Translations under genes and position numbers: made by a program | Part shown: in pieces, positions 1-64,000 of the stretch | Numbering within the stretch: position 1 is the first letter of the stretch | Layout of the letters: each line of letters starts with the position of its first letter | Notes under the pieces: generated by a model | The model's database searches: none | The model's input: only the letters and a program-made list of their open reading frames with translations | Told to the model about the DNA's origin: nothing | Source: Eutreptiella sp. 'Long Island Sound 2002' | Lineage: Eukaryota; Protista; Euglenida | Length of the DNA stretch: 64,000 nt | NCBI GenBank assembly: GCA_964036045.1 | Contig: OZ038378.1 | Coordinates: 156,426,001 to 156,490,000 of the forward strand | Direction of reading: 5' to 3'

Positions 1-354
1 TCCCACTCCCAAGTTCGGCCAGTCGACCCGAGGAGATGGGGACGGCGGCGGGAGCTGGTGGCTGGGCGCGGGCAGCCAGGGCAGCAGAGATGGAAGATAT
101 CAGAGCGAAAAAGAGGGCTGATGAAGACCCAACACAGTGCATCCCCAGCTTAGGCAGGGGGGGGGGGGGGTTCTGCGGTCTCAACCTGGCCCTGGACCTC
201 ACCCTTGGCCTGCAACCATGCATCTAAGATGGTAAGTCGCTGCCGCTTTGGTGCGCCCTCGGAAGAAGGTTTGGGGGCTGGGGCCAAAAGAAACTCAATG
301 CCCCACAAGACACCGTGCGCATGGTACGTGGGTTGCTGGTCTGTTCTGAAAACC

Positions 355-1245
355 TCACCGTCGGGGGGGGGTAACCACCTTTTCCCACGTGCCTGAGGGG
401 GCTTGGTCCCACACCCGCCAGCCGTCCTTTTCCCCGAAAACCTCTACCACATGTGCACCTGTGATGGTGGCTCTGAGGGCGGTGTGAATCGTTGCATGTG
501 GGGACTCGCAGAAGGCATCGTTTATGATAACCCTCAAAACCTCGAACGGAACATGAATAAATGAGAGGGGGGGGAACTGCACGTTGCAGGTAACTACTTT
601 TTTGGACCGCTTCTTGATCTTGGCCTCTTTGAACCAAGTAACTACATCGCTCTGGGTCCACTTTAACTCGCGAATGGTACTGTCCGGGTGTGTGGACAGT
701 ATTGATTTCAAGTACATGTAATGTACACGCAGCCTCTCTTCAGATTCCTCTGCAAAGGTCCGGTCCGTGTTGTATTTCGGATCCGGACCAACAATGCAGA
801 GGTTTGTGTATTGTACACCGTACGAAGTCTCATGTTTGCTGGGGCTTGTCTTGCCCACAGCCTCCCGTGTCGTCAAGACAGGGATTGAAAAATGCTTATG
901 CATAAGCACAGCCAGCAAGTTATCCTTCGGCTGGATGCGGTATGCATCAGGGACGACCCTGTCTAAAAAAACCCTTGGCATTCTGGGTTCAATGGTCTCT
1001 GACGGCTTATGCCGCAGGCACAGTGCTACTAGGGCGTGTTGGAGGCGCGATTGTGTATCACCCGGTTCGGGAACTTCGGTATTGGCTGTGTCCGCGTCAA
1101 TGAGCTCGCCCTCAAGCTGGAAATCTGGTTCCGGGAGCTGCTGAACGGGCTGGGGGGGCTGAGCGGACGAAGAGGAGGCACTAGCGGCACTGCCTTGACT
1201 ATTAGACATGTCTCTTGCAGGTGACAAAAAGTGTTCTGAGCACAA
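355..1245 (-). CDS. Orphan ORF, 296 aa (likely start ATG 1209), unknown function
   Basis: Uninterrupted ORF with a Ser/Gln/Pro-rich N-terminus and a globular-looking C-terminus; no motif recognised. Confidence 0.45.
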   Translation of the reverse strand: MCSEHFLSPARDMSNSQGSAASASSSSAQPPQPVQQLPEPDFQLEGELIDADTANTEVPEPGDTQSRLQHALVALCLRHKPSETIEPRMPRVFLDRVVPDAYRIQPKDNLLAVLMHKHFSIPVLTTREAVGKTSPSKHETSYGVQYTNLCIVGPDPKYNTDRTFAEESEERLRVHYMYLKSILSTHPDSTIRELKWTQSDVVTWFKEAKIKKRSKKVVTCNVQFPPLSFIHVPFEVLRVIINDAFCESPHATIHTALRATITGAHVVEVFGEKDGWRVWDQAPSGTWEKVVTPPRR

Positions 1246-1359
1246 AAATGGAATACATTAGTGAGTCTACTCAAAGGGGCCTAGGTGAGAAAGCGACACA
1301 CATGCAAAAAGAAAACCACAAAAGCAGGCACAAAGCTTCACAAGGCACAAAGGGCAAAT

Positions 1360-1610
1360 ATTCATCAGCTTGAGTACAGTGTTCTCGATGCAAGTTTGTA
1401 GGCAAAGCAGCCACGAAGGATCAAATTGGCATTGCACATGTCAAAAGCAAAAGTCCAAATTCACAAAGGAGCACAAAGGGGAAGCAATCATAAGCTTGAG
1501 CACAGTGTTCTCCGTGCAGTTTTGTAGGCAAAGCACACAAAGGGTAGACAAACATTAGCTTCAACGTGCTGTTCTCCATTGCATCTTGCAGGCAAGGTAG
1601 GCACCAAGCA
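1360..1610. repeat. Three diverged ~55-60 nt repeats (AGCTTGAG..CAGTGTTCTC..TGCA..TTTGTAGGCAAAG)
   Basis: Copies start near 1367, 1493 and 1557. Confidence 0.6.
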
Positions 1611-1639
1611 TCCAACCAAAATTCCACTGCGTTCGGGCT

Positions 1640-2200
1640 AAAACATTTCTTCCGAGCTCCCCCGGCACGGTCGGCTGGGAAGCCCATGGAACATTCCTAC
1701 CGATATTGGTTGCGTTTTGGGACCCGATCTGGCTGCCAAAACTTCCGAGCATCTTTCCAAGGGTTTTCGAAAACTTCCAAGCGACAGACCGTAGTCACAC
1801 CGCTTTACTGGTGCATTGGGATCATTACAACCCCCTATTGCAAGAAGTGAACCTGCAAAGGGTGCCATACAAGCATTCAAACGGGGGACCGCCATTGGAG
1901 GTAGCTCCCACCAAGCCGCATCGCCGTCCACAAGACCAAACACCCGGTTGGTGGGCACATACCGGGCCTCATGCCAATTCCTCAGTATGCCACTGGCAAT
2001 GACTAGGCTGTTCTGGTGTTATTTGTCCCTCTACAGTGGAGCATATGCGGCACCATGTTCGCCAACCGGTCAGGTCATTTACGGAAATTGTGTCCAAAGG
2101 TAAGCTCATAGCGGGAATGGACAAAATGAACGCACGTACGATGAACCGGCTTGAAGGAACCAAACGATTTGGCGTCTATCTCAAACAATCACATACAATC
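1640..2200 (-). pseudogene. Degenerate Kelch-repeat coding fragment
   Basis: SLVIASG...WWELPPMAVPRLNACMAPFAGSLLAIGG fits the Kelch W..lppM..pR......GG pattern; stops and frameshifts on both sides. Confidence 0.65.
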
Positions 2201-2499
2201 ATCGAGCTTGCATCTCATCGTATTTTGCATGAACGATTGCTCAAAGTATGACGACAATGCAAACCCATGCCCAAATATACAAAGCACTGGGTGAATTAAG
2301 CAAAAAACATAAATGAGTCCACAACATGTAAAATTGCTTGAGAAGTTTGACAAGAAATCGGAAAAAGGTGGAAACGCACAGCAGGTTGGCTCTGAGAAAA
2401 TGTATGCTTTCGGCAGACTGTGTGATGACTGGGTGGTCCCAATCCAGATCCAGTAATTCAGATGACGATAACAATAGCATGGGATGATGAGCTTGACCA

Positions 2500-2700
2500 C
2501 CTAACCCAAGCCCTATGACCCCCCTAAAGCAACAACTTGCCTAACCGAATAAATATCTCCGCCGCACACCATGGGGGGTAGAACCTGCCAGAATCTGGAG
2601 GCATGCCGAAATCATTCAACAGAACACACCAAATCGTCTTCAGCCTCGCCCCGAAAACCCACACATCACGACCAACCAGAACTGCACGGCGGCACATGCG
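2500..2700 (+). mobile_element. Diverged fragment of the 5' region of the YR retroelement at 18770-18950, in opposite orientation
   Basis: Translations align: GARLKTIWCVLLNDFGMPPDSGRFYPPWCAA vs GARMKTIMCGPLNGFVMLPQPSRFHPPWCAA. Confidence 0.65.
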
Positions 2701-2730
2701 GCGCTGCTTCAATGCAGGGTAGGGGGTCCA

Positions 2731-3191
2731 GTTTATTTATTTATTGATTGATTATTATTATTATTATTATTTTTTGTTTGCTGACACCTGACTGAGTTCA
2801 AGCCAATTGGCCTACGGTGTGTGTGGGCACCTAGGTATGTACAACATGACTTGGGAAACCTACAGCTTCATGCGGATGAACGATGAGGCATGTGCCTGTA
2901 CATGGGACGCTGTCGGGGGGGGGGGGGGGGATTTGTAGCTACTGTACACTTCATGCAATGGTGTAGGTTGCCACGGATGTGTTGAGCCCACCAAATTCAG
3001 ACTAAGAGAGGAGAGATAAAGAGGGAAGACATGATGCAAGCAGGGAGGAGGCAAGGGGCTTGGTCCAAGGGAAGAGCGTCGAAAAACACACGTTCCCGGG
3101 TGGTCAAGAGGGCGGGCTACTCATCTCTCGGCCCAACATCTCCCCAGCGAATGGGAGACCCATTGAGCTGGACGCCGTCCGTGTGATGGAG
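2731..3191 (-). mobile_element. ~460-bp retroposed element (SINE or 5'-truncated LINE) with (TAA)n/(TAAA)n tail and 15-bp TSD
   Basis: AGGGTAGGGGGTCCA at 2716-2730 and 3192-3206; T/TTA-rich tract at 2732-2775 is an A-rich 3' tail on the minus strand. Confidence 0.75.
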
Positions 3192-4145
3192 AGGGTAGGG
3201 GGTCCAAGTTTTTAGTACAGTGTCTTACATCTCGACAGATCCCCAAACATGGTAGTTGTTATGCCACGCGCAATTGTCTCATTGTTGGTGAGCATTATGG
3301 CCCGCTTGAAGTACACTTCTTTGGTATCCCACCCTTTGATGATGGGACGGGCCCTCTCCAAAACTTCAACAAGATTTCCGATGTGATTCCTAGATGCAAC
3401 AGACATGGCCACCCGATAGGTAAATGTGGTGCAATGGGCTGGTGGTTGTAGGATGGTATCCATGACGACCAGGAGAACAACTCGTCGCAGTGCAGCGCAG
3501 GGCACATGTCGCCCTCAATGAAGTCAACCAAATTGAAGCATTTGGGGTATCCCAGTAGCCTTGGAATCAAAAAACTGCCCCCATTTTAGATGCGAAGGCG
3601 CATTTGCCGCCCGGCGTACCATATAACGCAGTTGACTTGTGACACACCAACCACAATTGCAGGGCCGTGTAAGCGTCACGAAAATGCAGGATGACACGCC
3701 CCACGCCGTCCATGCATGCGTCGTGTAATACATCGGAGGAAATGGTGACACGTGATTTCCACAAAAAGTGTTCAAGACCCTCCCGTGTGTGTCAGGGTGA
3801 ATTGGGGTTGGGGTTCCCACCAATGCCTCGTTTCCGTATGAAACCCTGTGCATTTTGACACGGCTCCCTTTGTGCTTAAATGCTTTCCGTCCTCTTAGCT
3901 ACGAAGCGGCTACGTTTGTGATGGTTCTCTGCAATGATAATGCTGAGTTGAATTCGGGCGGTAATGGTGTCACTCACTCACCAATGACGCAGACGGCTTC
4001 CAAGCTTCTGTTGGAACACATTGGGACTATGGTTGTGTCCGTCACGTCGATGAAAAGTACACTCGACGGTGAGAAAGAAGCATTTCGCTAGAATCTCTGC
4101 ATGATAAACGGCATCAACAGGTTGCAGGGTGGTGGATAGCAGCTC

Positions 4146-4433
4146 ATGTTGGACATTGGTAGTGTATACTTTCATATCGGCCGACCATCACTGACAGCGG
4201 AAACGTCATTCATCCTGGTAGTCTTGGCACATGGAATGTTTGCCTGTAAGGTTGACGAGTACGTGTATCACTTCATTGACTGGGACCCTACACTGTTCCC
4301 GATTGTGGTGGAATATTTTCGAAGAGCATCCGAAGATGAAGCACCATACCCGATCCACCTAGCATCTTGGCATTCTCAAGACAAAACGCCAGTGGAGAGC
4401 CACACAGATGTTTTGGTCGATCCACAAGACTGA
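4146..4433 (+). pseudogene. KCTD-type BTB/POZ (BTB_2) domain fragment
   Basis: LDIGSVYFHIGRPSLTAETSF...GMFACKVDEYVYHFIDWDPTLFPIVVEYFR follows the lNVGG..F.t...TL.....FIDRDp..F..iL.YLR pattern; conserved residues are eroded and a stop lies three codons upstream. Confidence 0.75.
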
Positions 4434-4966
4434 CAAATCAATGGATCGTGCCGGCAAGGCAACCGACTACAACTTGTCTGTGTTTAGCCATCCTGACATT
4501 ATTGATGTAGTCAATTTCTCTCTCTGTTGTGAAAATTTTTGCTGGGTAGTGGGCAGTACATGGTAGCGTCTATTTGCTATCCCTATGGGTGGATCCTTCA
4601 GCGCCGAGTCCGCTCACTAGTATTGCATCTGGTCCTTCCATCTTCTCAAAGCCCGATCTCGTGAGTGGGGCACTTTGTCTACATCATAGGAGGGCTATCG
4701 TGTCTGGCACAGCCCGGCTGGTGGCATCATTGCTCTTGCACAGTTTCGTGACAACGCTGTCGTGGCTTCGTGTGGACATCACACAATGTCGGCTGTGCGC
4801 AAGGTGTGCGCCATTTTAACTCATATATGGAATTTGCATGTCCTTTGCCCTTGTATGAAAAAAAACCAGGCCATCTTTGCACTGAAAGTTGTATGGGGCA
4901 AGGGCTTCGTGCATTAGGTATTTGTATGCATAGGGCTGGTGGCTATGGCACATGTGTCACCCACCC

Positions 4967-5087
4967 TAGTTTTGCTTGTGCCCCCCCCCCCCCCTCGGTG
5001 TCCTGTAGCAAACCACGACACATACCTCAGCCCTGGCACCCCCTTGGCAATTGACTCGCTTCAAATACAAACTCATACACTAAATGG
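4967..5087. repeat. ~120-bp dispersed repeat, copy 1 (copy 2 at 7705-7825)
   Basis: TAGTTTTGCTTG...CACATACCTCAGCCC...CAAACTCATACACTA shared, roughly 80% identical by eye. Confidence 0.8.
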
Positions 5088-5275
5088 GTTTGTTTGGCTC
5101 TAGAAGAGCATGATGGAGCCAGGAGATGGCTCGGTGCCTGGGCAGGCAGAGCCCCTTTTGTTGGCGCGAACAGTACTGTGCGGGCGGGCAAATCGAAGCT
5201 GACTGGCAGCTCACCACAAACATCAACCGTGGACACAAAGGCGCCATGCGGCGATGTCCCGATCTCTCCATGGTG

Positions 5276-7625
5276 TGTGGTGAAACCGAGAAGGGGGTAG
5301 CGGGAACCCCCCCCCCTTCTCGGATTGGGTTGACCCCGACTCCAAACCAAACAAGTGTAGGTGGTCCAATTGGACGGGGGGTGTTTTCATAGCCTGTTGG
5401 GTGCCTACATGTGGAAAATTTTCGGTCCCGTTCTAAACGGCCCAAATGGGCCGTTTTTGTATTTGCCTTCTCGGACCTCCCCGGGGGGTTTCCGGAGGCA
5501 CTTTCTGATTGGGAACCCCTTCTCAAAATTACTTCTCGGCCTACTTTCTGATCAGGAACCCCTTCTCAAAATGACTTCTCGGACCCCCTTCCTGAAATTG
5601 AACATGCACAAGTGGCGCAATAAAAGACACTTCCCTAGGGCCATGTTATTCACTCCTATTCCTCTGTTGCCCTCTCCCTGTCCCGGTGGATGGGCTCCCA
5701 ACACGTTTTAGCCCAACATCCAATCCATACATGTTGAGCAAGTGCCGCATGCCCCTCACGGAGAAACATGGATTCTTCACCGACCACCCCTGGAAACTAT
5801 TATGAATGTGTACTTTATAGGCCGAGTTCCTCCTCTCCGTCGGCACCAAACTAAAGAAGTACATTGCGCGGTACTTCCGCACAAACCATCCAGTATGGCA
5901 CGCCGTCCAATGCACCCATACCGTTGCCTTCCAACCCATCAACTTCCAACATTGCCCCAAATTTTTGGCACATCTCTCGGCTTCCTCAACCTCAACATCC
6001 GAAAGGTAGATCTTTTGCCTCCACAAGTTGTGAAGGTGGGTTAGGGCAAGCAACAAGGTGTGCAGTACGGTGTACACCTTTATTGCCCCATTCGGGGCCT
6101 TACGATTGGGGTAGTATTTCCTGAGTAGGTCAACTACTCTTTGTTGGTATTGTGTGTCATCTAGAAAGACACGCGGACGTTAGGTCAAAGGTGTCCGTCT
6201 TTGTCGGAGGCAAGGCCACAAGGTCCGGTTGAGGGATACTTTGTGAGGCTTGCATCAAGTCGCCCCACACATCCTTTAGGCGGGCAACCACTCCCCGACC
6301 GTCTCCTTCTTGCACCCAAGAGGAGACATCTTGTTGCAACCTCTTTTGGGTTGCATTGCAAAGATAGTCGGTTGCATGGGCATAGTCCCCACCACGCCGG
6401 GGGGCTGGGATGGCCCGGAGGAAGGCCCCCCACCTCACTTGTTCATTAACCCCCTCTACCGGTTCCAACCTGTCATGGTCGTCACACGACCAACACTTTC
6501 CGTGCGGGGAGTTGTTGGCGACCTGCATGCCCTTGCCGTCGCCCGTCATACCCACCTCATACCCCAAAACCGTGCCATCCTCCAAGGGGACATTGCAGTT
6601 CGACTACAAATGTTTAATTTGGGCGTTGAGCCTTGCCTTGGCATCCATTGCACATAGACGACCACGGTCGTCAGTTCCACCCATGACCCAGAACGTTACC
6701 CAATTGTCTGGGTTCCTCGCACTGGCTGGGCCACTAGGCCAAACCCCAACAAACACATCGCAGCGGGTGGCAGCGACCCGTCACAACGGCGTGGCGTCGG
6801 TGCATACCCACACGGGGATCTTGTTCGTGCCCCTTGGGGGGGTGAACACCCCTTGTTCTTGTGCAAGGCGCACTTGCTCACCTACAAGATCCGCCAAGGA
6901 CACCGCAGCCGCCGCACGTTTCTTGCCCCCGTGCCCCGGCACACTCACAGCCACGGCATCGTACAGCGTTGTCGCACGCCTTGCCTCATACAACTCATCA
7001 CGAGTGCACCTTCCAGGCAACCGCAATTTCTGTCGCATAGACAGTTGCACTGCGCGGGCACCGCGCAACACATCAACGGCATATCCATTACCGTGTGAAG
7101 CTGCTGTCATCACCTCCCCTGCATTGTCCATACCGCTACCCACAAGGGAAACCACACCGGTTGGATCCCGCCGAAAAGACACCTCCGGATCCCGGAGGAT
7201 TGCCCGCACCACGCGCTGCACCAGTGCCAGCCGCTCACATTGCACGACTGGCCGAAGTTCAAAAGTAGGGCTTGCGCAGCATTTTGCCAGCCTCATCCTC
7301 AAAGCAGGGCACCATGCGGTCCATCTAGAAAACGCAGGCACACGGTGTCTAAACAGGAAGTGCCCGGAAACCCCGTTTCCCGAACCCCTTTCTGATACGG
7401 AACCCTACAAGGCTCCCCATTTTAGGAACCCCTTTTTGACCTGGAACCCCTTTCCAGATTGATTGAGTTCTCGGGTATTTTTCGGATCCAGAACCCCCTT
7501 AGTTTTCATCCCCCGAACCCCTCAAGTTGTTTTGGGCCCGCTATACCTCGATGGGGGGGGGGGTCCCCGGGAGGCCCATTCTGCGGGGGGGGAGTCCCTG
7601 GTACCAGCTTCTCGGTAGCACCACA
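5276..7625 (-). mobile_element. Decayed DNA transposon with a RAG1/Transib-like DDE transposase
   Basis: Imperfect TIRs TGTGGTGAAACCGAGAAG (5276) and CTTCTCGGTAGCACCACA (7625); GAACCCC(TT) subterminal repeats at 5300-5590 and 7365-7530; no TSD found. Confidence 0.6.
5646..7341 (-). pseudogene. RAG1/Transib-like DDE transposase, ~550 aa; 2 premature stops and at least 1 frameshift
   Basis: Motifs in order: VCTD (D1), GMTGDGK (D2), CWSC, GDYAH, HWTACH (HxxxxH), then E exactly 20 residues later in TERRN. Stops at 6781 and ~6605; frameshift near 6190. Confidence 0.75.
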
Positions 7626-7704
7626 TGTCCCCCCCCCCCTGACCATGGTACTTTGTACTGATGTTGTGTCTTCTATGGCAAAAATAGAGTTATTTGCTTA
7701 ACTT

Positions 7705-7825
7705 TAGTTTTGCTTGCGCCCCCCCCCCCTTCTGGGTGTCCTGGAGCAGACCACCACACATACCTCAGCCCCAGCATCCCCTTGGCCACTGACTCACCTC
7801 AAATGCAAACTCATACACTATATGG
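7705..7825. repeat. ~120-bp dispersed repeat, copy 2; probably the 3' end of the YR retroelement
   Basis: Matches 4967-5087 and lies just downstream of the RNase H on the minus strand. Confidence 0.75.
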
Positions 7826-7949
7826 TAAACCCTCCATGGTTAGATACATACATGAAAAAGGAGGGGAAAGTGGCACGTGGGAAATGCCTTGCAAAAGAAC
7901 CGGGGCACTGAACTCCAAATGAAGCGTCGTACTCACATGCCAGCTGGTA

Positions 7950-9650
7950 ACTCTGCTAATGTAGCATCCTATCTCTATCCGAAACGTGCCCCCAGCACAA
8001 ATGAGCAACATCTGCCTCATACAAACGGACTCGTGCATGTGCCTTGACAATGAGGCGCCGTGGAGACCAATGCTGAAACACCCGGCTGACAAGATCTGCC
8101 GGATTTGCATGTGAATATGCAAAATAGATCTCTACAAGCGCCCCCATCCAGCGCAACTTATGGGCCAGGCGACTGAGAATCCTGTGCTGAGGACAGAGGT
8201 TAGATTTAGCAGGCCCCCACAAAAGCTGGGCAATTGCCCCCACATTGTCCAGAACTAACAGTACATGGGGTTGCGGGGACCGGCGGACCAAGTCAAGAAC
8301 CGCTATAGCACGGAACAGCTCTGCAACCAGCTAGTGAACCACCCAGCTTGGGACACGTCGGACAGTTGGGCCCCTGGGTGACCAGAGGCCAACCACATAG
8401 CGACCTGGGAATGGAGATCCGGAGCTGCATCAGAAAAAATGCGGACAGTGGGGGCCACGAGAAACAGGGTGGGGCTCCCAGCCCCGGGAAGAGGCAGCAA
8501 TGGCCTCTAGAAGGGAGCATACAACAGCAAAAGGGGTGCGGGAAGACCAAAAAGGTCCCTGATTAAGCCAGGGACGGGGACCCGCCAGGAAAGAGCCCAC
8601 AAACGCAGCACGTCTGCCAAGCCACACGATCTTACCCAAGAGCCTTCTCAAGGATTTGCAGTGGTACGGTTTAAGTGGCAAAAGTAACCCCTTAGAAGCG
8701 ACACCCGCGACAAAAGAAGTTGAAGGGTCCATGCGGCCGAATTTAAATTTACACGCTTACCCATCCAGGTGATCAGCTTGGTGGGCTCCAGCTCGCTTTC
8801 GAGGCTGAGAATGTAGCGTGCTTGCTCCAGGGCCGCGGCAGCCCTCCTAGCCATATCGTGGACACCAGGCCGCGGGCCTACAAATAAAATGTGATTCGAA
8901 TATTGGATGATAAGCACCGCCGTGCGCGGTAGGAAAGACATGACACGATCAATGAGATGCTCAACTAAACCTGGCGCTTGATGCCAGCCAAAGAGGACTC
9001 TGACAGCTGCGGACCTGTTTGTACCATCCGCCACCCGGATGCAGTTGATAAGGCTGGGTGGAAGATGGACAGACCAATAGCAATTCTTAAGGTCCAACTT
9101 ACATGCCGACGGATGAGCACAAACAGTACGTAGGGAATGGGCCAGACCCTCAAGAGTGGGAAGGCGGAAACGGCGTGCTTTGTGGGCGCACGAATGGTTA
9201 AAATTAACCATATTGACAATCAAAGCTGCTTTCTCCTGGGATTTATATTTTACAAAGACTTGCGCATTGGCAGGATCGTGCATGGGTGGGAAAAGCCCGT
9301 CATGAAAAAGGGCACGTAACATAGCTGCAGCCTTAGGACAGGCCGTAGGCGGCCGCGAAGGGGCGTTGTGACGTGCTGCCTCAAAAAGGGAGTCTGCCCA
9401 TGTATCCCACAAGTCTGGTGCACCGTGTACCGAACCTGCAGGCCCTATCCCTTTGGCTGCTGTCACCAACGTAACATCATCTTTGGAGCCAAGGTGGGAG
9501 GAAGAAGCAGAGTACGGCGGCCCTGATGTGGCCGATTGGTGCAAAACCGACTCAGCCAAGCTAAGATCTCGGTCAATGTGCGAATCAGGAAAGTGTGGTC
9601 TATCACAAACCCATTGGATCACTTTTCACCACCGGAGATGTAGCAGGTGA
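7950..9650 (-). pseudogene. RT + RNase H of a DIRS/VIPER-type tyrosine-recombinase retrotransposon
   Basis: FVKYK, KLDLKNCYW, VLFGWHQAP, YSNHIL (decayed YxDD), WMGK, LRRLLGKIVW; RNase H motifs VLLVLDN and ANPADLVSR. Confidence 0.85.
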
Positions 9651-10654
9651 CAGGTCTCCACATAAGGCACAGGTTTATGAGATGAGAATAGGCGGGCTGC
9701 TTGGTCGAGATGAGCCGCTCACTGATCGCCGCACTGAGCGCACTTCTCAGGACGCGTGGGCACCCTCGGGGCCGCGAGAGCGGCTGGCGGCACGTTCCCG
9801 TCTGCCTGAGTAGTGTTGGGATCCGACACTGGCACGCGGCGTGGCTTGAGAGCTGCTTTGAGTCAGCATCGGGGTCATACGGGAAGGCGGATTTTTCAAC
9901 GGCGGCCCGCGACGTGGTCGAAGGACCCGGAGAGCTGCAGCTCGCCGTGACAATTGCTTAGACGGCCCAAGTTGCCCGACCCCCCCCCCAAACGCGCCCC
10001 CGACAAAAATGTCGCAGATGATGGTCATCAGAGACACGTCCTACAGGGGGGGACTTTTAGCAACAAGCAGCGCATGTCGGTTTCCGCTCGTTTTTGACTA
10101 CCCCCATATACGTTTTTGGCACTTTGCGCACAACACCAAGTTGAGGCTGGGCCCCGTGAAATATGGGGAAAACAGTCAAATTCTGAGGAGGAACCCCACG
10201 GAATGCATGTGTATATATGCACGGTGCAATCTCACTACACCAGCGGAGGCCCTACTCGTCGACGCATACCATTCTCATCAAAATTTGTTCTGCAGACAGT
10301 GAACTACTGAAGTTTGTCTGGAAAGAGACAGATCTCACCAAAACATGCTGCACAGGGACAATAATCGCAAACAGTTGTCTGGTTCCAGACACACGACGGG
10401 TAACCTGGTGAAAAATTGTTGTATTCCACAACAAGAACTGTGGTCCGCACCCAAATGACATAAAAAAGTGACAAGGGACTGTCAGTCTCGTGTTCGGGAA
10501 GGGAAAAAGGCCAAAACAGGCCACTGGGACCCAGAGCGCAGACTGGCACGGCAACAGGGTGCCACAGTGTTTATATGTTATGAATAGATATCGTGGTCAC
10601 CGAGCAGGCTTACAACAACAGTGTGCAACCAACAGCAACTACAACAGAGCACGT

Positions 10655-13600
10655 TTAATTCTTTTTGGAGCCATTGAACCGGTACTTCCGTGCCTGAAAC
10701 CCAATATTGGCCTTCTTGGAAGCAGACGACTGAGAATCGGTTCCCGCGGCTGCATACTCGTCAGGAGGTGATGCCTGGGCTTTTTTGTTGCCTTTGCCTT
10801 TTGACTGTGACCCGGAGGCTCTGTTCTCGTCTCCTTTGCGTGTGCGACCATCTTTTTTGCCAGGGCCCCGTGACTGCTTCGGTGTACCATACACGGCGTT
10901 CTCTGGCGTGGCACCCACCTCTTCCACTTCCTCCTCAGACTCCTGCTCTCCCACCGCCTTCTCGGGCACACAGCTGCAGTCCACAGAGCAACCGTCGGCA
11001 AAATTTTCAAACACTGCATTCCAGGGGATAGGGCTCAGCCCATCAGCGAAGCGTAAATTGCTGCATACGAGGGCACCAACGTCTGCAATAGATTCCTGCT
11101 CCGTGGGCAAACCCAAAAACACACTGATGGGTACCGGGATGCGCACTGCCATACTGCAGGCCAGCTATACTGAACTACTGATCACCAGGAACCACAGGGT
11201 ACTTGCTTCTGAGGGTACTGCACCCGCCGGGTGGTGCATGATAAACCCAACAACCTCTGTACACAGCTGGTTCACCATTGGACCACGAGAAAAGGCAAAG
11301 TAGCGAGTCACCTGTATAAGGGAACAGTGAGTCTGAGACCCCTACTGGTGCAGCTGGACTGGCCGATGTTGTCTGGTTCCAGACAATTTCCCACAATTTA
11401 CCCTTCTTAGGACGCATTCTGCCTCATATTGTCTGGTTCCAGACAAACTTTAGGATTCAACGGTGCACCCAGCGTGACTATGGTAGCAGGCAGCAGATCG
11501 CAACAGCAGACAGCAATACCTTCTTGGGTAGCGGATCTTTGGACACAATCAATAGCTCAGTGAATCCCATCGAGTACTGCTGTGTGAGAGATCCCAGAAG
11601 AAAGCAGGCCACTCAAATTGTTTTCAACCCCTCGTTGTCGTGCAACTTTCGGAGACCATCCAGCACTCCCACGACGTCACAAGCGGAGCCAACAATGAGA
11701 ACAAGCGTCCCAGACACCAAATTGCGGCTGACAACGGAATGAATGCCTTCCACATGTCCCTTTGGAACTTCAACAATGATCAGGCAATACGGCATGTTGG
11801 CCACTGTAGAATGTAGCGGCATACCAGATGCCATCCCAGTGATATGCATGACCCCATCTAGGGACTTGATGTCAGTCACCCCCGCCTCTGGGGCCTCAAA
11901 CCCAATGTCCTCGGTGATGAAGTTGACATCAGCAGCGATCTTGACCTCAGGGTTCACCGGGGGAAGTTTCAAGGCATTACGGAGGGGAGCATACGTGGGG
12001 TCACTCCAGATTGCAGCAGTGACCACATACTTCCAGGGGGGCCAGCAATTCTTCTCAGACCACTTCCAATTGTACGTCTTGAAGGTGACATGGGTCTTCG
12101 ACAAGAGACTCTGTTCACAGCGGGCCCGTTCTGCAAGCGTTTTGCGACCGGGGTCAACCAGGTCGTTGTCCGGGTGGCAGAGATGATGTTCCCACAGACG
12201 TGCAGCCTTCAGTTGCTTTGCCTTTTTTGTAATCATTTGCAGTGACACAATGCTGGAGCCCATGTACTGCGTAACCTCCTCGAGGTCTGGTGGGATGAGG
12301 CCTTCGATACATTTCCAAAAGTGCAACTTTACTGGCAGTCCACGCTTTTCCAATCCATGGACAGCAACCACAGCCTTATCCCCCATCACTTGCACCCAGG
12401 CGGCAATCGGAAACCAGTCTTTTCTTACAGTGTCCTGCAGAGCAGACAGGGGTGTTACCAGACACAACAGGAGGAATTCTGCTTTGAAAGGCCGCATCAG
12501 TGAAATGTTGTCCGGTTCCAGACATGGTGATCGAGGTATAGGCTTTGACAGGGATAAAAAAAGTTGTGTCTGGTTCCGGACACAAACAGGAGGAATTCTG
12601 CTTTGACAGGCCGCATCAGTGAAATGTTGTCTGGTTCCAGACATGGAGGTCGAGGTACAGGCTTTGACGGGGATAAAAAAAAAGTTGTGTCTGGTTCCAG
12701 ACACACACAGGAGGAATTATGCTTTGACAGGCCGCATCAGTGTGTTGTTGTCTGGTTCCAGACATGGAGGTCCTGGCACAGGCTTTGGCAATGATAAAAA
12801 TATATCCAGTGTGTGGTTCCAGACAACTGTGACAGCCTTCGTTGTCGCATGGGACAAATGTCCTAGCCAGGGACGCATGTGCACATAGTTCCTGTACTGC
12901 CACCCTGTGCAACACCAGGCATACCAGTGTCCCCTCCTTCAGTGTATAGCCACCCTTCACGTACAGCACTCCCAGGTGTTCTCGTATGGATTTCTCCTCC
13001 AGTTCATCGCGGTCCAGCTCAACACGCATGAGTTCCATCCGTGTAGACAGCTTCGGCAGGGTCGTGGCAGACTGCACAGCGTGTGATGCGACGGATGGTC
13101 ACAGCAGTTACCCCCCCCCCCCCCGACGAAGCGGCCGGTCACGCAGGAGAACGGGCAGGTCGAGATGGACGTCACATGCGCAGGATATTTCACTGGTGTG
13201 GGCATGCAGTGTCGCAGTGCACTGTCACAGTCGATATACCTGTGACGTGCCAGCGATTGACTCCCGTATGTGCAGAGAGACATCCGTACGAACCGCTTGA
13301 GCAAGAAATTGCACTGACCATGTTGGCGGTTCCAGATGGGCATTCATGTACTCCCGTGAGATTCGTCAACAGGCCTCGGCGATATGCTGCCCCGACAAGA
13401 TCCACTACTGCCCCACTGCGTCACGCCACACTATGATTCGGATTATTGCTGCATCTGGTGGATTCCTGCGTAGTTCTGTCATCTTGTCATGGACAAGATC
13501 TTCATCTAGCACTCTGATTTGGCCATGCTCCCTTTTTTTGTCCCATTGCAGTCTGCTGAGGGGCAGCAGGACCTCCTGGTCTTCAGTATGGGCACCAAGT

Positions 13601-13660
13601 CTCACTGGAGCATCTTTCCCCTTTGCTGTGTCACCACGTTTCCTACTACTATGCACTGTT
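10655..13660 (-). pseudogene. Spliced cargo gene: ParB/Srx-like N-terminal domain and weakly MTase-like C-terminal region; 4 premature stops
   Basis: Exons 13660-13240, 13071-12925, 12434-11520 and 11311-10655 join in frame through three GT-AG introns. The ParB-like segment is LPLSRLQWDK..GQIRVLDEDLV...IIVWRDAVGQ*WILSGQHIAEA. Confidence 0.7.
12449..12826. repeat. ~120-bp higher-order minisatellite (2 x ~60 bp), 3 copies, inside a predicted intron
   Basis: The unit CAGGAGGAATTCTGCTTTGACAGGCCGCATCAGTG...GGCTTTGAC.GGGATAAAAAAAG repeats near 12468, 12587 and 12708. Confidence 0.9.
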
Positions 13661-14077
13661 CTGGCAATTGGCAGGGCATAAACAGTCAGTGTCTGTTTCT
13701 AGACACATTTGCAGTCCAATTCCGAGTTAGCTGGCTACCCAATGTGGTTCTAGCATTTCCCAAAACAGAGCAGATGACGTTGCAGGCAATGGAGGGCACA
13801 ACACACAGTCTGTCTGGTTCCAGACACAACACCTTGACTTCAACAGATGACATGGGTGAAAAATCATTAATTATCTGGTACCAGACGGCTACGGTACTTC
13901 TGTGGGCAATAGAGGGGGTACAAACAGTTGGGGTGTGGTTCCAGACACACATGCAAGCAGTGTTTATAGTGCTGGCTTCCTCAGCCGGGTGTTCGGTTGG
14001 TTAGGGTCACATGCTGTGGTTTTCCGGTGAAATAGGGTTGTACAGCAATGCAACAGTGCACGTACGCGCGCATCTCA

Positions 14078-16333
14078 TCAGTCTAGCACTGCGTTGGTTG
14101 ACATTAGTGGTCCCTGCCGGAGTAACCCGATGCTGCTGTGGTGCCCAACTCCAGCCCTGTGTCTGGTGCCAGACACACACCTTTTACGTGCCCGGGCCAC
14201 TTCGGCGGGGTGTCTGCAGTCCATTGAGTCATGCTCCAGACTCACAACCTTACACTCCTCCATTTCTTGCAGTAGGACAACAGGTGGTGGTTCATCATCC
14301 TGTGCGTCCACGTCCACTATCAAATCCTCCACGGACCGGTGTGAATTTGAATCCGAGACAATTGCAGCTTCCGGGGCCTCATCGTCATCATCTGCTACCG
14401 CAATTGCTGTGTCCCGCACCCGCTGAGCCTGTGCATCTCGGCCTGCATGCTGGCGGGGGTCTCTGCCTGGAACAATGGTTCTCAACAACCGTGAGACCTC
14501 ATCGGTGGGCGAACGCGTTGCGCGTGTCAATGTGGAGAGTGATCTAGTCAACAGTCTCTGGTACAGTGCCACACCGCCGTTGTCCAGTGGTTGCCCTGGG
14601 AATTTCAAGTCCTCGGGGACAGCGGTGAATGCTGCCTTCTTTCCACTGTTCCATTCAACGTGGACCGTGCGGTTGGTTGTAATGGCCAACAGGAACCTGC
14701 TTAGCCGTGACGACATGATCGCAACCAGTCCACTGCGGATCTGCCCCCGCTTCTTCTTTTCCCCGCGCATTGGTGGTGCCATGCTCAAAAACAGGTCCAA
14801 GGTCTGGTCAACAGTCTTCATCTGGGGGTATGCGCGGCACCTAGATCCGAGACGACTCAACATGGCCTCCAGGGGCTCCTCAGCATAACAACAGCCCGGG
14901 ACGGCGTCATTCCAGGGTAACCACAACAGAAGGGCAGAACAAAGGGTGCGTACGTAGGGGACGTTACAGTCAGTGTCCATTGTCAAGGCTACAATCAATA
15001 CCAAACTCAACTCCAATACTTTGCGGGCCGTACGGCCTGTCCCTGCCGGTCGACCATCCCAGTTGCAGTCACGAACCAAAGTTCCAAGGAGGAACGCAGC
15101 CGGAATGTAGAGGGATCAATGGAATGTAGAAGTGCAGGAGGTTCTTCAGTCCAGTCAACCATACGAGTGGTAGCTTGCGGGATGCCTCTGGAACTTGCAT
15201 AATTGAAGTCTCCTTGTGTACAATGCGGTCCTCAACGTTGGGTGTGGCTAACAGTAGGGCACAAGATTGCTTCTCAATGTGCAACAGCTTCGGGTGGCAC
15301 AGGATATCTTCATCTACCGCAGGCATTTGCTGCCCAAGGTAGCCCAATATGGGGAAGAACTTACGGTGGAATGGTACACACATACTTATAAGGGTGCCAA
15401 CAGCCATACATCATTGGGAGAGTGACATAGTGCTCAGACAACTTAAAGGGGTTGAATGTGCGACTGTAGATGAACTTGGCGAGTCTGTAGCATATATTTT
15501 CATCCATCAGAAGGGGCATGACGTGGCGCGTGTGAACCTGAATGGCTAGGCATTGTTCCATGATGTGGAGCAAGTCCTCATTGGAGCTGGAGACCAGGGG
15601 GTACCATTGGAGTGAACGAATGCTGTCCCGGTGCACATCTAGTGGAACCCGTAGTGGATCTCGCCTCAAAGCGTCCACCGCTCGTGGGAACTCCCGGAAA
15701 TTGGCTGCTATGGTCTGTGCTGTTTAGGGGATGCGCTGGAGAAGATCATCAAGTGTAGGGAAACCCGGGTACATAGGAATCGCAGTTGTACGCAACACTG
15801 ACATGGCAGTGACGTTCAGACAGCAATCGAGTCGGACCGGGTCACTGCAGTACCGTCTGCAATACCAGTTGTCAAACTGCACCACCACCTGCTTCCCTGC
15901 CATTGATCTCCAGGTGGCGTTTGTTCTGGCATGTGCTTGTTGCCCCAAAGGCGGTAACCGGCCCGCGGCAAGACCTGCATGTGACAATCCCCGCATCGCC
16001 CTGGATGCACTTATCATTGAGCCAACAGCCTTTTCCTCTGGCAGAGCCATCTACCAACACATTTGCATCATTGTGTACACCTGGCGTGCAAACACTCCAT
16101 ACCACCTTGGCCACGGTGTTTGCCCATGAGCTTTGATCAACGTTGCCATATTGCGTCTGGTTCACCGGTTGACCCTCATATGTGCGCAGAACTACAAGCA
16201 GGGCTGCACCTGGTTCCTCATCGCGTAAAGCGGCATCCATAAGCTCCAGTGGTGTACCATACTTCCCTCCACGTAAGAACTCACGCAGGAGACCAAAGGG
16301 ATCTGTCGCAGCATTGGTCACCTGGCTCATCAA
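14078..16333 (-). pseudogene. DDE transposase with insertion domain, superfamily unassigned; stops and frameshifts
   Basis: VVVQFDNW (D1), SSNEDLL, MPLLMDEN (D2), YGCWHPYK (conserved His), CYAEEPLEAMLS (E); lies inside the TIR-bounded element. Confidence 0.7.
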
Positions 16334-17089
16334 CAGTGGAACAGAACCAGAGTAAACGAAACAGTGAACAACAACGAAACATACCTGCTCAGTGACCAGA
16401 CAATTGGTGGAGAGTGTCTGACACTAGACACTGTTCACTCAAATGAGGATCTTAATCACGGAATTTCAGCAAAATGTCTGGAACCAGACACATTCTCCAT
16501 GTTATGGGGGTGTACATAGGACGTATGACACTCGGGACAGACACCTGGTGATCCCCCCCCCTGAAAGGTTGAAAATTGTTTAGTTTGTCTGGAACCAGAC
16601 ACTGCGACCTCAAAAACTCGTTGTGACAGGGGTGGAATTTCAAAGAGTGTCTGGTTCTAGACACTTTTCGAAATTCCAAGAGAAAGGTACATAGGTGGAC
16701 AAAGATAACACAGCACAAAGTAAGACTTGTTCACTGAAGCTAAAAATTGACCATGCGCGGTCACCTGGGTTTGTGTGCGTGGATATGAGAACCAAAAAAA
16801 ACAGGCTGTCAAGCAGTCAAATTCAGGCACGCGTCTGAATGACTAAAAAACAAAGTATGAAATTTCCCACCCGCCAAAATGGCCCTTTTTGGGTGTTTTG
16901 GCCTGATTTACTGGGGTCGGCAACTTGGGCCGTCTAAGAATTGGGGAGCCGCACTGACAACTCGGGATACTCTACGAGGCTTGCGAGAGGGCCCCAAGAT
17001 CCGGGCGTGGGAAATTCATGTGGGGGGTCGGATGTCGTCATTGCTGTCGTCCCCGTCCATGGCGACGGGCGGTAATTTGTGATGGTACC

Positions 17090-17850
17090 CTAGACCAAGG
17101 GTAGCAAGTTCTCGGGCCGGATTTGGAAAGCCGCCATGGGACGTAACTCCACCCCTCGTTCTCCATAGGGCCACGGTAGGTCGACGGGGAAGAATACCTT
17201 CCATGAGAGCGGCGGTGATGAATAGTACCGAGCTTGCCGTTCACTCAGCCACCGGCCCCAGACAGTGATGACGGCAAAAGCTGCGCCTGCCCGGGCAAGC
17301 AGGGCGGCCGCAAAGCGTCGCCATGCATGCCATCCCGCATCATGGGCGGCCAATCCCCAAAGGAGGGCCCGCATCTGGGACTGCAATACGGTGGCACCCG
17401 CCGCGATGGGTAGGCAATCGGGCCTAACTGCGATGGATGGGGAGCGGGCCAATGCGGCCCGCCAGGCTTCTGCCCATGCCCCCATGAAGCATGGGTAGCC
17501 CAACCGGCCCCGCCCCCACTGTTTCATCTGCCGCCGTGGGGGCGGTCAATGGGGGCGGCATTGTTGACAACCTCCAGTTTCTTAGCTCTCGAGTGCTTGA
17601 TGCCAGAGCAGAACATCCAGTCATCTCCAATCAAGCCCTGGCCATTGGCAGATGGGCTCCCGGTACCGTGGATACATGGGCAGCCCTCTTGCGGGGGTTA
17701 TCCGTTACCGCCACCAAATACCCTGAGCGCAACAGCTGCCAAACCCTTCTCCGGCACCCTCGCCTCATGGCTCCACAGGGGAAGAAGTCCGTTCCCCTGC
17801 GTGGACTTGTCAGTGGAGTCCGCCTTTGTGAAAAGATTGGTCTCATCTCC
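17090..17850 (-). pseudogene. Tyrosine recombinase of a YR retrotransposon
   Basis: AGWHAWRRFAA...WGRWLSERQARYY gives the H-x-x-R, W and catalytic Y of the YR C-terminal box. Confidence 0.85.
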
Positions 17851-17859
17851 TCCACTGTC

Positions 17860-18950
17860 TGCCTAATCCAGTGTTACATTGTATGTATAACAACCCAATT
17901 GTATGGACGTTGTAACCCGGCAATTAGCACATGTGGAATGGTAAAAGGATATACACCGGCCTGTGGTAATGTCACAGCGCCGTATGAACGACACTTCGCC
18001 CACGTATAACAAGTGGCACACGGAGATGACGGCAAGGCCAACAGTGATGAAGTCGGATTCACTGGCAATTCTGGCTGCCATGTGCGCGAGCATAAGGGGG
18101 GTACCGTAGACTGGGGCATGGGCGGGATGGTCATATCTCCTGTTTGCATCGGCGGACATAGCCCCGGCCCCGGCGCTCCATTTTTGGCCGGGGAAGGAGA
18201 TTGGGAGCCTGATGGCCGAGATGCAGACTGTGTGGGCGCAGGGCACCCTTGCCAAGGCCCATGCATCAGGCCACATTTACTGCATGGACACGGGGGAGGG
18301 CCCGAAGCATCGTAGGTCCTGCCCATCGAGAAAGCAGTGTACAAGGTTTGGGCCCCAACATGCGTGAAGCCGCCTTCCCGCCCGGGTGCTGGTATGTTCA
18401 TGGGCACCTGTTATGAAAGTTGTGTTGGGCCCTACGTTGACTGATTTGCTTCGGCCGCTGGGTGCGGCGGTGTTTGGGACTGTTGAGGTCCGAACGTCGG
18501 TACACCGCGATTGCAGTCCCAATGTTATACATTCGGTTACGCCGGGTTACAACGTCCCAATGTCCATAAAGGCCGCAGCAAAAGCATGCTCCAGGCGGGC
18601 CACCACCACGTCGAAGGGGCTCCTTAGTCGGCGCTGGCATTTGCTGCCGGCCGGATGTCGGTGGGGCCGGAGCTTTGCACCGTGAAAGGTAGTTTAAACA
18701 CTCAGACGGTGTTATTGGGGGGGGGGGGGGTATAGGAGTACCGTGTTTGAGAATCCGCCGAGGTGTACCACGATGTACTACAAACCTGGACGCATATCTG
18801 GTTGGTTGTGATGTATGGATTTTCGGGGGCCAGGATGAAGACAATTATGTGTGGTCCGTTGAATGGTTTCGTTATGCTTCCGCAGCCTAGTAGGTTTCAC
18901 CCCCCGTGGTGTGCGGCAAATGTACCAAATGGGCTGTTGTTGCTGTAGGG
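17860..18950 (-). pseudogene. gag-like region of the same YR retroelement
   Basis: Decayed zinc knuckles CFCCGLYGHW and CSKCGLMHGPWQGC, upstream of the YR on the same strand. Confidence 0.6.
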
Positions 18951-19084
18951 GTGTCGTAAGGCTTAATAATTTGTGGGTGGAGGCCACGTGGCAAAGCTTT
19001 CTATAATTTTGTTTTGAAGAGGTGATCACCCCCGCCATGGGATAAATAGATGCAAATCGTGTGCATAGCTATAGAGGTGCCCAT

Positions 19085-19325
19085 GTTGTCAAATCACCTC
19101 GAAGAGAGGTTGTTAGATCAAGCGTAGGCGCGGGGATCATATAGCCCTGTTTTTTGGGGTCATTCGCGTAGCATACCCCAAGGCATGATATTGGATGTCA
19201 AACGCCTTGTAAAATCATTATTTTGCCCAAAAAGAAAATCCCCCAATGGATTTTTTGATTGTGAGGCCTCCATCCCTAGAAAATGGAAAATATCACTTTT
19301 TTGACGGGGCGGGGGGTGGGGGTGG
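19085..19325. repeat. ~230-bp dispersed non-coding repeat (inverted copy at 28285-28515)
   Basis: AAATCACCTCGAAGAGAGGTTGTTAGATCAAGCG...GCATACCCCAAGGCATGATATTGGATGTC is the reverse complement of the 28.3-28.5 kb sequence. Confidence 0.85.
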
Positions 19326-19439
19326 GGGATGGGGGGGTCAAAAGTTTTCGCTCAGAAGGCTGCAAGCAGTGGGGAAGATCATCGCTGTCACACCAGACCC
19401 CGGTCGAATGGAAACGCAGCTGACGCCACGTTTTCGGTC

Positions 19440-20720
19440 GGCGGTTCGAATCCTGTCAGCCAACTATTGGCGGTGGTGCCGGCCCCATTTTCACCCGACC
19501 GGGGTAGGGACCGCCAACCATAAAGACTCTAATCATCTGCATTACCATTCGGCCACTGCCTTGTCTGAGGCGAAGTGTCTCCCCACTGCTTGGGGCCGCA
19601 AACTATGTGTTTCTGTCTAGCTGACTGCTAGCTTGGCTAAGGGACTGATGGGCCAACGACCTCAACACTGCTTGATGGTGGGGCAGGTGGCCAGTCGCGC
19701 GCATACGGAGAACGTGAGCAATGGTGGCCTCACTTTCGTTACACACCGTAACGGACCTGTGCCCTTTCCTAATGCAAACCTGATAGCCCACGCCAGGCCT
19801 CTCAGCTCCGTGGTCTGCTGGCTTGCAAAGCGGGCTTGGGGCGCCACATGCGTACGGACGCCCACACCCGGGATAAGTGCTCCCACCCGCCACCTCCCTG
19901 CATCACGCGCACCATGAACACAGACTATGACATCCCCGATCCACAGAGAGGAGGACGTAAGCCTGCCCTCCTTCCCAATCTGGAGGGCCTTCAACTGTCG
20001 CCACGCCTCCCCTCCTGGCGCCTGCCAGGGCTCGGCCGCCACCGCCGTCAACGTTGCGAGGCTGTCCAGCATTTTCAGGGGGAAACCCTGGGCAGGCTGC
20101 TTGACCCCTCCCACCGTCCTACCCCAGCGCAACCAGCAGTAGGCGCCCGCGGCGAAGGGACAACCGAATCCCCGCGGGCGCACGTGCCAGTTCAGTAGTC
20201 TCAGGAAGCTCTGAAGGTGCTGGTCATTTCCTCTCCCCACCGCCAGGCGCAGCCAGCCCACCCACAGCTGGAGCAGGGCTTGCTCATGGGTCCTGATTTG
20301 CCGGGCCGCCAAATCAACCTCCTTTCCCAAGAATGACGCCACAGGCACTGGGTCCAACACGCTCTTAGGAATGATGAGGAACCCGGCCTCGATCTGTGCG
20401 CGCACGGCCGAACGCCCCGCTTTCCTCGGCACCTCCCTATCAGTGAAGACGACCAAAAAGTCATCAAGATAGTGAACAAGGAGTATCTCAGGGGGCAGTA
20501 TCCCCCGCAGGATGCGGGCCAAACTCGTTTGGCACAAATACGACCTGTATTTCCAGCCGAACGGCAGACGCAACAGCGCCACAGGCGGGGCCCCGGGGGC
20601 GGGTCGGAAACGAAAAATCCGCCGTGCCTCCGGTGGCAAGCAAAAGCTCCAGAACGCGTTCTTGAGGTCTATGTGGACCACTTTAGGGCATTGAAGAAAG
20701 TAGAGCGGCCGCGCATTTTC
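19440..20720 (-). pseudogene. Second DIRS/VIPER-type RT + RNase H
   Basis: HIDLKNAFW, LPFGW, YLDDFL, FLGK; RNase H QQTTELRGL and a decayed DN motif. Confidence 0.9.
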
Positions 20721-21750
20721 GGAAGCGTCTAAGGTGTCGTTGGGCCCGTTTCATATAACTGGTCGCCCCGTGGTGTGCCCAAGCCTGCTGGGCCCTGTTG
20801 GAGGTAGGGTTGCAGTGCAACTCGTCTGCCACCTGTTGTTCGACCGCGTCTTGAAGTGGCTGTGGGCGGGGGTGTGCTTGTACAAAGCTCGGCGCTGCGG
20901 CAATGAAGGCGTCCGCCCTGTCCAGGGGGTGCACGGTGTGATCTTGGTGAGTCGGTTGCGCTTTGGACAATTGGGACATGTGGCGTGAAAACTTGCGGAA
21001 TAACGAGGAGGGCCAGTGCGACAAATTGCCATTGACGGGCGGCGGCGGTGGCGGCGGCCACGGTGCCAATGGGTTCATTGCTGTGACTCTGACCGCTTTG
21101 TGGTCACCCGCATGGGGAAAGGCGGCCGTGTCCGCAGAGATGGGGGGGGGGGTGAATGTGCCATGCCGTGAAAGAAAACACGACGGCGTCCAAGCGGCGA
21201 CCCCGGCAATGTGTGGAGAGATTTTGAGGGTCAGTTTTTGGCGCATGTGCCAAAATTTGGTCCAGCAAGGCTCCGGATTCGAGGAGCGGGTGCCGGTACG
21301 TGGTTTGTTGGAGAGGACGTCCCCACACGCAATCCTTGAAGTCTCCCATAAGGATGCCTAGGTCCGGCAATTGTGCAAGCTATTCGTGCAGCTTTTCACG
21401 TTGGTCCGGCGAAAATGGCCCTTGGATGTTGGCGATGGTGTACGGTGTGTGGCTAGGGAGAGCGAGTTTGATGGCACGGGCCTGGCTCCCCATGGAGGGC
21501 ATCTTGGAGACGCATCTGGATATGGAGGTGTGGACGAGGAATTGTGTGCCCGGGTTCTCGTCTCCATGGGTAACGGGGAGGTATTCACCATCCATAGCAG
21601 CTGTCCAAGCTGCATGCTGCGATCCACTACGGAATCGAAACTCCTGTAGGGCAATAACCGCGGGCTGTTCCGCGATAATCTCCGCCAGGAGGTGCCCCCA
21701 GCGTCGCCGTGAGAGGAAGGGTCCCCCGACATTGAGTGTTAGGAAGGATA
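20720..21750 (-). pseudogene. LINE-type AP endonuclease (EEP fold) plus linker
   Basis: FLTLNVGG, VIALQEF, IANIQGP, ILMGDF, RRLDAVVFS and AGDHKAV appear in canonical order, with one stop and one frameshift. Confidence 0.85.
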
Positions 21751-21899
21751 GGTCTTGCCGGGCGGGGCGGGGCGCTGGGCCCTGGAATGGGGTGGACGTC
21801 GTTGGACAAGCGTATCGGCCGTTGTGCCAGATCCCATAGGGTCAGGCCCGGCAATTGGGTGCGCGCGAGTGTTCGACGTAAGGGTGCAGTGTGCGGCTG

Positions 21900-23270
21900 T
21901 GTACAGTTGTCGTGCACGTGCGGATGTGTCCACTTGGGCAGTCCCACATGGGTGAGTGTCAGTAATAGGACGTACCGGACCGGCAGGCCACAAAAGTGCC
22001 ACCTGTGCTGACGTCGTAGCTTGGGCCGCTGGCGTCGTGGCGCACCGCTACTACACCCAAGGTAGCACAATGATGGTAGTTGCACCACATGCATCGGTGA
22101 ACACATAGAAGTGACCCGGCCGCTCCATAGCAGTGTATACAAGAGGAACAGGTAAGGGAGGTACTTGATCCATCGTGCTCTCCACAAGTACCGTGTCTGG
22201 CGATGGAGGCGTGCAACGCCCAGATCATTGCCTTACTTATAATTGCACTGAGGCCGTTTCCTCCGGCGGCAGGGCTTCGTGAAACGCTAGTTCGGTAGCC
22301 GTCCGCCTGTGGTCCTCCGCCTGCACTGCCTCCTCAGCGCCCAAGGAACGGTCGATCTCGAATCGCCACCAGTTCGGGTCCACGTTGGTGTCATTGGTTT
22401 CGGGCAGCTGTCAAAACAGGGCCTCGGCTTCGTCGGGTGCATCGCGGCCCATAAAAGTGGATTCCCCCGCAGCCAGATCGAATACCACGCCATGAGCCAA
22501 AGCTGCACTGGATGTGTGCTTGTAGCGAATCCTGCAATCCACTTTGCCCCGGAGATGATGTTGTCCGTTCTTGTCGGCATCGTCAACACTGTAAAACGCC
22601 CCAAATTGCGCTGCACATAACTAGATGGTCTCGAGCGGGGCGGCTGGGGCTGCATGGAGTCCAATTTCATTGGGATGTTGTTGTTGTTGTTGTTGTTGTT
22701 GTTGCGGTGTGTCGCGACTTGGTGCTCCGGAACCCAATTGGCCGAACCATACGTGTTCATTAGAGTGTACATGCTTCAAAAACAAGTGACCGCCCGTCTA
22801 GAGACGCATGGCTAGTTCTGTGATGGGGACATCCGGCGAAATGTGGTTGAGGCGCTGGAAGCGCATATGCGGTACACCTTGAGGAAAGAAGTGCGTTAGA
22901 AACATACCTGTGCGGTCTCGATCGGCAGGCTCGTGCACCTCAAGGGCTCCGTAAAGTTCCGCCCCCAAGTCCGCCGCACATTGCACGAAAGAGACCGACA
23001 CGGTGTTTCCCTTCTGTGGTTTTGCTTGCTATATCATGTGGAGATGCGCATCGTCGGTCAGCTCGACAAACTGGGGTGGCGGATCTTCACGTCGCAGGAC
23101 CTCAAGAACGGCTGACGTATATGGGGCCGGGCAAGTGTACTCGAACAACTGGAGGAACTCGTCTGGTCGCGGCAGTTGCCGTACGCCGGCCCAGGGAATC
23201 TTGGAGTGTCGCTTGGCTGTTGCTGTGCCGACTTCGTCACTATCATTCAGCTAACGCAGGAAAGCGTCGT
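21900..23270 (-). pseudogene. Probable LINE ORF1 remnant
   Basis: Fragmented coding-like ORFs directly upstream of the APE on the same strand; no motif recognised. Confidence 0.4.
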
Positions 23271-25267
23271 GGGAATCGATGAATGCGGGCATCACTACTC
23301 GCCAGACGGTCGGTGGCATCTCCGGGATCATCCTTGGTGGGCATTCTAACAATTCGGAAAAATCGGATATCGGCAATACTCGGAGGTCATTTCCAAAACA
23401 ATCGGCACAAACAGTTATTTTGAAAACCCATTCCAACCAAGTAATCGGAACGGTTGCAAATTTTTGAGGTTCTATTAAGCAATACATTTTGTCCGATTTT
23501 TGCACTAAGGGAGGCTTTGGTAGCAATAAACTATAGGCGATAGTGAATTAAAACTTCCGAGGTAGCTTTGATCATTGTGCTCCGACTTGTATGGGCTCTC
23601 TTCTAACTGATGGCAAAGTTTTGGTTAGTGAGGGCAATTAATCGGAAAAACTGGATATTTTGAAAACCATTCATCGGCAAAACCGGTTATTTTTGTAAAA
23701 AAAAATTGTTAAAACCCGGTTATTTTGCCATCGAAACTACCAGGTTCCAAACCTTAGTTACTTGCACCAAATAAAGCAAAGATCTTTCCGGGGTAACACC
23801 GTAGAAAATTAACAAAAAACCTCCACACGGTGGGATCTCTGCTGGCTGCATCACGATGAAGTCAAACATCCGCTATTGACAAATTGTCAAAGGCTACTAG
23901 GCAGAATCCGAACAATGTCACACAACACAACACAACAGAACACAACCCATGCAGGACAGTAAAAAACTTCATTCAGGGAAAAACTCAGAAATGGCCCCAT
24001 TGAAACTACAGCTTGTTTGAAAACTCAAAAATAGGCATGTGTTTTTTTTGGCATAAAAACCCACAATGTGTCTCCAAATCCTTGGTGGCACATGTTTGTT
24101 CTAAAAACCTTCACAACTGGTTTACAATTGAATTTGTTCACCCAAAGTGTTTTAAATGAATTATTGTTTCCTTCATTGCAATTTTGATTACCGGTTTTTT
24201 TGGTCCTACCTTGTATTACACACCCTTTTGCCATCCACATTTTTGCTTAGATCTCTGCATTATTTCCATCTGTTTTAGTGCCGGTTTCATTTTGGTAGAT
24301 TTTTTTCGTACATTGAAATTTGGACCACTGTTGGAGAAAAAGCTCATGGAATCCCTACAATATTTTGGAAATAGGAAAACCTCTTGCTTTTCTAGGCTAC
24401 AAAGATCCAACACTGCACATTCAATTTGGATTGAAATTGTGTTCAATAAGAATCCACACAACACAGAAGGGCTGTAGACAAAAATAGGCAAAGATAACTT
24501 ACAACACAAATGAGATGCAAACCTTTTTGTACGTAAAACATCACAACATTCACGTATATTAGGCTGAATTCACCACTTGATGTGCACTGTTTTCTTGGAT
24601 AGGTAATCCGTCAGGAATTTGGGACATGTAGGTTGGGCTAAACACAGAATATGGCTTGGTAAGCTTGGCCACGCAACTGAATTCAGAAACTGTTACAAAA
24701 TACAACCACAATAAGTAGATGGAAATTCAGAGTATCTTGGTTTAGGGGTGGGAGACCACTAGGCTTGACCTTTCAAGAAAAAGGCATGAAGTGCCTACTC
24801 TATTTCGGTATATACCTCCATGAAGGATGGTACCTCCGCTCCCTTGAGTGGTAGGGGTGAAATTCATGGGTGGCTAGGGTAATAACCCTAGTAACTTTGA
24901 GAAATGTGCTTGAATGCTTCAAAAAAAAAAAGAATGGCAGTTAAAAATGTTAGTCACAGGTACTTCTTAGTGAATAGGGGGGCCTTGGCCTGGATCAAGT
25001 ACCCCACAAAAGACATGGACAGTGACTTATTCTTACTCCCCCTTGGAGTAATGGGTGATCAAGCTAGTAGGACCAAGGAAAAAGGCTCAAAATCCCAGGA
25101 AATTCCCATTAGAGTGCCCAATACCTTCAAATATCACTCTCATCAGTTCATAGAAACATTTTACACCGTGGGTACCGATTGACAACAGTGTCATGCACCG
25201 TGTATGATGTCCTAATCGAGGAGCATTCCTCAGATGTTCCCCAAAATGGGTGAAAATACTTGGCAAA

Positions 25268-25345
25268 AAGTTGAGGGTACAGGGGTTAGAACCCATGACC
25301 TCCTCCCTATAGCACACATGGTTAACCATTGCAGTATGAACGATT
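25268..25345 (-). other. tRNA-like A/B-box relic (possible SINE head)
   Basis: TACTGCAATGGTTA ... GTCATGGGTTCTAACCCC followed by a T-run; no full cloverleaf. Confidence 0.3.
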
Positions 25346-25599
25346 GTTCTTATGCGAATGGTCATGGTTGTATAAACGGCGTTTTAGTGAAGGTCTTGAC
25401 CAACGGTCACGGCAAAGCAATACTCCAAATGAAAGTCACAAACTTCAGGAGCCGAAAAAAAAAAGGGAAAAGAAAACGAAACCTACAGGGTGTGAAACCT
25501 GAAATTTAGCAAAAAGAAAAGCGATTTTAGAAATCAAATCGCTAAAATTTGACGTACATTGGTGTATCTGAACTAAAACCTGTGGCCGCGGGCTGTGAC

Positions 25600-26020
25600 A
25601 GAAGCAGTGCAACCACACCACACCAAAAAACAAAGGTGTGCAAGAGCAATATTATCACGAGCAATATTACCATGCCATTCCGGGGCTTCCTAGAGCAGGG
25701 AGGAGACACGGCAAAATGGCCCCTGCTGTCCAAGGCAGAAGAATTGGATCCTCTAACAGTGGTGGTTGAGGGTGTTTAGGCCTAAAATTGGAGCAGTGAT
25801 GTAAGCACTTGTGAGGTGGGCACAAACCACCACGCAACAAAGCACCACAAAGCACAGCAAAAAAAAATAAATATGAAACAGCACACCAATAGTGCCACAC
25901 AGCACAACACCAAACACCACAACAAAACAGTGCAAAACAAAGCATGACAAGACAACATGCAACACAAAAAAAAACATGACATCACAAAGCACGGCCAAGC
26001 ATGCAACGATAAAGCTTTTT
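25600..26020. repeat. CA-rich low-complexity tract (CACAA/CACAG); similar tracts at ~23920 and 35450-35540
   Basis: Direct reading. Confidence 0.7.
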
Positions 26021-26505
26021 TTCTTTTCTTTTCCGGCTCAACAAGTTCAACAATTCCATGGAGTACAGTATGAGCTCTCGGGCAGCAGCCTGGGTCAAAA
26101 AGTAGGGCATATCGTACAAACGAGGGTTCCACATGCATCATGTGTCCCAGCCTCACCTGGGGAACCTGCTCTGTTCAATACTTGCTTGGTCTACCCCTCG
26201 TGTATGCACCATATAGTGCCATGCCTAACGGCTTTATGTTGTAGGCTCACGTGTCCTCTCATGTTCCCCAGGTGATGCTCTTACCAATTCAGGTTAACAG
26301 CAGGGCGGCCTTAGGAGCTGCCTGGGGAAGGCAAGGAGCGTGTTGCAGAGAGCTCATTGCTCAAAGGTTGGACATGGGTTTAGAAAGGAAGTGGTTAATG
26401 ATGAGGCAATGCGAGGAACGGGTCAGCTACTAAGAGGGGGCACCGGATGGGGTTTGTGAGCTTCGGAGGTTCCCGGTGACACAGCTCAGAACTGGGGTGC
26501 ACCCG

Positions 26506-26789
26506 GTTCGAATCCAGGACCCATCTGTGCAAGGCTGGAGGGGAGATGGAGTAAGGGGTGCTGGTGTTTGGGTAATGCAGTGCAACTAATGTCCAGTGCC
26601 ACGTCTTCTGTGGTAATCATTACTTGATTTTGGTGATCAACGTCAGTTCGAATCCAGGACCCATCTGTGCAAGGCTGGAGGGGAGATGGAGTAAGGGGTG
26701 CTGGTGTTTGGGTAATGCAGTGCAACTAATGTCCAGTGCCACGTCTTCTGTGGTAATCATTACTTGATTTTGGTGATCAACGTCAGTTC
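26506..26789. repeat. Perfect ~140-bp tandem duplication starting at GTTCGAATCC
   Basis: Two essentially identical copies starting near 26506 and 26646. Confidence 0.9.
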
Positions 26790-28284
26790 AGTGCTGGGGG
26801 GCAGTGTGTGTGTGTGTGTGTGTTATATGTGGGCCGCCTAGTTTTGGTCTCACAACCTGTGCAAGAAAATTATCATGAAGCCCAAAGGGCTGGAACAGGC
26901 CTTTGCTTACTGACGGGAGGTGGGGGGGTCAAATGACAAGGGCAGACACCCACTTTTTGCTAGAGGCACAGCTCTTGGCCTACCCTCATGGGGGGGGGGG
27001 TCAACCTCAGGAGGCACCCACCCACAAACCATAGAGCCTCTTGGGTGAAGGTGTCTACTCGGAAAGCATGCACTGCAGCCCGTTCAAGCTGGTGACAGTC
27101 ATCAACACCAGGCAACAGGTCATGCAGAAAATGGTCTCGGACATACCTGTGCAGATTGTGATTCCAGCACAGCACAGCACAGCAGGCACAGGTCACAGCA
27201 AAGCACAAGCAACACCCCCATAGTTCAGGGCCCTGACGCTCCATGATTCAGGGCCCTGACGGGGACATTCGTCAAAGGGGACAAAAAAAGAGGACCCAGT
27301 GACCTAACCCCTACCCCGGGGGGGGGGGGGTGTCCCGGCTGAAGGAGGCACCTACTTTTTTCAAAAAGGTACCCCCCCCCCGTAGGGTAGACAGGCCACT
27401 AAGCAAAGGCCTGGCCAGAAGGTGGCAGGTAGTGCTGGATCTGGCAGTGCCACAGACTGCTGTACTGCAGGGCCATAAGGAAGGCCCCTGACATACCGTC
27501 CGTATGACGACAGCCAAACGTTTTGTAGTTTAGGTCATACATGTGTGTCAGCCAGACAGACACCGCAGATGGACCCTCCAGGCCTACAACCCTAACCCCC
27601 CCCCCCCCCGCCCCCAAAAGGGCCAAACCCTGCCCCTTGACCCCGCCCCATTTACAAGGAGCTCGCTGGGGGGTCAGCCACAGAGGCAGGAATAGAAGGC
27701 AGGAAGGGGGATAGGAAAGGGACCACAGATGCCATGATGGCAATCCAGCAACACAAAAGGGGGGGGGGGGGCTGCCTCCTGCCACAGGCACTTTTGGGGG
27801 TGATTATTCTGGGTACAGACGGACTCTTTGCACTCTTCCTGGGTTGCCCCCAGGTGCCCTGATAAGTGTACCGTGCACGCGGCGCCGCATGCTCCCGGTG
27901 ATTGACAACAATCGGGCTGACGATGTGCGTGTTTGAAAATTTCTGAATCAAATTCTACCGCCTTCGGCAGTGCACCTCGAAGAGAGGCTGACAGTCAGCC
28001 AATCAGTCAGTCAGGCAGTCAGTCACACAGTCAGTCGGGCAAGCAGGCAGGCAGACAGGCAGACAGGAACACACAGTTTGGGTCTTTCAGTGACGGACTC
28101 GGCTACAAGCAGTGGGGAGCCCCTTGTGTATCAGAGCAGTCAGCGGTCGAGTGAAAATGCACTCAACCGCCAACAGTCAGGTTGGCGGTTCGACTCCCGG
28201 CCGGCCGACCGCCGGCCGCGCTGGTCGCCCTGAAGTTTTGCTGCACCTGACCCTTGTTCAAATCCTTCTGAGCACAAACTTTGG

Positions 28285-28515
28285 AACCCCCCCCCCCCAA
28301 AAAAAATGTGATATCCAGTCTCAGGGGATAGAGGCCTCCGAATCAAAAAATCCATTTCGGGGTCATCTTATTGGGCAAAATAATGATTTTACAAGGGGTT
28401 GGACATCCAATATCATGCCTTGGGGTATGCTACGTGAACGACCCCCCAAAAGGGGGTATACGGCGCACGTGCCTGCGCTTGATCTAACAACCTCTCTTCG
28501 AGGTGATTTCATACA
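28285..28515. repeat. ~230-bp dispersed repeat, inverted copy of 19085-19325
   Basis: Reverse-complement match. Confidence 0.85.
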
Positions 28516-28605
28516 GAACTCAGTGTGCACCCTGCGCATAGCCTGAAGGAAGGGTGGGGGCAACGTGGGTTGGCACGGAGCGGATTCCTATTGAGGCAAG
28601 GCCCA

Positions 28606-31600
28606 TCAGATCTTAGGAGAAGCAGTGAACCGGGGCGCCGAAACGGGGCGCTTGACAAGTGATCCGGATGACAGCACTTTGGAGGGGGTGTACGGGGCTG
28701 CGCTACTGCGGGCGGCTGCCACGGCGTCAGTGGCCCTGACGCCTTTTTTGCGGTGGTGGCCCACGGCCTTCTTGGAAGGCTTCGGTGTGTCGAGCAGCGG
28801 AACCATCCCAGTGCTCAATCCCAACGCCTTCACGATCGGATTTGCCGGAGGTTGTTGCCTGGCCGGCGCACGTCCAGTCGCGTTGACAGTCCTGAGCATG
28901 TCCATTTCAACATCGTCCAACAAATCCGCTGCCAAGGCGGTGGAGTCCAAGACATGCGTACCCGCGAGCTTCGTCACCTGCGCCCGCGGCAACGACACAA
29001 AGAGGGAATCCGACGTCTTCTGTGCACTGTCAGCCAGGGAGGAACCCAACCGTGGGAGGGCAGAAGTGGGACGCAACTTGGAACGGCCTTTGGGTGACGG
29101 GGAGCGCTGCCGAGCGGGTCTCGATCGCTTGAGGGGGGTCGACGTAGCTCTGTCATAGGGGCCAAAGAGGGTGACTGAACTGCCCAAGGAGCTGGAGTGC
29201 AGCCGTGTCGGGGAGGCCCCGCGCGAGTCCGACTTTATTTGGCTTGCGCTTTGGCTCATAGACGTGTCGTTGAGCGCGGCGGCGGTGGGCACAAGGATAG
29301 CCTTGGACTTGGGGTGGTCGACGTGCGCAATGAAGTCGAGGTTTGAGTCCAGCGTTTGACGCATCACCAATTCTCTGCGGAACGAGAGCTTCTCCACCAG
29401 CAAGTACGTGCGCGCCTCCAGGCGTTCGAACACGGGCATCTCCCGCACCTCCTTCTCCAATCCGGCCCAATGCTCGCGCGCCTCCGCCCATGACTGAGCC
29501 GTGTGATGCATCAGACGGATGCGCTGCAGGAGACGCGCCACTTCCGGGGGCAGCTCCGGCACAATGGATTGCTGCATTGGCGCTTGCTCAAGTTTGTCAT
29601 CGGCAGAGGTTTCTCCATCACTTGCTTCCTTCGGCACATCTGCCTCAGGGGCCGGGGGCGTCTCTGGTTTGGATGGCGTGACTGGACGGGCCTCGTTGGG
29701 ATACAACGCCTGGTTGAGTACGCGCTCGATCCTGGACATGATGACGGCCACTGTGGTGGCCTCCTTGAAGTTGCTTTCGTTCATGAACCGCTCCCGAACG
29801 CCGGTGAGAGCCCGCAGCTCGTCGCACACGGCCCTCAGGTCCTCGACCAGCTCGTTTTGCATCATTGCGATCGGGCCTCCCCCCTTGGCACCGGTGGTCA
29901 GCCCTAATTGGGTGGCCCATCCTTCTTCAATGGTCCACGACAACGCAGGGAACCAACTGTCTGGATCCACGTCCTCAGCAGTCGCAGCCACACCGAGGCC
30001 ACTGCCATCTGAGCCATTCGCTAGAATACCACTTGGCGTGGCTCCAGATTTGGCGGATGCGACGGACGCCACATCAGCCGGCGACGCTGCTCCGGGTTTG
30101 GGGGACGATTTGGGCGAACCGGGGCCCGCTCTGGCGGATGCGACGGGGGACGGGCCGTGGGGCAGACCCCCATGAGGTCTGGCAGAGGAGAGAGGCGTGG
30201 GGGCCTTTGCGAAGCCCGATTCGGAGGGAGATGGACTGCCCTTCGTGTCCTTGGGCTTGGGGTCTGGAGCGGCTGTTGGTACCGGTGATGGTGAGGGTGA
30301 CGGTGACCAGGGCCGCAGTCTTGTCGTAGTGTCTGTCTTGGCGGTCTTGCCGGTTTTGGCTGACGGGGACAGTCTCTGCGGCGCCGTGGAGGGCCGGCCT
30401 GCCATCGACGCTGGCGCAGACGTGTCCACGTACGACTTTGGAGGGCGGTAGAAGGCGGTGGCGGTGGCGTTTGTGAGATCAATGGTGCGCCGTGCCGCGC
30501 TTTTGCGAGAGCTGCTGAATGGCACGGAGGGTCGGAACGACGACAGAATGGGGACGGGCTGGTGCTCCTCGGCGGGTTCATCGTCCTGGCGCGGCTGGTA
30601 CAACTTATATGTGGAAGATGGGTTGTAAAGATCCTTTGCAGGTGTCGGCGGGGGCCTCGGGGGATCCTCCGCTGCAGCTTTAGCTTCTGTCGTCTTCTCG
30701 GCCTCGGAATCTACCTGAGTGTCCTCGGGCTTCCCAATGAAACTTCCCTGCACTGATGGGGCCTGGAATCCGGGTGCGGACCCTGCTGCTTCTGAGCCAG
30801 GGCCGCCGGGACCATAACGTGAGGACATCAAAGGGTCGGTGCCAAAGCGGGCAGAGACTGGCATCATTCCGGGGCCGAATCGCGCGGAGGGCGGTACCAT
30901 TCCGGGGCCGAATCGCGCGGAGGGCGGTACCATTCCAGGAGGATACCGTGCAGACATCCCCGGCGCTCCCCCTATAGAGGGAGGGTACCGCGCAGACATG
31001 CCGGGCGGTGCCATTCCAGGGGGGCCCATGCCCGGATGCCAGCGAGCCGACATCCCCGGCGCTCCCCCCATAGAGGGTGGGTACCGCGCAGACATGCCGG
31101 GCGGTGCCATTCCAGGGGGGCCCATGCCCGGATGCCAGCGAGCCGACATCCCCGGCGCTCCCCCCATAGAGGGTGGGTACCGCGCAGACATGCCGGGCGG
31201 TGCCATTCCAGGGGGGCCCATGCCCGGATGCCAGCGAGCCGACATCCCCGGCGCTCCCCCCATAGAGGGTGGGTACCGCGCAGACATGCCGGGCGGTGCC
31301 ATTCCAGGGGGGCCCATGCCCGGATGCCAGCGAGCCGACATCCCCGGCGCTCCCCCCATAGAGGGTGGGTACCGCGCAGACATGCCGGGTGCCATGCTTG
31401 CAGTAGATCCTGGTTTCATCATGCCCATAGAGCCCCAGGCTCCAGAGCGGTTTGTCATCATCCCTGGCATGCCTGGCCCGGGGACTCCAGAGCGGTTGGT
31501 CATCATCCCCTGCATGCCTGGCGCCATGACTCCGGAGCGATTTGTCATCATCCCAGCGGAGACGGGCCCCATTCCCATGGGACTGCCGGGCCCCATTGCC

Positions 31601-34600
31601 ATGGGACTTCCAGGCCCAATTCCCATGGGACCGCCGGGCCCCATCCCCATGACGCCGGTCGTCATGGGGCTGGCAGGACCCGCGCCCGTGGCATCCGGTG
31701 AAGGTGTCCTTGCCTTATCCTGTGGCCCGTTGCCCTCAAACGTACCCGGGTGCACCATCGCCTGCGAGTTGAAGGAATTGTTGTTGAAGGAGTTGTTGTT
31801 GAAGGAGGTATTGTCGAGGGGGTTGCTGCCGAAGAAATTGCTCTGGGACTGGGCCACCCCGAGGAAGGGGCTTGTGCCTCGCTGACTGGGATCCATGGAG
31901 CCTGTCTGACTGGGATGCAATGACAGCATGGAGCCCATCTGACTGGGGTCCATGGAGCCCCCCTGGAAGGGCTGGGTGCCAGGCTCGCGGTCCTTTGGCT
32001 CTTCACCTTCGACACCCTCCACGCCGATCTGCGGCTGTGCGGCCTGATCACCAAATGGAAAGGAATAACCCTCATGCGGACCGGCCTCTCCTTGCAAGCC
32101 TCCAACCCCAGGGTATTGTCCCTGCCAGCCTTGCCAGTACTCAGCGCCCGGGTACTGTCCGTGCCAACCTTCAGCCCCAGGGTACTGCCCCTGCCACCCT
32201 GCAGCCCCAGGGTACTGCCCCTGCCACCCTTCAGCTCCGGGGTACTGCCCCTGCCACCCTTCAGCTCCGGGGTACTGCCCCTGCCACCCTTCAGCTCCGG
32301 GGTACTGCCCCTGCCACCCTTCAGCTCCGGGGTACTGCCCCATGTACCCGTACTGCGCCCAGTCTTGGTACGGGTACTGCTGTCCATACGCGCCGTAGGC
32401 CCCCGGAGGAAACATGCCGCCGGCCTCGGGCACCCCAAACGGCCCAAAGGGGTGTCCCCCAAACGCCGCCTCCGGCCCCATGTACCCCATGGGCCCCGCG
32501 GGGCCGTACCCGACCTCCGGGTTCCATCCGTAAGTCTCCTGCGCGGCCTGTTGCTGGTGTGCCTCGGCCTGTCTGGCCTGCTCTTGCGCCTGCTCCTTCG
32601 CCTGCTCTTGCCTCATCTCTTGCTCTTCTTTGGTGAACCCCGAGATCTGCGACATGTCGCTCTGCCGCGTGGCCATCTTCGAGGGGTCCGACGAGTCCGT
32701 GAAGGAGCTGGACGAGCCCTCGGTCCCGGAGGACCGCGTCGAGGGCAGGGACGACAGCGACGGCGGGGCCACGGACGACGCGTCGGACGAGGCGGAGAGC
32801 TCGGAGTCCGCGCCGGCGGTGGGTATTTTGACGTCCGGCGACGAGACGGTCCGCTCGGAGGCGTGAAGGGGCGAGCTGGTCGAGTCGGACGCGGTGGTCG
32901 CGAAGGTGCCTGCGCTCGCGCCGCTCATGGGGCTCAAGGGGCTGGCGGGGCTTGAGGGCTCCAGGGCGTTGCTCCCGGGGTTTTCGGGATCGAGGGCTGA
33001 GGGGATCTGAGGGGAGTCTGGCTGTGGCTCGGGCCCCGGGTCTTTGAACGTCTCGTCAGTCACCGGACTGTCATCAAGCAACGCTGGACGCGCTGGCAGG
33101 TCTTGTGCCGACAGATACTTATCCTCGGTTTTGGCTTCCAGCTGCTTCCAAAGCCCCATTACCCTTTCCTGAGGGGTCTTGCTGTCGTCCAGCAGCGTGT
33201 TCAAGAACACCGCAAGATCATTGTCTAACACCAGATGAAAATCCTGCACAACCCGGGGGCCCGAGGGAGAGTCCATCGCATCCAAACTTCCACCGGAGCC
33301 TCCCGCAGAGTTCATGGCCGCGGGCGCACTAGGATCCTCCAATTCACGCTTCCGCTGTGCATCTCGCTCCCGGTCCTTTTGCTCGCGCCGTTGTTGGGTT
33401 GAGGCTGCAACTTCCAGGCGGTGATTCGTCTCCGCTGAGAATTCCTCCAGCGCGTTCTTAACCCCGTCAGTCATGTCATCCTTCAGCCCCATGATGGCCA
33501 AAGACTTCAAGAGGTCGTATGCATCTTTGATCTGGTGGCTGTACGAGTCCTGCAGAATCGCAAAACCTTGCTGCTGCTGCTCAAGCTGCTGGATCTGCCC
33601 TTCCAAGCGGCTGATGAATTTATCTTTTGAGTTGTGCTTGTGCAACAGATCCTTCAACTCACGGCCTGCTTTGTTCTGCTGCTCCTGCAAGACTCGCTTT
33701 CGCTCCTGCGCCAAGTCTTTCCCAAAACCCACGATGCTCTCCACTTTGTCGATCTCCTCTATGTTGGGCAGCTGAACGTTGAGTTCCTCCAACTTCCTGT
33801 AGCACTCCCTGATACCGCTGATGGCCAGCCTGTTGGCCTCCTCCTCCTCCGACAGTTCGGTCGCAGCCGTCTTCAGATCCTCGGCAATACCAACTTTATA
33901 ATTCACCCACTTGTCCAACTGCAGTTGCAAGTTCTGCCGCTCATCCTCAAGAGTCAGCGTGCGGGCCACGTTCTCGTCAAATTGAGCCTGCATTGCCTTT
34001 GCCTGCGCAATGGCCTTCTGCAACCTGCTGTCATGCAAATCCACCTCCTCTTGGAGCCTCTCCACACCCTCAAGATGCTCAACATTGAAATTATCCTTGA
34101 TTGCCTTCATCTCTTGCTGATATTTCGTGACTGCTACCTTTTGCTTGAACTTGGCCTCCTTCTTGATTTCCTCGGGTTTGGTTTGCAATGTCTGCTCAGA
34201 CTCTTCGATCTCAAGCCTCAAGTCCTGGATGTTCGATTTCATGATGGTGACCTCTTTTTCAATTTGGTTCTTCAGATTGGATTTAGCGGCAAGCATCTTC
34301 CGCTCATATTCTGCCGTGAGTTCCGCAACTTGGCTGTGAAGATGTTCCTTCTCCCTCTCGTACAACTGAACCAGGGCCTCTTTGTCTTCACTCGCAGCCT
34401 GCTTCAGCTTTTCCTCGACCTCGCGCAGGCGCGCTGCCATGTCCTCTGACAACACTTGGGTCTCTTCCATGATCTTCAGAATTCTCGAGGTGTCGCCTGG
34501 GAAACTGTCCTTGAGGATCGAGAGCTGAGTAATGGCCCCGCGAGCCATTTGGTTCATCTTCAAATCCTCTTGGGCCGAGAGCTCCAACAACTCATCCATG

Positions 34601-35295
34601 GGGTCGTCAAGCTTGTCCTGCAACGCCTCCAAATTCTTGAACACATCCATCATATACTTATTCACGACTTTGTCCCCCTCTGCCTTCCGTTTACTTTGCA
34701 TCACCTCGCTCCTCATCTTGCACACTTGCATGTACAAACTGCCCTTGACGTACGTGAGCACGCGGTCCCTGCGCTGCAGCTTCCCCTGCAATTGCATGTG
34801 CAACATCTGCTGATCGTCCAACCGCTTGCGGGCATCCAAATTCGTGTGCTTCAGGAGCGCAATTTGGTTCTGCAGCACCACAACCTGATCGTTCGAGTCC
34901 TCCAGGGAATTGACCATATACTGCTCTCTCTCGTCTTCTGGCACGTAAGGTACCGCGTTCACAGCATCTTGCAGCAGTCCTTCGACATCTTGGAGCAGTT
35001 GCATGGGCTTGGAGACCGTGGAAGGCCCGGACTCTCCAACAGCATTGCTGCTACTACTACCACCATCGTAGTATTTGTTATATTGGTTGCGATTCGTTGT
35101 CGACGGCCCCGCACTTTCATGGGGTATTTGATCAAACTCCGATCGTATGTTATTGGCGACGCTTGCAAGAACGGCATCTTTCACCGCGGACAACTTGTTG
35201 CGAATATTCAAGCCGGGGTATTGGCGTATGTCCAAGTCAGGCGGTCGCCCTTCCGGCTCAACACCCAACAAACCCCCGGTCATGTCTACATCCAT
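28606..35295 (-). CDS. 2229-aa intronless protein: long N-terminal coiled coil, then Gly/Pro/Met-rich repeats and a disordered C-terminus; function unknown
   Basis: 6.7-kb open frame with ATG start; E/K/Q/L-rich helical region in roughly the first 650 aa; all internal repeats preserve the frame. Confidence 0.9.
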   Translation of the reverse strand: MDVDMTGGLLGVEPEGRPPDLDIRQYPGLNIRNKLSAVKDAVLASVANNIRSEFDQIPHESAGPSTTNRNQYNKYYDGGSSSSNAVGESGPSTVSKPMQLLQDVEGLLQDAVNAVPYVPEDEREQYMVNSLEDSNDQVVVLQNQIALLKHTNLDARKRLDDQQMLHMQLQGKLQRRDRVLTYVKGSLYMQVCKMRSEVMQSKRKAEGDKVVNKYMMDVFKNLEALQDKLDDPMDELLELSAQEDLKMNQMARGAITQLSILKDSFPGDTSRILKIMEETQVLSEDMAARLREVEEKLKQAASEDKEALVQLYEREKEHLHSQVAELTAEYERKMLAAKSNLKNQIEKEVTIMKSNIQDLRLEIEESEQTLQTKPEEIKKEAKFKQKVAVTKYQQEMKAIKDNFNVEHLEGVERLQEEVDLHDSRLQKAIAQAKAMQAQFDENVARTLTLEDERQNLQLQLDKWVNYKVGIAEDLKTAATELSEEEEANRLAISGIRECYRKLEELNVQLPNIEEIDKVESIVGFGKDLAQERKRVLQEQQNKAGRELKDLLHKHNSKDKFISRLEGQIQQLEQQQQGFAILQDSYSHQIKDAYDLLKSLAIMGLKDDMTDGVKNALEEFSAETNHRLEVAASTQQRREQKDRERDAQRKRELEDPSAPAAMNSAGGSGGSLDAMDSPSGPRVVQDFHLVLDNDLAVFLNTLLDDSKTPQERVMGLWKQLEAKTEDKYLSAQDLPARPALLDDSPVTDETFKDPGPEPQPDSPQIPSALDPENPGSNALEPSSPASPLSPMSGASAGTFATTASDSTSSPLHASERTVSSPDVKIPTAGADSELSASSDASSVAPPSLSSLPSTRSSGTEGSSSSFTDSSDPSKMATRQSDMSQISGFTKEEQEMRQEQAKEQAQEQARQAEAHQQQAAQETYGWNPEVGYGPAGPMGYMGPEAAFGGHPFGPFGVPEAGGMFPPGAYGAYGQQYPYQDWAQYGYMGQYPGAEGWQGQYPGAEGWQGQYPGAEGWQGQYPGAEGWQGQYPGAAGWQGQYPGAEGWHGQYPGAEYWQGWQGQYPGVGGLQGEAGPHEGYSFPFGDQAAQPQIGVEGVEGEEPKDREPGTQPFQGGSMDPSQMGSMLSLHPSQTGSMDPSQRGTSPFLGVAQSQSNFFGSNPLDNTSFNNNSFNNNSFNSQAMVHPGTFEGNGPQDKARTPSPDATGAGPASPMTTGVMGMGPGGPMGIGPGSPMAMGPGSPMGMGPVSAGMMTNRSGVMAPGMQGMMTNRSGVPGPGMPGMMTNRSGAWGSMGMMKPGSTASMAPGMSARYPPSMGGAPGMSARWHPGMGPPGMAPPGMSARYPPSMGGAPGMSARWHPGMGPPGMAPPGMSARYPPSMGGAPGMSARWHPGMGPPGMAPPGMSARYPPSMGGAPGMSARWHPGMGPPGMAPPGMSARYPPSIGGAPGMSARYPPGMVPPSARFGPGMVPPSARFGPGMMPVSARFGTDPLMSSRYGPGGPGSEAAGSAPGFQAPSVQGSFIGKPEDTQVDSEAEKTTEAKAAAEDPPRPPPTPAKDLYNPSSTYKLYQPRQDDEPAEEHQPVPILSSFRPSVPFSSSRKSAARRTIDLTNATATAFYRPPKSYVDTSAPASMAGRPSTAPQRLSPSAKTGKTAKTDTTTRLRPWSPSPSPSPVPTAAPDPKPKDTKGSPSPSESGFAKAPTPLSSARPHGGLPHGPSPVASARAGPGSPKSSPKPGAASPADVASVASAKSGATPSGILANGSDGSGLGVAATAEDVDPDSWFPALSWTIEEGWATQLGLTTGAKGGGPIAMMQNELVEDLRAVCDELRALTGVRERFMNESNFKEATTVAVIMSRIERVLNQALYPNEARPVTPSKPETPPAPEADVPKEASDGETSADDKLEQAPMQQSIVPELPPEVARLLQRIRLMHHTAQSWAEAREHWAGLEKEVREMPVFERLEARTYLLVEKLSFRRELVMRQTLDSNLDFIAHVDHPKSKAILVPTAAALNDTSMSQSASQIKSDSRGASPTRLHSSSLGSSVTLFGPYDRATSTPLKRSRPARQRSPSPKGRSKLRPTSALPRLGSSLADSAQKTSDSLFVSLPRAQVTKLAGTHVLDSTALAADLLDDVEMDMLRTVNATGRAPARQQPPANPIVKALGLSTGMVPLLDTPKPSKKAVGHHRKKGVRATDAVAAARSSAAPYTPSKVLSSGSLVKRPVSAPRFTASPKI
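30860..31390 (-). repeat. Coding tandem repeats: 96 bp x ~4.5 (MSARYPPSMGGAPGMSARWHPGMGPPGMAPPG) and 33 bp x ~2.5
   Basis: Direct reading of DNA and protein. Confidence 0.9.
32120..32345 (-). repeat. Coding 30-bp repeat x ~7 (GQYPGAEGWQ)
   Basis: Direct reading. Confidence 0.9.
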
Positions 35296-37499
35296 ACTGT
35301 CGTCCGGATCTCGCCAAAATCACGCTAGGACTCAGGGACCCGTCGTACAATTTTCATGGCCGCAAGGCACATGAATTCCAAATGCGGCGTGCGAGGCCCC
35401 GATGTTCGACAAGAATGGCGGCGTACAAAAAAAAATAGACACTCAGAAAGCATGGCACGATAAAACACAGCACAACCAACACAAACACAACAAACAACAA
35501 CACAATCAAACACGATACAAGAAAGCATGACACTAGAGGGAGAGAAGCAAAAAAAAGCATTGCCCAGCCATCACTTGGTCAGATCAAACTGCCTGAGTTT
35601 GCTTCGCTACTACCCACGGTTGCCCGAAAGGCCTTGTGCCGTTCCGGAAGAGTGTGCCCACTTTTCCAATTCAGCAGATCATTGGCAACTTCTATGACAA
35701 CAGTGGAAGGATTTCTTTTGTGCCTTGGGGGTGGCCCTAGGCTCTCCATGGGTGTGGCAGTGTGCCCTGACGTCCTCTGCACCGCTGCGTGTCCTTGGGC
35801 TGAGTCCTTCCTGTGGTACCACACCACTGTACAGGCTTGAGCTGAGCCCTGACACAGACTGCGGCACCCACGTCTTTCATCTGCCATCTGTTGCCAGATC
35901 CAATTCCCCAATAATCCTGTTGCCATGACACTTTCATCCGATTTGTGAGTGAAACAAAATGGAATTGCATGCTTTTCTGACCAAGCTCGCTTTGCATTGC
36001 GACGCCGCCCCGATCTGGTTCCACAGTCCCAGGAATTTCTGTTCTAAGATCCTGCCGTAGTCTCATGTGTATTGGTTCTGATGCAACCATGCGTTGGCCA
36101 AGTTCTTGCACTGCGTGCATACTGCGGACACAGAGGGTGGGATACTCACCCAAGTAACACGGTTGGTGGTGACCGTATTATTTCCTCGGAATCCATTTCA
36201 GAAAAATGAACAATCCAAGAATATTTGATAATTCATGGAAGCACTTTTCCTTTATAGGAAACCAAGGGCACAGGATCAATGTTTTACCACCAAAAGGTAG
36301 CTAGGGTGCGAGTATTTGCTGACGTCCAAAACTTCGCACTGCGTGCGCACTGCATGCACGGCATTCCCCATGTGTATTGGTTCTGACGCAACCATGCGTT
36401 CTTGGGGATGGTTTTCTGGCCCCGGAAAGGGATATCCAGTCTCACTTTGTGGTGGATAAAAGTTGGGCCAAGAAGCAGCTTGGTCATTAATTGATGGTGG
36501 CCGCCACCCTCCAGAATCAATCGGTACACTGCACTTTCCTTCGCGCATCAACAGGGTGGAGCTGCGACACAAAGTAGTTATCAAGGCGCTGTTAGGTGTT
36601 GCTTGGCCATAGATCAACGATGGTTGTCACTCTCTTGTCGCATTCTGGAGTTTGCTCTTGGCGATCAACTTTTGCCTCCTTCAGTTCTTCCCACTTCGCC
36701 TTGAGGATGTTGAGGCGCTCCCTGGGGGCACTTTGGGGCGGTTGACCCTTTCTGGACCTGGAAATGTCCCAAATGGCCCTGAGAAAGGCCTGTTTCAGGA
36801 CCCCACTTGGTCAGTATGATAAGAAATGGGTTCATTGATGAAAAAAAAAGGAGGTGGAACCATTGGCCATTGCAGATCCAAAGCACCAGGCGTGCATGGG
36901 ACTACTGTGAAATTTCGGGTGCCATTGGACCATGGGAATTGAGATATCTGGCAGAATGCAAACAGAGGCTTCTTTGCCCCACAGTTTCATACTCCCCGGG
37001 TGTAGTTGAAAGCAAGAAAGATTCCACTACACAGTGGCCGTGGGCCAACATGAAGATACTTAGATGAGGCATCGCTAAAAATGTGACCCGAATGAGGGAG
37101 GGAGAGCAACGACGGAGGATCAATGCCTCTCCATGAGTAGATGATGCTGCAATTTGTGAAGTATACGGCTATGCTTGCCGTTTGTCTCGCAAACCACCAC
37201 AGCACTTGTGATTAGCCCTGGACCCTGCCCTTTGCTCTCACCCTCGGCTACAGCAAAAATACATCAGCACCCAGGCTCAAAAAGGGACCTTTGAATATGG
37301 TAATTTCCTCACTGTCCTGATGGAAATGCGTGCAACGGCTGCTAATGACGTCTTTGCTGAAATCCTCATCGTCGTACATTTTCCATCCCCGTCTTGCCGG
37401 TCGTGAGAGCCTGTCCTTGTCGGACTCTAATTTCCCAGACCCACCCCTTTGTCACCAGGTTCCATCACTTCCAAACCCAGACTGTCCAACCCCTGTACC

Positions 37500-38000
37500 C
37501 GTTGCATTACCCGTTACGCCAAGTCGTTGTTTGGATGGTGTTTACGACCCTTGAACGCCATCTGATCCGCCCCGTCAGGGCCCACTACTTTCAGATGCGA
37601 CAGTAACAACAGCGTCTGTATCACACAACCCCCTCCACCTGCATGGACGCCTGCGCCTCATTCAAGAGTAATCAGCTGGGCTCCAACTGCTGCCCCCCAA
37701 ACTGTTCAAGCCCAAATGCTCTCCGAACCGCGTCAAACATGGACGGTGAGAACCAGCAGCTTTTAAATACATGGGCATGGTCCTCCACCGACCCATCCAA
37801 AAGGGCATGACCCCACCCCCACCATTCATTCCTGCCTGACTCCCACCGGTAGTTTCCTCCGCAACATCTTGTGGATGAAGGGCATATCCGAGCGAGGTAA
37901 GTACAAATTGCAAAAATGACGCCACAAATCTGGCGGCTGTCACGCTTCGGTGCGCGACCCTTGGACGGGGGGGCCGGTTGTCCGCATGGTGGCATGCCAA
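37500..38000 (-). pseudogene. Non-LTR retrotransposon C-terminal zinc-knuckle relic
   Basis: LDGSVEDHAHVFKSCWFS fits the C..C...E...H.F..C pattern, with the first Cys residues decayed. Confidence 0.55.
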
Positions 38001-38453
38001 TGGTGCGGCTTCAATGCTGTTCGTTCCGACTGTGGTGATTACTTGTGCCATGGGAGCTGCTGGTCGAAACTGACACACCTGCTATCTTTCCTATCTGTTG
38101 TTGTTAATCTTGGGCCTTTGGAAAATTCGATTTCCCACCAGCCTTGTAATCTGAAACATGGGATTTGAAGAGGTTGTCGCAGATATGACTTCCAGGCGTG
38201 TGTTGTCATCCAATTGGACGTAACAATCAAGAAAGGGATCGGGGATAGGGAATGGGAGATGGGATACAGCAGGGTGAGAGGGATGGGAGTGGGGGTTGGT
38301 GGATGGGCAAGGGGCAAGGGGCACAGAATCATGAACCTTGAGCAGTGCAATCAGCAGCCCTCCCCATCCCGTGCAGCCTCTAAGCAATATAAGCAAAGGC
38401 TGTAGACCGACTGCCCGGCTGACACGAAATGAGCACATCGGCACCGTCTGCGG

Positions 38454-38600
38454 TTTGGCTGTTTTCCCTAGCTACGCTTCCCTCCTGACACGGCACAGTA
38501 AAAGACAACTTCCATCTGACGGGCGGGAACTGCACACTGTGAAGAGAAGGTCAGTGGAGCCAAACTAGGGTTTCTGGGGAAACCTGGGTTTTGGCTGTTT
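38454..38600. repeat. ~150-bp interspersed repeat (also 39104-39250 and 49201-49352)
   Basis: GGTTTGGCTG...GGCACAGTAAAAG...CCATCTGACGGGCGGGA...CCAAACT.GGGTTTC.GGGGAAA in all three copies. Confidence 0.85.
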
Positions 38601-39667
38601 TCGTGCAAAAGGGTTCGGGGGTTGCGGGGCAAATGGTGTTGTGCCGATTAGTCGAGCACTGTAACACTCAGGTCAGGGTTGAGGGCGGGCGGCCACCTGG
38701 GCGAGGAAGGCAAACAGCATTCCACTTGCAGTATTTACACCATGGACAGCGGCATCCTCCACAGCCAGGAGGATGCTGGACGCAGTGCAGGGGAGGGGCC
38801 TGCGAATAAATAATTAAATAAGTAATAAACACTGGCGCCTCACTCCCATAAAAACCGGCCCTTCAGTCGCGTAAAAAATGGCACCTCATTCCCATAATAC
38901 TGGCGCCTCACCCACATAAAAACTGGCGCCTCACTGCACATTCTGCGCCCGTAGATTAGATTTGGAAGCGTCCAATTTCCCACTGCGATGCACTCAACCG
39001 TGTCTTCAAACTTTCACAGCCCCAAAACCTGCGGTCCGAACAACAACCTTTCGTAACCCCCATTGTGCGCCACTGCAGTAGGCTTGGTGATTCGAAAGCC
39101 CCCGGTTTGGCTGGTTCCCTGGACCTCGCTGTCCTCATGACACGGGCACAGTAAAAGTCGAAAAACCATCTGACGGGCGGGAGTGCGCGGCACACTGTGG
39201 ATAAGAGAGGCAGTGCCGCCAAACTGGGGTTTCCGGGGAAACCTGGGTCCCGTGTTACAACTTTTGGAGAGAACCTCAAAAATTCGCAATCCGGGAACGA
39301 CTGCATGTGTCGGCGCTGGCATGGGAGTGGACGCCACAGGGAACGCAGGCTGCCCACGCGAGCAGTGGGACAGGCAGTCCATTCTCACCCTCAAGAGTGC
39401 ATCCATCCTTCCCTCTGGATGTCCTCGAGCAACAAAAGCAGAGACAAAACACCGGCCGTAGCACACGGGACCCGACCTGACCCCAAAACAACCCCCCGCC
39501 CCTTGCGCGAGCACCGCCTTGGCTGAGCACGGCGATCCCGTCTAAAACAGCAGCGCTTCACGCAGACCCGCAAAAAGCATTTGTTTTGCCCAGCGACAAC
39601 AGGTGTGGGTGGCCCTTTAAGGACCCCTGCGGCTGAAGCAGAAGCGGCAAAAGGGGTCTTACTGTCT

Positions 39668-39763
39668 TCCCGTGTGTCATCGCTGTTCCCGTGTGTCATC
39701 GCTGTTCCCGTGTGTCATCGCTGTTCCTGTGTGTCATCGCTGTTCCCGTGTGTCATCGCTGTT
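39668..39763. repeat. 19-bp minisatellite x ~5 (TTCCCGTGTGTCATCGCTG)
   Basis: Direct reading. Confidence 0.9.
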
Positions 39764-39939
39764 GCATCACCAAAGACCGTTGCTGTCTTCCACAAGGCCT
39801 GGCAGCCAATGCTCTGCTTCAATGGTGCGCCCTTGGGCTTAGGCTACGAAAGGGCAGTCCACAGGATTTGGTGTAGCCACTGCCCCGAATCGTCCGCAGG
39901 GGGAGGGCCATGGGGTCACTGAAGCGGTGCAATGAGTTG

Positions 39940-40475
39940 GGGGTTAACTGACGGGCCGTGGGCCCAACGCCGATTGTTTTTGTTGCTTTTTGGGGGGCTT
40001 CAAGGGCTACATGTGGGTGAGGGGCCACGTAGGCGACCTCCCGTGCACACAATGCAGCGCAGCTGTGGCACGGTACTGACTGCTCCTTTCAAACCCTTTT
40101 CCGGCTGAAGCAGCCGCGGGGAAGGGCGCGGCCGCGAGCACACCGACGTGTGCCATGGGGTCCATTGTCCCCTGACGCCAGAAGCCTCCGACGACATGCG
40201 GCATGAGTCATTCGCGTTGCTCTGACCGCGCGCCGGAGGTTTCCTGGCGACAGAAGCGGTGCGATAAATTGGGGGTGCAACTTACGGGCCCGTAGGTCGA
40301 ATGCCGATTGTTTCTGTTGCTTTTGGGGGGGGGCTTGAAGGGCTGCATGTGGGGAACTCAGTGAGGGGCCACGTCGGCGACCTGCCGTGCACGCAACGCA
40401 GAAGAGCTGTGGCGCGATGCCAATTGCTCCTTTCAAAACCTTTTCCGGCCGCAGGAGCCCCGGGGAAACGGGCGG
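39940..40475. repeat. Diverged ~200-bp direct duplication (39940-40135 and 40270-40475)
   Basis: GCCGATTGTTT.TGTTGCTTTT...GAGGGGCCACGT.GGCGACCT.CCGTGCAC...TGCTCCTTTCAAA shared. Confidence 0.8.
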
Positions 40476-40999
40476 CGGTCAGAAGCAACGCCGTGCAGGC
40501 GCAATGCGCCTTTCCCAGAGCCCAAGCCCCTGCCTCACGCGGGGGAGGCCAGCACTGTACGTCCCCCTTTGTGCCAGGCCGTGCCCCTGTGGGCGCACCG
40601 CTGCTGCTTCTGCGCGGCTCAGGGCAGTGCTTCCTGCACCAGTGCCCCTCCCGCCCGCCTCTGAAGGGGACGCCTGGGCGAGGGAGGTAGTGGCGTGGAT
40701 ATGGTGCGGGAGGGGGAGGCGGGGGCTGAGGACGCCCGAAGGGAGGATCGTGGCGGTCTTACCTTGCGCCGTGGTGCGCTCGTGGCAGTCCATCGATTCA
40801 GCTGCCCATTGCACCGCCGTGGGCTATCATCGGTGGTCCTGGCAGGTCAAGTGGCCAATAATGTCCGCCGCGGATCGTTTTTCTCCCCAGGGCCTCCGGT
40901 GACACCCTCTCCCGGACACCCCCCTTTTGTTTGTGGCGGGCAGGTTCTGCGTCTCCACCCTCCTCCCTGCACAGCCAATTCAACTGCAGTTACTGGCAA

Positions 41000-41400
41000 T
41001 CTGGCAATCAGAAACTGTCTCCGGTCAGTCCATGTACAGCTCTACCCATGCGGTCAGCGGCGGGAAGGTAACCAGGACCTCTCGCTGCTGCGCATTCCAT
41101 TGTCCGTGCGCTGCAGCCACGGATTTGCTTGGGAGGGGCACCGGGTCCACCGGAGGGCGAATTCGAGGGCGCCACAAACGTTGCACCTCAAACAAAAGAG
41201 TGTGTCGGTGGTGGGGGGTACAGATCCCACTGCACAGCCCAGGCACAGAGCAGTACTGGTCCGTCCGCAGGTCATCGTGCCGTTCGGTGAGCGCCAGTAG
41301 AATGGCCCAGAGGTCAGAATGGAATACGGTCACCGGTCAGCTCACGGCGAACCCGGGGTCCGGGGGGGTTGGCCAGGTCGTTGCGGGTGGTGCGGAGGAG
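41000..41400 (-). pseudogene. Possible non-LTR RNase H relic
   Basis: TVFHSDLWAILLAL...LRTD resembles the tv.rAEL.Ai..aL...i.TD motif. Confidence 0.35.
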
Positions 41401-41531
41401 GGTCAGTTTTCGGGTTCTCGGTGCTCGGGCCGCGTGTGGAGGACGGTTATCAGGTGTTCCGGGATTTTGGGCAACCCCCCCACTCAGGAGCAAACCCTCC
41501 GGCGGTTAGCCTCCTCCACTCCTGGGGAAGC

Positions 41532-41926
41532 CGGGTTTTCGTTTCCGGGGGGGGGGGGGTCGATAGAGCCCTCCGGCCGGACCCCACCCTCCCCCAAAAA
41601 GGGCTCAATTGACAGGACCTCCAAAATCTTACCGAGTCTGACCCCCAGGCCTTGGAGGTGACCCAGACCCAAAAATCGGGGAAAAAGAAAATGGGATTTT
41701 TGGAATCAGCGCATCAAGGGGGTTCAGAAAAGTCATCATTTGCCATATATTTGGTGGAAAAAATCGACCAATTTTAGAGCTCAAGAAATTTTTCGGCGCC
41801 TTTGGCGCCAGACTTCAATAATGACTGATTAATGGTGCCTGTCAATTGAGCCCTTTTCCCGCACCCCCCCCCCCCCAGTTTTTGGGGGCTCTATTGACCC
41901 CCCCCTCCCCCAGAAGTGAAAACCCG
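41532..41926. mobile_element. MITE-like element, ~395 bp, with long imperfect TIRs
   Basis: CGGGTTTTC..TTC.GGGn.TC.ATAGAGCCC and AAAAGGGCTCAATTGACAGG are mirrored at both ends; no ORF; no TSD found. Confidence 0.75.
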
Positions 41927-42681
41927 ACATGCCCTGCGGTTAGCCAGCGGGGTCAACATGTGCCCACTGATGCACTCATGCACACTGCAGCCGTGACCAA
42001 CTTTGTTGCACACGGAGACTTGTGCAAAACCCTGACGCAAACTACCGTGAGACACATGTGATCAAAGACCCGGTTGAGCCAATTGGGCTGACCTTAGGCT
42101 TGGCAGACGCAGAAGCATGAAGGAAGGCAGCTATAATGTCAGCACTCAATGGACATTGGGAATCGTTTATAGGGGAACACACGAAGTGCCTGGGTCACAC
42201 GGGGCCCTGGGGTGTGAATGTGGCTGTCACACTCATCATCAATACAGCGCCGTGGGGCCCGGCCCAGCCCAAGTGTGGCCCGGTTCGAAATAAAAGACCA
42301 AAAGGGGGAAAGGAAGGGTTGAACGGACGGCCACTGCAGTCCGTCTCCCTTTGCACAGAACCTGCTGCGTCTGGGCCTGCTGCTCCTGCCACCGCGCGTT
42401 GGTATGCCACAGACGTAGTCCCCGATGGTTTCGGTGGTTGTCAGGGCCCTGAAAGTCAGCCTTGGGCAAAATGATCCCTGAATCGGTTCGTTCTGCTGAT
42501 CCTGGCTAATACATGGAAGCTCAGAGCTGTGGCCCGTTGTTCAGGGTCACTGGCAGTTGGCCGATATCAAGACCTGCGCCCGTACAGGGCAGCGTGCAAG
42601 GGTGATTCAGGCCGTTTTCTGTGATGGCAAAGATGGTTCTATCATGAATGCTCCACAGTGTGAGTCTCTGACCTACCAGCT

Positions 42682-45600
42682 CTACTCCAGTTGAACGCTC
42701 ATGAGGCCTTCCACTCCCAACTCGAAGCCTCGCACCACGGCACACCGAATGCGGGACTGCATATACTCCAAAGCCTTCCGTTGGTCCTCAGGCAGCGACT
42801 GGAGGACTGCATCGCTCAGCTGCAGCAGCTGCTGCATCTGAGGGGCATTCATGTCACACAATTGGCTGACAACATCGGCCCCCACAATGGCACGTACACT
42901 GGACAAGAAGTCCTGCACCCTTTGCTGTTGTGCCTGAGGCAAAGTCTGGTACTGCTCGGGAGTTGATGTTAACAAACTTTGCAATTTCTTCGGGCAGATG
43001 AATAGACGTTGCCCCTGCAAAACTGCATCTCTGAGGTCATTGGAATGTGTGGCACCCTCATTGCCGAGTGCTTCTCCATCCGCATCATTGCTTGCTGTAC
43101 CGGGACTTGCAGCATTGAGAGAGGGTGCCGAAGCATCAGCACTCGCAGAGGGATCGGCATCCAGAAGAACTGCAGTTGCGGCACCAGCACCGGCAGACGG
43201 CATAGCAGCGGAGGTTGCAGGACCTTCGTCGGGCGCCGGCGTAGCACCACCGGCAAACCCTTCCGGAGGGCTACCCTCCTCAGGTAAAGCGGCAGCAGCG
43301 CGCAAGGGAGCAGAGGCCGCGGAGGCCGTCGCAGGTGATCCGGGAGTAGCGTCACCCTTTGCAGGAGAGGCTGCAGCAGCACCCTTTTCAGGAGAGGCTG
43401 TAGTGGTGGCGGGCGGTGCAGCAGCACCCTTTGCAGGAGAGGCTGTAGTGGTGGCAGGCGGTGCAGCAGCACCCTTTGCAGGAGAGGCTGTAGTGGTGGC
43501 AGGCGGTGCAGCAGCACCCTTTGCAGGAGAGGCTGTAGTGGTGGCAGGCGGTGCAGCAGCACCCTTTGCAGGAGAGGCTGCAGTGGTGGCGGGCGGTGCA
43601 GCAGCACCCTTTGCAGGAGAGGCTGCAGTGGTGGCAGGCGGTGCAGCAGCACCCTTTGCAGGAGAGGCTGCAGTGGTGGCAGGCGGTGCAGCAGCACCCT
43701 TTGCAGGAGAGGCTGCAGTGGTGGCAGGCGGTGCAGCAGCACCCTTTGCAGGAGAGGCTGCAGTGGTGGCGGGCGGTGCAGCAGCACCCTTTGCAGGAGA
43801 GGCTGCAGTGGTGGCAGGCGGTGCAGCAGCACCCTTTGCAGGAGAGGCTGCAGTGGTGGCGGGCGGTGCAGCAGCACCCTTTGCAGGAGAGGCTGCAGTG
43901 GTGGCAGGCGGTGCAGCAGCACCCTTTGCAGGAGAGGCTGCAGTGGTGGCAGGCGGTGCAGCAGCACCCTTTGCAGGAGAGGCTGCAGTGGTGGCAGGCG
44001 GTGCAGCAGCACCCTTTGCAGGAGAGGCTGCAGTGGTGGCAGGCGGTGCAGCAGCACCCTTTGCAGGAGAGGCTGCAGTGGTGGCAGGCGGTGCAGCAGC
44101 ACCCTTTGCAGGAGAGGCTGTAGTGGTGGCAGGCGGTGCAGCAGCACCCTTTGCAGGAGAGGCTGTAGTGGTGGCAGGCGGTGCAGCAGCACCCTTTGCA
44201 GGAGAGGCTGCAGTGGTGGCAGGCGGTGCAGCAGCACCCTTTGCAGGAGAGGCTGTAGTGGTGGCAGGCGGTGCAGCAGCACCCTTTGCAGGAGAGGCTG
44301 CAGTGGTGGCAGGCGGTGCAGCAGCACACTTTTCAGGAGAGGCTGCAGTGGTGGCAGGCGGTGCAGCAGCACCCTTTGCAGGAGAGGCTGCAGTGGTGGC
44401 GGGCGGTGCAGCAGCACCCTTTTCAGGAGAGGCTGCAGTGGTGGCAGGCGGTGCAGCAGCACCCTTTGCAGGAGAGGCTGCAGTGGTGGCAGGCGGTGCA
44501 GCAGCACCCTTTGCAGGAGAGGCTGCAGTGGTGGCAGGCGGTGCAGCAGCACCCTTTGCAGGAGAGGCTGCAGTGGTGGCAGGCGGTGCAGCAGCACCCT
44601 TTGCAGGAGAGGCTGCAGTGGTGGCAGGCGGTGCAGCAGCACCCTTTGCAGGAGAGGCTGCAGTGGTGGCAGGCGGTGCAGCAGCACCCTTTGCAGGAGA
44701 GGCTGCAGTGGTGGCGGGCGGTGCAGCAGCACCCTTTGCAGGAGAGGCTGCAGTGGTGGCAGGCGGTGCAGCAGCACCCTTTGCAGGAGAGGCTGCAGTG
44801 GTGGCAGGCGGTGCAGCAGCACCCTTTGCAGGAGAGGCTGCAGTGGTGGCAGGCGGTGCAGCAGCACCCTTTGCAGGAGAGGCTGCAGTGGTGGCAGGCG
44901 GTGCAGCAGCACCCTTTGCAGGAGAGGCTGCAGTGGTGGCAGGCGGTGCAGCAGCACCCTTTGCAGGAGAGGCTGTAGTGGTGGCAGGCGGTGCAGCAGC
45001 ACCCTTTGCAGGAGAGGCTGTAGTGGTGGCAGGCGGTGCAGCAGCACCCTTTGCAGGAGAGGCTGCAGTGGTGGCAGGCGGTGCAGCAGCACCCTTTGCA
45101 GGAGAGGCTGCAGTGGTGGCAGGCGGTGCAGCAGCACCCTTTGCAGGAGAGGCTGCAGTGGTGGCAGGCGGTGCAGCAGCACCCTTTGCAGGAGAGGCTG
45201 CAGTGGTGGCAGGCGGTGCAGCAGCACCCTTTGCAGGAGAGGCTGCAGTGGTGGCAGGCGGTGCAGCAGCACCCTTTTCAGGAGAGGCTGCAGTGGTGGC
45301 AGGCGGTGCAGCAGCACCCTTTGCAGGAGAGGCTGCAGTGGTGGCGGGCGGTGCAGCAGCACCCTTTGCAGGAGAGGCTGCAGTGGTGGCAGGCGGTGCA
45401 GCAGCACCCTTTGCAGGAGAGGCTGCAGTGGTGGCGGGCGGTGCAGCAGCACCCTTTGCAGGAGAGGCTGCAGTGGTGGCAGGCGGTGCAGCAGCACCCT
45501 TTGCAGGAGAGGCTGCAGTGGTGGCAGGCGGTGCAGCAGCACCCTTTTCAGGAGAGGCTGCAGTGGTGGCAGGCGGTGCAGCAGCACCCTTTGCAGGAGA

Positions 45601-46941
45601 GGCTGCAGTGGTGGCAGGCGGTGCAGCAGCACCCTTTGCAGGAGAGGCTGCAGTGGTGGCAGGCGGTGCAGCAGCACCCTTTGCAGGAGAGGCTGCAGTG
45701 GTGGCAGGCGGTGCAGCAGCACCCTTTGCAGGAGAGGCTGCAGTGGTGGCAGGCGGTGCAGCAGCACCCTTTGCAGGAGAGGCTGCAGTGGTGGCAGGCG
45801 GTGCAGCAGCACGGGTCTTCTTGGCAGGCGGAGACTCACCGTGACCTGCCGATGCAGGACTCATGGAAGATGCAGGACTTGGGGGGGCAGCGGCAGCAGC
45901 AGTAGTGATGCTCTCGGCATCGGTGCCACTGGCCGGGGCACGGGGGACGTCCAGGCCGGTGGCCTTGGCGGGCTCAACGGAAGGGCTCGGCGGTGTTTGT
46001 GGCGCAGTGGCAAGGCTCGGGGCGCTCGGCGCAGTGGTGACGCCGCTGCTCTCCGCAGGGACTGCTGCTGCAGCGGTAGTCCCCGGGCCAACTGCAGCCG
46101 CGGTGCCCGCGGCTGCCACGGCTGTGGTACCGCTGGCGGTGGGACCGTTGTCATGAGGGTCTTGGTCAGTGGGCGAGGGTTCTGTGCCACCGCGAACGGG
46201 CGCCGCAGGAGTGGCGTCCGCGGTGGTGTCTTCTGCGGCGCATGGCACCGCAACGGAGGGTGAGGGCTGCGGCGGAGAAGTCGCCGTAGCGCTGTCCCGC
46301 TGCGCCTTCGATTCCGCTGCCGGGGGGGCACTTGTGGGCCTGAGATGGGCCGACTCGACTGCGGGGGCAGCCCGCGCTATACCGTCGGCCAGTGCCTGAG
46401 CGCCGGACGGTGCGGCAGGAGTCGGGGGCTCCACGGCCGGAGGCTTCGGGTTGGCAGCCGCTGAGGCGGCGACCTCAAACAGTTCCTCGGCCAAGTACTC
46501 CATGTTCCGATACGCGTACACCGCGGGCGACTGCTTCGGTTCGGCAAAGCGGATCACGACGGATTGGTCCCGAAGTCGGGTCCGGCCGCGCGGGTAAAAG
46601 GCCCGGACGCACGAGGCCGACTCGACGCTGTCCATGTGAATGAAGGCGCACGTCCGATTGCGGGCGATGTGCACGTACTCGACCTTCCCGAAGGGCTCTG
46701 CCAAGTCCCGGATCTCCTCGGGACGGACCTCCCCCGACAACTTGTTGACCCCTCCGACGTAGAGCACGGCACAAGGGCCGGGCTCTGGGCGTAGCGGACG
46801 CTGAAACGTCTTGGACCTGAACACGCCGATCCGTGGGATGCACATGGGTCTGCGATGCAGGGGAGCACACAAATTACTGCCGCGCCAGAATAGAATGACG
46901 CAAAAAAAAAACCGTACCACTCCCTGTTTGCCACACCACAT
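42682..46941 (-). CDS. RRM protein (PTB/hnRNP-L-type RRM; likely start ATG 46845) with a giant 15-aa repeat and CstF-64-C-like C-terminal motifs
   Basis: VLYVGG...LAEPFGKV...CAFIHMDSVESA..VRAFY....LRDQSVVIRFA matches the PTB RRM1 pattern. QLLQLSDAVLQSLPEDQRKALEYMQSRI resembles CSTF_C. Confidence 0.85.
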   Translation of the reverse strand: MWCGKQGVVRFFFCVILFWRGSNLCAPLHRRPMCIPRIGVFRSKTFQRPLRPEPGPCAVLYVGGVNKLSGEVRPEEIRDLAEPFGKVEYVHIARNRTCAFIHMDSVESASCVRAFYPRGRTRLRDQSVVIRFAEPKQSPAVYAYRNMEYLAEELFEVAASAAANPKPPAVEPPTPAAPSGAQALADGIARAAPAVESAHLRPTSAPPAAESKAQRDSATATSPPQPSPSVAVPCAAEDTTADATPAAPVRGGTEPSPTDQDPHDNGPTASGTTAVAAAGTAAAVGPGTTAAAAVPAESSGVTTAPSAPSLATAPQTPPSPSVEPAKATGLDVPRAPASGTDAESITTAAAAAPPSPASSMSPASAGHGESPPAKKTRAAAPPATTAASPAKGAAAPPATTAASPAKGAAAPPATTAASPAKGAAAPPATTAASPAKGAAAPPATTAASPAKGAAAPPATTAASPEKGAAAPPATTAASPAKGAAAPPATTAASPAKGAAAPPATTAASPAKGAAAPPATTAASPAKGAAAPPATTAASPAKGAAAPPATTAASPEKGAAAPPATTAASPAKGAAAPPATTAASPAKGAAAPPATTAASPAKGAAAPPATTAASPAKGAAAPPATTAASPAKGAAAPPATTTASPAKGAAAPPATTTASPAKGAAAPPATTAASPAKGAAAPPATTAASPAKGAAAPPATTAASPAKGAAAPPATTAASPAKGAAAPPATTAASPAKGAAAPPATTAASPAKGAAAPPATTAASPAKGAAAPPATTAASPAKGAAAPPATTAASPAKGAAAPPATTAASPAKGAAAPPATTAASPAKGAAAPPATTAASPEKGAAAPPATTAASPAKGAAAPPATTAASPEKCAAAPPATTAASPAKGAAAPPATTTASPAKGAAAPPATTAASPAKGAAAPPATTTASPAKGAAAPPATTTASPAKGAAAPPATTAASPAKGAAAPPATTAASPAKGAAAPPATTAASPAKGAAAPPATTAASPAKGAAAPPATTAASPAKGAAAPPATTAASPAKGAAAPPATTAASPAKGAAAPPATTAASPAKGAAAPPATTAASPAKGAAAPPATTAASPAKGAAAPPATTAASPAKGAAAPPATTAASPAKGAAAPPATTTASPAKGAAAPPATTTASPAKGAAAPPATTTASPAKGAAAPPATTTASPEKGAAAASPAKGDATPGSPATASAASAPLRAAAALPEEGSPPEGFAGGATPAPDEGPATSAAMPSAGAGAATAVLLDADPSASADASAPSLNAASPGTASNDADGEALGNEGATHSNDLRDAVLQGQRLFICPKKLQSLLTSTPEQYQTLPQAQQQRVQDFLSSVRAIVGADVVSQLCDMNAPQMQQLLQLSDAVLQSLPEDQRKALEYMQSRIRCAVVRGFELGVEGLMSVQLE
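43370..45810 (-). repeat. Coding 45-bp minisatellite, ~54 near-identical copies (AAAPPATTAASPAKG)
   Basis: Direct reading; only a few recurrent single-base variants. Confidence 0.95.
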
Positions 46942-48195
46942 GTCATTTAGGCATGTTCACATATGCGAAACCTCTGTTGCCCCAAGTCTCTCTTTGGAAG
47001 GTACCCCCTTTGTCACCGCTTTGGCAGGGGGGGTTACCACCAAAAATCAGTGATGGGGCAAAAATAACAGCACCGCCAGCTCAGAAGCAAAGACGCCTCC
47101 GAGCCATGTACATGCCTTCTGCCATTCTCAGAGCTCCAGAGGATTGTCTGCAACATCGACAACAAGCAGCAAGACCAGACACCGCACGCCCCCCCCTCCG
47201 ACTGAGAGGCCAATAGGCGCCGCCAAAGGCAAACACACCAAAACCAGGGCCTCATGCCAACCCCCCCCCCCCCCCGTGCCTACTGCTAAAACACCCATGA
47301 AAATAGATCTGAACCTCCGTGACATCGCATTGATGATGGTGCAGACTACTTACAGATGGCAATGGACCCTGACTCCCATACTTTTCACGACCATTCTTCA
47401 CCAACCTTCATCGACATGTGACGTTCAAACGCACATTTTGGCACAAGTGGTCACAAAGGTGCCGATGCGCCTTTTGCCTGTTGTCGTGGGGTTGGGGAGC
47501 ATCGGAACAAATGGGCTTGTCTGGGGCCATTTGAGGGCATCTGGAAGGGGGGCAATTCACGGGCCTTTCGAGGAAAGCACATTCCACACATCGCGTGCAG
47601 TGTGGGCGTAGCGCGAGGGCAGTGCAAGGCTCCCCTGCGTGTGTATGTGCCTAGAGGGGGTGGCGCCATATTATAGAGGAAGGCCTGTATGGGTCTGCAG
47701 GTGGGTCAGAGAGGCGGGCCCCTGTGCTTCAGAGAATGACACTCGTGGTGTCTGCACTGGCGCCCTCCGTGTACGCCACCCTCACCTAGGCCAGAGCCTC
47801 TGGCCTTGAGGTCTTGAGATGTGTGTGTGCCTAGAGGCTCCTTCTCTCCTGAGGCATCCGACTTTGCACCAACGCCACTGCACGGCGGCACCCCTTCATG
47901 CAGCCCGGAGACCGTCGACAGAGGGATGGTAGGGGCAAAAGGAACGTCTGTCATGGCGTGTGGTCCGCTCCACAATGTCTAGGGGCTGGCTCATTGGACC
48001 TCATACAACACCCAGTGCGCGGCAGCCCGACACCTCGGCGAGGCCCTGCGATCAAGCTAGTGCGGTCCCTCGGAAAAATTTCTTGTGCTGCGGCATGCTG
48101 CGGCATGCTTCTACCTGCACATGTGGGTACCTACGCTTCTGTGGTAAATGGAACTCACATGCAAGAGACGACATGCACAACACTGGTGGGCCGAA

Positions 48196-48900
48196 TTAAT
48201 CACTTTCACCATCCGGATCGTCTGTAGTGGGTTTGTTGACATACATCATAGCCAAATGGCGCAAAGTGTTGTTGCCCATATGCAAACGGTCCTTTGTCTG
48301 GATGTGGCCCATCAGACTGAACGTTCGCTCAACATGGCAAGCAGAGCGTGGTCGTCGGACAAAGAAAACAGCAAGGCAGACAGGCACATGAACGCAAAAA
48401 AATTGATGCTGCGGCATGCTGCGATCGCATTGGACAGTACCACGAGACAACATGCCCTTGAGGCTCCCGTTTCACTGGTATGGCACAAAGATGACGAAGA
48501 AAAAATTCGTGGAAACCCCTGACTGACGGAAACAATTCATCAAGGACGGGAACACAAAAGTTGTGTACGAAACCCTTAAGTCTGCCCAGTGTTGAATTGA
48601 GTTCCTTGAGCGCCTTGCTGTTGCAGCCCACAGGCCAGGCAGCTGGATGACTGGATGGTCCATGGCAATGCAGTTGTTGGTGCGCGGTACTCGATCGGAT
48701 GCACGACACCTCGGATATGACCTGCTGGCGGAGACCATGCAATGCTACCAAAGGGACGCAGCCCCTGTGGGTGTCCCTGGTGACTGGCCAGGGGCGCGTA
48801 TGCACTACGCCGCACGGTGCATGTGACCAATGCGCAGCCCAGAAGAATTGCATGCAAACACGGCAGGACCTTCCAACACCGGGGAACATCATCCAAAGGG
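48196..48900 (-). pseudogene. hAT transposase C-terminal (dimerisation domain) fragment
   Basis: SACHVERTFSLMGHIQTKDRLHMGNNTLRHLAMMYVN. Confidence 0.8.
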
Positions 48901-49585
48901 ACGGCATACGGAGATGGTGCAAGAGCACACCCGAAAATGCTTCAAATTGGTTGTCTGAGGACGAAAATTGTCAGGATTGCCAGAAAAAAATGCTTTTTTT
49001 TTTAACCCGTAGCGATTGTTCCACCAAGTGTCCGCTGTGCGTACACAGAGCAGTGCAATTGTTCGCTGACAGGCCAGGTTAAGGGTCATTCCCTCGGGCG
49101 CCCCTGTCCCTTAACCCAGAAAGGTTAACCCAGAAAAAAATGCTTCTCATGGAGGCCATCCATTCGGCACCGAATTAATTTGGGCAAAAACAACAATACA
49201 GGTTTGGCTGGTTCTCTGGATCCTCCCTGCCCTCAAGACACGGGCACAGTAAAAGTCGAACAACCATCTGACGGGCGGGAGCGCGCGGCACACTGCACAC
49301 TGTGGAAGAGAGAGGCAGTGACGCCAAACTGGGGTTTCCGGGGAAAGCCGGGTCCTACAGGCCGAGTGGCGTAGGAAGGGGCACGTTCCCAGCTTTCGAA
49401 TGCCGTGCGGGCGACACGCAGCTGTTGTATGGCCGGCGAATCGCGACATGAGCCCATGGGTGGCAGAGCACCAAGCAGCCGCCATGTGGAATACCCCTCC
49501 TGTGTCAAACAGCCCAATACCCCAAACATGCGTGATCGATTCATCGGAGGAAACGGGATGGTGTGCCACACGGGCGCGCGCACGC

Positions 49586-50059
49586 TCACGTCCTCACGCA
49601 CCTTTTGGCGGCAGGGTCCTCTTCAGATGAAGGGTCATCAGGCTCCAGATTCAAAAACGCCTCTTGCCTGCGGCGCTTGTTCTCTTCTTGCACTTCCTTC
49701 GGGACCAGCACCGGCTTGCGTGTCTTGCGGGCCTCCGCCAACTGGGCAGCAACGACCTTCTTGGCATGGGCATCCAGCTCCTGGGCTACGGCAGTGTTTG
49801 GCAGCAGCACGCACCTCACGTTGCGCGAGTGAATGAAGAGGACCGGGTGGGTCTGCGCTCTGTGTCCCCCTCTGGCACTTTTGTACGTGACATTCCGGAG
49901 GGTCAGATTCTTGTGCACGTCCACCTCCTCCACATCGCCGGTGATCTCGGTGTTGTTGTGCAGCTCCACGGTCACGGTCTGGCCTTCCATTACGCCGAGC
50001 ACGACCCCCAAGTCGAATTTAGGGGCGCGCTTTCGCAAGTGACTTGCATATGGGCGCAT
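49586..50059 (-). CDS. Sm-fold protein, LSm10-like (SmD1/D3 class)
   Basis: Sm1 GQTVTVELHNNTEITGDVEEVDVHKNLTLRNVTY and Sm2 LFIHSRNVRCVLLP. The VTY..G, LF and RNVR features fit LSm10 better than SmD1 or SmD3. Confidence 0.85.
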   Translation of the reverse strand: MRPYASHLRKRAPKFDLGVVLGVMEGQTVTVELHNNTEITGDVEEVDVHKNLTLRNVTYKSARGGHRAQTHPVLFIHSRNVRCVLLPNTAVAQELDAHAKKVVAAQLAEARKTRKPVLVPKEVQEENKRRRQEAFLNLEPDDPSSEEDPAAKRCVRT

Positions 50060-51187
50060 GACTGCCCCTTAAAATGAGAGGCACTCGGTCCCTCTGAAGT
50101 GCATGGCAAATGAGACAGGGTAGACCAAAAGTAGCCTGATTCACAGGTGAGGCTGAAATGGGCGTTGTCAGAGGTGGCGGCAGCCAGCCAAAATTTTGTG
50201 TTCGACAACACAAAATCCGAGCAGGGTGGAGGGGTTTCTCCACAAAACAGCAATACAAACGAACCAAGGGGGAATTTGCGCACAGGACATGCAGTGCGCA
50301 CGTTGTTGGGGTACGTTTGCAGGAACCACCTCGAACACCACATGCACCGGCAAAAGGCTGTCAAAAAAACGATAAAGGACTGCCAATTCCTGTCCAAATT
50401 GTCTCATAGCCTTTTGTGCATTGGGGGGGGTGGCTGCCAGGCGTGCACCCATCGAGCTACTTTTGGGCAAGTGTCCTACACTTTAATCCCAAGCTCACCC
50501 TCCCCTGGAAAATCCCGGGAGCACTCCAGAAGATTGGCACCATTCCAACCAAATCAACCACAGAACCATCCTTGTGAAACACACAACACAACACCAAACT
50601 GCAAATGCAAACAACAAATGTGACAGCTATTGTGCTTCATAAACAGTGTTGTGCCCACAAGTGTGTGGGTCAATACATTTAGTGCAATGATTTTTCGTAC
50701 ATTCACCACAAAATGTGGTGTTGATAATACAAATAAACACACCAAACACATCCCCACCATCACCTTGCAAGGCCGCCATAATGGTTGCACCAGTGGAAGT
50801 CCAGTGGTTCACACAAGCGGCCATCTAAATATCATACACCAGGGGTGGATATAGTGGGGGGGGGGGGTGGTCCCCCCCCAGCCCCCCCCCCCCCCCCCGA
50901 TGACGATTACGATTACGATTTACCCGTGTGACTGAACGGCAGTTTTGCCAGCAGTTTGACAACAGGACTGATGGCCAAAAAAAGCGCCAGCGGTTTGGGT
51001 CCAGCTGGGATGGAACCCAGGAAACCTATTACTCAAGGCTGTGCATATACCACTGTACTACTGCAGCAATCTGCCCTCCCTGACACAAGACACTACACTG
51101 CACAGTGCTTTATGTATCCCATGAAGACAGTCCACAGCGTGCAATTATTTCTTGACACATTTTGCCAAAATGGCTTGCAGTTCAGAA

Positions 51188-54100
51188 TCATCTGTGTCTG
51201 CACTGCCTGAGCTGGAGCTGTCTGAGCTGGACACCACTGGACGAGGCTCCAGACGAGCTACTGGATGAATCTGCAGCAGGCGCATTGGCAGCCATGCAAA
51301 TTTCCTGCAGGGCATTGTCATCCCCGCTGTCATCACAGGTTTGTACAACAAGAACCTTGCGCTTTTTTCCCTTGTCACTCCGGGTCTTGCGCTTGCGTGT
51401 TTGGAAGCGCCTACGATCCCCAAACTTTGCTGCAGCCCACGCAGATGCTACAGAGGCTACAGGAAATTCCTGTGGGTCTGGGGTATCTTGCTTTCCAATC
51501 AAATGTATGCTTATACTGTCCCAGGACATCGAACTCCTCAGTGCTGTTGCAATACTGTTGAGCGCAGAAATAGCACGCTCAGCATCAGCACTTGAGGGAC
51601 ACGCCAATACAATAATTGTGGCATACAACCGCAAGCACATCGCAAATTGCTTGTTGCTTACCACAGCACTCCAAAACAGCAAAAAGCCGGATGCTGTGCA
51701 AGCTTTTTCCTGGTCCTCCTTGCTGCTTGCAAAAAAAGATTCTTTTGCCCTGCCAAAAATTGGTGCCATGCACCAATTAGGCCAGGGACAGCTTTACCGT
51801 AGCGTTCCTCCACAGCGACCACCGACTGCTTTTCACTGTCTGTCACTGTGTTGGCTGTCCAACGCCTGGGATCAGCCACAGCCATATCAACATACAACTG
51901 ATTTTCAAATCTGTGGCTGATCTCTGTCAACATGGCCTGCCGCAACTGTTTGGCCGCAGACCAGCCATTATTTGCTTTTTGGGTGGACAACTGTTGGCCA
52001 TCGAGATGCACTGTTTTTGCCTCTTTATTTACAGTTGCGGACGCCAGAAATGCCTGTGTGTAGGGTCCGTTCTGGGTCTGGAGACCCTGAAGGTCCTGCT
52101 TCACACTGGCCAAGCTGAAACTGATACGGGCTGCACACGCAGCCTGTTCCTGTCCTTCCAAGGACAGGGGTTTTAGGCAGGTTAGGGTGTCCCGCAAGTG
52201 GGACATGTAAACCAAAAAACAAACCGACTGAAGTTCAGTCAAAAGACTTCCATACAAATCCACCTTTGTACGCCGTTTGGTCTGCGCTTTGCCTGCATCA
52301 TGTTTCGGATTTTCGGCAGCCGCATCGATTTTGCCCTACAAGACCTCAATGTGCGCAGCCAAAATCCGGCAGGTTGCGTCCCGATTGTGCCCCACACTGG
52401 CCAAGAGGCGCAGCATGGGTTCAATCCATCGCTGCACCACCTTGCCCTGCCAAGCTGCAGCGCTCCCGCCATCGCGTTCCATCAACTCAGCAACCTGCTC
52501 GGCCAGCAAATTTGACGTACGCATGACACGACTGATTTCCCTGATGGTCTCCACAAAGGTGGCATGATACGGCACCGGTTTGGCCGCGTTTCGCATTGCC
52601 GTCTCCAGGCAGGAAATCATATTAAGGAGCAATAGTCCATGGGGCTTCTACCCATTCCAGCCCCCAAACTCACCCAAGGGGCAAGTCGCGCGGGTTTCTG
52701 GAGAGCTGCCGCCCTGTATGACAAGAGGCTCCCCCCTCCGTCCTTTAGGTTGCCTCACGTGAGGCCCGTCCATGCTTCATGAGCCCCTCCGCGCTGTTGG
52801 AAGACAGAGCACCCTCCTGCATGCTGTACAGCATGGTGGAGTGTCGTGCATGGGGGTCACGAACCCATCCCTGGCCCTGTCGGGCCATGCCAGGCAATTC
52901 CGTGCAGGGACGCTGTGCTCCGCGAAGAGAGGGAAAGGTAAAGGGGTTAGGGGGCCACTCCCCCACGGAGGGTGGGGTAGAGTACTGGACTTCGTACTGA
53001 CCCATGTCCTCATCGCACTCACGATGAGTGCTGCCCGCTCGTGAGGCAGACATCACGCTCTCAAAAAGTGGCGCCAGCAGGGTGGGGGGCAGATCGGGGG
53101 GGGTAGAACACCGGACGGCATATTGTTGCACGTCCTCATCAGACGCACTCTGAGTGCTATCCCTTCGCGGGGTAGACATGGCGCTCTCAAATGGGGGCGC
53201 CAGCAGGACGGGGGGCAGGTGAGGTGAATCCTGCTGTCGGTCAGACCCCCCCCCTGGTGTGCATGCGGGCGACCAATGCTCTGGGGACACATGCCGCACT
53301 GAGTGCCAACTGGAAGTCACCGCCGGCGACCATGCCGGAGATGGCGAGAATTGCCCTGGCCTACTCAGCACCCGCGGAGACGGGGTGCTAGTTACGTTGA
53401 ACCCCATCGGAGGGCCGGTGGGCAGGACGGCGGTGCGCGAAGTCCGCGCGTGGGGCCCTGGTTCCCTTCGGGGCTGTAGCGGTTGTGGCCTTGCTTGAGG
53501 CATTCGGATCTGCTGCAACATCCTTGCTATCCCCGGGGGGATGTCGCGTCCCTTTTCGTGTGGAGGCTGCTCCGGGCTTCGTGTCGGTAGTGGGGTGCGC
53601 TGCCCCTCTGGGGTGCTTACCACCACTATGCGTGACGCACGCTCACGAGTGATAGCTCCTGTGAGCTGTAGGTATGAGAGCGCATGCCTGGACATGGGGA
53701 GGGGAGCTCCGGCTGGGCTCCCGTGACGGTCTGGGGCCTCCAGGGCCGTATGTGACCGCGCATCCCCTTGCTGTAGCTGGGGTCGCTTGCGTCGTGGGCT
53801 CCCCGGCCGTTCTGTGACCGACTGCCGCCTTTTGACCCCTCGGGGCACCCGTGCAGGTGGTGCCCTACGCCGTGACTTCCTCAGTGCCGGGTTCCCTGAC
53901 CGGTGAACGGATCGGGCCCTGGGAGCGCGTGTGCGGGGCACTGCGTGTGGCGGTGAGGACCGCGCGGGGCCGTATCTGGGCCCCGCTGTCGCTCGTCGGT
54001 AGCGTCCCCCGGTGTTGATGGGCTCAGATTCCCACGAGGACGACGAGGAGAAGACCTCCGGGGTAGAGGGCCCTTCCTCCGAGGTGTATTCCATCTGCAC

Positions 54101-56400
54101 CGGGGGTGACGGCGACGGCGGAGCCCATCCTAGAGGTGCATCCGGGGGAGTTAGCGCATCTACGCGCTGAGACAAATCGCTGGGCGCTGCCGCTCGCCCC
54201 GCCGGCAGTGCCGCTTGGTGACTCGAGCCCACTGCAGCTACATCAGGTGGAGGCGGGGCCGCCTGCTTGGCAGGTCGGAGCAACCGGTAGGGCCGCGTGG
54301 GGGGAGCTCTAGGGTTGCGGTGTGCTGGAAAGTAGTCAGCCGCAAACAAAGTGGCGCTCTTCTTACCTCCTCCTCTGCCGGTGAGATGCCTGGGGGTGTG
54401 CATAGCAGGCAGCAGCGACGATGTGTACTTGAGCTTGGGAATGCGCTCCCTGATGCTGGGGCTGGACTCCGTTGCTTCCCGCCGTTCCTTGGCCCGCTGG
54501 GCATTTCTCCGTCTCGTGTCCGGTGAGGGGGGCGGTGCCTGTAGCACAGCCGTCCAGCGCAGCTCACAGTACTCTTGCAGGTTTTGTAGGAGTTTCAGCA
54601 TGTCCGGGCGCCGTGTGAAGTATGGTCTCGCAGACACACCCACTACTGTGGGGGCCCCCAGTGGGACTAGGGAGGAGCATTTGGTAAGCACACCACCTGG
54701 TAGCACGGCCCCAGCCACGCTCAGCTTTTGCAAGGTCGCTAGGGCAAGCTTTAGAACCCTTGCCCTTTCTGGTAGCGGGAGGGCAGTCGCCCGATACACA
54801 GCCTGGGGTGAGGCCGGCAAGGTGCGCACCGCGAAGCACTCAAAGTCCATCGCTAGCTCCATGAAGGAGACTTGCCCTTTCCCTGGTATCCAGACCAGCT
54901 CGTTGACCCATCGTAGCAGATCGTCACGAAAGTCGGAGTCCCACCGCCACTCTTGAGCTGTGGGTTGGCGAATCCGCAGCTTCTCCCTGTGCCCCGGCCG
55001 CGGTAGCGGCCCGATGAACTGCCAGAATGGGTACCCTCTGCCTTGTTTCGTCTTAGGCTGGTCAAAGAGCTGCACATCTTCCCGGTGTGCCCGCGCCCGC
55101 AGAATTTGCAGCACCATTTCGCATTGCCGTCTCCATCTCATGGGAAATGTCGATAATGTGCGTACTGGCTGTAAAACAGTAAAACAGTGACAGGGTCTCC
55201 ATGCAGATGTACCGGACTTTGACAATGTCCGGTGCACCGCGCATGTGTTTCTTGTGGGCCCCATCTGTGATGAGGCCCCAGACTGGAGACATGGCCAGCC
55301 CATTTACGGTCAAGCCCAGCTCGCGACGAACAATGCCGTGCTGCATGGACAGGCATACTTTGCGGGACGTCCCATAAGCATTTTGCATGCCAGGAGCGTT
55401 ACATTGTCCCAACAAATTGCACAGCTTGGGGAACTCAGAATCCGCGTGACTGTTTTGTTTTGCAAACAGTACAGGGCGGTGCGAACTTTTGCACAATCAT
55501 GTGCAAAAATCAGCTGCCCCTTGGTTTGCGGTGCTTCCCGCGCCTGTTCCCCCCAACTGAAAAGCTCAGGGAAGTTGGTGGGCACTGATTTTTTGTCCAT
55601 TTTTTCCTGGGCAATTTGGAGTGCACACAGCAGCTGCACCGACTCCTTCATGTGAGCGCGAACAATTTCCTTTGCTGCAGCTCGTGCCTCATTCATACCC
55701 GTATCTGCGAAAAAAATGTCACTGCGCACTACATGGGAACGGTCCCATCGGGGCAGTAGCCACCTTGCGCACATGAACTTCAGCGGGGTGCGGCCCTGTA
55801 ATACCGGTGCAACATACTCTTGTTGTGGCTTTTCTTGTACCTTGGTCATCAGATCCTTGTACTCCTCAGGAAGAGCGGGCTCCAGTTTCTGGCTTGCCTG
55901 CTCTGTGGCAGCTGCCACAAAACCCACCAACTTCGGCATGGGAGTACCCTTCATAATTTTTGCAGTCCATTTTTGCGCCCCATTATAAATGTCGTCGGGG
56001 ATGCCCTTCAAACTAGGATAGCCGGGAAACCAGAAAAATGCCTGTGTGACCTCCTGGTGGGTAGTTGTAGGTGACGGTGGTGGTTGCGGCATTGGAGACC
56101 CAAACATTTGAAACATTGTTTTCTGGGTCGTTTTCGTGGGTTTGCAAAAAACAGGTGCAGGACAAGTTCGATCCAGCCCTGCTGGAGGCGGCCTTGCGAC
56201 GGACAGAGATAAACATGCAGCAGCCAGAGCGCTGACAGCTGCTGCTGCTATCACACGACGTTGTTGCATATCCTCCTGGTTTGCCTGCTGTTGTGCTGCC
56301 TGGTCTGCCTTCTTCTTGTCCCGCTGCTTGCGACTGTTGCAGGCGTTGCGTGTCCCACACTTGGGCACATGGGAACATTTATCCGGTGTCCAGATTTGGC
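51188..56400 (-). pseudogene. hAT transposase, split at 52608-55116
   Basis: CWDNVT (D1), GLITDGA (D2), ISHEMETAMRN|AAKPVPY across the insertion, QRW, CPSSADAERAIS (E, dimerisation domain). Confidence 0.85.
52608..55116 (-). mobile_element. 5'-truncated non-LTR retrotransposon with 19-bp TSD
   Basis: TTTCGCATTGCCGTCTCCA at 52589-52607 and 55117-55135. WVNELVW...VSFMELAMDFE resembles non-LTR C-terminal domains, followed by a long Pro/Arg/Ser-rich open tail. Confidence 0.75.
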
Positions 56401-59400
56401 GGCCTCTCTTTTGTTCCTCCATTTCAAAGAGAACAAAAATAAAAAGTGGAAGAGGCCTGCAGCACCGGAAGCGAAAATGGAAAAAAAGCACCCTGTCACT
56501 GTTTACAGTTTTCACAACCACATTTGTGTTGGTAGCAGGAACGCAACAAGGGAGAAAAACCATGGCATTTCTGCAAGCAGCAAGGAGGTACAAAATTGCA
56601 TTTGATGTCCTGGGAAAGGGAGAAAAAGTGCAAGGGACTGTGGGGTACAATCTGTGATGACACAGCAAGGAAAGGGGTGCAAAACCCAGGTGGTAGCGCA
56701 GCTGCAGATTCATCCAACTCTGCGAACACACATACCTGTAAAGCGAAAAAGGTGCAAATCGTAATCGTCATTCCGTCATCACTGCCTCCCGGCTCAACGC
56801 CCCCCCACCCCCACCCCCACCCCGGTAATGTCGTCACTATTATATCCACCCCTGTCATACACCACCTCCCACAACCAAAGGCATGCAAACAAGTGCTCAA
56901 CCGAGTTCCAGATTAACCATGAACATCATTGTATGCCTTTTGACAGGGTGTCAAAATCTTGCGGCCCATGAAAGGAACATGCAAATGCACTCGCCCATTG
57001 TATGCCACATCATGCACACCTACCTTATAGTAGAAGAAAGCACCTTTAAACCGATGTGGTCCATTGCTATCCCAAATCTTGACATTACCCGTGCCAAGCA
57101 GCAGACACAAACACAATGCTACCAATATCTTTTTTTTTCACTTTAGTGCACATGTGTCCAAGTGTGCTCTCGAGACATTCGCGGTTAATAAGATAAATAC
57201 ATGTGGTGGCAAGCCTCCATGCTACGAGCATGGTCCAGCCCGACGCCTGGGGGGCCAAATTCACTCACACCATTGCATGTATCCCCTGCTAAAAAAAATG
57301 CACCCCAAGGGTACCACACCTGTCGGCAGTAGTGATGGATCCAGTGTTTGTTGCTTGCCCTGGCTTGGGGTGCCTCACTTGACCTGCGACAACTGATATG
57401 GCTCCCTGTGCGCCATTTGCTCTGTCTTGTGGGCACCTTGCAGGGACAAATCAAAAAGGCTATATAACCACTGTTGTCTGGGTCCGCGACTAGGGAGGAG
57501 TTAAAGAGGCTACATACACCGTGCCTTCTTACGGTCTCCAAAATGGAGAGCAATGATGTGGCTGGGGGCATCCATGCACAACACCTTTCCGGTTTGGGTT
57601 CGACACCCACGTGTGCCAGCAGGCAGCACCTCTGCCATCCGTCAATTCACCGTCAGTCTGTCCTGCCCACCAGCAAAACAAACAGAGCTAAGGCGGGGGT
57701 CCAAAACTTATGTTCAATAAACAAAACTTGGGTTTCCTTCACCGCTTCTCGCCAAATGAGACCCAAGCCCCAGTGACCCTTTGGCAAGTAACTGTGGCTC
57801 CCTGCTAAGGGACAGTCCACGTCCCAGGACCTGTGGAGACAAGCCCCCGGTGGTTGAGTTGTCCCTGGATGAGGGCACCCACGGCACCAAGAAGTCTACA
57901 AGAACATGTTGGACCCCCTCCCTGGGCAACTCCTTTGGCAGCGGGTCGAGGCAAGGTGCAGTCATGGTAGACATATCCAACCACCAACAAATAAGCAATC
58001 TCAGCCAAAATGCAATCTAAATGATACCACGACATGTATCTGCACCGGACCACTCTGTGTTCGGTTGTTTTTGTGTGAGGTGACCCAGTACACGTTTTGC
58101 AGGGGTCCATGGTTGCCAATGCCAAAGCAACGTCACTCACCAAGGCAAAACCAAGGGGGAATGTTTGCCCGGCACGCGCCCGGCGCATGCCCGGCGCGCA
58201 CCTTTGTATTAAGTATCCTATCTCTAGCCCCAAGTTTATCCCCACCTGGGGAAGTCCCCCAAGTAGACCGCACTAGACCGCAAGCCTTCCCTGCAAAGCA
58301 CATTGCATAAGCCAAAATATGAGAATTCAACAACACAAAATGTCACTCCCACCACTTCCAACCACCACCCTTGCTATCATCTTAAACTGGGTGCAAAGGA
58401 CGGGCCAGATTCTTAGACACTGCAAGAAGGTACTCCAGACTGTTTGGGGCTCAATCATGGTTGGTCACAGATACTGGATGCCCCCGCCCAGGCAATTCCA
58501 GCCAATGTTCCAGGTGTTGTCCACAATCAACTGCTATGCTACATCCAGTCGTTAAGACACAGCCTGATATGTACACGAGCATCCGACATGCCGCTTCCTG
58601 GAAGCGGGTGCACACTGGGAGCAGGCGGCAGCTGCCAAGCCTGATAGCATAACATATAACGTTCGTGTGCCAGCGCCAAACACTGTTTGGTGAGGTGGGG
58701 GCAAAAACAGGCACGGGTGGGGAATGGTCAAAAAAAGATGCCCGGCGTGCTAATACTCCCCCCAAAACCACGCAGGCTCCACAGGCAAAACCAGGCAAAA
58801 CCAAGGAAAACCAAGGGAGGAACCTAGAAAAACCGAGAATGCATTCCAGCCCTCACCCAGAATTGGCAGCACCAAGAACTCCAATTTGGTTGCTGCTGCT
58901 ACTATTGAGCCCCCAACTTCTTCAAAGACTTGGACAAAGAGGATACTAACAGCCACTTCTTGGATGGATTTAGTAGGAAACTAAGCTTGACAAAACAGAC
59001 CTCATTGTGTACAGCAAAAGGAAGAGTGTCCATTTCCACTACGCACGGGGGCAAGTAAGAAAGAAGGGAAGGTTTAACCTGCACAGGGGAGCAAGTGACA
59101 AAGAAGGGGGAAATGTACCCTGGCTTTACCTGGTTTTTCCTGGTCAACGTCTGCTTAGGCGGCATGGCAGCCACACCCTCGCGCGCATGAACCCTGACCA
59201 TCAAACAAACAGTTCTTGGACCCGCTCAAACCCTGCACAGCCCTGACCTGCCAGGGATGCGCTTGAGGGGGATAGACCCTGAAGGGGGGCTTCAGGGGCG
59301 ATTGCAAAAGTGTCAAGTGTGAATGGCAATGCGGTTTGGGGAGAGGGTCAGGTGGTGACAAGTCGGTTGGCTCGCCGTTGGTGGCAGACAGAAGCGGTTG

Positions 59401-59469
59401 GGACGGGGGACGAATACGGTACCACATACGGTACCACACGGTCCAATAATTCGTATTACCAGTTTCAAT

Positions 59470-62400
59470 CATTTTGGTAGGTGGCCTTAAAATGCAATAA
59501 AACCTTGCTGGAACCCCTACATCCCTAACGGTCGGCCCAATTGCATCTCAAGAGGCCCCACCCCCCATTTGGAAAACTTTTATTGCGTTTTTGGGCCACT
59601 TACCAATTTGGGTCATTTTGGTAAGTGGCCCTAAAACGCATTAAAACCTTGCTGGAACCACTGCATCCCTAACGGTCAGCCCAGTTGCATCTCAAGAGGC
59701 CCCATCCCCCCTTTGGGAAACTTTATTGCATTTCTGGGCCACTTACCAATTTGGGTCATTTTGGTAAGTTGCCCTAAAACGCAATAAAACCTTGCTGGAA
59801 CCCCTACATCCCTAAAGGTCGGCCCAATAGCATCTCAAGAGGCCCCATCCCCCCTTTGGAAATCTTTTTTTTGCAGGTATGGGCGTCTCACCAATTTGCG
59901 TCATTTTGGTAGGTGGCCCTAAAACACAATAAAACCCTGCTGGAGCCACTACATCCCTAAGGCCGGGCCAATTGCATCGCAAGAGGCCCCGCCCCCCTTT
60001 TGGAAAAAAATTGTTGCGTTTTTGGGCCACTTACCAATTTGGGTCATTTTCGTAAGTGGCCCTAAAACGCAATAAAACCTTGCCGGAACCACTACATCCC
60101 TAACGGCTGGCCCAATAGCATCTCAATAGGCCTGACCCCCCCTTTGGGAAACTTTTATTGCGTTTTCGGGGCACTTCCCAATTTGGGTCATTTTGGTAAG
60201 TGGCCCTAAAACGCTATAAAACCTTGCCGGAACCACTACATCCCCAGCGGCTGGCCCAATTGCATCGCAAGAGGCCCCATCCCCCCTTTGGGAAGTCTTA
60301 TAGCGTTTTTGGGCCAATTACCAATTTGGGTCACCTTTGGTAAGTGGCCCTAAAACGCAATAAAACCTTGCTGGAACCCCTACATCCCTAACGGTCGGCC
60401 CAATTGCATCTCAAGAGGCCCCACCCCCCATTTGGAAAACTTTTATTGCGTTTTTGGGCCACTTACCAATTTGGGTCATTTTGGTAAGTGGCCCTAAAAC
60501 GCATTAAAACCTTGCTGGAACCACTACATCCCTAACGGTCAGCCCAGTTGCATCTCAAGAGGCCCCAGCCCTCTTTTGGAAAACTTTTGTTGCGTTTATG
60601 GGCCACTTACCAATTTGGGTCATTTTGGTAAGTTGCCCTAAAACACAATAAAACATTGTCGGAACCGCTACATCCCGAATGGTCGGTCCAATAAAATCTC
60701 AAGAGGCCCCACCCCCCATTTGCAAAAGTTTTATTGCGTTTTACGGCCACTTACCAATTTGGGTCATTTTGGTAAGTGGCCCTAAAACGCATTAAAACCT
60801 TGCCGGAACCACTACATCCCTAACGGCCGGCTCCATTGCATCTCAAGAGGCCCCATCCCCCCTTTGGGAAAATTTTTATTGCGTTTTCGGGCCACTTACC
60901 AATTTGGGTCATTTTGGTAAGTGGCCCTAAAACACAATAAAACCTGGCCGGAACCACTACATCCGTAACGGTCAGCCCAATAGCATCTCAAGGGACCCCA
61001 TCCCCCATTTGGAAAACTTTTGTTGCGCTTTCGGGCAACGGTCGGCCCAATAGCACCTCAAGAGGCCCCACCTCCCATTAGGAACACTTTTATTGCGTTT
61101 TTGGGCCACTTACCAATTTGAGTCATTTTCGTAAGTGGCCCTAAAGCGCAATAAGACCTTGTCGGAACCCCTACATCCCTAACGGTCGACCCAGTTGCAT
61201 CTCAAGAGGCCCCTGCCCCCTTTTGGAAAACTTTTGTTGCGTTTTTGGGCCACTTACCAATTTGGGTCATTTTGGTAAGTGGCCCTAAAACACAATAAAA
61301 CCTTGTCGGAACCACTACATCCCTAACGGTCAGGCCAATTGCATCTCAAGAGGCCCCACCCCCCCTTTGAAAACTTTTATTGCGTTTTTGGGCCACTTAC
61401 CAATTTGGGTCATTTCGGTAAGTGGCCCTAAAACGCAATAAAGCCTTGTCGGAACCCCTACATCCCTAACGGTCGGCCCAATAGCACCTCAAGAGGCCCC
61501 ACCCCCCATTTGGAACACTTTTATTGCGTTTTTGGGCCACTTACCAATTTGAGTCATTTTCGTAAGTGGCCCTAAAGCGCAATAAGACCTTGTCGGAACC
61601 CCTACATCCCTAACGGTCGACCCAGTTGCATCTCAAGAGGCCCCTGCCCCCTTTTGGAAAACTTTTGTTGCGTTTTTGGGCCACTTACCAATTTGGGTCA
61701 TTTTGGTAAGTGGCCCTAAAACGCAATAAAACCTTGCCGGAACCACTACATCCCTAGCGGTCAGCCCAATTGCATCTCAAGAGGCCCCACCCCCCATTTG
61801 AAAACTTTTATTGCGTTTTTGGGCCACTTACCAATTTGGGTCATTTCGGTAAGTGGCCCTAAAACGCAATAAAGCCTTGTCGGAACCCCTACATCCCTAA
61901 CGGTCGGCCCAATTGCATCTCAAGAGGCCCCACCCCCCCTTTGGAAAACTTTTATTGCGTTTTTGGGGCACTTACCAATTTGGGTCATTTTGGTAAGTGG
62001 CCCTAAAACACAATAAAACCTTGTCGGAACCACTACATCCCTAACGGTCAGGCCAATTGCATCTCAAGAGGCCCCATCCCCCCTTTGGTAAACTTTTATT
62101 GCATTTTCGGGCCACTTACCAATTTGGGTCATTTTGGTAAGTGGCCTTAGAAAGCAATCAAACCTTGTCGGAACCCGCACATCCCTAACGGTCGGCCCAA
62201 TAGCATCTCAAGAGGCCCCAGCCCCCATTTGGAACACTTTTATTGCGTTTTTGGGCCACTTACCAATTTGGGTCATTTTGGTAAGTGCCCCTAAAACGCA
62301 ATAAAACGCCGGAACCACTACATCCCCAATGGCCGGCTCAATTGCATCTCAAGAGGCCCCATCCCCCCTTTGGGAAACTTTATTGCATTTCTGGGCCACT

Positions 62401-62736
62401 TACCAATTTGGGTCATTTTGGTAAGTGGCCCTAAAACGCAATAAAACCTTGTCAGAACCCCTACATCCCTAACGGCCGGCTCAATTGCATCTCAAGAGGC
62501 CCCACCCCCCATTTGGAAAACTTTTATTGCGTTTTTGGGCCACTTACCAATTTGGGTCATTTTGGTAAGTGGCCCTAAAACGCAATAAAACCCTGCCGGA
62601 ACCACTACATCCCTAACGGTCGGCCCAATTGCATCTCAAGAGGCCTCAGGCCCAATTTGGAAAACTTTTAGTTCGTTTTTGGGCCACTTACCAATCTGGG
62701 TCATTTTGGTAAATGGCCCTAAAACACAATAAAACA
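59470..62736. repeat. Satellite, ~143-144-bp unit x ~23, each unit containing a 29-bp-stem inverted repeat
   Basis: Unit starts at 59470, 59614, 59757 and so on; arms TTTTATTGCGTTTTNGGGCCACTTACCAA and TTGGTAAGTGGCCCTAAAACGCAATAAAA. Confidence 0.95.
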
Positions 62737-62743
62737 CCCCCCC

Positions 62744-64000
62744 TTTTTTTTTGCAACACATGGTCAATGTCCAAAGGTCCGTGTCCGATATGAGGAAGGG
62801 TAAGCCCATCATACACTTGGAACCTCATCCCATATGGTCAGGGTCAGTCATGTGGGCTACGGACAGGCTGTTGGGGTGTTGGCGCATGCAGAGTTTCGAT
62901 AAAATGAAATACAGGTTGGCGGCATGCGAGCAAACGCCCCTCCTCTGGCCCCGGGGGACCTAGATTCTCGCGGGGGTGCCGGGCATGTGGGCTGTAGCCT
63001 GGTGGGAAGCCCTGGGAGAGGAGACGGGGGAGGGGCGAAGGAGATAGCAAGCTGTCACTTCGGGCAGGAACTCTCTATTTGTTGCCAGCGAGGCGCGGCG
63101 GGTGTGAGTGCAAACGCACTGTCAGCTCCTCATCAGTGCACACAGAAAACAGACAGCAACGTGTGGAGAGCACAAGAGAAAAAATAGGGAGATAGTCCAA
63201 GAGACCGACACAACATGTGAAGCTGCTGCAGAGTCTGTGTAAGTACAGCGCCCTGATGGCAGGTGTACCACTTAGCTTAGGAGAAGGCAGCCGATTCCAC
63301 TTCTGATGGTCCTGTACAGAGAGGGGGGGGGGCACGGGGCAGGGAGGGCCAATATGGGCATACGACACGGGCGGGGGGGGGGGGGGGCGCAGCAAGCAGG
63401 CGGCTGGGTCGGTACAAGGCAGTGGGTGGGCGGTGGTGCACAGCAATGCTGCATCGCGGAGTCTCCTGTGGGCGTGCGGGGGGGGGGGGGGGTCAGCAGA
63501 GGCTGGGGGGCTGGGACCAGTCACCGGGGCTGAAGGGGTTGGGTCGCGTCGGTGGTCTGGTGGGGACCGAATCGGCCAGAACTGCAGTAACATTATCTAG
63601 CACGTGCTGTTGGAAGTGCCCCACGGCCTTTCGCGCTCCGCGCAGCCCTCCTAGCTTGGCCTTTAGGACGTGGTATAAGGTCTGCGGAATGGCCCACCGG
63701 CCAGCGATGCGAAGGTCCTTTCGCTGGGCGGAACGTCGCCACGTCAGGACCTCAGACCTTACTGTCCAAGAGGAAAGCCAGGCATCAACGAGGGGGTGGG
63801 TCTTGGTGCTGAAGGCCAGTGTGCCGTGCAGGCTCGGGTTGTGGAAGCGGTGGCAGTGGGGGCAGGGGCGCTTTACGGGCGCGTCAGTCCAAAAGGTGGC
63901 ATAGTGTGCGTATCCCAGGCGGGATTGCAGCCCAAAGAGCCACTTGTGCCACGCCAATCGCCGGAAGCGCAGGGGGCGCCAGGACAGGGGGTGGAAACCC
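62744..64000 (-). mobile_element. 3' end of a non-LTR retrotransposon, running off the window edge
   Basis: Open frame 64000-63493 with CPHCHRFH (decayed C-terminal zinc motif); short A9 tail on the minus strand at 62744-62752. Confidence 0.6.

Follow-up and report, generated by a model that had tools for sequence, protein, structure and literature searches.

Results

An inactivated two-gene transposon

The window, by which we mean the whole 64,000-nucleotide stretch analysed, contains at 9957-16938 an inactivated copy of a multi-copy eukaryotic cut-and-paste DNA transposon. Two genes lie on its minus strand, namely gene A, a putative transposase, and a second gene that begins with a ParB/Srx-like segment, and palindromes are scattered around and within them. 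The features are as follows:

9957-16938: transposon copy, 6,982 bp, bounded by terminal inverted repeats (TIRs) and a target site duplication (TSD)
9952-9956, unstranded: left TSD, AATTG, same as 16939-16943
9957-9976, plus strand: left TIR, CTTAGACGGCCCAAGTTGCC, followed by a run of C; its CTTAG tip is common to L009 and L002
10315-10330 (degenerate) and 10376-10391: two subterminal palindromes at the gene-strand 3' end, past the second-gene stop codon (10655-10657)
10655-11311, minus strand: second gene, inferred exon 4, C-terminal part with basic tail; acceptor CTTATACAG/G; in-frame TAG at 11165-11167
11312-11519, minus strand: inferred intron 3, with two palindromes (11370-11385, 11430-11445)
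11520-12434, minus strand: second gene, inferred exon 3, helical plus alpha/beta domain; in-frame TGA at 11613-11615
12435-12924, minus strand: inferred intron 2, with six palindromes (12509-12825) as three 121-bp tandem units
12925-13071, minus strand: second gene, inferred exon 2, 49 codons, GT-AG boundaries, phase 0
13240-13645, minus strand: second gene, exon 1, ParB/Srx-like segment (GQIRVLDE...IIVWRD...WILSGQHIAEA)
13690-14175, unstranded: intergenic region with five palindromes (13690, 13811, 13872, 13932, 14160)
14216-16333, minus strand: gene A, putative DDE-type transposase, a pseudogene here
16475-16663, unstranded: three subterminal palindromes upstream of gene A, with centre AA at 16475 and 16586 and centre TT at 16648
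16919-16938, minus strand: right TIR, 20/20 complementary to the left TIR
16939-16943, unstranded: right TSD, AATTG

The sequence-only reading had proposed a TIR- and TSD-bounded eukaryotic transposon of 7 kb with two genes, and this is what we found. The 20-bp TIRs are perfect and are the sole two matches in the whole window. Two further copies, L001 and L003, are 92-94% identical and have their own 5-bp TSDs (ACCCT and ATGGT, respectively). The L009 insertion also has one of 5 bp (GGTTA), and that of L002, TAAAAT, counts as 6 bp, or as 5 bp if shifted by 1 nt. ORF fragments occur by the dozen on separate contigs of the same assembly, showing that the element is multi-copy. TIRs and TSDs at several independent insertions place it among the Class II TIR elements. 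The CTTAG...CTAAG termini are common to three families (the window family, L009, and L002), the palindromes of which are unlike. An Rfam search of the window returned nothing useful.

The window copy is dead, as both genes are interrupted by stops, frameshifts or deletions. Gene A contains a TAA (15724-15726), a 19-bp insertion (15112-15130), a frameshift near 15365-15410, and two 15-bp deletions, and the stop that follows ...DSMDC is lost. In the second gene, a 328-bp deletion at about 13645 removed the 5' end with the start codon, and exon 1 reads ...IIVWRDAVGQ(TAG 13405-13407)WILSGQHIAEAC(TGA 13366-13368)..., where other copies have Y and R. The residues previously quoted as ParB-like are thus there, on the minus strand, but in a frame broken by stops. 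The ORF equivalent to exon 4 is open in L003. The second gene had been described as a spliced cargo gene; its splicing pattern, four exons with phase-0 GT-AG introns that would give a protein of ~750 aa, was inferred from the reading frames, and it proved to be a conserved core gene rather than sporadic cargo.

Gene A, an apparent transposase with no match to a named family

Gene A encodes a protein of ~700-770 aa across the lineage, with the motifs VVVQFDNWY, RVPLD, PLLMDENI, GCWHPYKY, and AEEPLEAMLSRL. Residues D191, D276, D326, E597, E598, and E601 are invariant among sequences 27-60% identical to P0241, the first of them, and invariant D/D/D/E residues are found in every family. We infer that gene A is a DDE-type transposase. 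The earlier identification holds for a gene of ~700 aa with conserved acidic residues, but no named transposase family was matched by gene A and its intact relatives in Pfam or PDB sequences, or by selected relatives in NCBIfam.

Candidate superfamilies were also considered individually. Among the features of the CMCT clade, the 5-bp TSD alone fits; the termini are CTTAG..CTAAG, the alignment has no conserved CxxC, and an H-x3-H (WHPYKH) is found only in P0258 and P0264. Pfam Transposase_21 and RAG1 were not matched, nor was any PDB chain sequence, among which the RAG1, Transib, and Hermes chains are presumed to be included. CACTA/Plavaka and Transib were rejected, as termini, motifs, Pfam, and PDB chains were all unmatched. 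The same applies to hAT5, the hATs with a 5-bp TSD, since hAT domains were matched neither in Pfam, with hAT models searched at E up to 10, nor in PDB chains.

Each family has its own palindrome

The sequence TGTCTGG-WW-CCAGACA, counted as matches to TGTCTGGWWCCAGACA with ≤2 mismatches, is present 18 times in the element (9 exact) against 0.13 expected, and is absent from the rest of the window. The earlier count of ~20 palindromes, none of them elsewhere in the window, was therefore close, and L001 has 20. The copies range from 10315 to 16663 with a spacing of mostly 58-62 bp or multiples thereof, and all 18 lie outside the inferred exons. The largest arrays are in or beside the second gene. 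Two extra intergenic palindromes of L001 and L003 fall inside the stretch deleted from the window copy.

The comparison set comprised related copies and seven diverged families, in five environmental assemblies. All eight families, the window family included, have their own 16-20-bp palindrome, in 4-20 copies each: TCAGCGCA-AA-TGCGCTGA in L002, TGGCCGAAATTTCGGCCA in L009, GTGGCGAAATTTCGCCAC in L007, GAAGACGCGCGTCTTC in L022, TTCCCCGCA-NN-TGCGGGGAA in L023, ACGGCGAGGCCTCGCCGT in L024, and GGTGTTGARAAACACC in L025. Gene A is followed by the ParB-like exons and the C-domain in the window family, L002, L009, L022, and L023, and a second gene follows gene A in all contigs that are long enough. In L024 and L025, the palindromes flank gene A and the contigs end too soon for the second-gene region. 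In L007, from another assembly, palindrome arrays bracket the second gene, one of them upstream of the large-domain exons; this array is probably intronic, with the contig starting inside the region. The expectation that palindrome and ParB-like gene occur together was borne out in every contig extending far enough. A metagenome scan with a 7-row alignment recovered two short contigs only.

As eight diverged families have a different palindrome each in the same layout, the palindromes are clearly functional cis-sites. A palindrome that is strongly conserved within a family and replaced between families, with length and dyad symmetry kept, is the hallmark of a DNA-binding protein that acts as a dimer. 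It is very improbable that the palindromes are instead nucleic-acid structures (cruciforms, hairpins, intron RNA hairpins, small-RNA sources, or terminators) or expanding minisatellites. Perfect palindromes could extrude hairpins, many of the sites are intronic and hence transcribed, and a 121-bp tandem repeat makes up some of the window array. However, arms of 7-9 bp are short for stable extrusion, the sites are dispersed and not only in tandem, and the window-family palindrome is still recognisable, in degraded form, in two decayed relatives, L005 and L006, one such site in L005 being about as far from the TIR as in the window family. A nested element in L005 and the palindromes of a 298-bp satellite in L006 were ruled out as members of the lineage, as neither was matched by three protein HMMs.

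Which protein would read the sites is a separate matter, and co-variation is blind to it because the two genes are always linked where both are in view. The transposase itself might bind the palindromes, as with the subterminal repeats of hAT, Mutator, and P elements, leaving the second protein an unrelated job. Palindromes cluster within ~275-520 bp of both ends with an identical inward-reading orientation pattern, a mirrored layout that fits this reading equally well; those of L024 and L025 are directly beside gene A, and the N-terminal third of gene A is its least conserved part between families, as would be the case for a specificity domain. We nevertheless consider binding by the transposase unlikely: of the 18 sites in the window copy, 13 lie inside the element, in the intergenic spacer and second-gene introns, far from the ends, and the L007 arrays bracket the second gene. 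Moreover, the TIR tips, an obligatory transposase target, are constant while the palindromes are wholly changed, and in a published parallel the arrays lie beside the ParB-like gene (bioRxiv 10.1101/2025.02.11.637652).

A possible ParB-like segment and a domain with no known structural relative

The N-terminal segment of the second protein may be remotely like the ParB/Srx N-domain, a resemblance to which profile comparison lends weak support. Neither hmmscan of Pfam and NCBIfam nor phmmer and profile searches of PDB sequences found a match for the ParB-like exon. The AlphaFold model, from a shallow alignment, has a pLDDT of 42, and Foldseek with this model gave no meaningful match, but its low-confidence order of elements, helix-strand-strand-helix-strand, is compatible with the ParB_N core. 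A tblastn search of 2.3 Gb of phage DNA with the exon gave a single match, which is a ParB_N protein; the same search of plasmids gave only noise.

Using hhalign, we obtained E = 0.22 with a shallower set of eight rows and, against 11-12 phage ParB_N sequences, P = 0.0011 for all rows once more diverged families were added. Leaving out the phage protein matched by tblastn gave P = 0.0026. When the circular components were taken out and only the four non-window families were kept, P was 0.00023. The register is constant and canonical (GQxR on NPR, IIVW on PILV, and GGQH..EA on GHxR..AA), the score of 28.8 compares with 12.7 and 18.7 for unrelated alignments, and none of 200 column shuffles reached it. 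The ParB identity put forward by the sequence-only reading is weakly favored by hhalign, but finds nothing in the database searches or in the AlphaFold confidence.

A chance motif match, in which the segment would be an unrelated small alpha/beta domain with no ParB biology, has a substantial but less than even probability. The empty searches, the low pLDDT, the initial E-value, and hhalign probabilities of 11-45%, never above 45%, speak for it, as does the lack of conservation of the CTP-binding arginines: in place of the arginine nucleotide-binding motif (GERRxR/GxxR), the family consensus is (G/S)GQH-x, and only L023 has an arginine after GGQH (GGQHR). Against it are the strengthening of the hhalign signal with diverged families, its persistence in non-window families alone, the constant register, the shuffles, the predicted fold order, and the GGQHR of L023. 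No helix-turn-helix or ParB C-terminal dimerisation domain was recognised in the second protein. Bona fide ParBs read DNA with a part other than the N-domain.

The domain encoded by exon 3 has 140 homologues in a representative library and was modelled with a pLDDT of 91 as a helical bundle with a five-stranded alpha/beta unit. Foldseek found no relative of this model in PDB and BFVD (best PDB match, E = 0.34, TM <0.2). Pfam, 2OG models included, was not matched by the domain and ten homologues, nor were PDB sequences by the C-domain in phmmer and profile searches. Identification as a 2OG oxygenase or a methyltransferase was rejected, as their signatures are absent.

Discussion

The most economical explanation of the palindromes is that an element protein reads them for self-recognition. 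Judging from sequence comparison, there is an even chance that they are bound for self-recognition by a dimer of a protein that the element encodes, probably the second one, which would act in the assembly of the ends and/or against silencing. Under this proposal, gene A would cut at the CTTAG...CTAAG tips and leave 5-bp TSDs, while a dimer of the second protein would bind the palindromes and coat or bridge the DNA of its own element, marking it as self. The coat might help to bring the two ends together for the transposase, as do TnpA of En/Spm and the Myb-like protein of Harbinger, and/or shield it from silencing in the manner of VANC in VANDAL. With a different palindrome in each family, cross-reaction between families would be avoided.

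TnpA of En/Spm (CACTA) reads 12-bp subterminal motifs and counteracts methylation-based silencing, and PIF/Harbinger elements have a Myb-like second protein. As two-protein transposons, they would resemble the element here in that a non-catalytic DNA-binding protein reads short repeats, mirrored at both ends, and delivers these ends to the transposase. However, the folds are unrelated, and here the sites are dyad-symmetric 16-20-mers that are also found in introns and the spacer. Hypomethylation has been demonstrated for VANC, an unrelated protein that is not ParB-like. It is encoded by Arabidopsis VANDAL, a Mutator-like element, and, according to the preprint that names it as a parallel, binds and modifies its own element (bioRxiv 10.1101/2025.02.11.637652).

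With bacterial ParB-parS, the element shares multi-copy palindromes of the 16-bp class and possibly the N-domain, and it would also share dimeric recognition. It differs in having no ParA, GERR, or recognised helix-turn-helix, and its gene is nuclear and contains introns. The likeness to parS that had been seen in the TGT...ACA ends is coincidental, since the palindromes of the other families are unrelated to it. A segregation module, also suggested earlier, is unlikely because a ParA partner is absent: the element has two genes only, and none of its ORFs matched any Pfam model, that of ParA included. In the phage ParB-like activators of thymine dioxygenases, ParB N-domains partner DNA-modifying enzymes and the CTP residues are not needed (PMC13229309).

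The closest parallel is PAG3 of the red-algal Plavaka elements (Bostrychia; Petroll et al. 2025), which combines a ParB-like domain with a 2OG oxygenase and has inverted-repeat arrays adjacent (bioRxiv 10.1101/2025.02.11.637652; Curr Biol 2025); its authors suggest that it binds the element encoding it. Both are carried by eukaryotic DNA transposons and have inverted-repeat arrays beside the gene, and the N-terminal ParB-like domain of PAG3 may be shared as well; the likeness in arrays extends to the window family, L002, L009, L007, L022, and L023. However, PAG3 has a 2OG-dependent oxygenase domain where the protein here has a large domain without a solved-fold match or a 2OG or methyltransferase signature, and PAG3 is an accessory gene, whereas the second gene here is fixed as a core gene in deeply diverged families. 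The elements differ as well. Plavaka belongs to the EnSpm/CMCT group, and its fungal members have TSDs of 2-3 bp; the CMCT clade (EnSpm/CACTA, Mirage, Chapaev, Transib, and Plavaka) has mostly CA..TG termini and C(2)C/H(3-4)H motifs (PMC12730594). The element here has CTTAG..CTAAG termini, a 5-bp TSD, no conserved C(2)C/H(3-4)H motifs, and two genes in ~7 kb, compared with four genes in 17-19 kb.

A second parallel is the accessory protein of Ectocarpus Sola1-1_Ec32, which joins a ParB-like domain to an N4C/N6A DNA methyltransferase (PMC12477816); ParB-methylase fusions in green-algal elements are mentioned there too (Iyer, Abhiman & Aravind 2011, cited in PMC12477816). Sola1 has, as the element here may have, an accessory protein with a ParB-like domain that is presumed to target the DNA of its own transposon. 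The methyltransferase is absent here, the transposase is of another lineage, and the passage on Sola1 does not mention palindrome arrays. The statement in the sequence-only reading that no such eukaryotic module was known is outdated, given PAG3 and Sola1. ParB-plus-repeat modules in algal transposons were published in 2025, and the element here is a variant, not the first.

It is possible, but we regard it as doubtful, that the lineage is an unnamed eukaryotic cut-and-paste superfamily (5-bp TSD, CTTAG termini, and a transposase without detectable relatives) in which the second protein is obligatory and consists of a degenerate ParB/Srx N-domain fused to a novel fold. This protein would form a ParB-like coat on family-specific palindromes throughout the element, introns included. 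The coat would serve both to recognise the element as self and to insulate it, would evolve in step with its sites, and would be required for the element to transpose or to evade silencing.

If the second protein does read the palindromes, the families provide at least eight, and probably more, natural pairs of a protein and its site in which the discrimination of self from relatives by transposons could be studied; because the dyad site of every pair is short and sharply defined, swaps of specificity can be tested directly. This would add to an emerging theme, the repeated recruitment of ParB-like modules by eukaryotic transposons, with the module here fused to a domain of unknown fold instead of a methylase or an oxygenase, and encoded by a core gene rather than a passenger. 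Finally, the putative gene A transposase may mark a superfamily absent from current classifications and from TE annotation libraries.

Architecture of the element and state of the window copy

The window element is bounded by a perfect 20-nt inverted repeat, CTTAGACGGCCCAAGTTGCC, which matches the 64 kb at 9957-9976 and 16919-16938 and nowhere else, and is flanked on both sides by the pentamer AATTG. The palindrome TGTCTGGWWCCAGACA has 18 matches at two or fewer mismatches (9 exact; 0.13 expected from shuffles), all within 10315-16663 and mostly 58-62 bp from their neighbours, with six carried by three 121-bp tandem units. Besides gene A, a putative transposase gene, the element carries a second gene, for which we inferred a four-exon model whose introns are all GT-AG and in phase 0. 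All 18 palindromes fall outside the inferred exons.

Genes and palindromes of the window element
16333 to ~14216, minus strand: gene A
13645-13240, minus strand: second gene, exon 1
13071-12925, minus strand: second gene, exon 2
12434-11520, minus strand: second gene, exon 3
11311-10655, minus strand: second gene, exon 4
Upstream of gene A: 3 palindromes
Intergenic spacer: 5 palindromes
Intron 2: 6 palindromes
Intron 3: 2 palindromes
After the last stop codon: 2 palindromes

C/G homopolymer runs, 5-14 nt long, occur immediately inward of the inverted repeat (9976-9990) and in intron 1 (13106-13124). Such runs also abut the inner side of the terminal inverted repeats (TIRs) in the full copies L001 and L003, and are frequent elsewhere in contigs of the assembly ENA ERZ25074135.

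The window copy is dead, as both of its genes are damaged. In gene A, comparison with intact ORFs of other copies (e.g., P0012 and P0002) reveals a TAA (15724-15726), an insertion of 19 bp (15112-15130), a second frameshift around 15365-15410, two deletions of 15 bp each, and loss of the stop codon. Four in-frame stops interrupt the second gene (13405-13407, 13366-13368, 11613-11615, and 11165-11167), and a 328-bp deletion removed its start codon together with two palindromes. The residues that the sequence-only reading had quoted as a ParB-like segment are present, but in the window copy an in-frame stop parts "IIVWRD" from "WILSGQHIAEA"; the corresponding stretch in other copies reads ...AVGQYWILSGQHIAEACRRISREY....

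In a single long-read assembly, ENA ERZ25074135, exon-sized ORF fragments of both genes occur on dozens of Mb-scale contigs. Two full copies lie at L001:8853-16172 and L003:8667-15860. They share 92-94% identity with the window copy, are flanked by their own target-site duplications (TSDs; ACCCT and ATGGT, respectively), and have 17-20 palindromes, whose positions match. The host is eukaryotic: the introns are of the spliceosomal type, removal of an 80-nt GT-AG intron in L002, a diverged relative, restoring the frame exactly, and the surrounding DNA encodes retrotransposon-typical reverse transcriptase, retroviral-type aspartic protease, and RNase H, as well as a RabGAP gene. The window also holds very long minus-strand ORFs of 2229, 852, and 473 aa (28606-35295, 52745-55303, and 55310-56731) without a Pfam match, a reverse-transcriptase domain (19662-20681, minus strand), and an RRM (42682-46941, minus strand). 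An Rfam search of the whole window found no family.

Diverged families replace the palindrome and keep the layout

Five environmental assemblies, ENA ERZ25074135 among them, yielded seven additional, diverged families. Their gene A proteins share 25-40% identity with one another and with the window family (the window element and its near copies). Each family has its own palindrome, of a common general form with arms of 7-9 bp and a centre of 0-2 bp.

Palindromes of the diverged families (the last five families come from four other environmental assemblies, L024 and L025 from the same one)
L002 family (L002:8057-15906; TIR CTTAGACTGCTGAGA; ENA ERZ25074135): TCAGCGCA-AA-TGCGCTGA, 6 copies
L009 family (L009:5528-12057; TIR CTTAGGCGTCACAAGTTGCCCAC; TSD GGTTA; ENA ERZ25074135): TGGCCGAAATTTCGGCCA, 9 copies
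L007/L008 family: GTGGCGAAATTTCGCCAC in L007, 8 copies
L022 family: GAAGACGCGCGTCTTC, 12 copies
L023 family: TTCCCCGCA-NN-TGCGGGGAA, 5 copies
L024 family: ACGGCGAGGCCTCGCCGT, 5 copies
L025 family: GGTGTTGARAAACACC, 4 copies

The sites recur upstream of gene A, between the two genes, within the second gene itself, and close to the far end, and an array in L007 lies upstream of the large-domain exons in an arrangement resembling that of the window. Arrays in several other families are spaced roughly 60-130 bp, unlike L023:57-5853, where single palindromes stand evenly about 1.4 kb apart (57, 1469, 2915, 4303, and 5825). HMMs made with sequences of the window family and of L002 pick up the gene parts in L009, L022, and L023 (ParB-like exons at E = 3e-4 to 1e-10). 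In every contig reaching far enough, gene A is followed by the ParB-like exons and then the large domain. With this gene order conserved across families, the second gene belongs to the core of the lineage and is not an occasional cargo.

The tip CTTAG is common to the window, L009, and L002 families. As this tip is kept while the palindromes of the three are unrelated, tips and palindromes appear to be read separately. The L002 insertion (8052-8056 and 15907-15912) shows either a 6-bp flank match, TAAAAT, or a 5-bp TSD with the terminus offset by 1 nt; four other insertions have clean 5-bp TSDs.

Among the neighbouring sequences, L005:11846-16991 is a different TIR element nested in a decayed relative of the window element. 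Its TIR is 38 nt long (CCCTAGTGGCCCAAATTAAAGTCAATATG...), it carries AT-rich palindromic repeat units of its own (TTAATTTCTCGAGATTAA-like), and the three protein HMMs gave no match to it. The L009 element is inserted in a long satellite (L009:4124-4942 and 12206-14411) whose units, on either side of the insertion, give the translation WPLELGLGT.N.RFV. A 298-bp satellite with the palindrome TGGTTTCAAGGAAACCA at L006:2542-6964 is unrelated to the element families.

The two proteins of the element

Full-length relatives of gene A encode 584-769 aa and are intronless as called. They share the blocks W-F-D-N, L-N-x-T, R-V-P-L-D, P-L-L-x-D, Y-G-x-W-H-x-Y-K, V-R-x-C-x-W, Y-V-R-T, and E-E-x-x-E-A-x-L-S-R, and D191, D276, D326, E597, E598, and E601 are invariant among those compared. 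Gene A had no match in Pfam, NCBIfam, or PDB sequences, and none of the hAT, RAG1, or CACTA models matches it. Nor does it fall in CMCT, which is defined by CA..TG termini and C(2)C and H(3-4)H motifs (PMC12730594). From its pattern of conserved residues, its position, and the TIR/TSD structure of the element, gene A is most naturally read as a DDE-type transposase.

For the large domain of the second protein, represented by exon 3 (273 aa), a representative library of 1.8 billion proteins contains 140 relatives, with no Pfam domain among the ten scanned. AlphaFold with an 82-row alignment gave a confident model (pLDDT 91) of a helical N-terminal part followed by a five-stranded alpha/beta unit. 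Foldseek found no relative in the PDB (best E = 0.34, TM < 0.2) or BFVD, and we therefore rejected both the 2OG oxygenase of PAG3, an accessory gene of red-algal Plavaka transposons, and a DNA methyltransferase.

For the ParB-like segment, Pfam and NCBIfam searches were empty at E values up to 10, a PDB profile search gave no relevant match, and the AlphaFold model from a shallow alignment (pLDDT 42) was too poor for a fold search, its helix-strand-strand-helix-strand order being compatible with the ParB_N core. A tblastn search of 2.3 Gb of phage DNA with P0211, a consensus-like copy, gave a sole match (E = 8), to a protein that Pfam assigns to ParB_N. Eleven more phage ParB_N segments were gathered by similarity to this protein and aligned with the element segments by a local hhalign run. 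Eight element rows gave E = 0.22; after addition of the L022 and L023 sequences, P was 0.0011 with a score of 28.8, against a mean of 11.3 (sd 2.1, maximum 19.7) for 200 column-shuffled controls, 10.9 for the reversed alignment, and 12.7 and 18.7 for two unrelated alignments. As a check on circularity, we removed the phage protein that the query had selected (P = 0.0026), and then also the whole window family (P = 0.00023, hhalign probability 45%). The register was constant in every run, with GQxR on NPR, the strand IIVW on PILV, and GGQH..EA on GHxR..AA. A spurious resemblance, with which the empty database searches agree, is given a smaller though sizeable chance. Our reading is that the N-terminus is genuinely, though distantly, similar to the ParB/Srx N-domain and represents a degenerate form, in that the CTP-binding arginines of partition ParBs are not kept. 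No ParA, recognisable helix-turn-helix, or ParB C-terminal domain was found.

Known precedents and proposed role of the palindromes

The suggestion that eukaryotic transposons offer no precedent no longer holds, because ParB-like proteins have been described in them. ParB-like accessory proteins were noted in algal transposons by Iyer et al. 2011, as cited in PMC12477816; that article itself describes a ParB and methyltransferase accessory protein for an Ectocarpus Sola1 family. Red-algal PAG3 combines ParB with a 2OG oxygenase next to inverted-repeat arrays, and its authors proposed self-binding (bioRxiv 10.1101/2025.02.11.637652). A 2026 study found that phage ParB N-domains do not need the CTP residues to activate DNA dioxygenases (PMC13229309). 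The elements described here differ from known ParB-bearing transposons in their transposase lineage, unmatched in Pfam, NCBIfam, and PDB sequences, their 5-bp TSD and CTTAG tips, a fused domain with a confident fold lacking relatives in the PDB and BFVD, an obligatory second gene, palindromes spread over introns and both ends, and clear replacement of the palindrome across a series of eight families.

Taken together, we observe family-specific dyad-symmetric sites in a conserved layout, a conserved linkage with two proteins, and conserved tips. Such sites would be read by a dimeric protein encoded by the element. Among the families whose contigs reach far enough, there was no case of the gene without palindromes or the reverse, an outcome that would have refuted the sequence-only reading; as gene A and the second gene are always linked, this fits either protein as the reader. 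The subterminal palindromes are in mirrored orientation at the two ends, which would suit a role in end pairing and fits binding by the transposase itself equally well. We nevertheless consider the transposase the less likely reader and favour the second protein, at roughly even probability, because most sites lie in the interior of the element, concentrated within and near the second gene, because the tips, the transposase substrate, evolve independently of the palindromes, because the second protein contains the ParB-like module, and because this pairing is matched by the red-algal case in the literature. The second protein may mark the element's own DNA, so that its ends would be assembled, silencing countered, or both, in analogy to En/Spm TnpA, the Harbinger Myb-like protein, and VANDAL VANC.

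Follow-up and report, generated by a model that had tools for sequence, protein, structure and literature searches.

Evenly spaced palindromes confined to a multi-gene mobile element and their predicted role as family-specific protein-binding sites

Within the 64-kb window (the whole stretch of DNA that was analysed), a short palindrome recurs in several arrays at an almost constant distance of about 60 bp, and most of the DNA between consecutive copies looks unrelated. The question raised by this locus is what maintains both the motif and its spacing, and in which kind of genetic unit they reside.

A regularly spaced palindrome inside a transposon

A search for GTCTGGWWCCAGAC allowing up to two mismatches yielded 18 matches in the window, compared with 0.71 expected and a maximum of 4 in 100 dinucleotide-preserving shuffles. 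Every one of these matches to the palindrome GTCTGG-WW-CCAGAC lay within positions 10316-16662, with none in the rest of the window. When eight sequences were pooled, 110 sites were found in 51 kb of element DNA, versus 12 weak sites in 159 kb of flanking DNA. The evenly spaced palindromes announced by the original prediction are thus a real feature, confined to one mobile element. Degenerate copies were also detected, namely a half-site around 12450 and decayed sites around 13751 (inside a 121-bp gap), 14228 and 16416. As had been claimed for the copies near the ends of the element, the central dinucleotide on the plus strand is AA at sites 10316, 16476 and 16587; among the 15 remaining sites, 12 have TT, the exceptions being 13873 (TA), 14161 (TG) and 13691 (TT within a degenerate arm). 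The same orientation pattern of the central dinucleotide was observed in other copies of the element.

Start-to-start distances in the window were 61; 60; 58, 61, 60, 61 and 61; 121, 61 and 60; and 111 and 62 bp. All the values listed earlier were reproduced, with the additional distances of 60 bp depending on degenerate copies that we likewise observed. In a spacing histogram compiled from the eight sequences, 65 of the 81 neighbour distances of up to 300 bp fell between 57 and 62 bp, with a mode of 61 bp (n=39), and another nine between 109 and 122 bp.

The carrier of these sites spans positions 9957-16938 (6,982 bp, with its genes on the minus strand), the bases at which homology to other copies begins and ends. 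Its ends are formed by terminal inverted repeats (TIRs) at 9957-9982 (plus strand) and 16913-16938 (minus strand), which are complementary without mismatch over 20 nt and at 94% over about 26-33 nt. The termini start with CTTAG, and the same termini were found in copies L001, L003, L004 and L008. The same five bases, AATTG, flank both ends as a target-site duplication (9952-9956 and 16939-16943); a 5-bp duplication is present in three of the four complete copies (AATTG, AAAAT and AAAGC), with none in L001. Five aligned copies are 87-96% identical. The element holds four to six minus-strand genes and has many copies in the same assembly, a eukaryote-like genome assembled from a metagenome under ENA analysis ERZ25074135, where 55 relatives of the protein encoded by gene C and 39 of that encoded by gene A lie on different large contigs. 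The generic marks of a TIR transposon, inverted repeats at both ends, a target duplication of fixed length and many dispersed copies, are therefore present, and the element, to which the original prediction had attributed ends, is by its sequence anatomy a cut-and-paste (TIR) transposon of about 7 kb.

Scans of all element ORFs and their relatives with Pfam and PHROGs returned no family, nor a recognisable DNA-binding domain in any element protein. No relative of the element was found among IMG/VR viral contigs, a JGI metagenome scan gave a single 1.2-kb fragment, and neither the Rfam nor the tRNA scan matched anything in the window or in seven loci. A virus-like identity (a polinton or an hr-bearing virus) was rejected, there being neither a viral gene nor a viral relative. 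A supposed likeness of the element ends to a 144-bp satellite (59.5-62.7 kb) was also dropped, as blastn gave no match. A literature search found no description of such an element.

Arrays, genes and a putative transposase

The palindrome arrays precede each gene and also sit inside both ends of the element. At the right side, array 1 (16416-16662) contains four sites, one of them decayed, spaced at 60, 111 and 62 bp. The distance from this array to the right end is 276 bp, and it occupies the stretch 83-330 bp upstream of gene A (14078-16333, minus strand). Gene A encodes a putative DDE-type transposase, recognised from its ORF pieces, family, invariant residues and structural model with fold matches. 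In the window copy it is broken by three or more frame changes and one or more in-frame stops, and the conserved acidic and W-H motifs can still be read in its pieces. A site is found 80-87 bp upstream of the gene A start codon in the window, L001, L010 and L012. Array 2 (13691-14241) has five clear and two decayed sites at spacings of 60-61 (121 across a decayed copy), 228 and 67 bp; beside it, other copies carry about 0.33 kb with two more sites, missing from the window copy. Between array 2 and gene B lie the remnants of two small ORFs (13125-13644, minus strand; 114 and 78 aa in other copies), detected by tblastn with the ORFs of L008. Gene B itself (12830-13038, minus strand), taken from the ORF listing, is a small ORF of 69 aa that is absent from copy L001.

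Array 3 (12450-12824) consists of six sites and the half-site, spaced at 58-61 bp, and constitutes a 121-bp higher-order tandem repeat (12458-12800, 89% matches) with two alternating spacer types. Gene C (11613-12386, minus strand) is intact in the window and encodes 257 aa when read from the ATG chosen as start. Its close relatives number 55, and a relative with 27-33% identity adjoins another element; the structure model of the gene C product, with a pLDDT of 36, was unusable. Pair 4 (11371-11444), two perfect sites 60 bp apart, lies upstream of gene D (10655-11152, minus strand, from the ORF listing), whose product is 165 aa long in the window, has a charged, low-complexity tail, and reaches 207-218 aa in other copies through an upstream extension. 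Finally, pair 5 (10316-10390) comprises two sites 61 bp apart with the opposite central orientation. It is located within the element at 359 bp from the left end, and no clear gene lies downstream. As a separate observation, the arrays appear to be hot spots for deletion and inversion within the element.

Protein A belongs to a family of 1,228 cluster representatives with invariant residues D115, D200, D250, W285-H286 and E525/E528; one of the clusters, P0261, has 288 members, and the N-terminal part contains a conserved basic helix, the R-x-N-R-x-T-R-R region. The protein A model was confident (pLDDT 90.6) and displayed an RNase-H-like order of strands and helices, in which the first strand bears D115, D250 comes directly behind the fourth, and E525/E528 sit on a helix that follows a long helical insertion. 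In Foldseek searches, the Hermes, P element and RAG1 transposases were the only recurring matches of meaningful probability, and these were weak (E 0.17-0.45, probability 0.2-0.63), with the P element at probability 0.54-0.63 and E 0.32-0.35 and the RAG1 chain at E 0.41 and probability 0.23. Comparison with viral structures gave coiled-coil noise and no significant match. Pfam assigned no family to 45 full-length relatives, PDB sequence searches with two profiles revealed nothing meaningful, and for the family as a whole neither a domain model nor a name nor a solved relative turned up. From its motifs, topology and weak fold matches, protein A looks like a DDE-type transposase.

Conservation of palindrome and distance

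The palindrome carries 1.6-2.0 bits of information per column and the spacers mostly less than 0.7 bits, so that the motif stands well above its flanks, contrary to what the original prediction had named as fatal to its reading. Outside the 12458-12800 repeat, the inner 40 nt of the spacers, aligned in register, were 28.7% identical compared with 25.5% (sd 1.2) in circular-shift controls, 0.75% of which reached the observed value. This faint trace may reflect shared ancestry or a weak second feature. The description of the spacers as mostly unrelated consequently holds outside the repeat, where they are near random, with the qualification of this slight in-register similarity. The accompanying argument, that simple tandem duplication does not explain the period, may not hold, given the live 121-bp repeat, the variation in site number between element copies (4 vs 6) and the similarity just described.

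Comparison between copies had been suggested as a check. In subfamily L002, whose gene C protein is 65% identical, the sites are identical at 12-14 of 14 positions and lie 61 bp apart, with one orthologous spacer aligning no better than shuffled sequence (0.45 vs 0.52) and the other weakly similar. Among young copies of the family, identity to the window was 0.917 for the motif, 0.877 for the spacers and 0.920 for other non-coding DNA, so the motif is not clearly better kept than the latter; as dead copies accumulate changes neutrally, this comparison has little power. Overall, the sequence comparisons support that palindrome and spacing are maintained and spacers are not, as predicted for a protein-binding site with a distance constraint.

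All five of the more distant protein A families examined have their own, different palindrome, in 9-13 clustered copies per element. In L006 the palindrome is present in 11 copies, with pairs 61-71 bp apart, and in L010 it is 18 bp long and occurs in runs and in pairs 67-69 bp apart; both are perfect through the centre, without a loop. L009, L012 and L013 have palindromes of their own at spacings of 18-40 bp or irregular ones. L006 and the window derive from one assembly, which means that a single host has two specificities. Moreover, some sites fall inside the transposase reading frame in L009, L006 and L010, so their placement is not strictly promoter-like. These families also bear on the proposal that the period represents about six helical turns: 60.5 bp corresponds to about 5.8 turns at 10.5 bp per turn, and the pairs of L010 to about 6.5. 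Strict six-turn phasing is not supported as a general rule, and since the spacing differs between families, any distance rule would be family-specific.

Predicted role of the sites and comparison with known systems

We consider it fairly probable that the palindromes are family-specific binding sites for a dimeric protein encoded by the element, used in gene control and/or in recognition of the ends. Counting against this reading are the lack of a DNA-binding domain match for the element proteins, the result from the young copies, the sites inside transposase reading frames, the family-dependent spacing and the absence of a significant hit behind the transposase assignment. We infer the binding, the protein responsible and its effect, which might be on transcription, transposition or both. 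The candidate binder would be the basic, helical N-terminal part of protein A or a small accessory protein. Once bound, it could tie the genes of the element into one self-controlled unit in an operator- or enhancer-like manner, and at the element ends it could help to mark and pair the termini. The arrays would lengthen or shorten by unequal recombination of the ~60-bp unit, 121 bp being a double unit; selection would retain the palindrome and the distance alone, so that the spacers would drift to near randomness.

Palindromes could instead operate as hairpins in RNA or single-stranded DNA, or as a stem spanning a pair, and signal transcript ends or processing between genes, or give rise to small RNAs, an explanation that we regard as unlikely. 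Folding energies are compatible with it, as a single site folds at -11.4 kcal/mol (z -2.5) and a pair forms one long stem enclosing the spacer, at -30.8 kcal/mol (z -4.7) in the window and -40.1 (z -4.7) in L010; each intergenic site, moreover, follows one gene and at the same time precedes another, and a few copies bear the same change in both arms. In such double changes, however, a symmetric CAG/CTG has undergone one and the same transition on each strand, so that no selection for pairing is needed, and most variants alter one arm alone. Within a family the sequence itself is fixed, beyond pairing, and the terminal pairs lie where no gene follows. A hairpin loop, furthermore, cannot use the perfection through the centre of the L006 and L010 palindromes, a form better suited to a protein dimer with two-fold symmetry than to an RNA hairpin. 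Recognition by a transcription factor of the host, with the sites employed by the element as promoters, seems to us less likely again. The sites do precede genes, including the one 80-87 bp before the start of gene A, but the motif is nearly absent from the 159 kb of host flanks, and L006 has a different palindrome in the same assembly. That the palindrome differs in six out of six families fits factors travelling with the element.

The arrays could also have no function, being the remains of an old, decayed 60-bp minisatellite in which the palindrome is the slowest-decaying part or has been homogenised by gene conversion. Array 3 with its live tandem repeat, the variable site numbers, the faint spacer similarity and the result from the young copies all speak for this possibility, which we nevertheless hold to be very unlikely: palindrome and spacer differ very strongly in information content, and the distance is held to within 2 bp despite spacers at random level, where indels would be expected to blur it. 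The diverged subfamily keeps sites and distance with unalignable spacers, and in distant families the layout recurs with other, independent palindromes. To a role in the replication or maintenance of an extrachromosomal form, like that of DNA-virus repeat regions or plasmid iterons, we give the lowest probability. The architecture resembles that of baculovirus homologous regions (hrs), which act as origin and enhancer (PMC4535591), but the element sits integrated between target duplications, with TIRs at its ends; Pfam and PHROGs revealed no recognisable replication gene, and neither a relative in IMG/VR nor a significant match to viral protein structures was found.

If a protein encoded by the element does read these sites, the relatives would provide a natural series with one layout, at least six palindromes and family-specific distances, in which the co-evolution of a DNA-binding protein with its sites, and the wiring of all genes of a transposon to one signal, could be followed. 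A broader and more tentative proposal, to which we give less than even credence, is that protein A defines a widespread, unannotated superfamily of multi-gene eukaryotic TIR transposons, each family with a private palindromic operator, repeated as pairs at a locked distance ahead of every gene and within both ends, where palindrome and reader co-evolve and families do not cross-talk. If true, this would amount to a self-contained regulatory circuit as in viruses and phages rather than in cut-and-paste transposons. The protein A family is also large, lacks annotation and currently appears as 'hypothetical' in gene calls; its recognition as transposase would improve repeat masking and gene annotation in protist genomes and metagenomes.

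Among known systems, an ordinary minisatellite is matched by the array at 12458-12800, outside which the shared parts are, in contrast, the 14-16-bp core and the distance alone. Transib/RAG1-like elements have the 5-bp duplication in common with this one; the homology check gave no Pfam or PDB sequence match, and the fold match to the RAG1 chain was weak. Membership of the P element superfamily was rejected, as Pfam detected no THAP domain and the duplication is of 5 rather than 8 bp. In the hAT element Hermes, short subterminal repeats are read by the BED domains of several protomers belonging to a single transposase assembly (PMC10368747). The present element likewise has several copies of a short motif inside its ends, and Hermes is among the few, weak fold matches of protein A, but here the motifs are palindromic and also internal. 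Assignment to hAT was discarded in view of the 5-bp instead of 8-bp duplication and of the absence of BED and hAT dimerisation domains in Pfam searches. Some hAT groups have been reported with shorter duplications.

The closest match in period and layout is provided by the baculovirus hrs, which are built of three to eight units of 64 bp with an imperfect palindrome of 24 bp in each, lie between genes and are bound by a dimeric virus protein (PMC4535591). Here, five clusters with a period of 58-62 bp are dispersed between genes; unlike the hrs, in which the whole unit is conserved, the palindrome alone is kept and the spacers are near random, and the carrier is a 7-kb chromosomal transposon without viral genes or a viral structural match.

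In CACTA (En/Spm) elements, TIRs and transposase are conserved, and the subterminal repeats, which are specific to each family, are recognised by a protein that the element encodes (PMC2613891), and transposases can regulate transcription of their own copies in a sequence-specific manner (bioRxiv 10.64898/2026.08.24.746577). Membership of this superfamily was rejected: the termini start with CTTAG and not with the name-giving pentanucleotide, the duplication is of 5 bp and not 3 bp, and no tnp2-type Pfam domain was found in the 45 full-length relatives. The likeness is to a cut-and-paste element with many short family-specific motifs, direct and inverted, read by an element-encoded protein such as TnpA, which is other than or derived from the transposase, in the control of transposition and transcription (PMC2613891; bioRxiv 10.64898/2026.08.24.746577). 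In contrast, the motif described here is a 14-16-bp palindrome, arranged in fixed pairs about 61 bp apart in every intergenic region and not just at the ends.

The palindrome sites and the element around them

Searching the window with the 14-mer GTCTGG-WW-CCAGAC, at up to two mismatches, returned 18 matches, against 0.71 (maximum 4) in shuffled sequences. All 18 fall within 10316-16662, and T and A usually flank the motif, extending it to a 16-mer. The search reproduced the start-to-start distances reported in the original prediction, and the additional 60-bp distances listed there correspond to decayed copies visible at about 12450, 13751, 14228 and 16416. The palindrome arms form an exact inverted repeat, with asymmetry confined to the central dinucleotide. 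The flip to AA (plus strand) that had been noticed near the element ends was seen at 10316, 16476 and 16587; TT occupies the center at 12 of the 15 remaining sites, the exceptions being 13873 (TA), 14161 (TG) and 13691 (TT within a degenerate arm). By these orientations, the outermost pair at either end is head-to-head and the internal pairs are head-to-tail, a pattern also present in other copies of the element. The palindrome-array observation is real and statistically solid, and it generalizes.

An inverted repeat of 33 nt delimits the region (9951-9983 and 16913-16943). For protein C, whose minus-strand gene spans 11613-12386, 55 close relatives were identified; every one lies on a large contig of ENA assembly ERZ25074135, and six of these loci were taken as copies for comparison. 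Homology of these copies to the window begins and ends exactly at 16938 and 9957, their termini are identical in all copies compared, and a 5-bp duplication flanks three of the four complete copies (AATTG in the window, AAAAT and AAAGC in the others). Thus, shared termini, duplications and homology limits place the palindromes in a 6,982-bp multi-copy TIR transposon, copies of which are 87-96% identical. Read in gene orientation (minus strand), its parts are a TIR, array 1 (16416-16662, four sites), gene A, array 2, small ORFs with gene B, array 3 (12450-12824, six sites and a half-site, with a 121-bp higher-order repeat), gene C, pair 4, gene D, pair 5 and the second TIR. Genes C and D are open in the window copy, which is without about 0.33 kb beside array 2 that other copies contain. 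Gene A is broken there by no fewer than three frame changes and one or more in-frame stops, and is interrupted in every other copy inspected too, the least damaged having a single interruption.

The rest of the window is eukaryote-type in look, with long ORFs, satellites and reverse-transcriptase fragments; tRNA and Rfam scans of the window gave no match, and no sign of human origin was seen. RVT_1 fragments lie on both sides of the element (8648-9622, minus strand, E 0.026; 19662-21246, minus strand, E 9e-8), and therefore a retroelement remnant is present at each flank. A 1,419-aa ORF (42682-46941, minus strand) has an N-terminal RRM (E 2.5e-4) and, at 43372-45812, a 45-bp unit repeated 54 times in frame with 98% identity. 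Another ORF, of 2,229 aa (28606-35295, minus strand), lies in a stretch of 62-65% G+C, was without match in the Pfam scan, and contains internal tandem repeats (96 bp x 4.6 at 99%, 30 bp x 6.7 and 45 bp x 2.8). A perfect direct duplication of 140 bp (2.0 copies, 100% identity) is found at 26506-26789, and a 3.3-kb satellite at 59469-62735 (unit 144 bp, higher orders 288/431 bp), for which blastn found no similarity to the element ends.

Conservation of the site distance and instability of the arrays

In the window together with seven related loci, element DNA (51 kb) contained 110 sites and the flanks (159 kb) contained 12 weak ones. Among the 81 neighbor distances counted up to 300 bp, 65 measured 57-62 bp (39 of them exactly 61) and nine 109-122 bp. 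With the sites stacked in register, palindrome columns held 1.6-2.0 bits of information and spacer columns mostly less than 0.7. The spacers had been described as unrelated to each other, and their identity is indeed near random, but a slight in-register excess was detected over the inner 40 nt of non-redundant spacers (28.7% versus 25.5%, sd 1.2, in circular-shift controls; p ~0.008). This excess suggests that the units are probably of remote common origin, of which almost no trace is left, or that there is a weak second feature, a candidate being, near the middle, a C-rich block preceded by a T-run.

A stronger test than young copies is offered by L002, a diverged subfamily with 65% identity in protein C; its sites, 61 bp apart, are identical at 12-14 of 14 positions. 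Its C-D spacer aligned with the orthologous spacer no better than shuffled sequence (0.45 vs 0.52), and the spacer upstream of C aligned weakly (0.64 vs 0.51). Young copies of the window's own family constitute a weak test because dead copies decay neutrally, and the contrast there was small: the motif had an identity of 0.917 to the window, spacers one of 0.877 and the remaining non-coding DNA one of 0.920. Column information and the subfamily comparison agree that the motif is kept and the spacers are not. Retention of spacer length within ±2 bp at random-level identity argues for a constraint on distance. The six helical turns of the original prediction were not supported, as 60.5 bp amounts to about 5.8 turns and 68.5 bp to about 6.5.

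The array at 12458-12800 holds four sites in two copies (L001 and L005) and six in the window and two others (L003 and L008), so the 121-bp double unit is still expanding and contracting. Moreover, the array upstream of gene C is inverted in one copy (L004:9628-10000) and contains about 6.3 kb of foreign DNA in another (L005:3292-9767), and a 1.45-kb internal deletion (L001:9788-9810) has each of its ends in a palindrome site, corresponding to 14161 and 12689 of the window. The palindrome arrays look like rearrangement hot spots.

Protein A and the palindromes of its relatives

As a word search and family scans gave no identification of protein A, an exhaustive search was used, yielding 1,228 cluster representatives at E <= 1e-3, 345 of them at E <= 1e-30. 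Full-length members have 700-800 residues; a Pfam match was found in none of 45, and the sources give the relatives no name other than "hypothetical protein"; this putative transposase family appears to be unannotated. Invariant residues (P0095 numbering) are D115 in a W-x-D-N motif, D200, D250, W285-H286, E327 and E525/E528, and these motifs are still readable in the pieces of gene A in the window. An AlphaFold model from the family alignment was confident (pLDDT 90.6, pTM 0.87), and its strands and helices follow one another as in an RNase-H-like core, with D115 on the first strand, D250 directly after the fourth, and the glutamates on a helix following a long helical (coiled-coil) insertion. 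Foldseek searches of the model gave no significant match in the PDB and no match to viral structures, and the only matches with appreciable probability were the Hermes, P element and RAG1 transposases (E 0.17-0.45, probability 0.2-0.63, TM <=0.39). Protein A is read as a putative DDE-type transposase, belonging to the class that has an insertion domain. The N-terminal 100-190 residues, helical and basic with a conserved arginine-rich motif, are a candidate DNA-reading part. One relative outside the window, P0261 (696 aa, 288 member sequences, on a 715-kb contig), apparently represents an intact, very high-copy family in another genome.

More distant relatives have palindromes of their own. A locus in the same assembly as the window (L006), with a protein A 30% identical, contains 11 copies of GCGCTCTGCAGAGCGC, in pairs 61-71 bp apart. 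A sediment metagenome locus with an intact 747-aa A (L010) contains 13 copies of TTCGCTCCATGGAGCGAA (11 within 3 mismatches), four sites standing at 69-bp steps before A, followed by four pairs at 67-68 bp. In a complete 6.5-kb element (L009), 13 copies of the GCGCGCC-N-GGCGCGC type are 18-39 bp apart or single, and its TIRs share a GGCCCAA core with those of the window. Two further contigs, one with an intact A (L012) and one with A (L013), carry, respectively, nine copies of an own palindrome at irregular spacing and 12 copies (eleven identical) of an own 14-mer, 24-40 bp apart where clustered. Family-specific palindrome clusters are therefore a hallmark of the group, and the site distance is fixed within a family and different between families. 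A site lies 80-87 bp upstream of the A start codon in the window, L001, L010 and L012. Weak relatedness between families also extends to several accessory ORFs, which makes the multi-gene composition a common feature as well; a distant protein C relative (L007:17059-17879, minus strand, 27-33% identity), about 6 kb from a diverged copy of gene A, places C in a wider family tied to these elements.

Possible roles of the sites and known systems

We infer the binding, the binder and the function of the sites. The most economical reading of the sequences is that a dimeric protein borne by the element would recognize each palindrome as a two-fold symmetric site, since specificity differs between families even in one host, the palindromes of L006 and L010 stay perfect across the center, and only site and distance are kept. 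Its chief competitor is a structure formed in RNA or single-stranded DNA instead of a duplex site, and a pair of sites could indeed fold as one long stem. The commonest site variants across all copies are transitions in the symmetric CAG/CTG core of the arm, sometimes in both arms, a pattern for which deamination of cytosine in a symmetric context would be a better fit than selection for pairing. Under the reading as a site for an element-borne dimer, placement before each gene suggests that the sites may act as a common control signal, and a head-to-head pair lies inside each end, in one case without a downstream gene, which suggests that a second role could be to mark the ends.

Both proposed roles have precedent. 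In CACTA elements, TIRs and transposase are conserved and the subterminal repeats, which a protein of the element reads, diversify (PMC2613891); transposases are able to regulate their own copies sequence-specifically (bioRxiv 10.64898/2026.08.24.746577); and several protomers of Hermes read subterminal repeats (PMC10368747). The arrays of the window element are a variant of this known theme, in which a cut-and-paste transposon carries arrays of element-specific, here putative, binding motifs. Their closest analogue in layout and period is the baculovirus homologous region, an enhancer and origin built from units of 64 bp that each contain a 24-bp palindrome (PMC4535591); there the whole unit is conserved, whereas in the window element just the site and the distance are.
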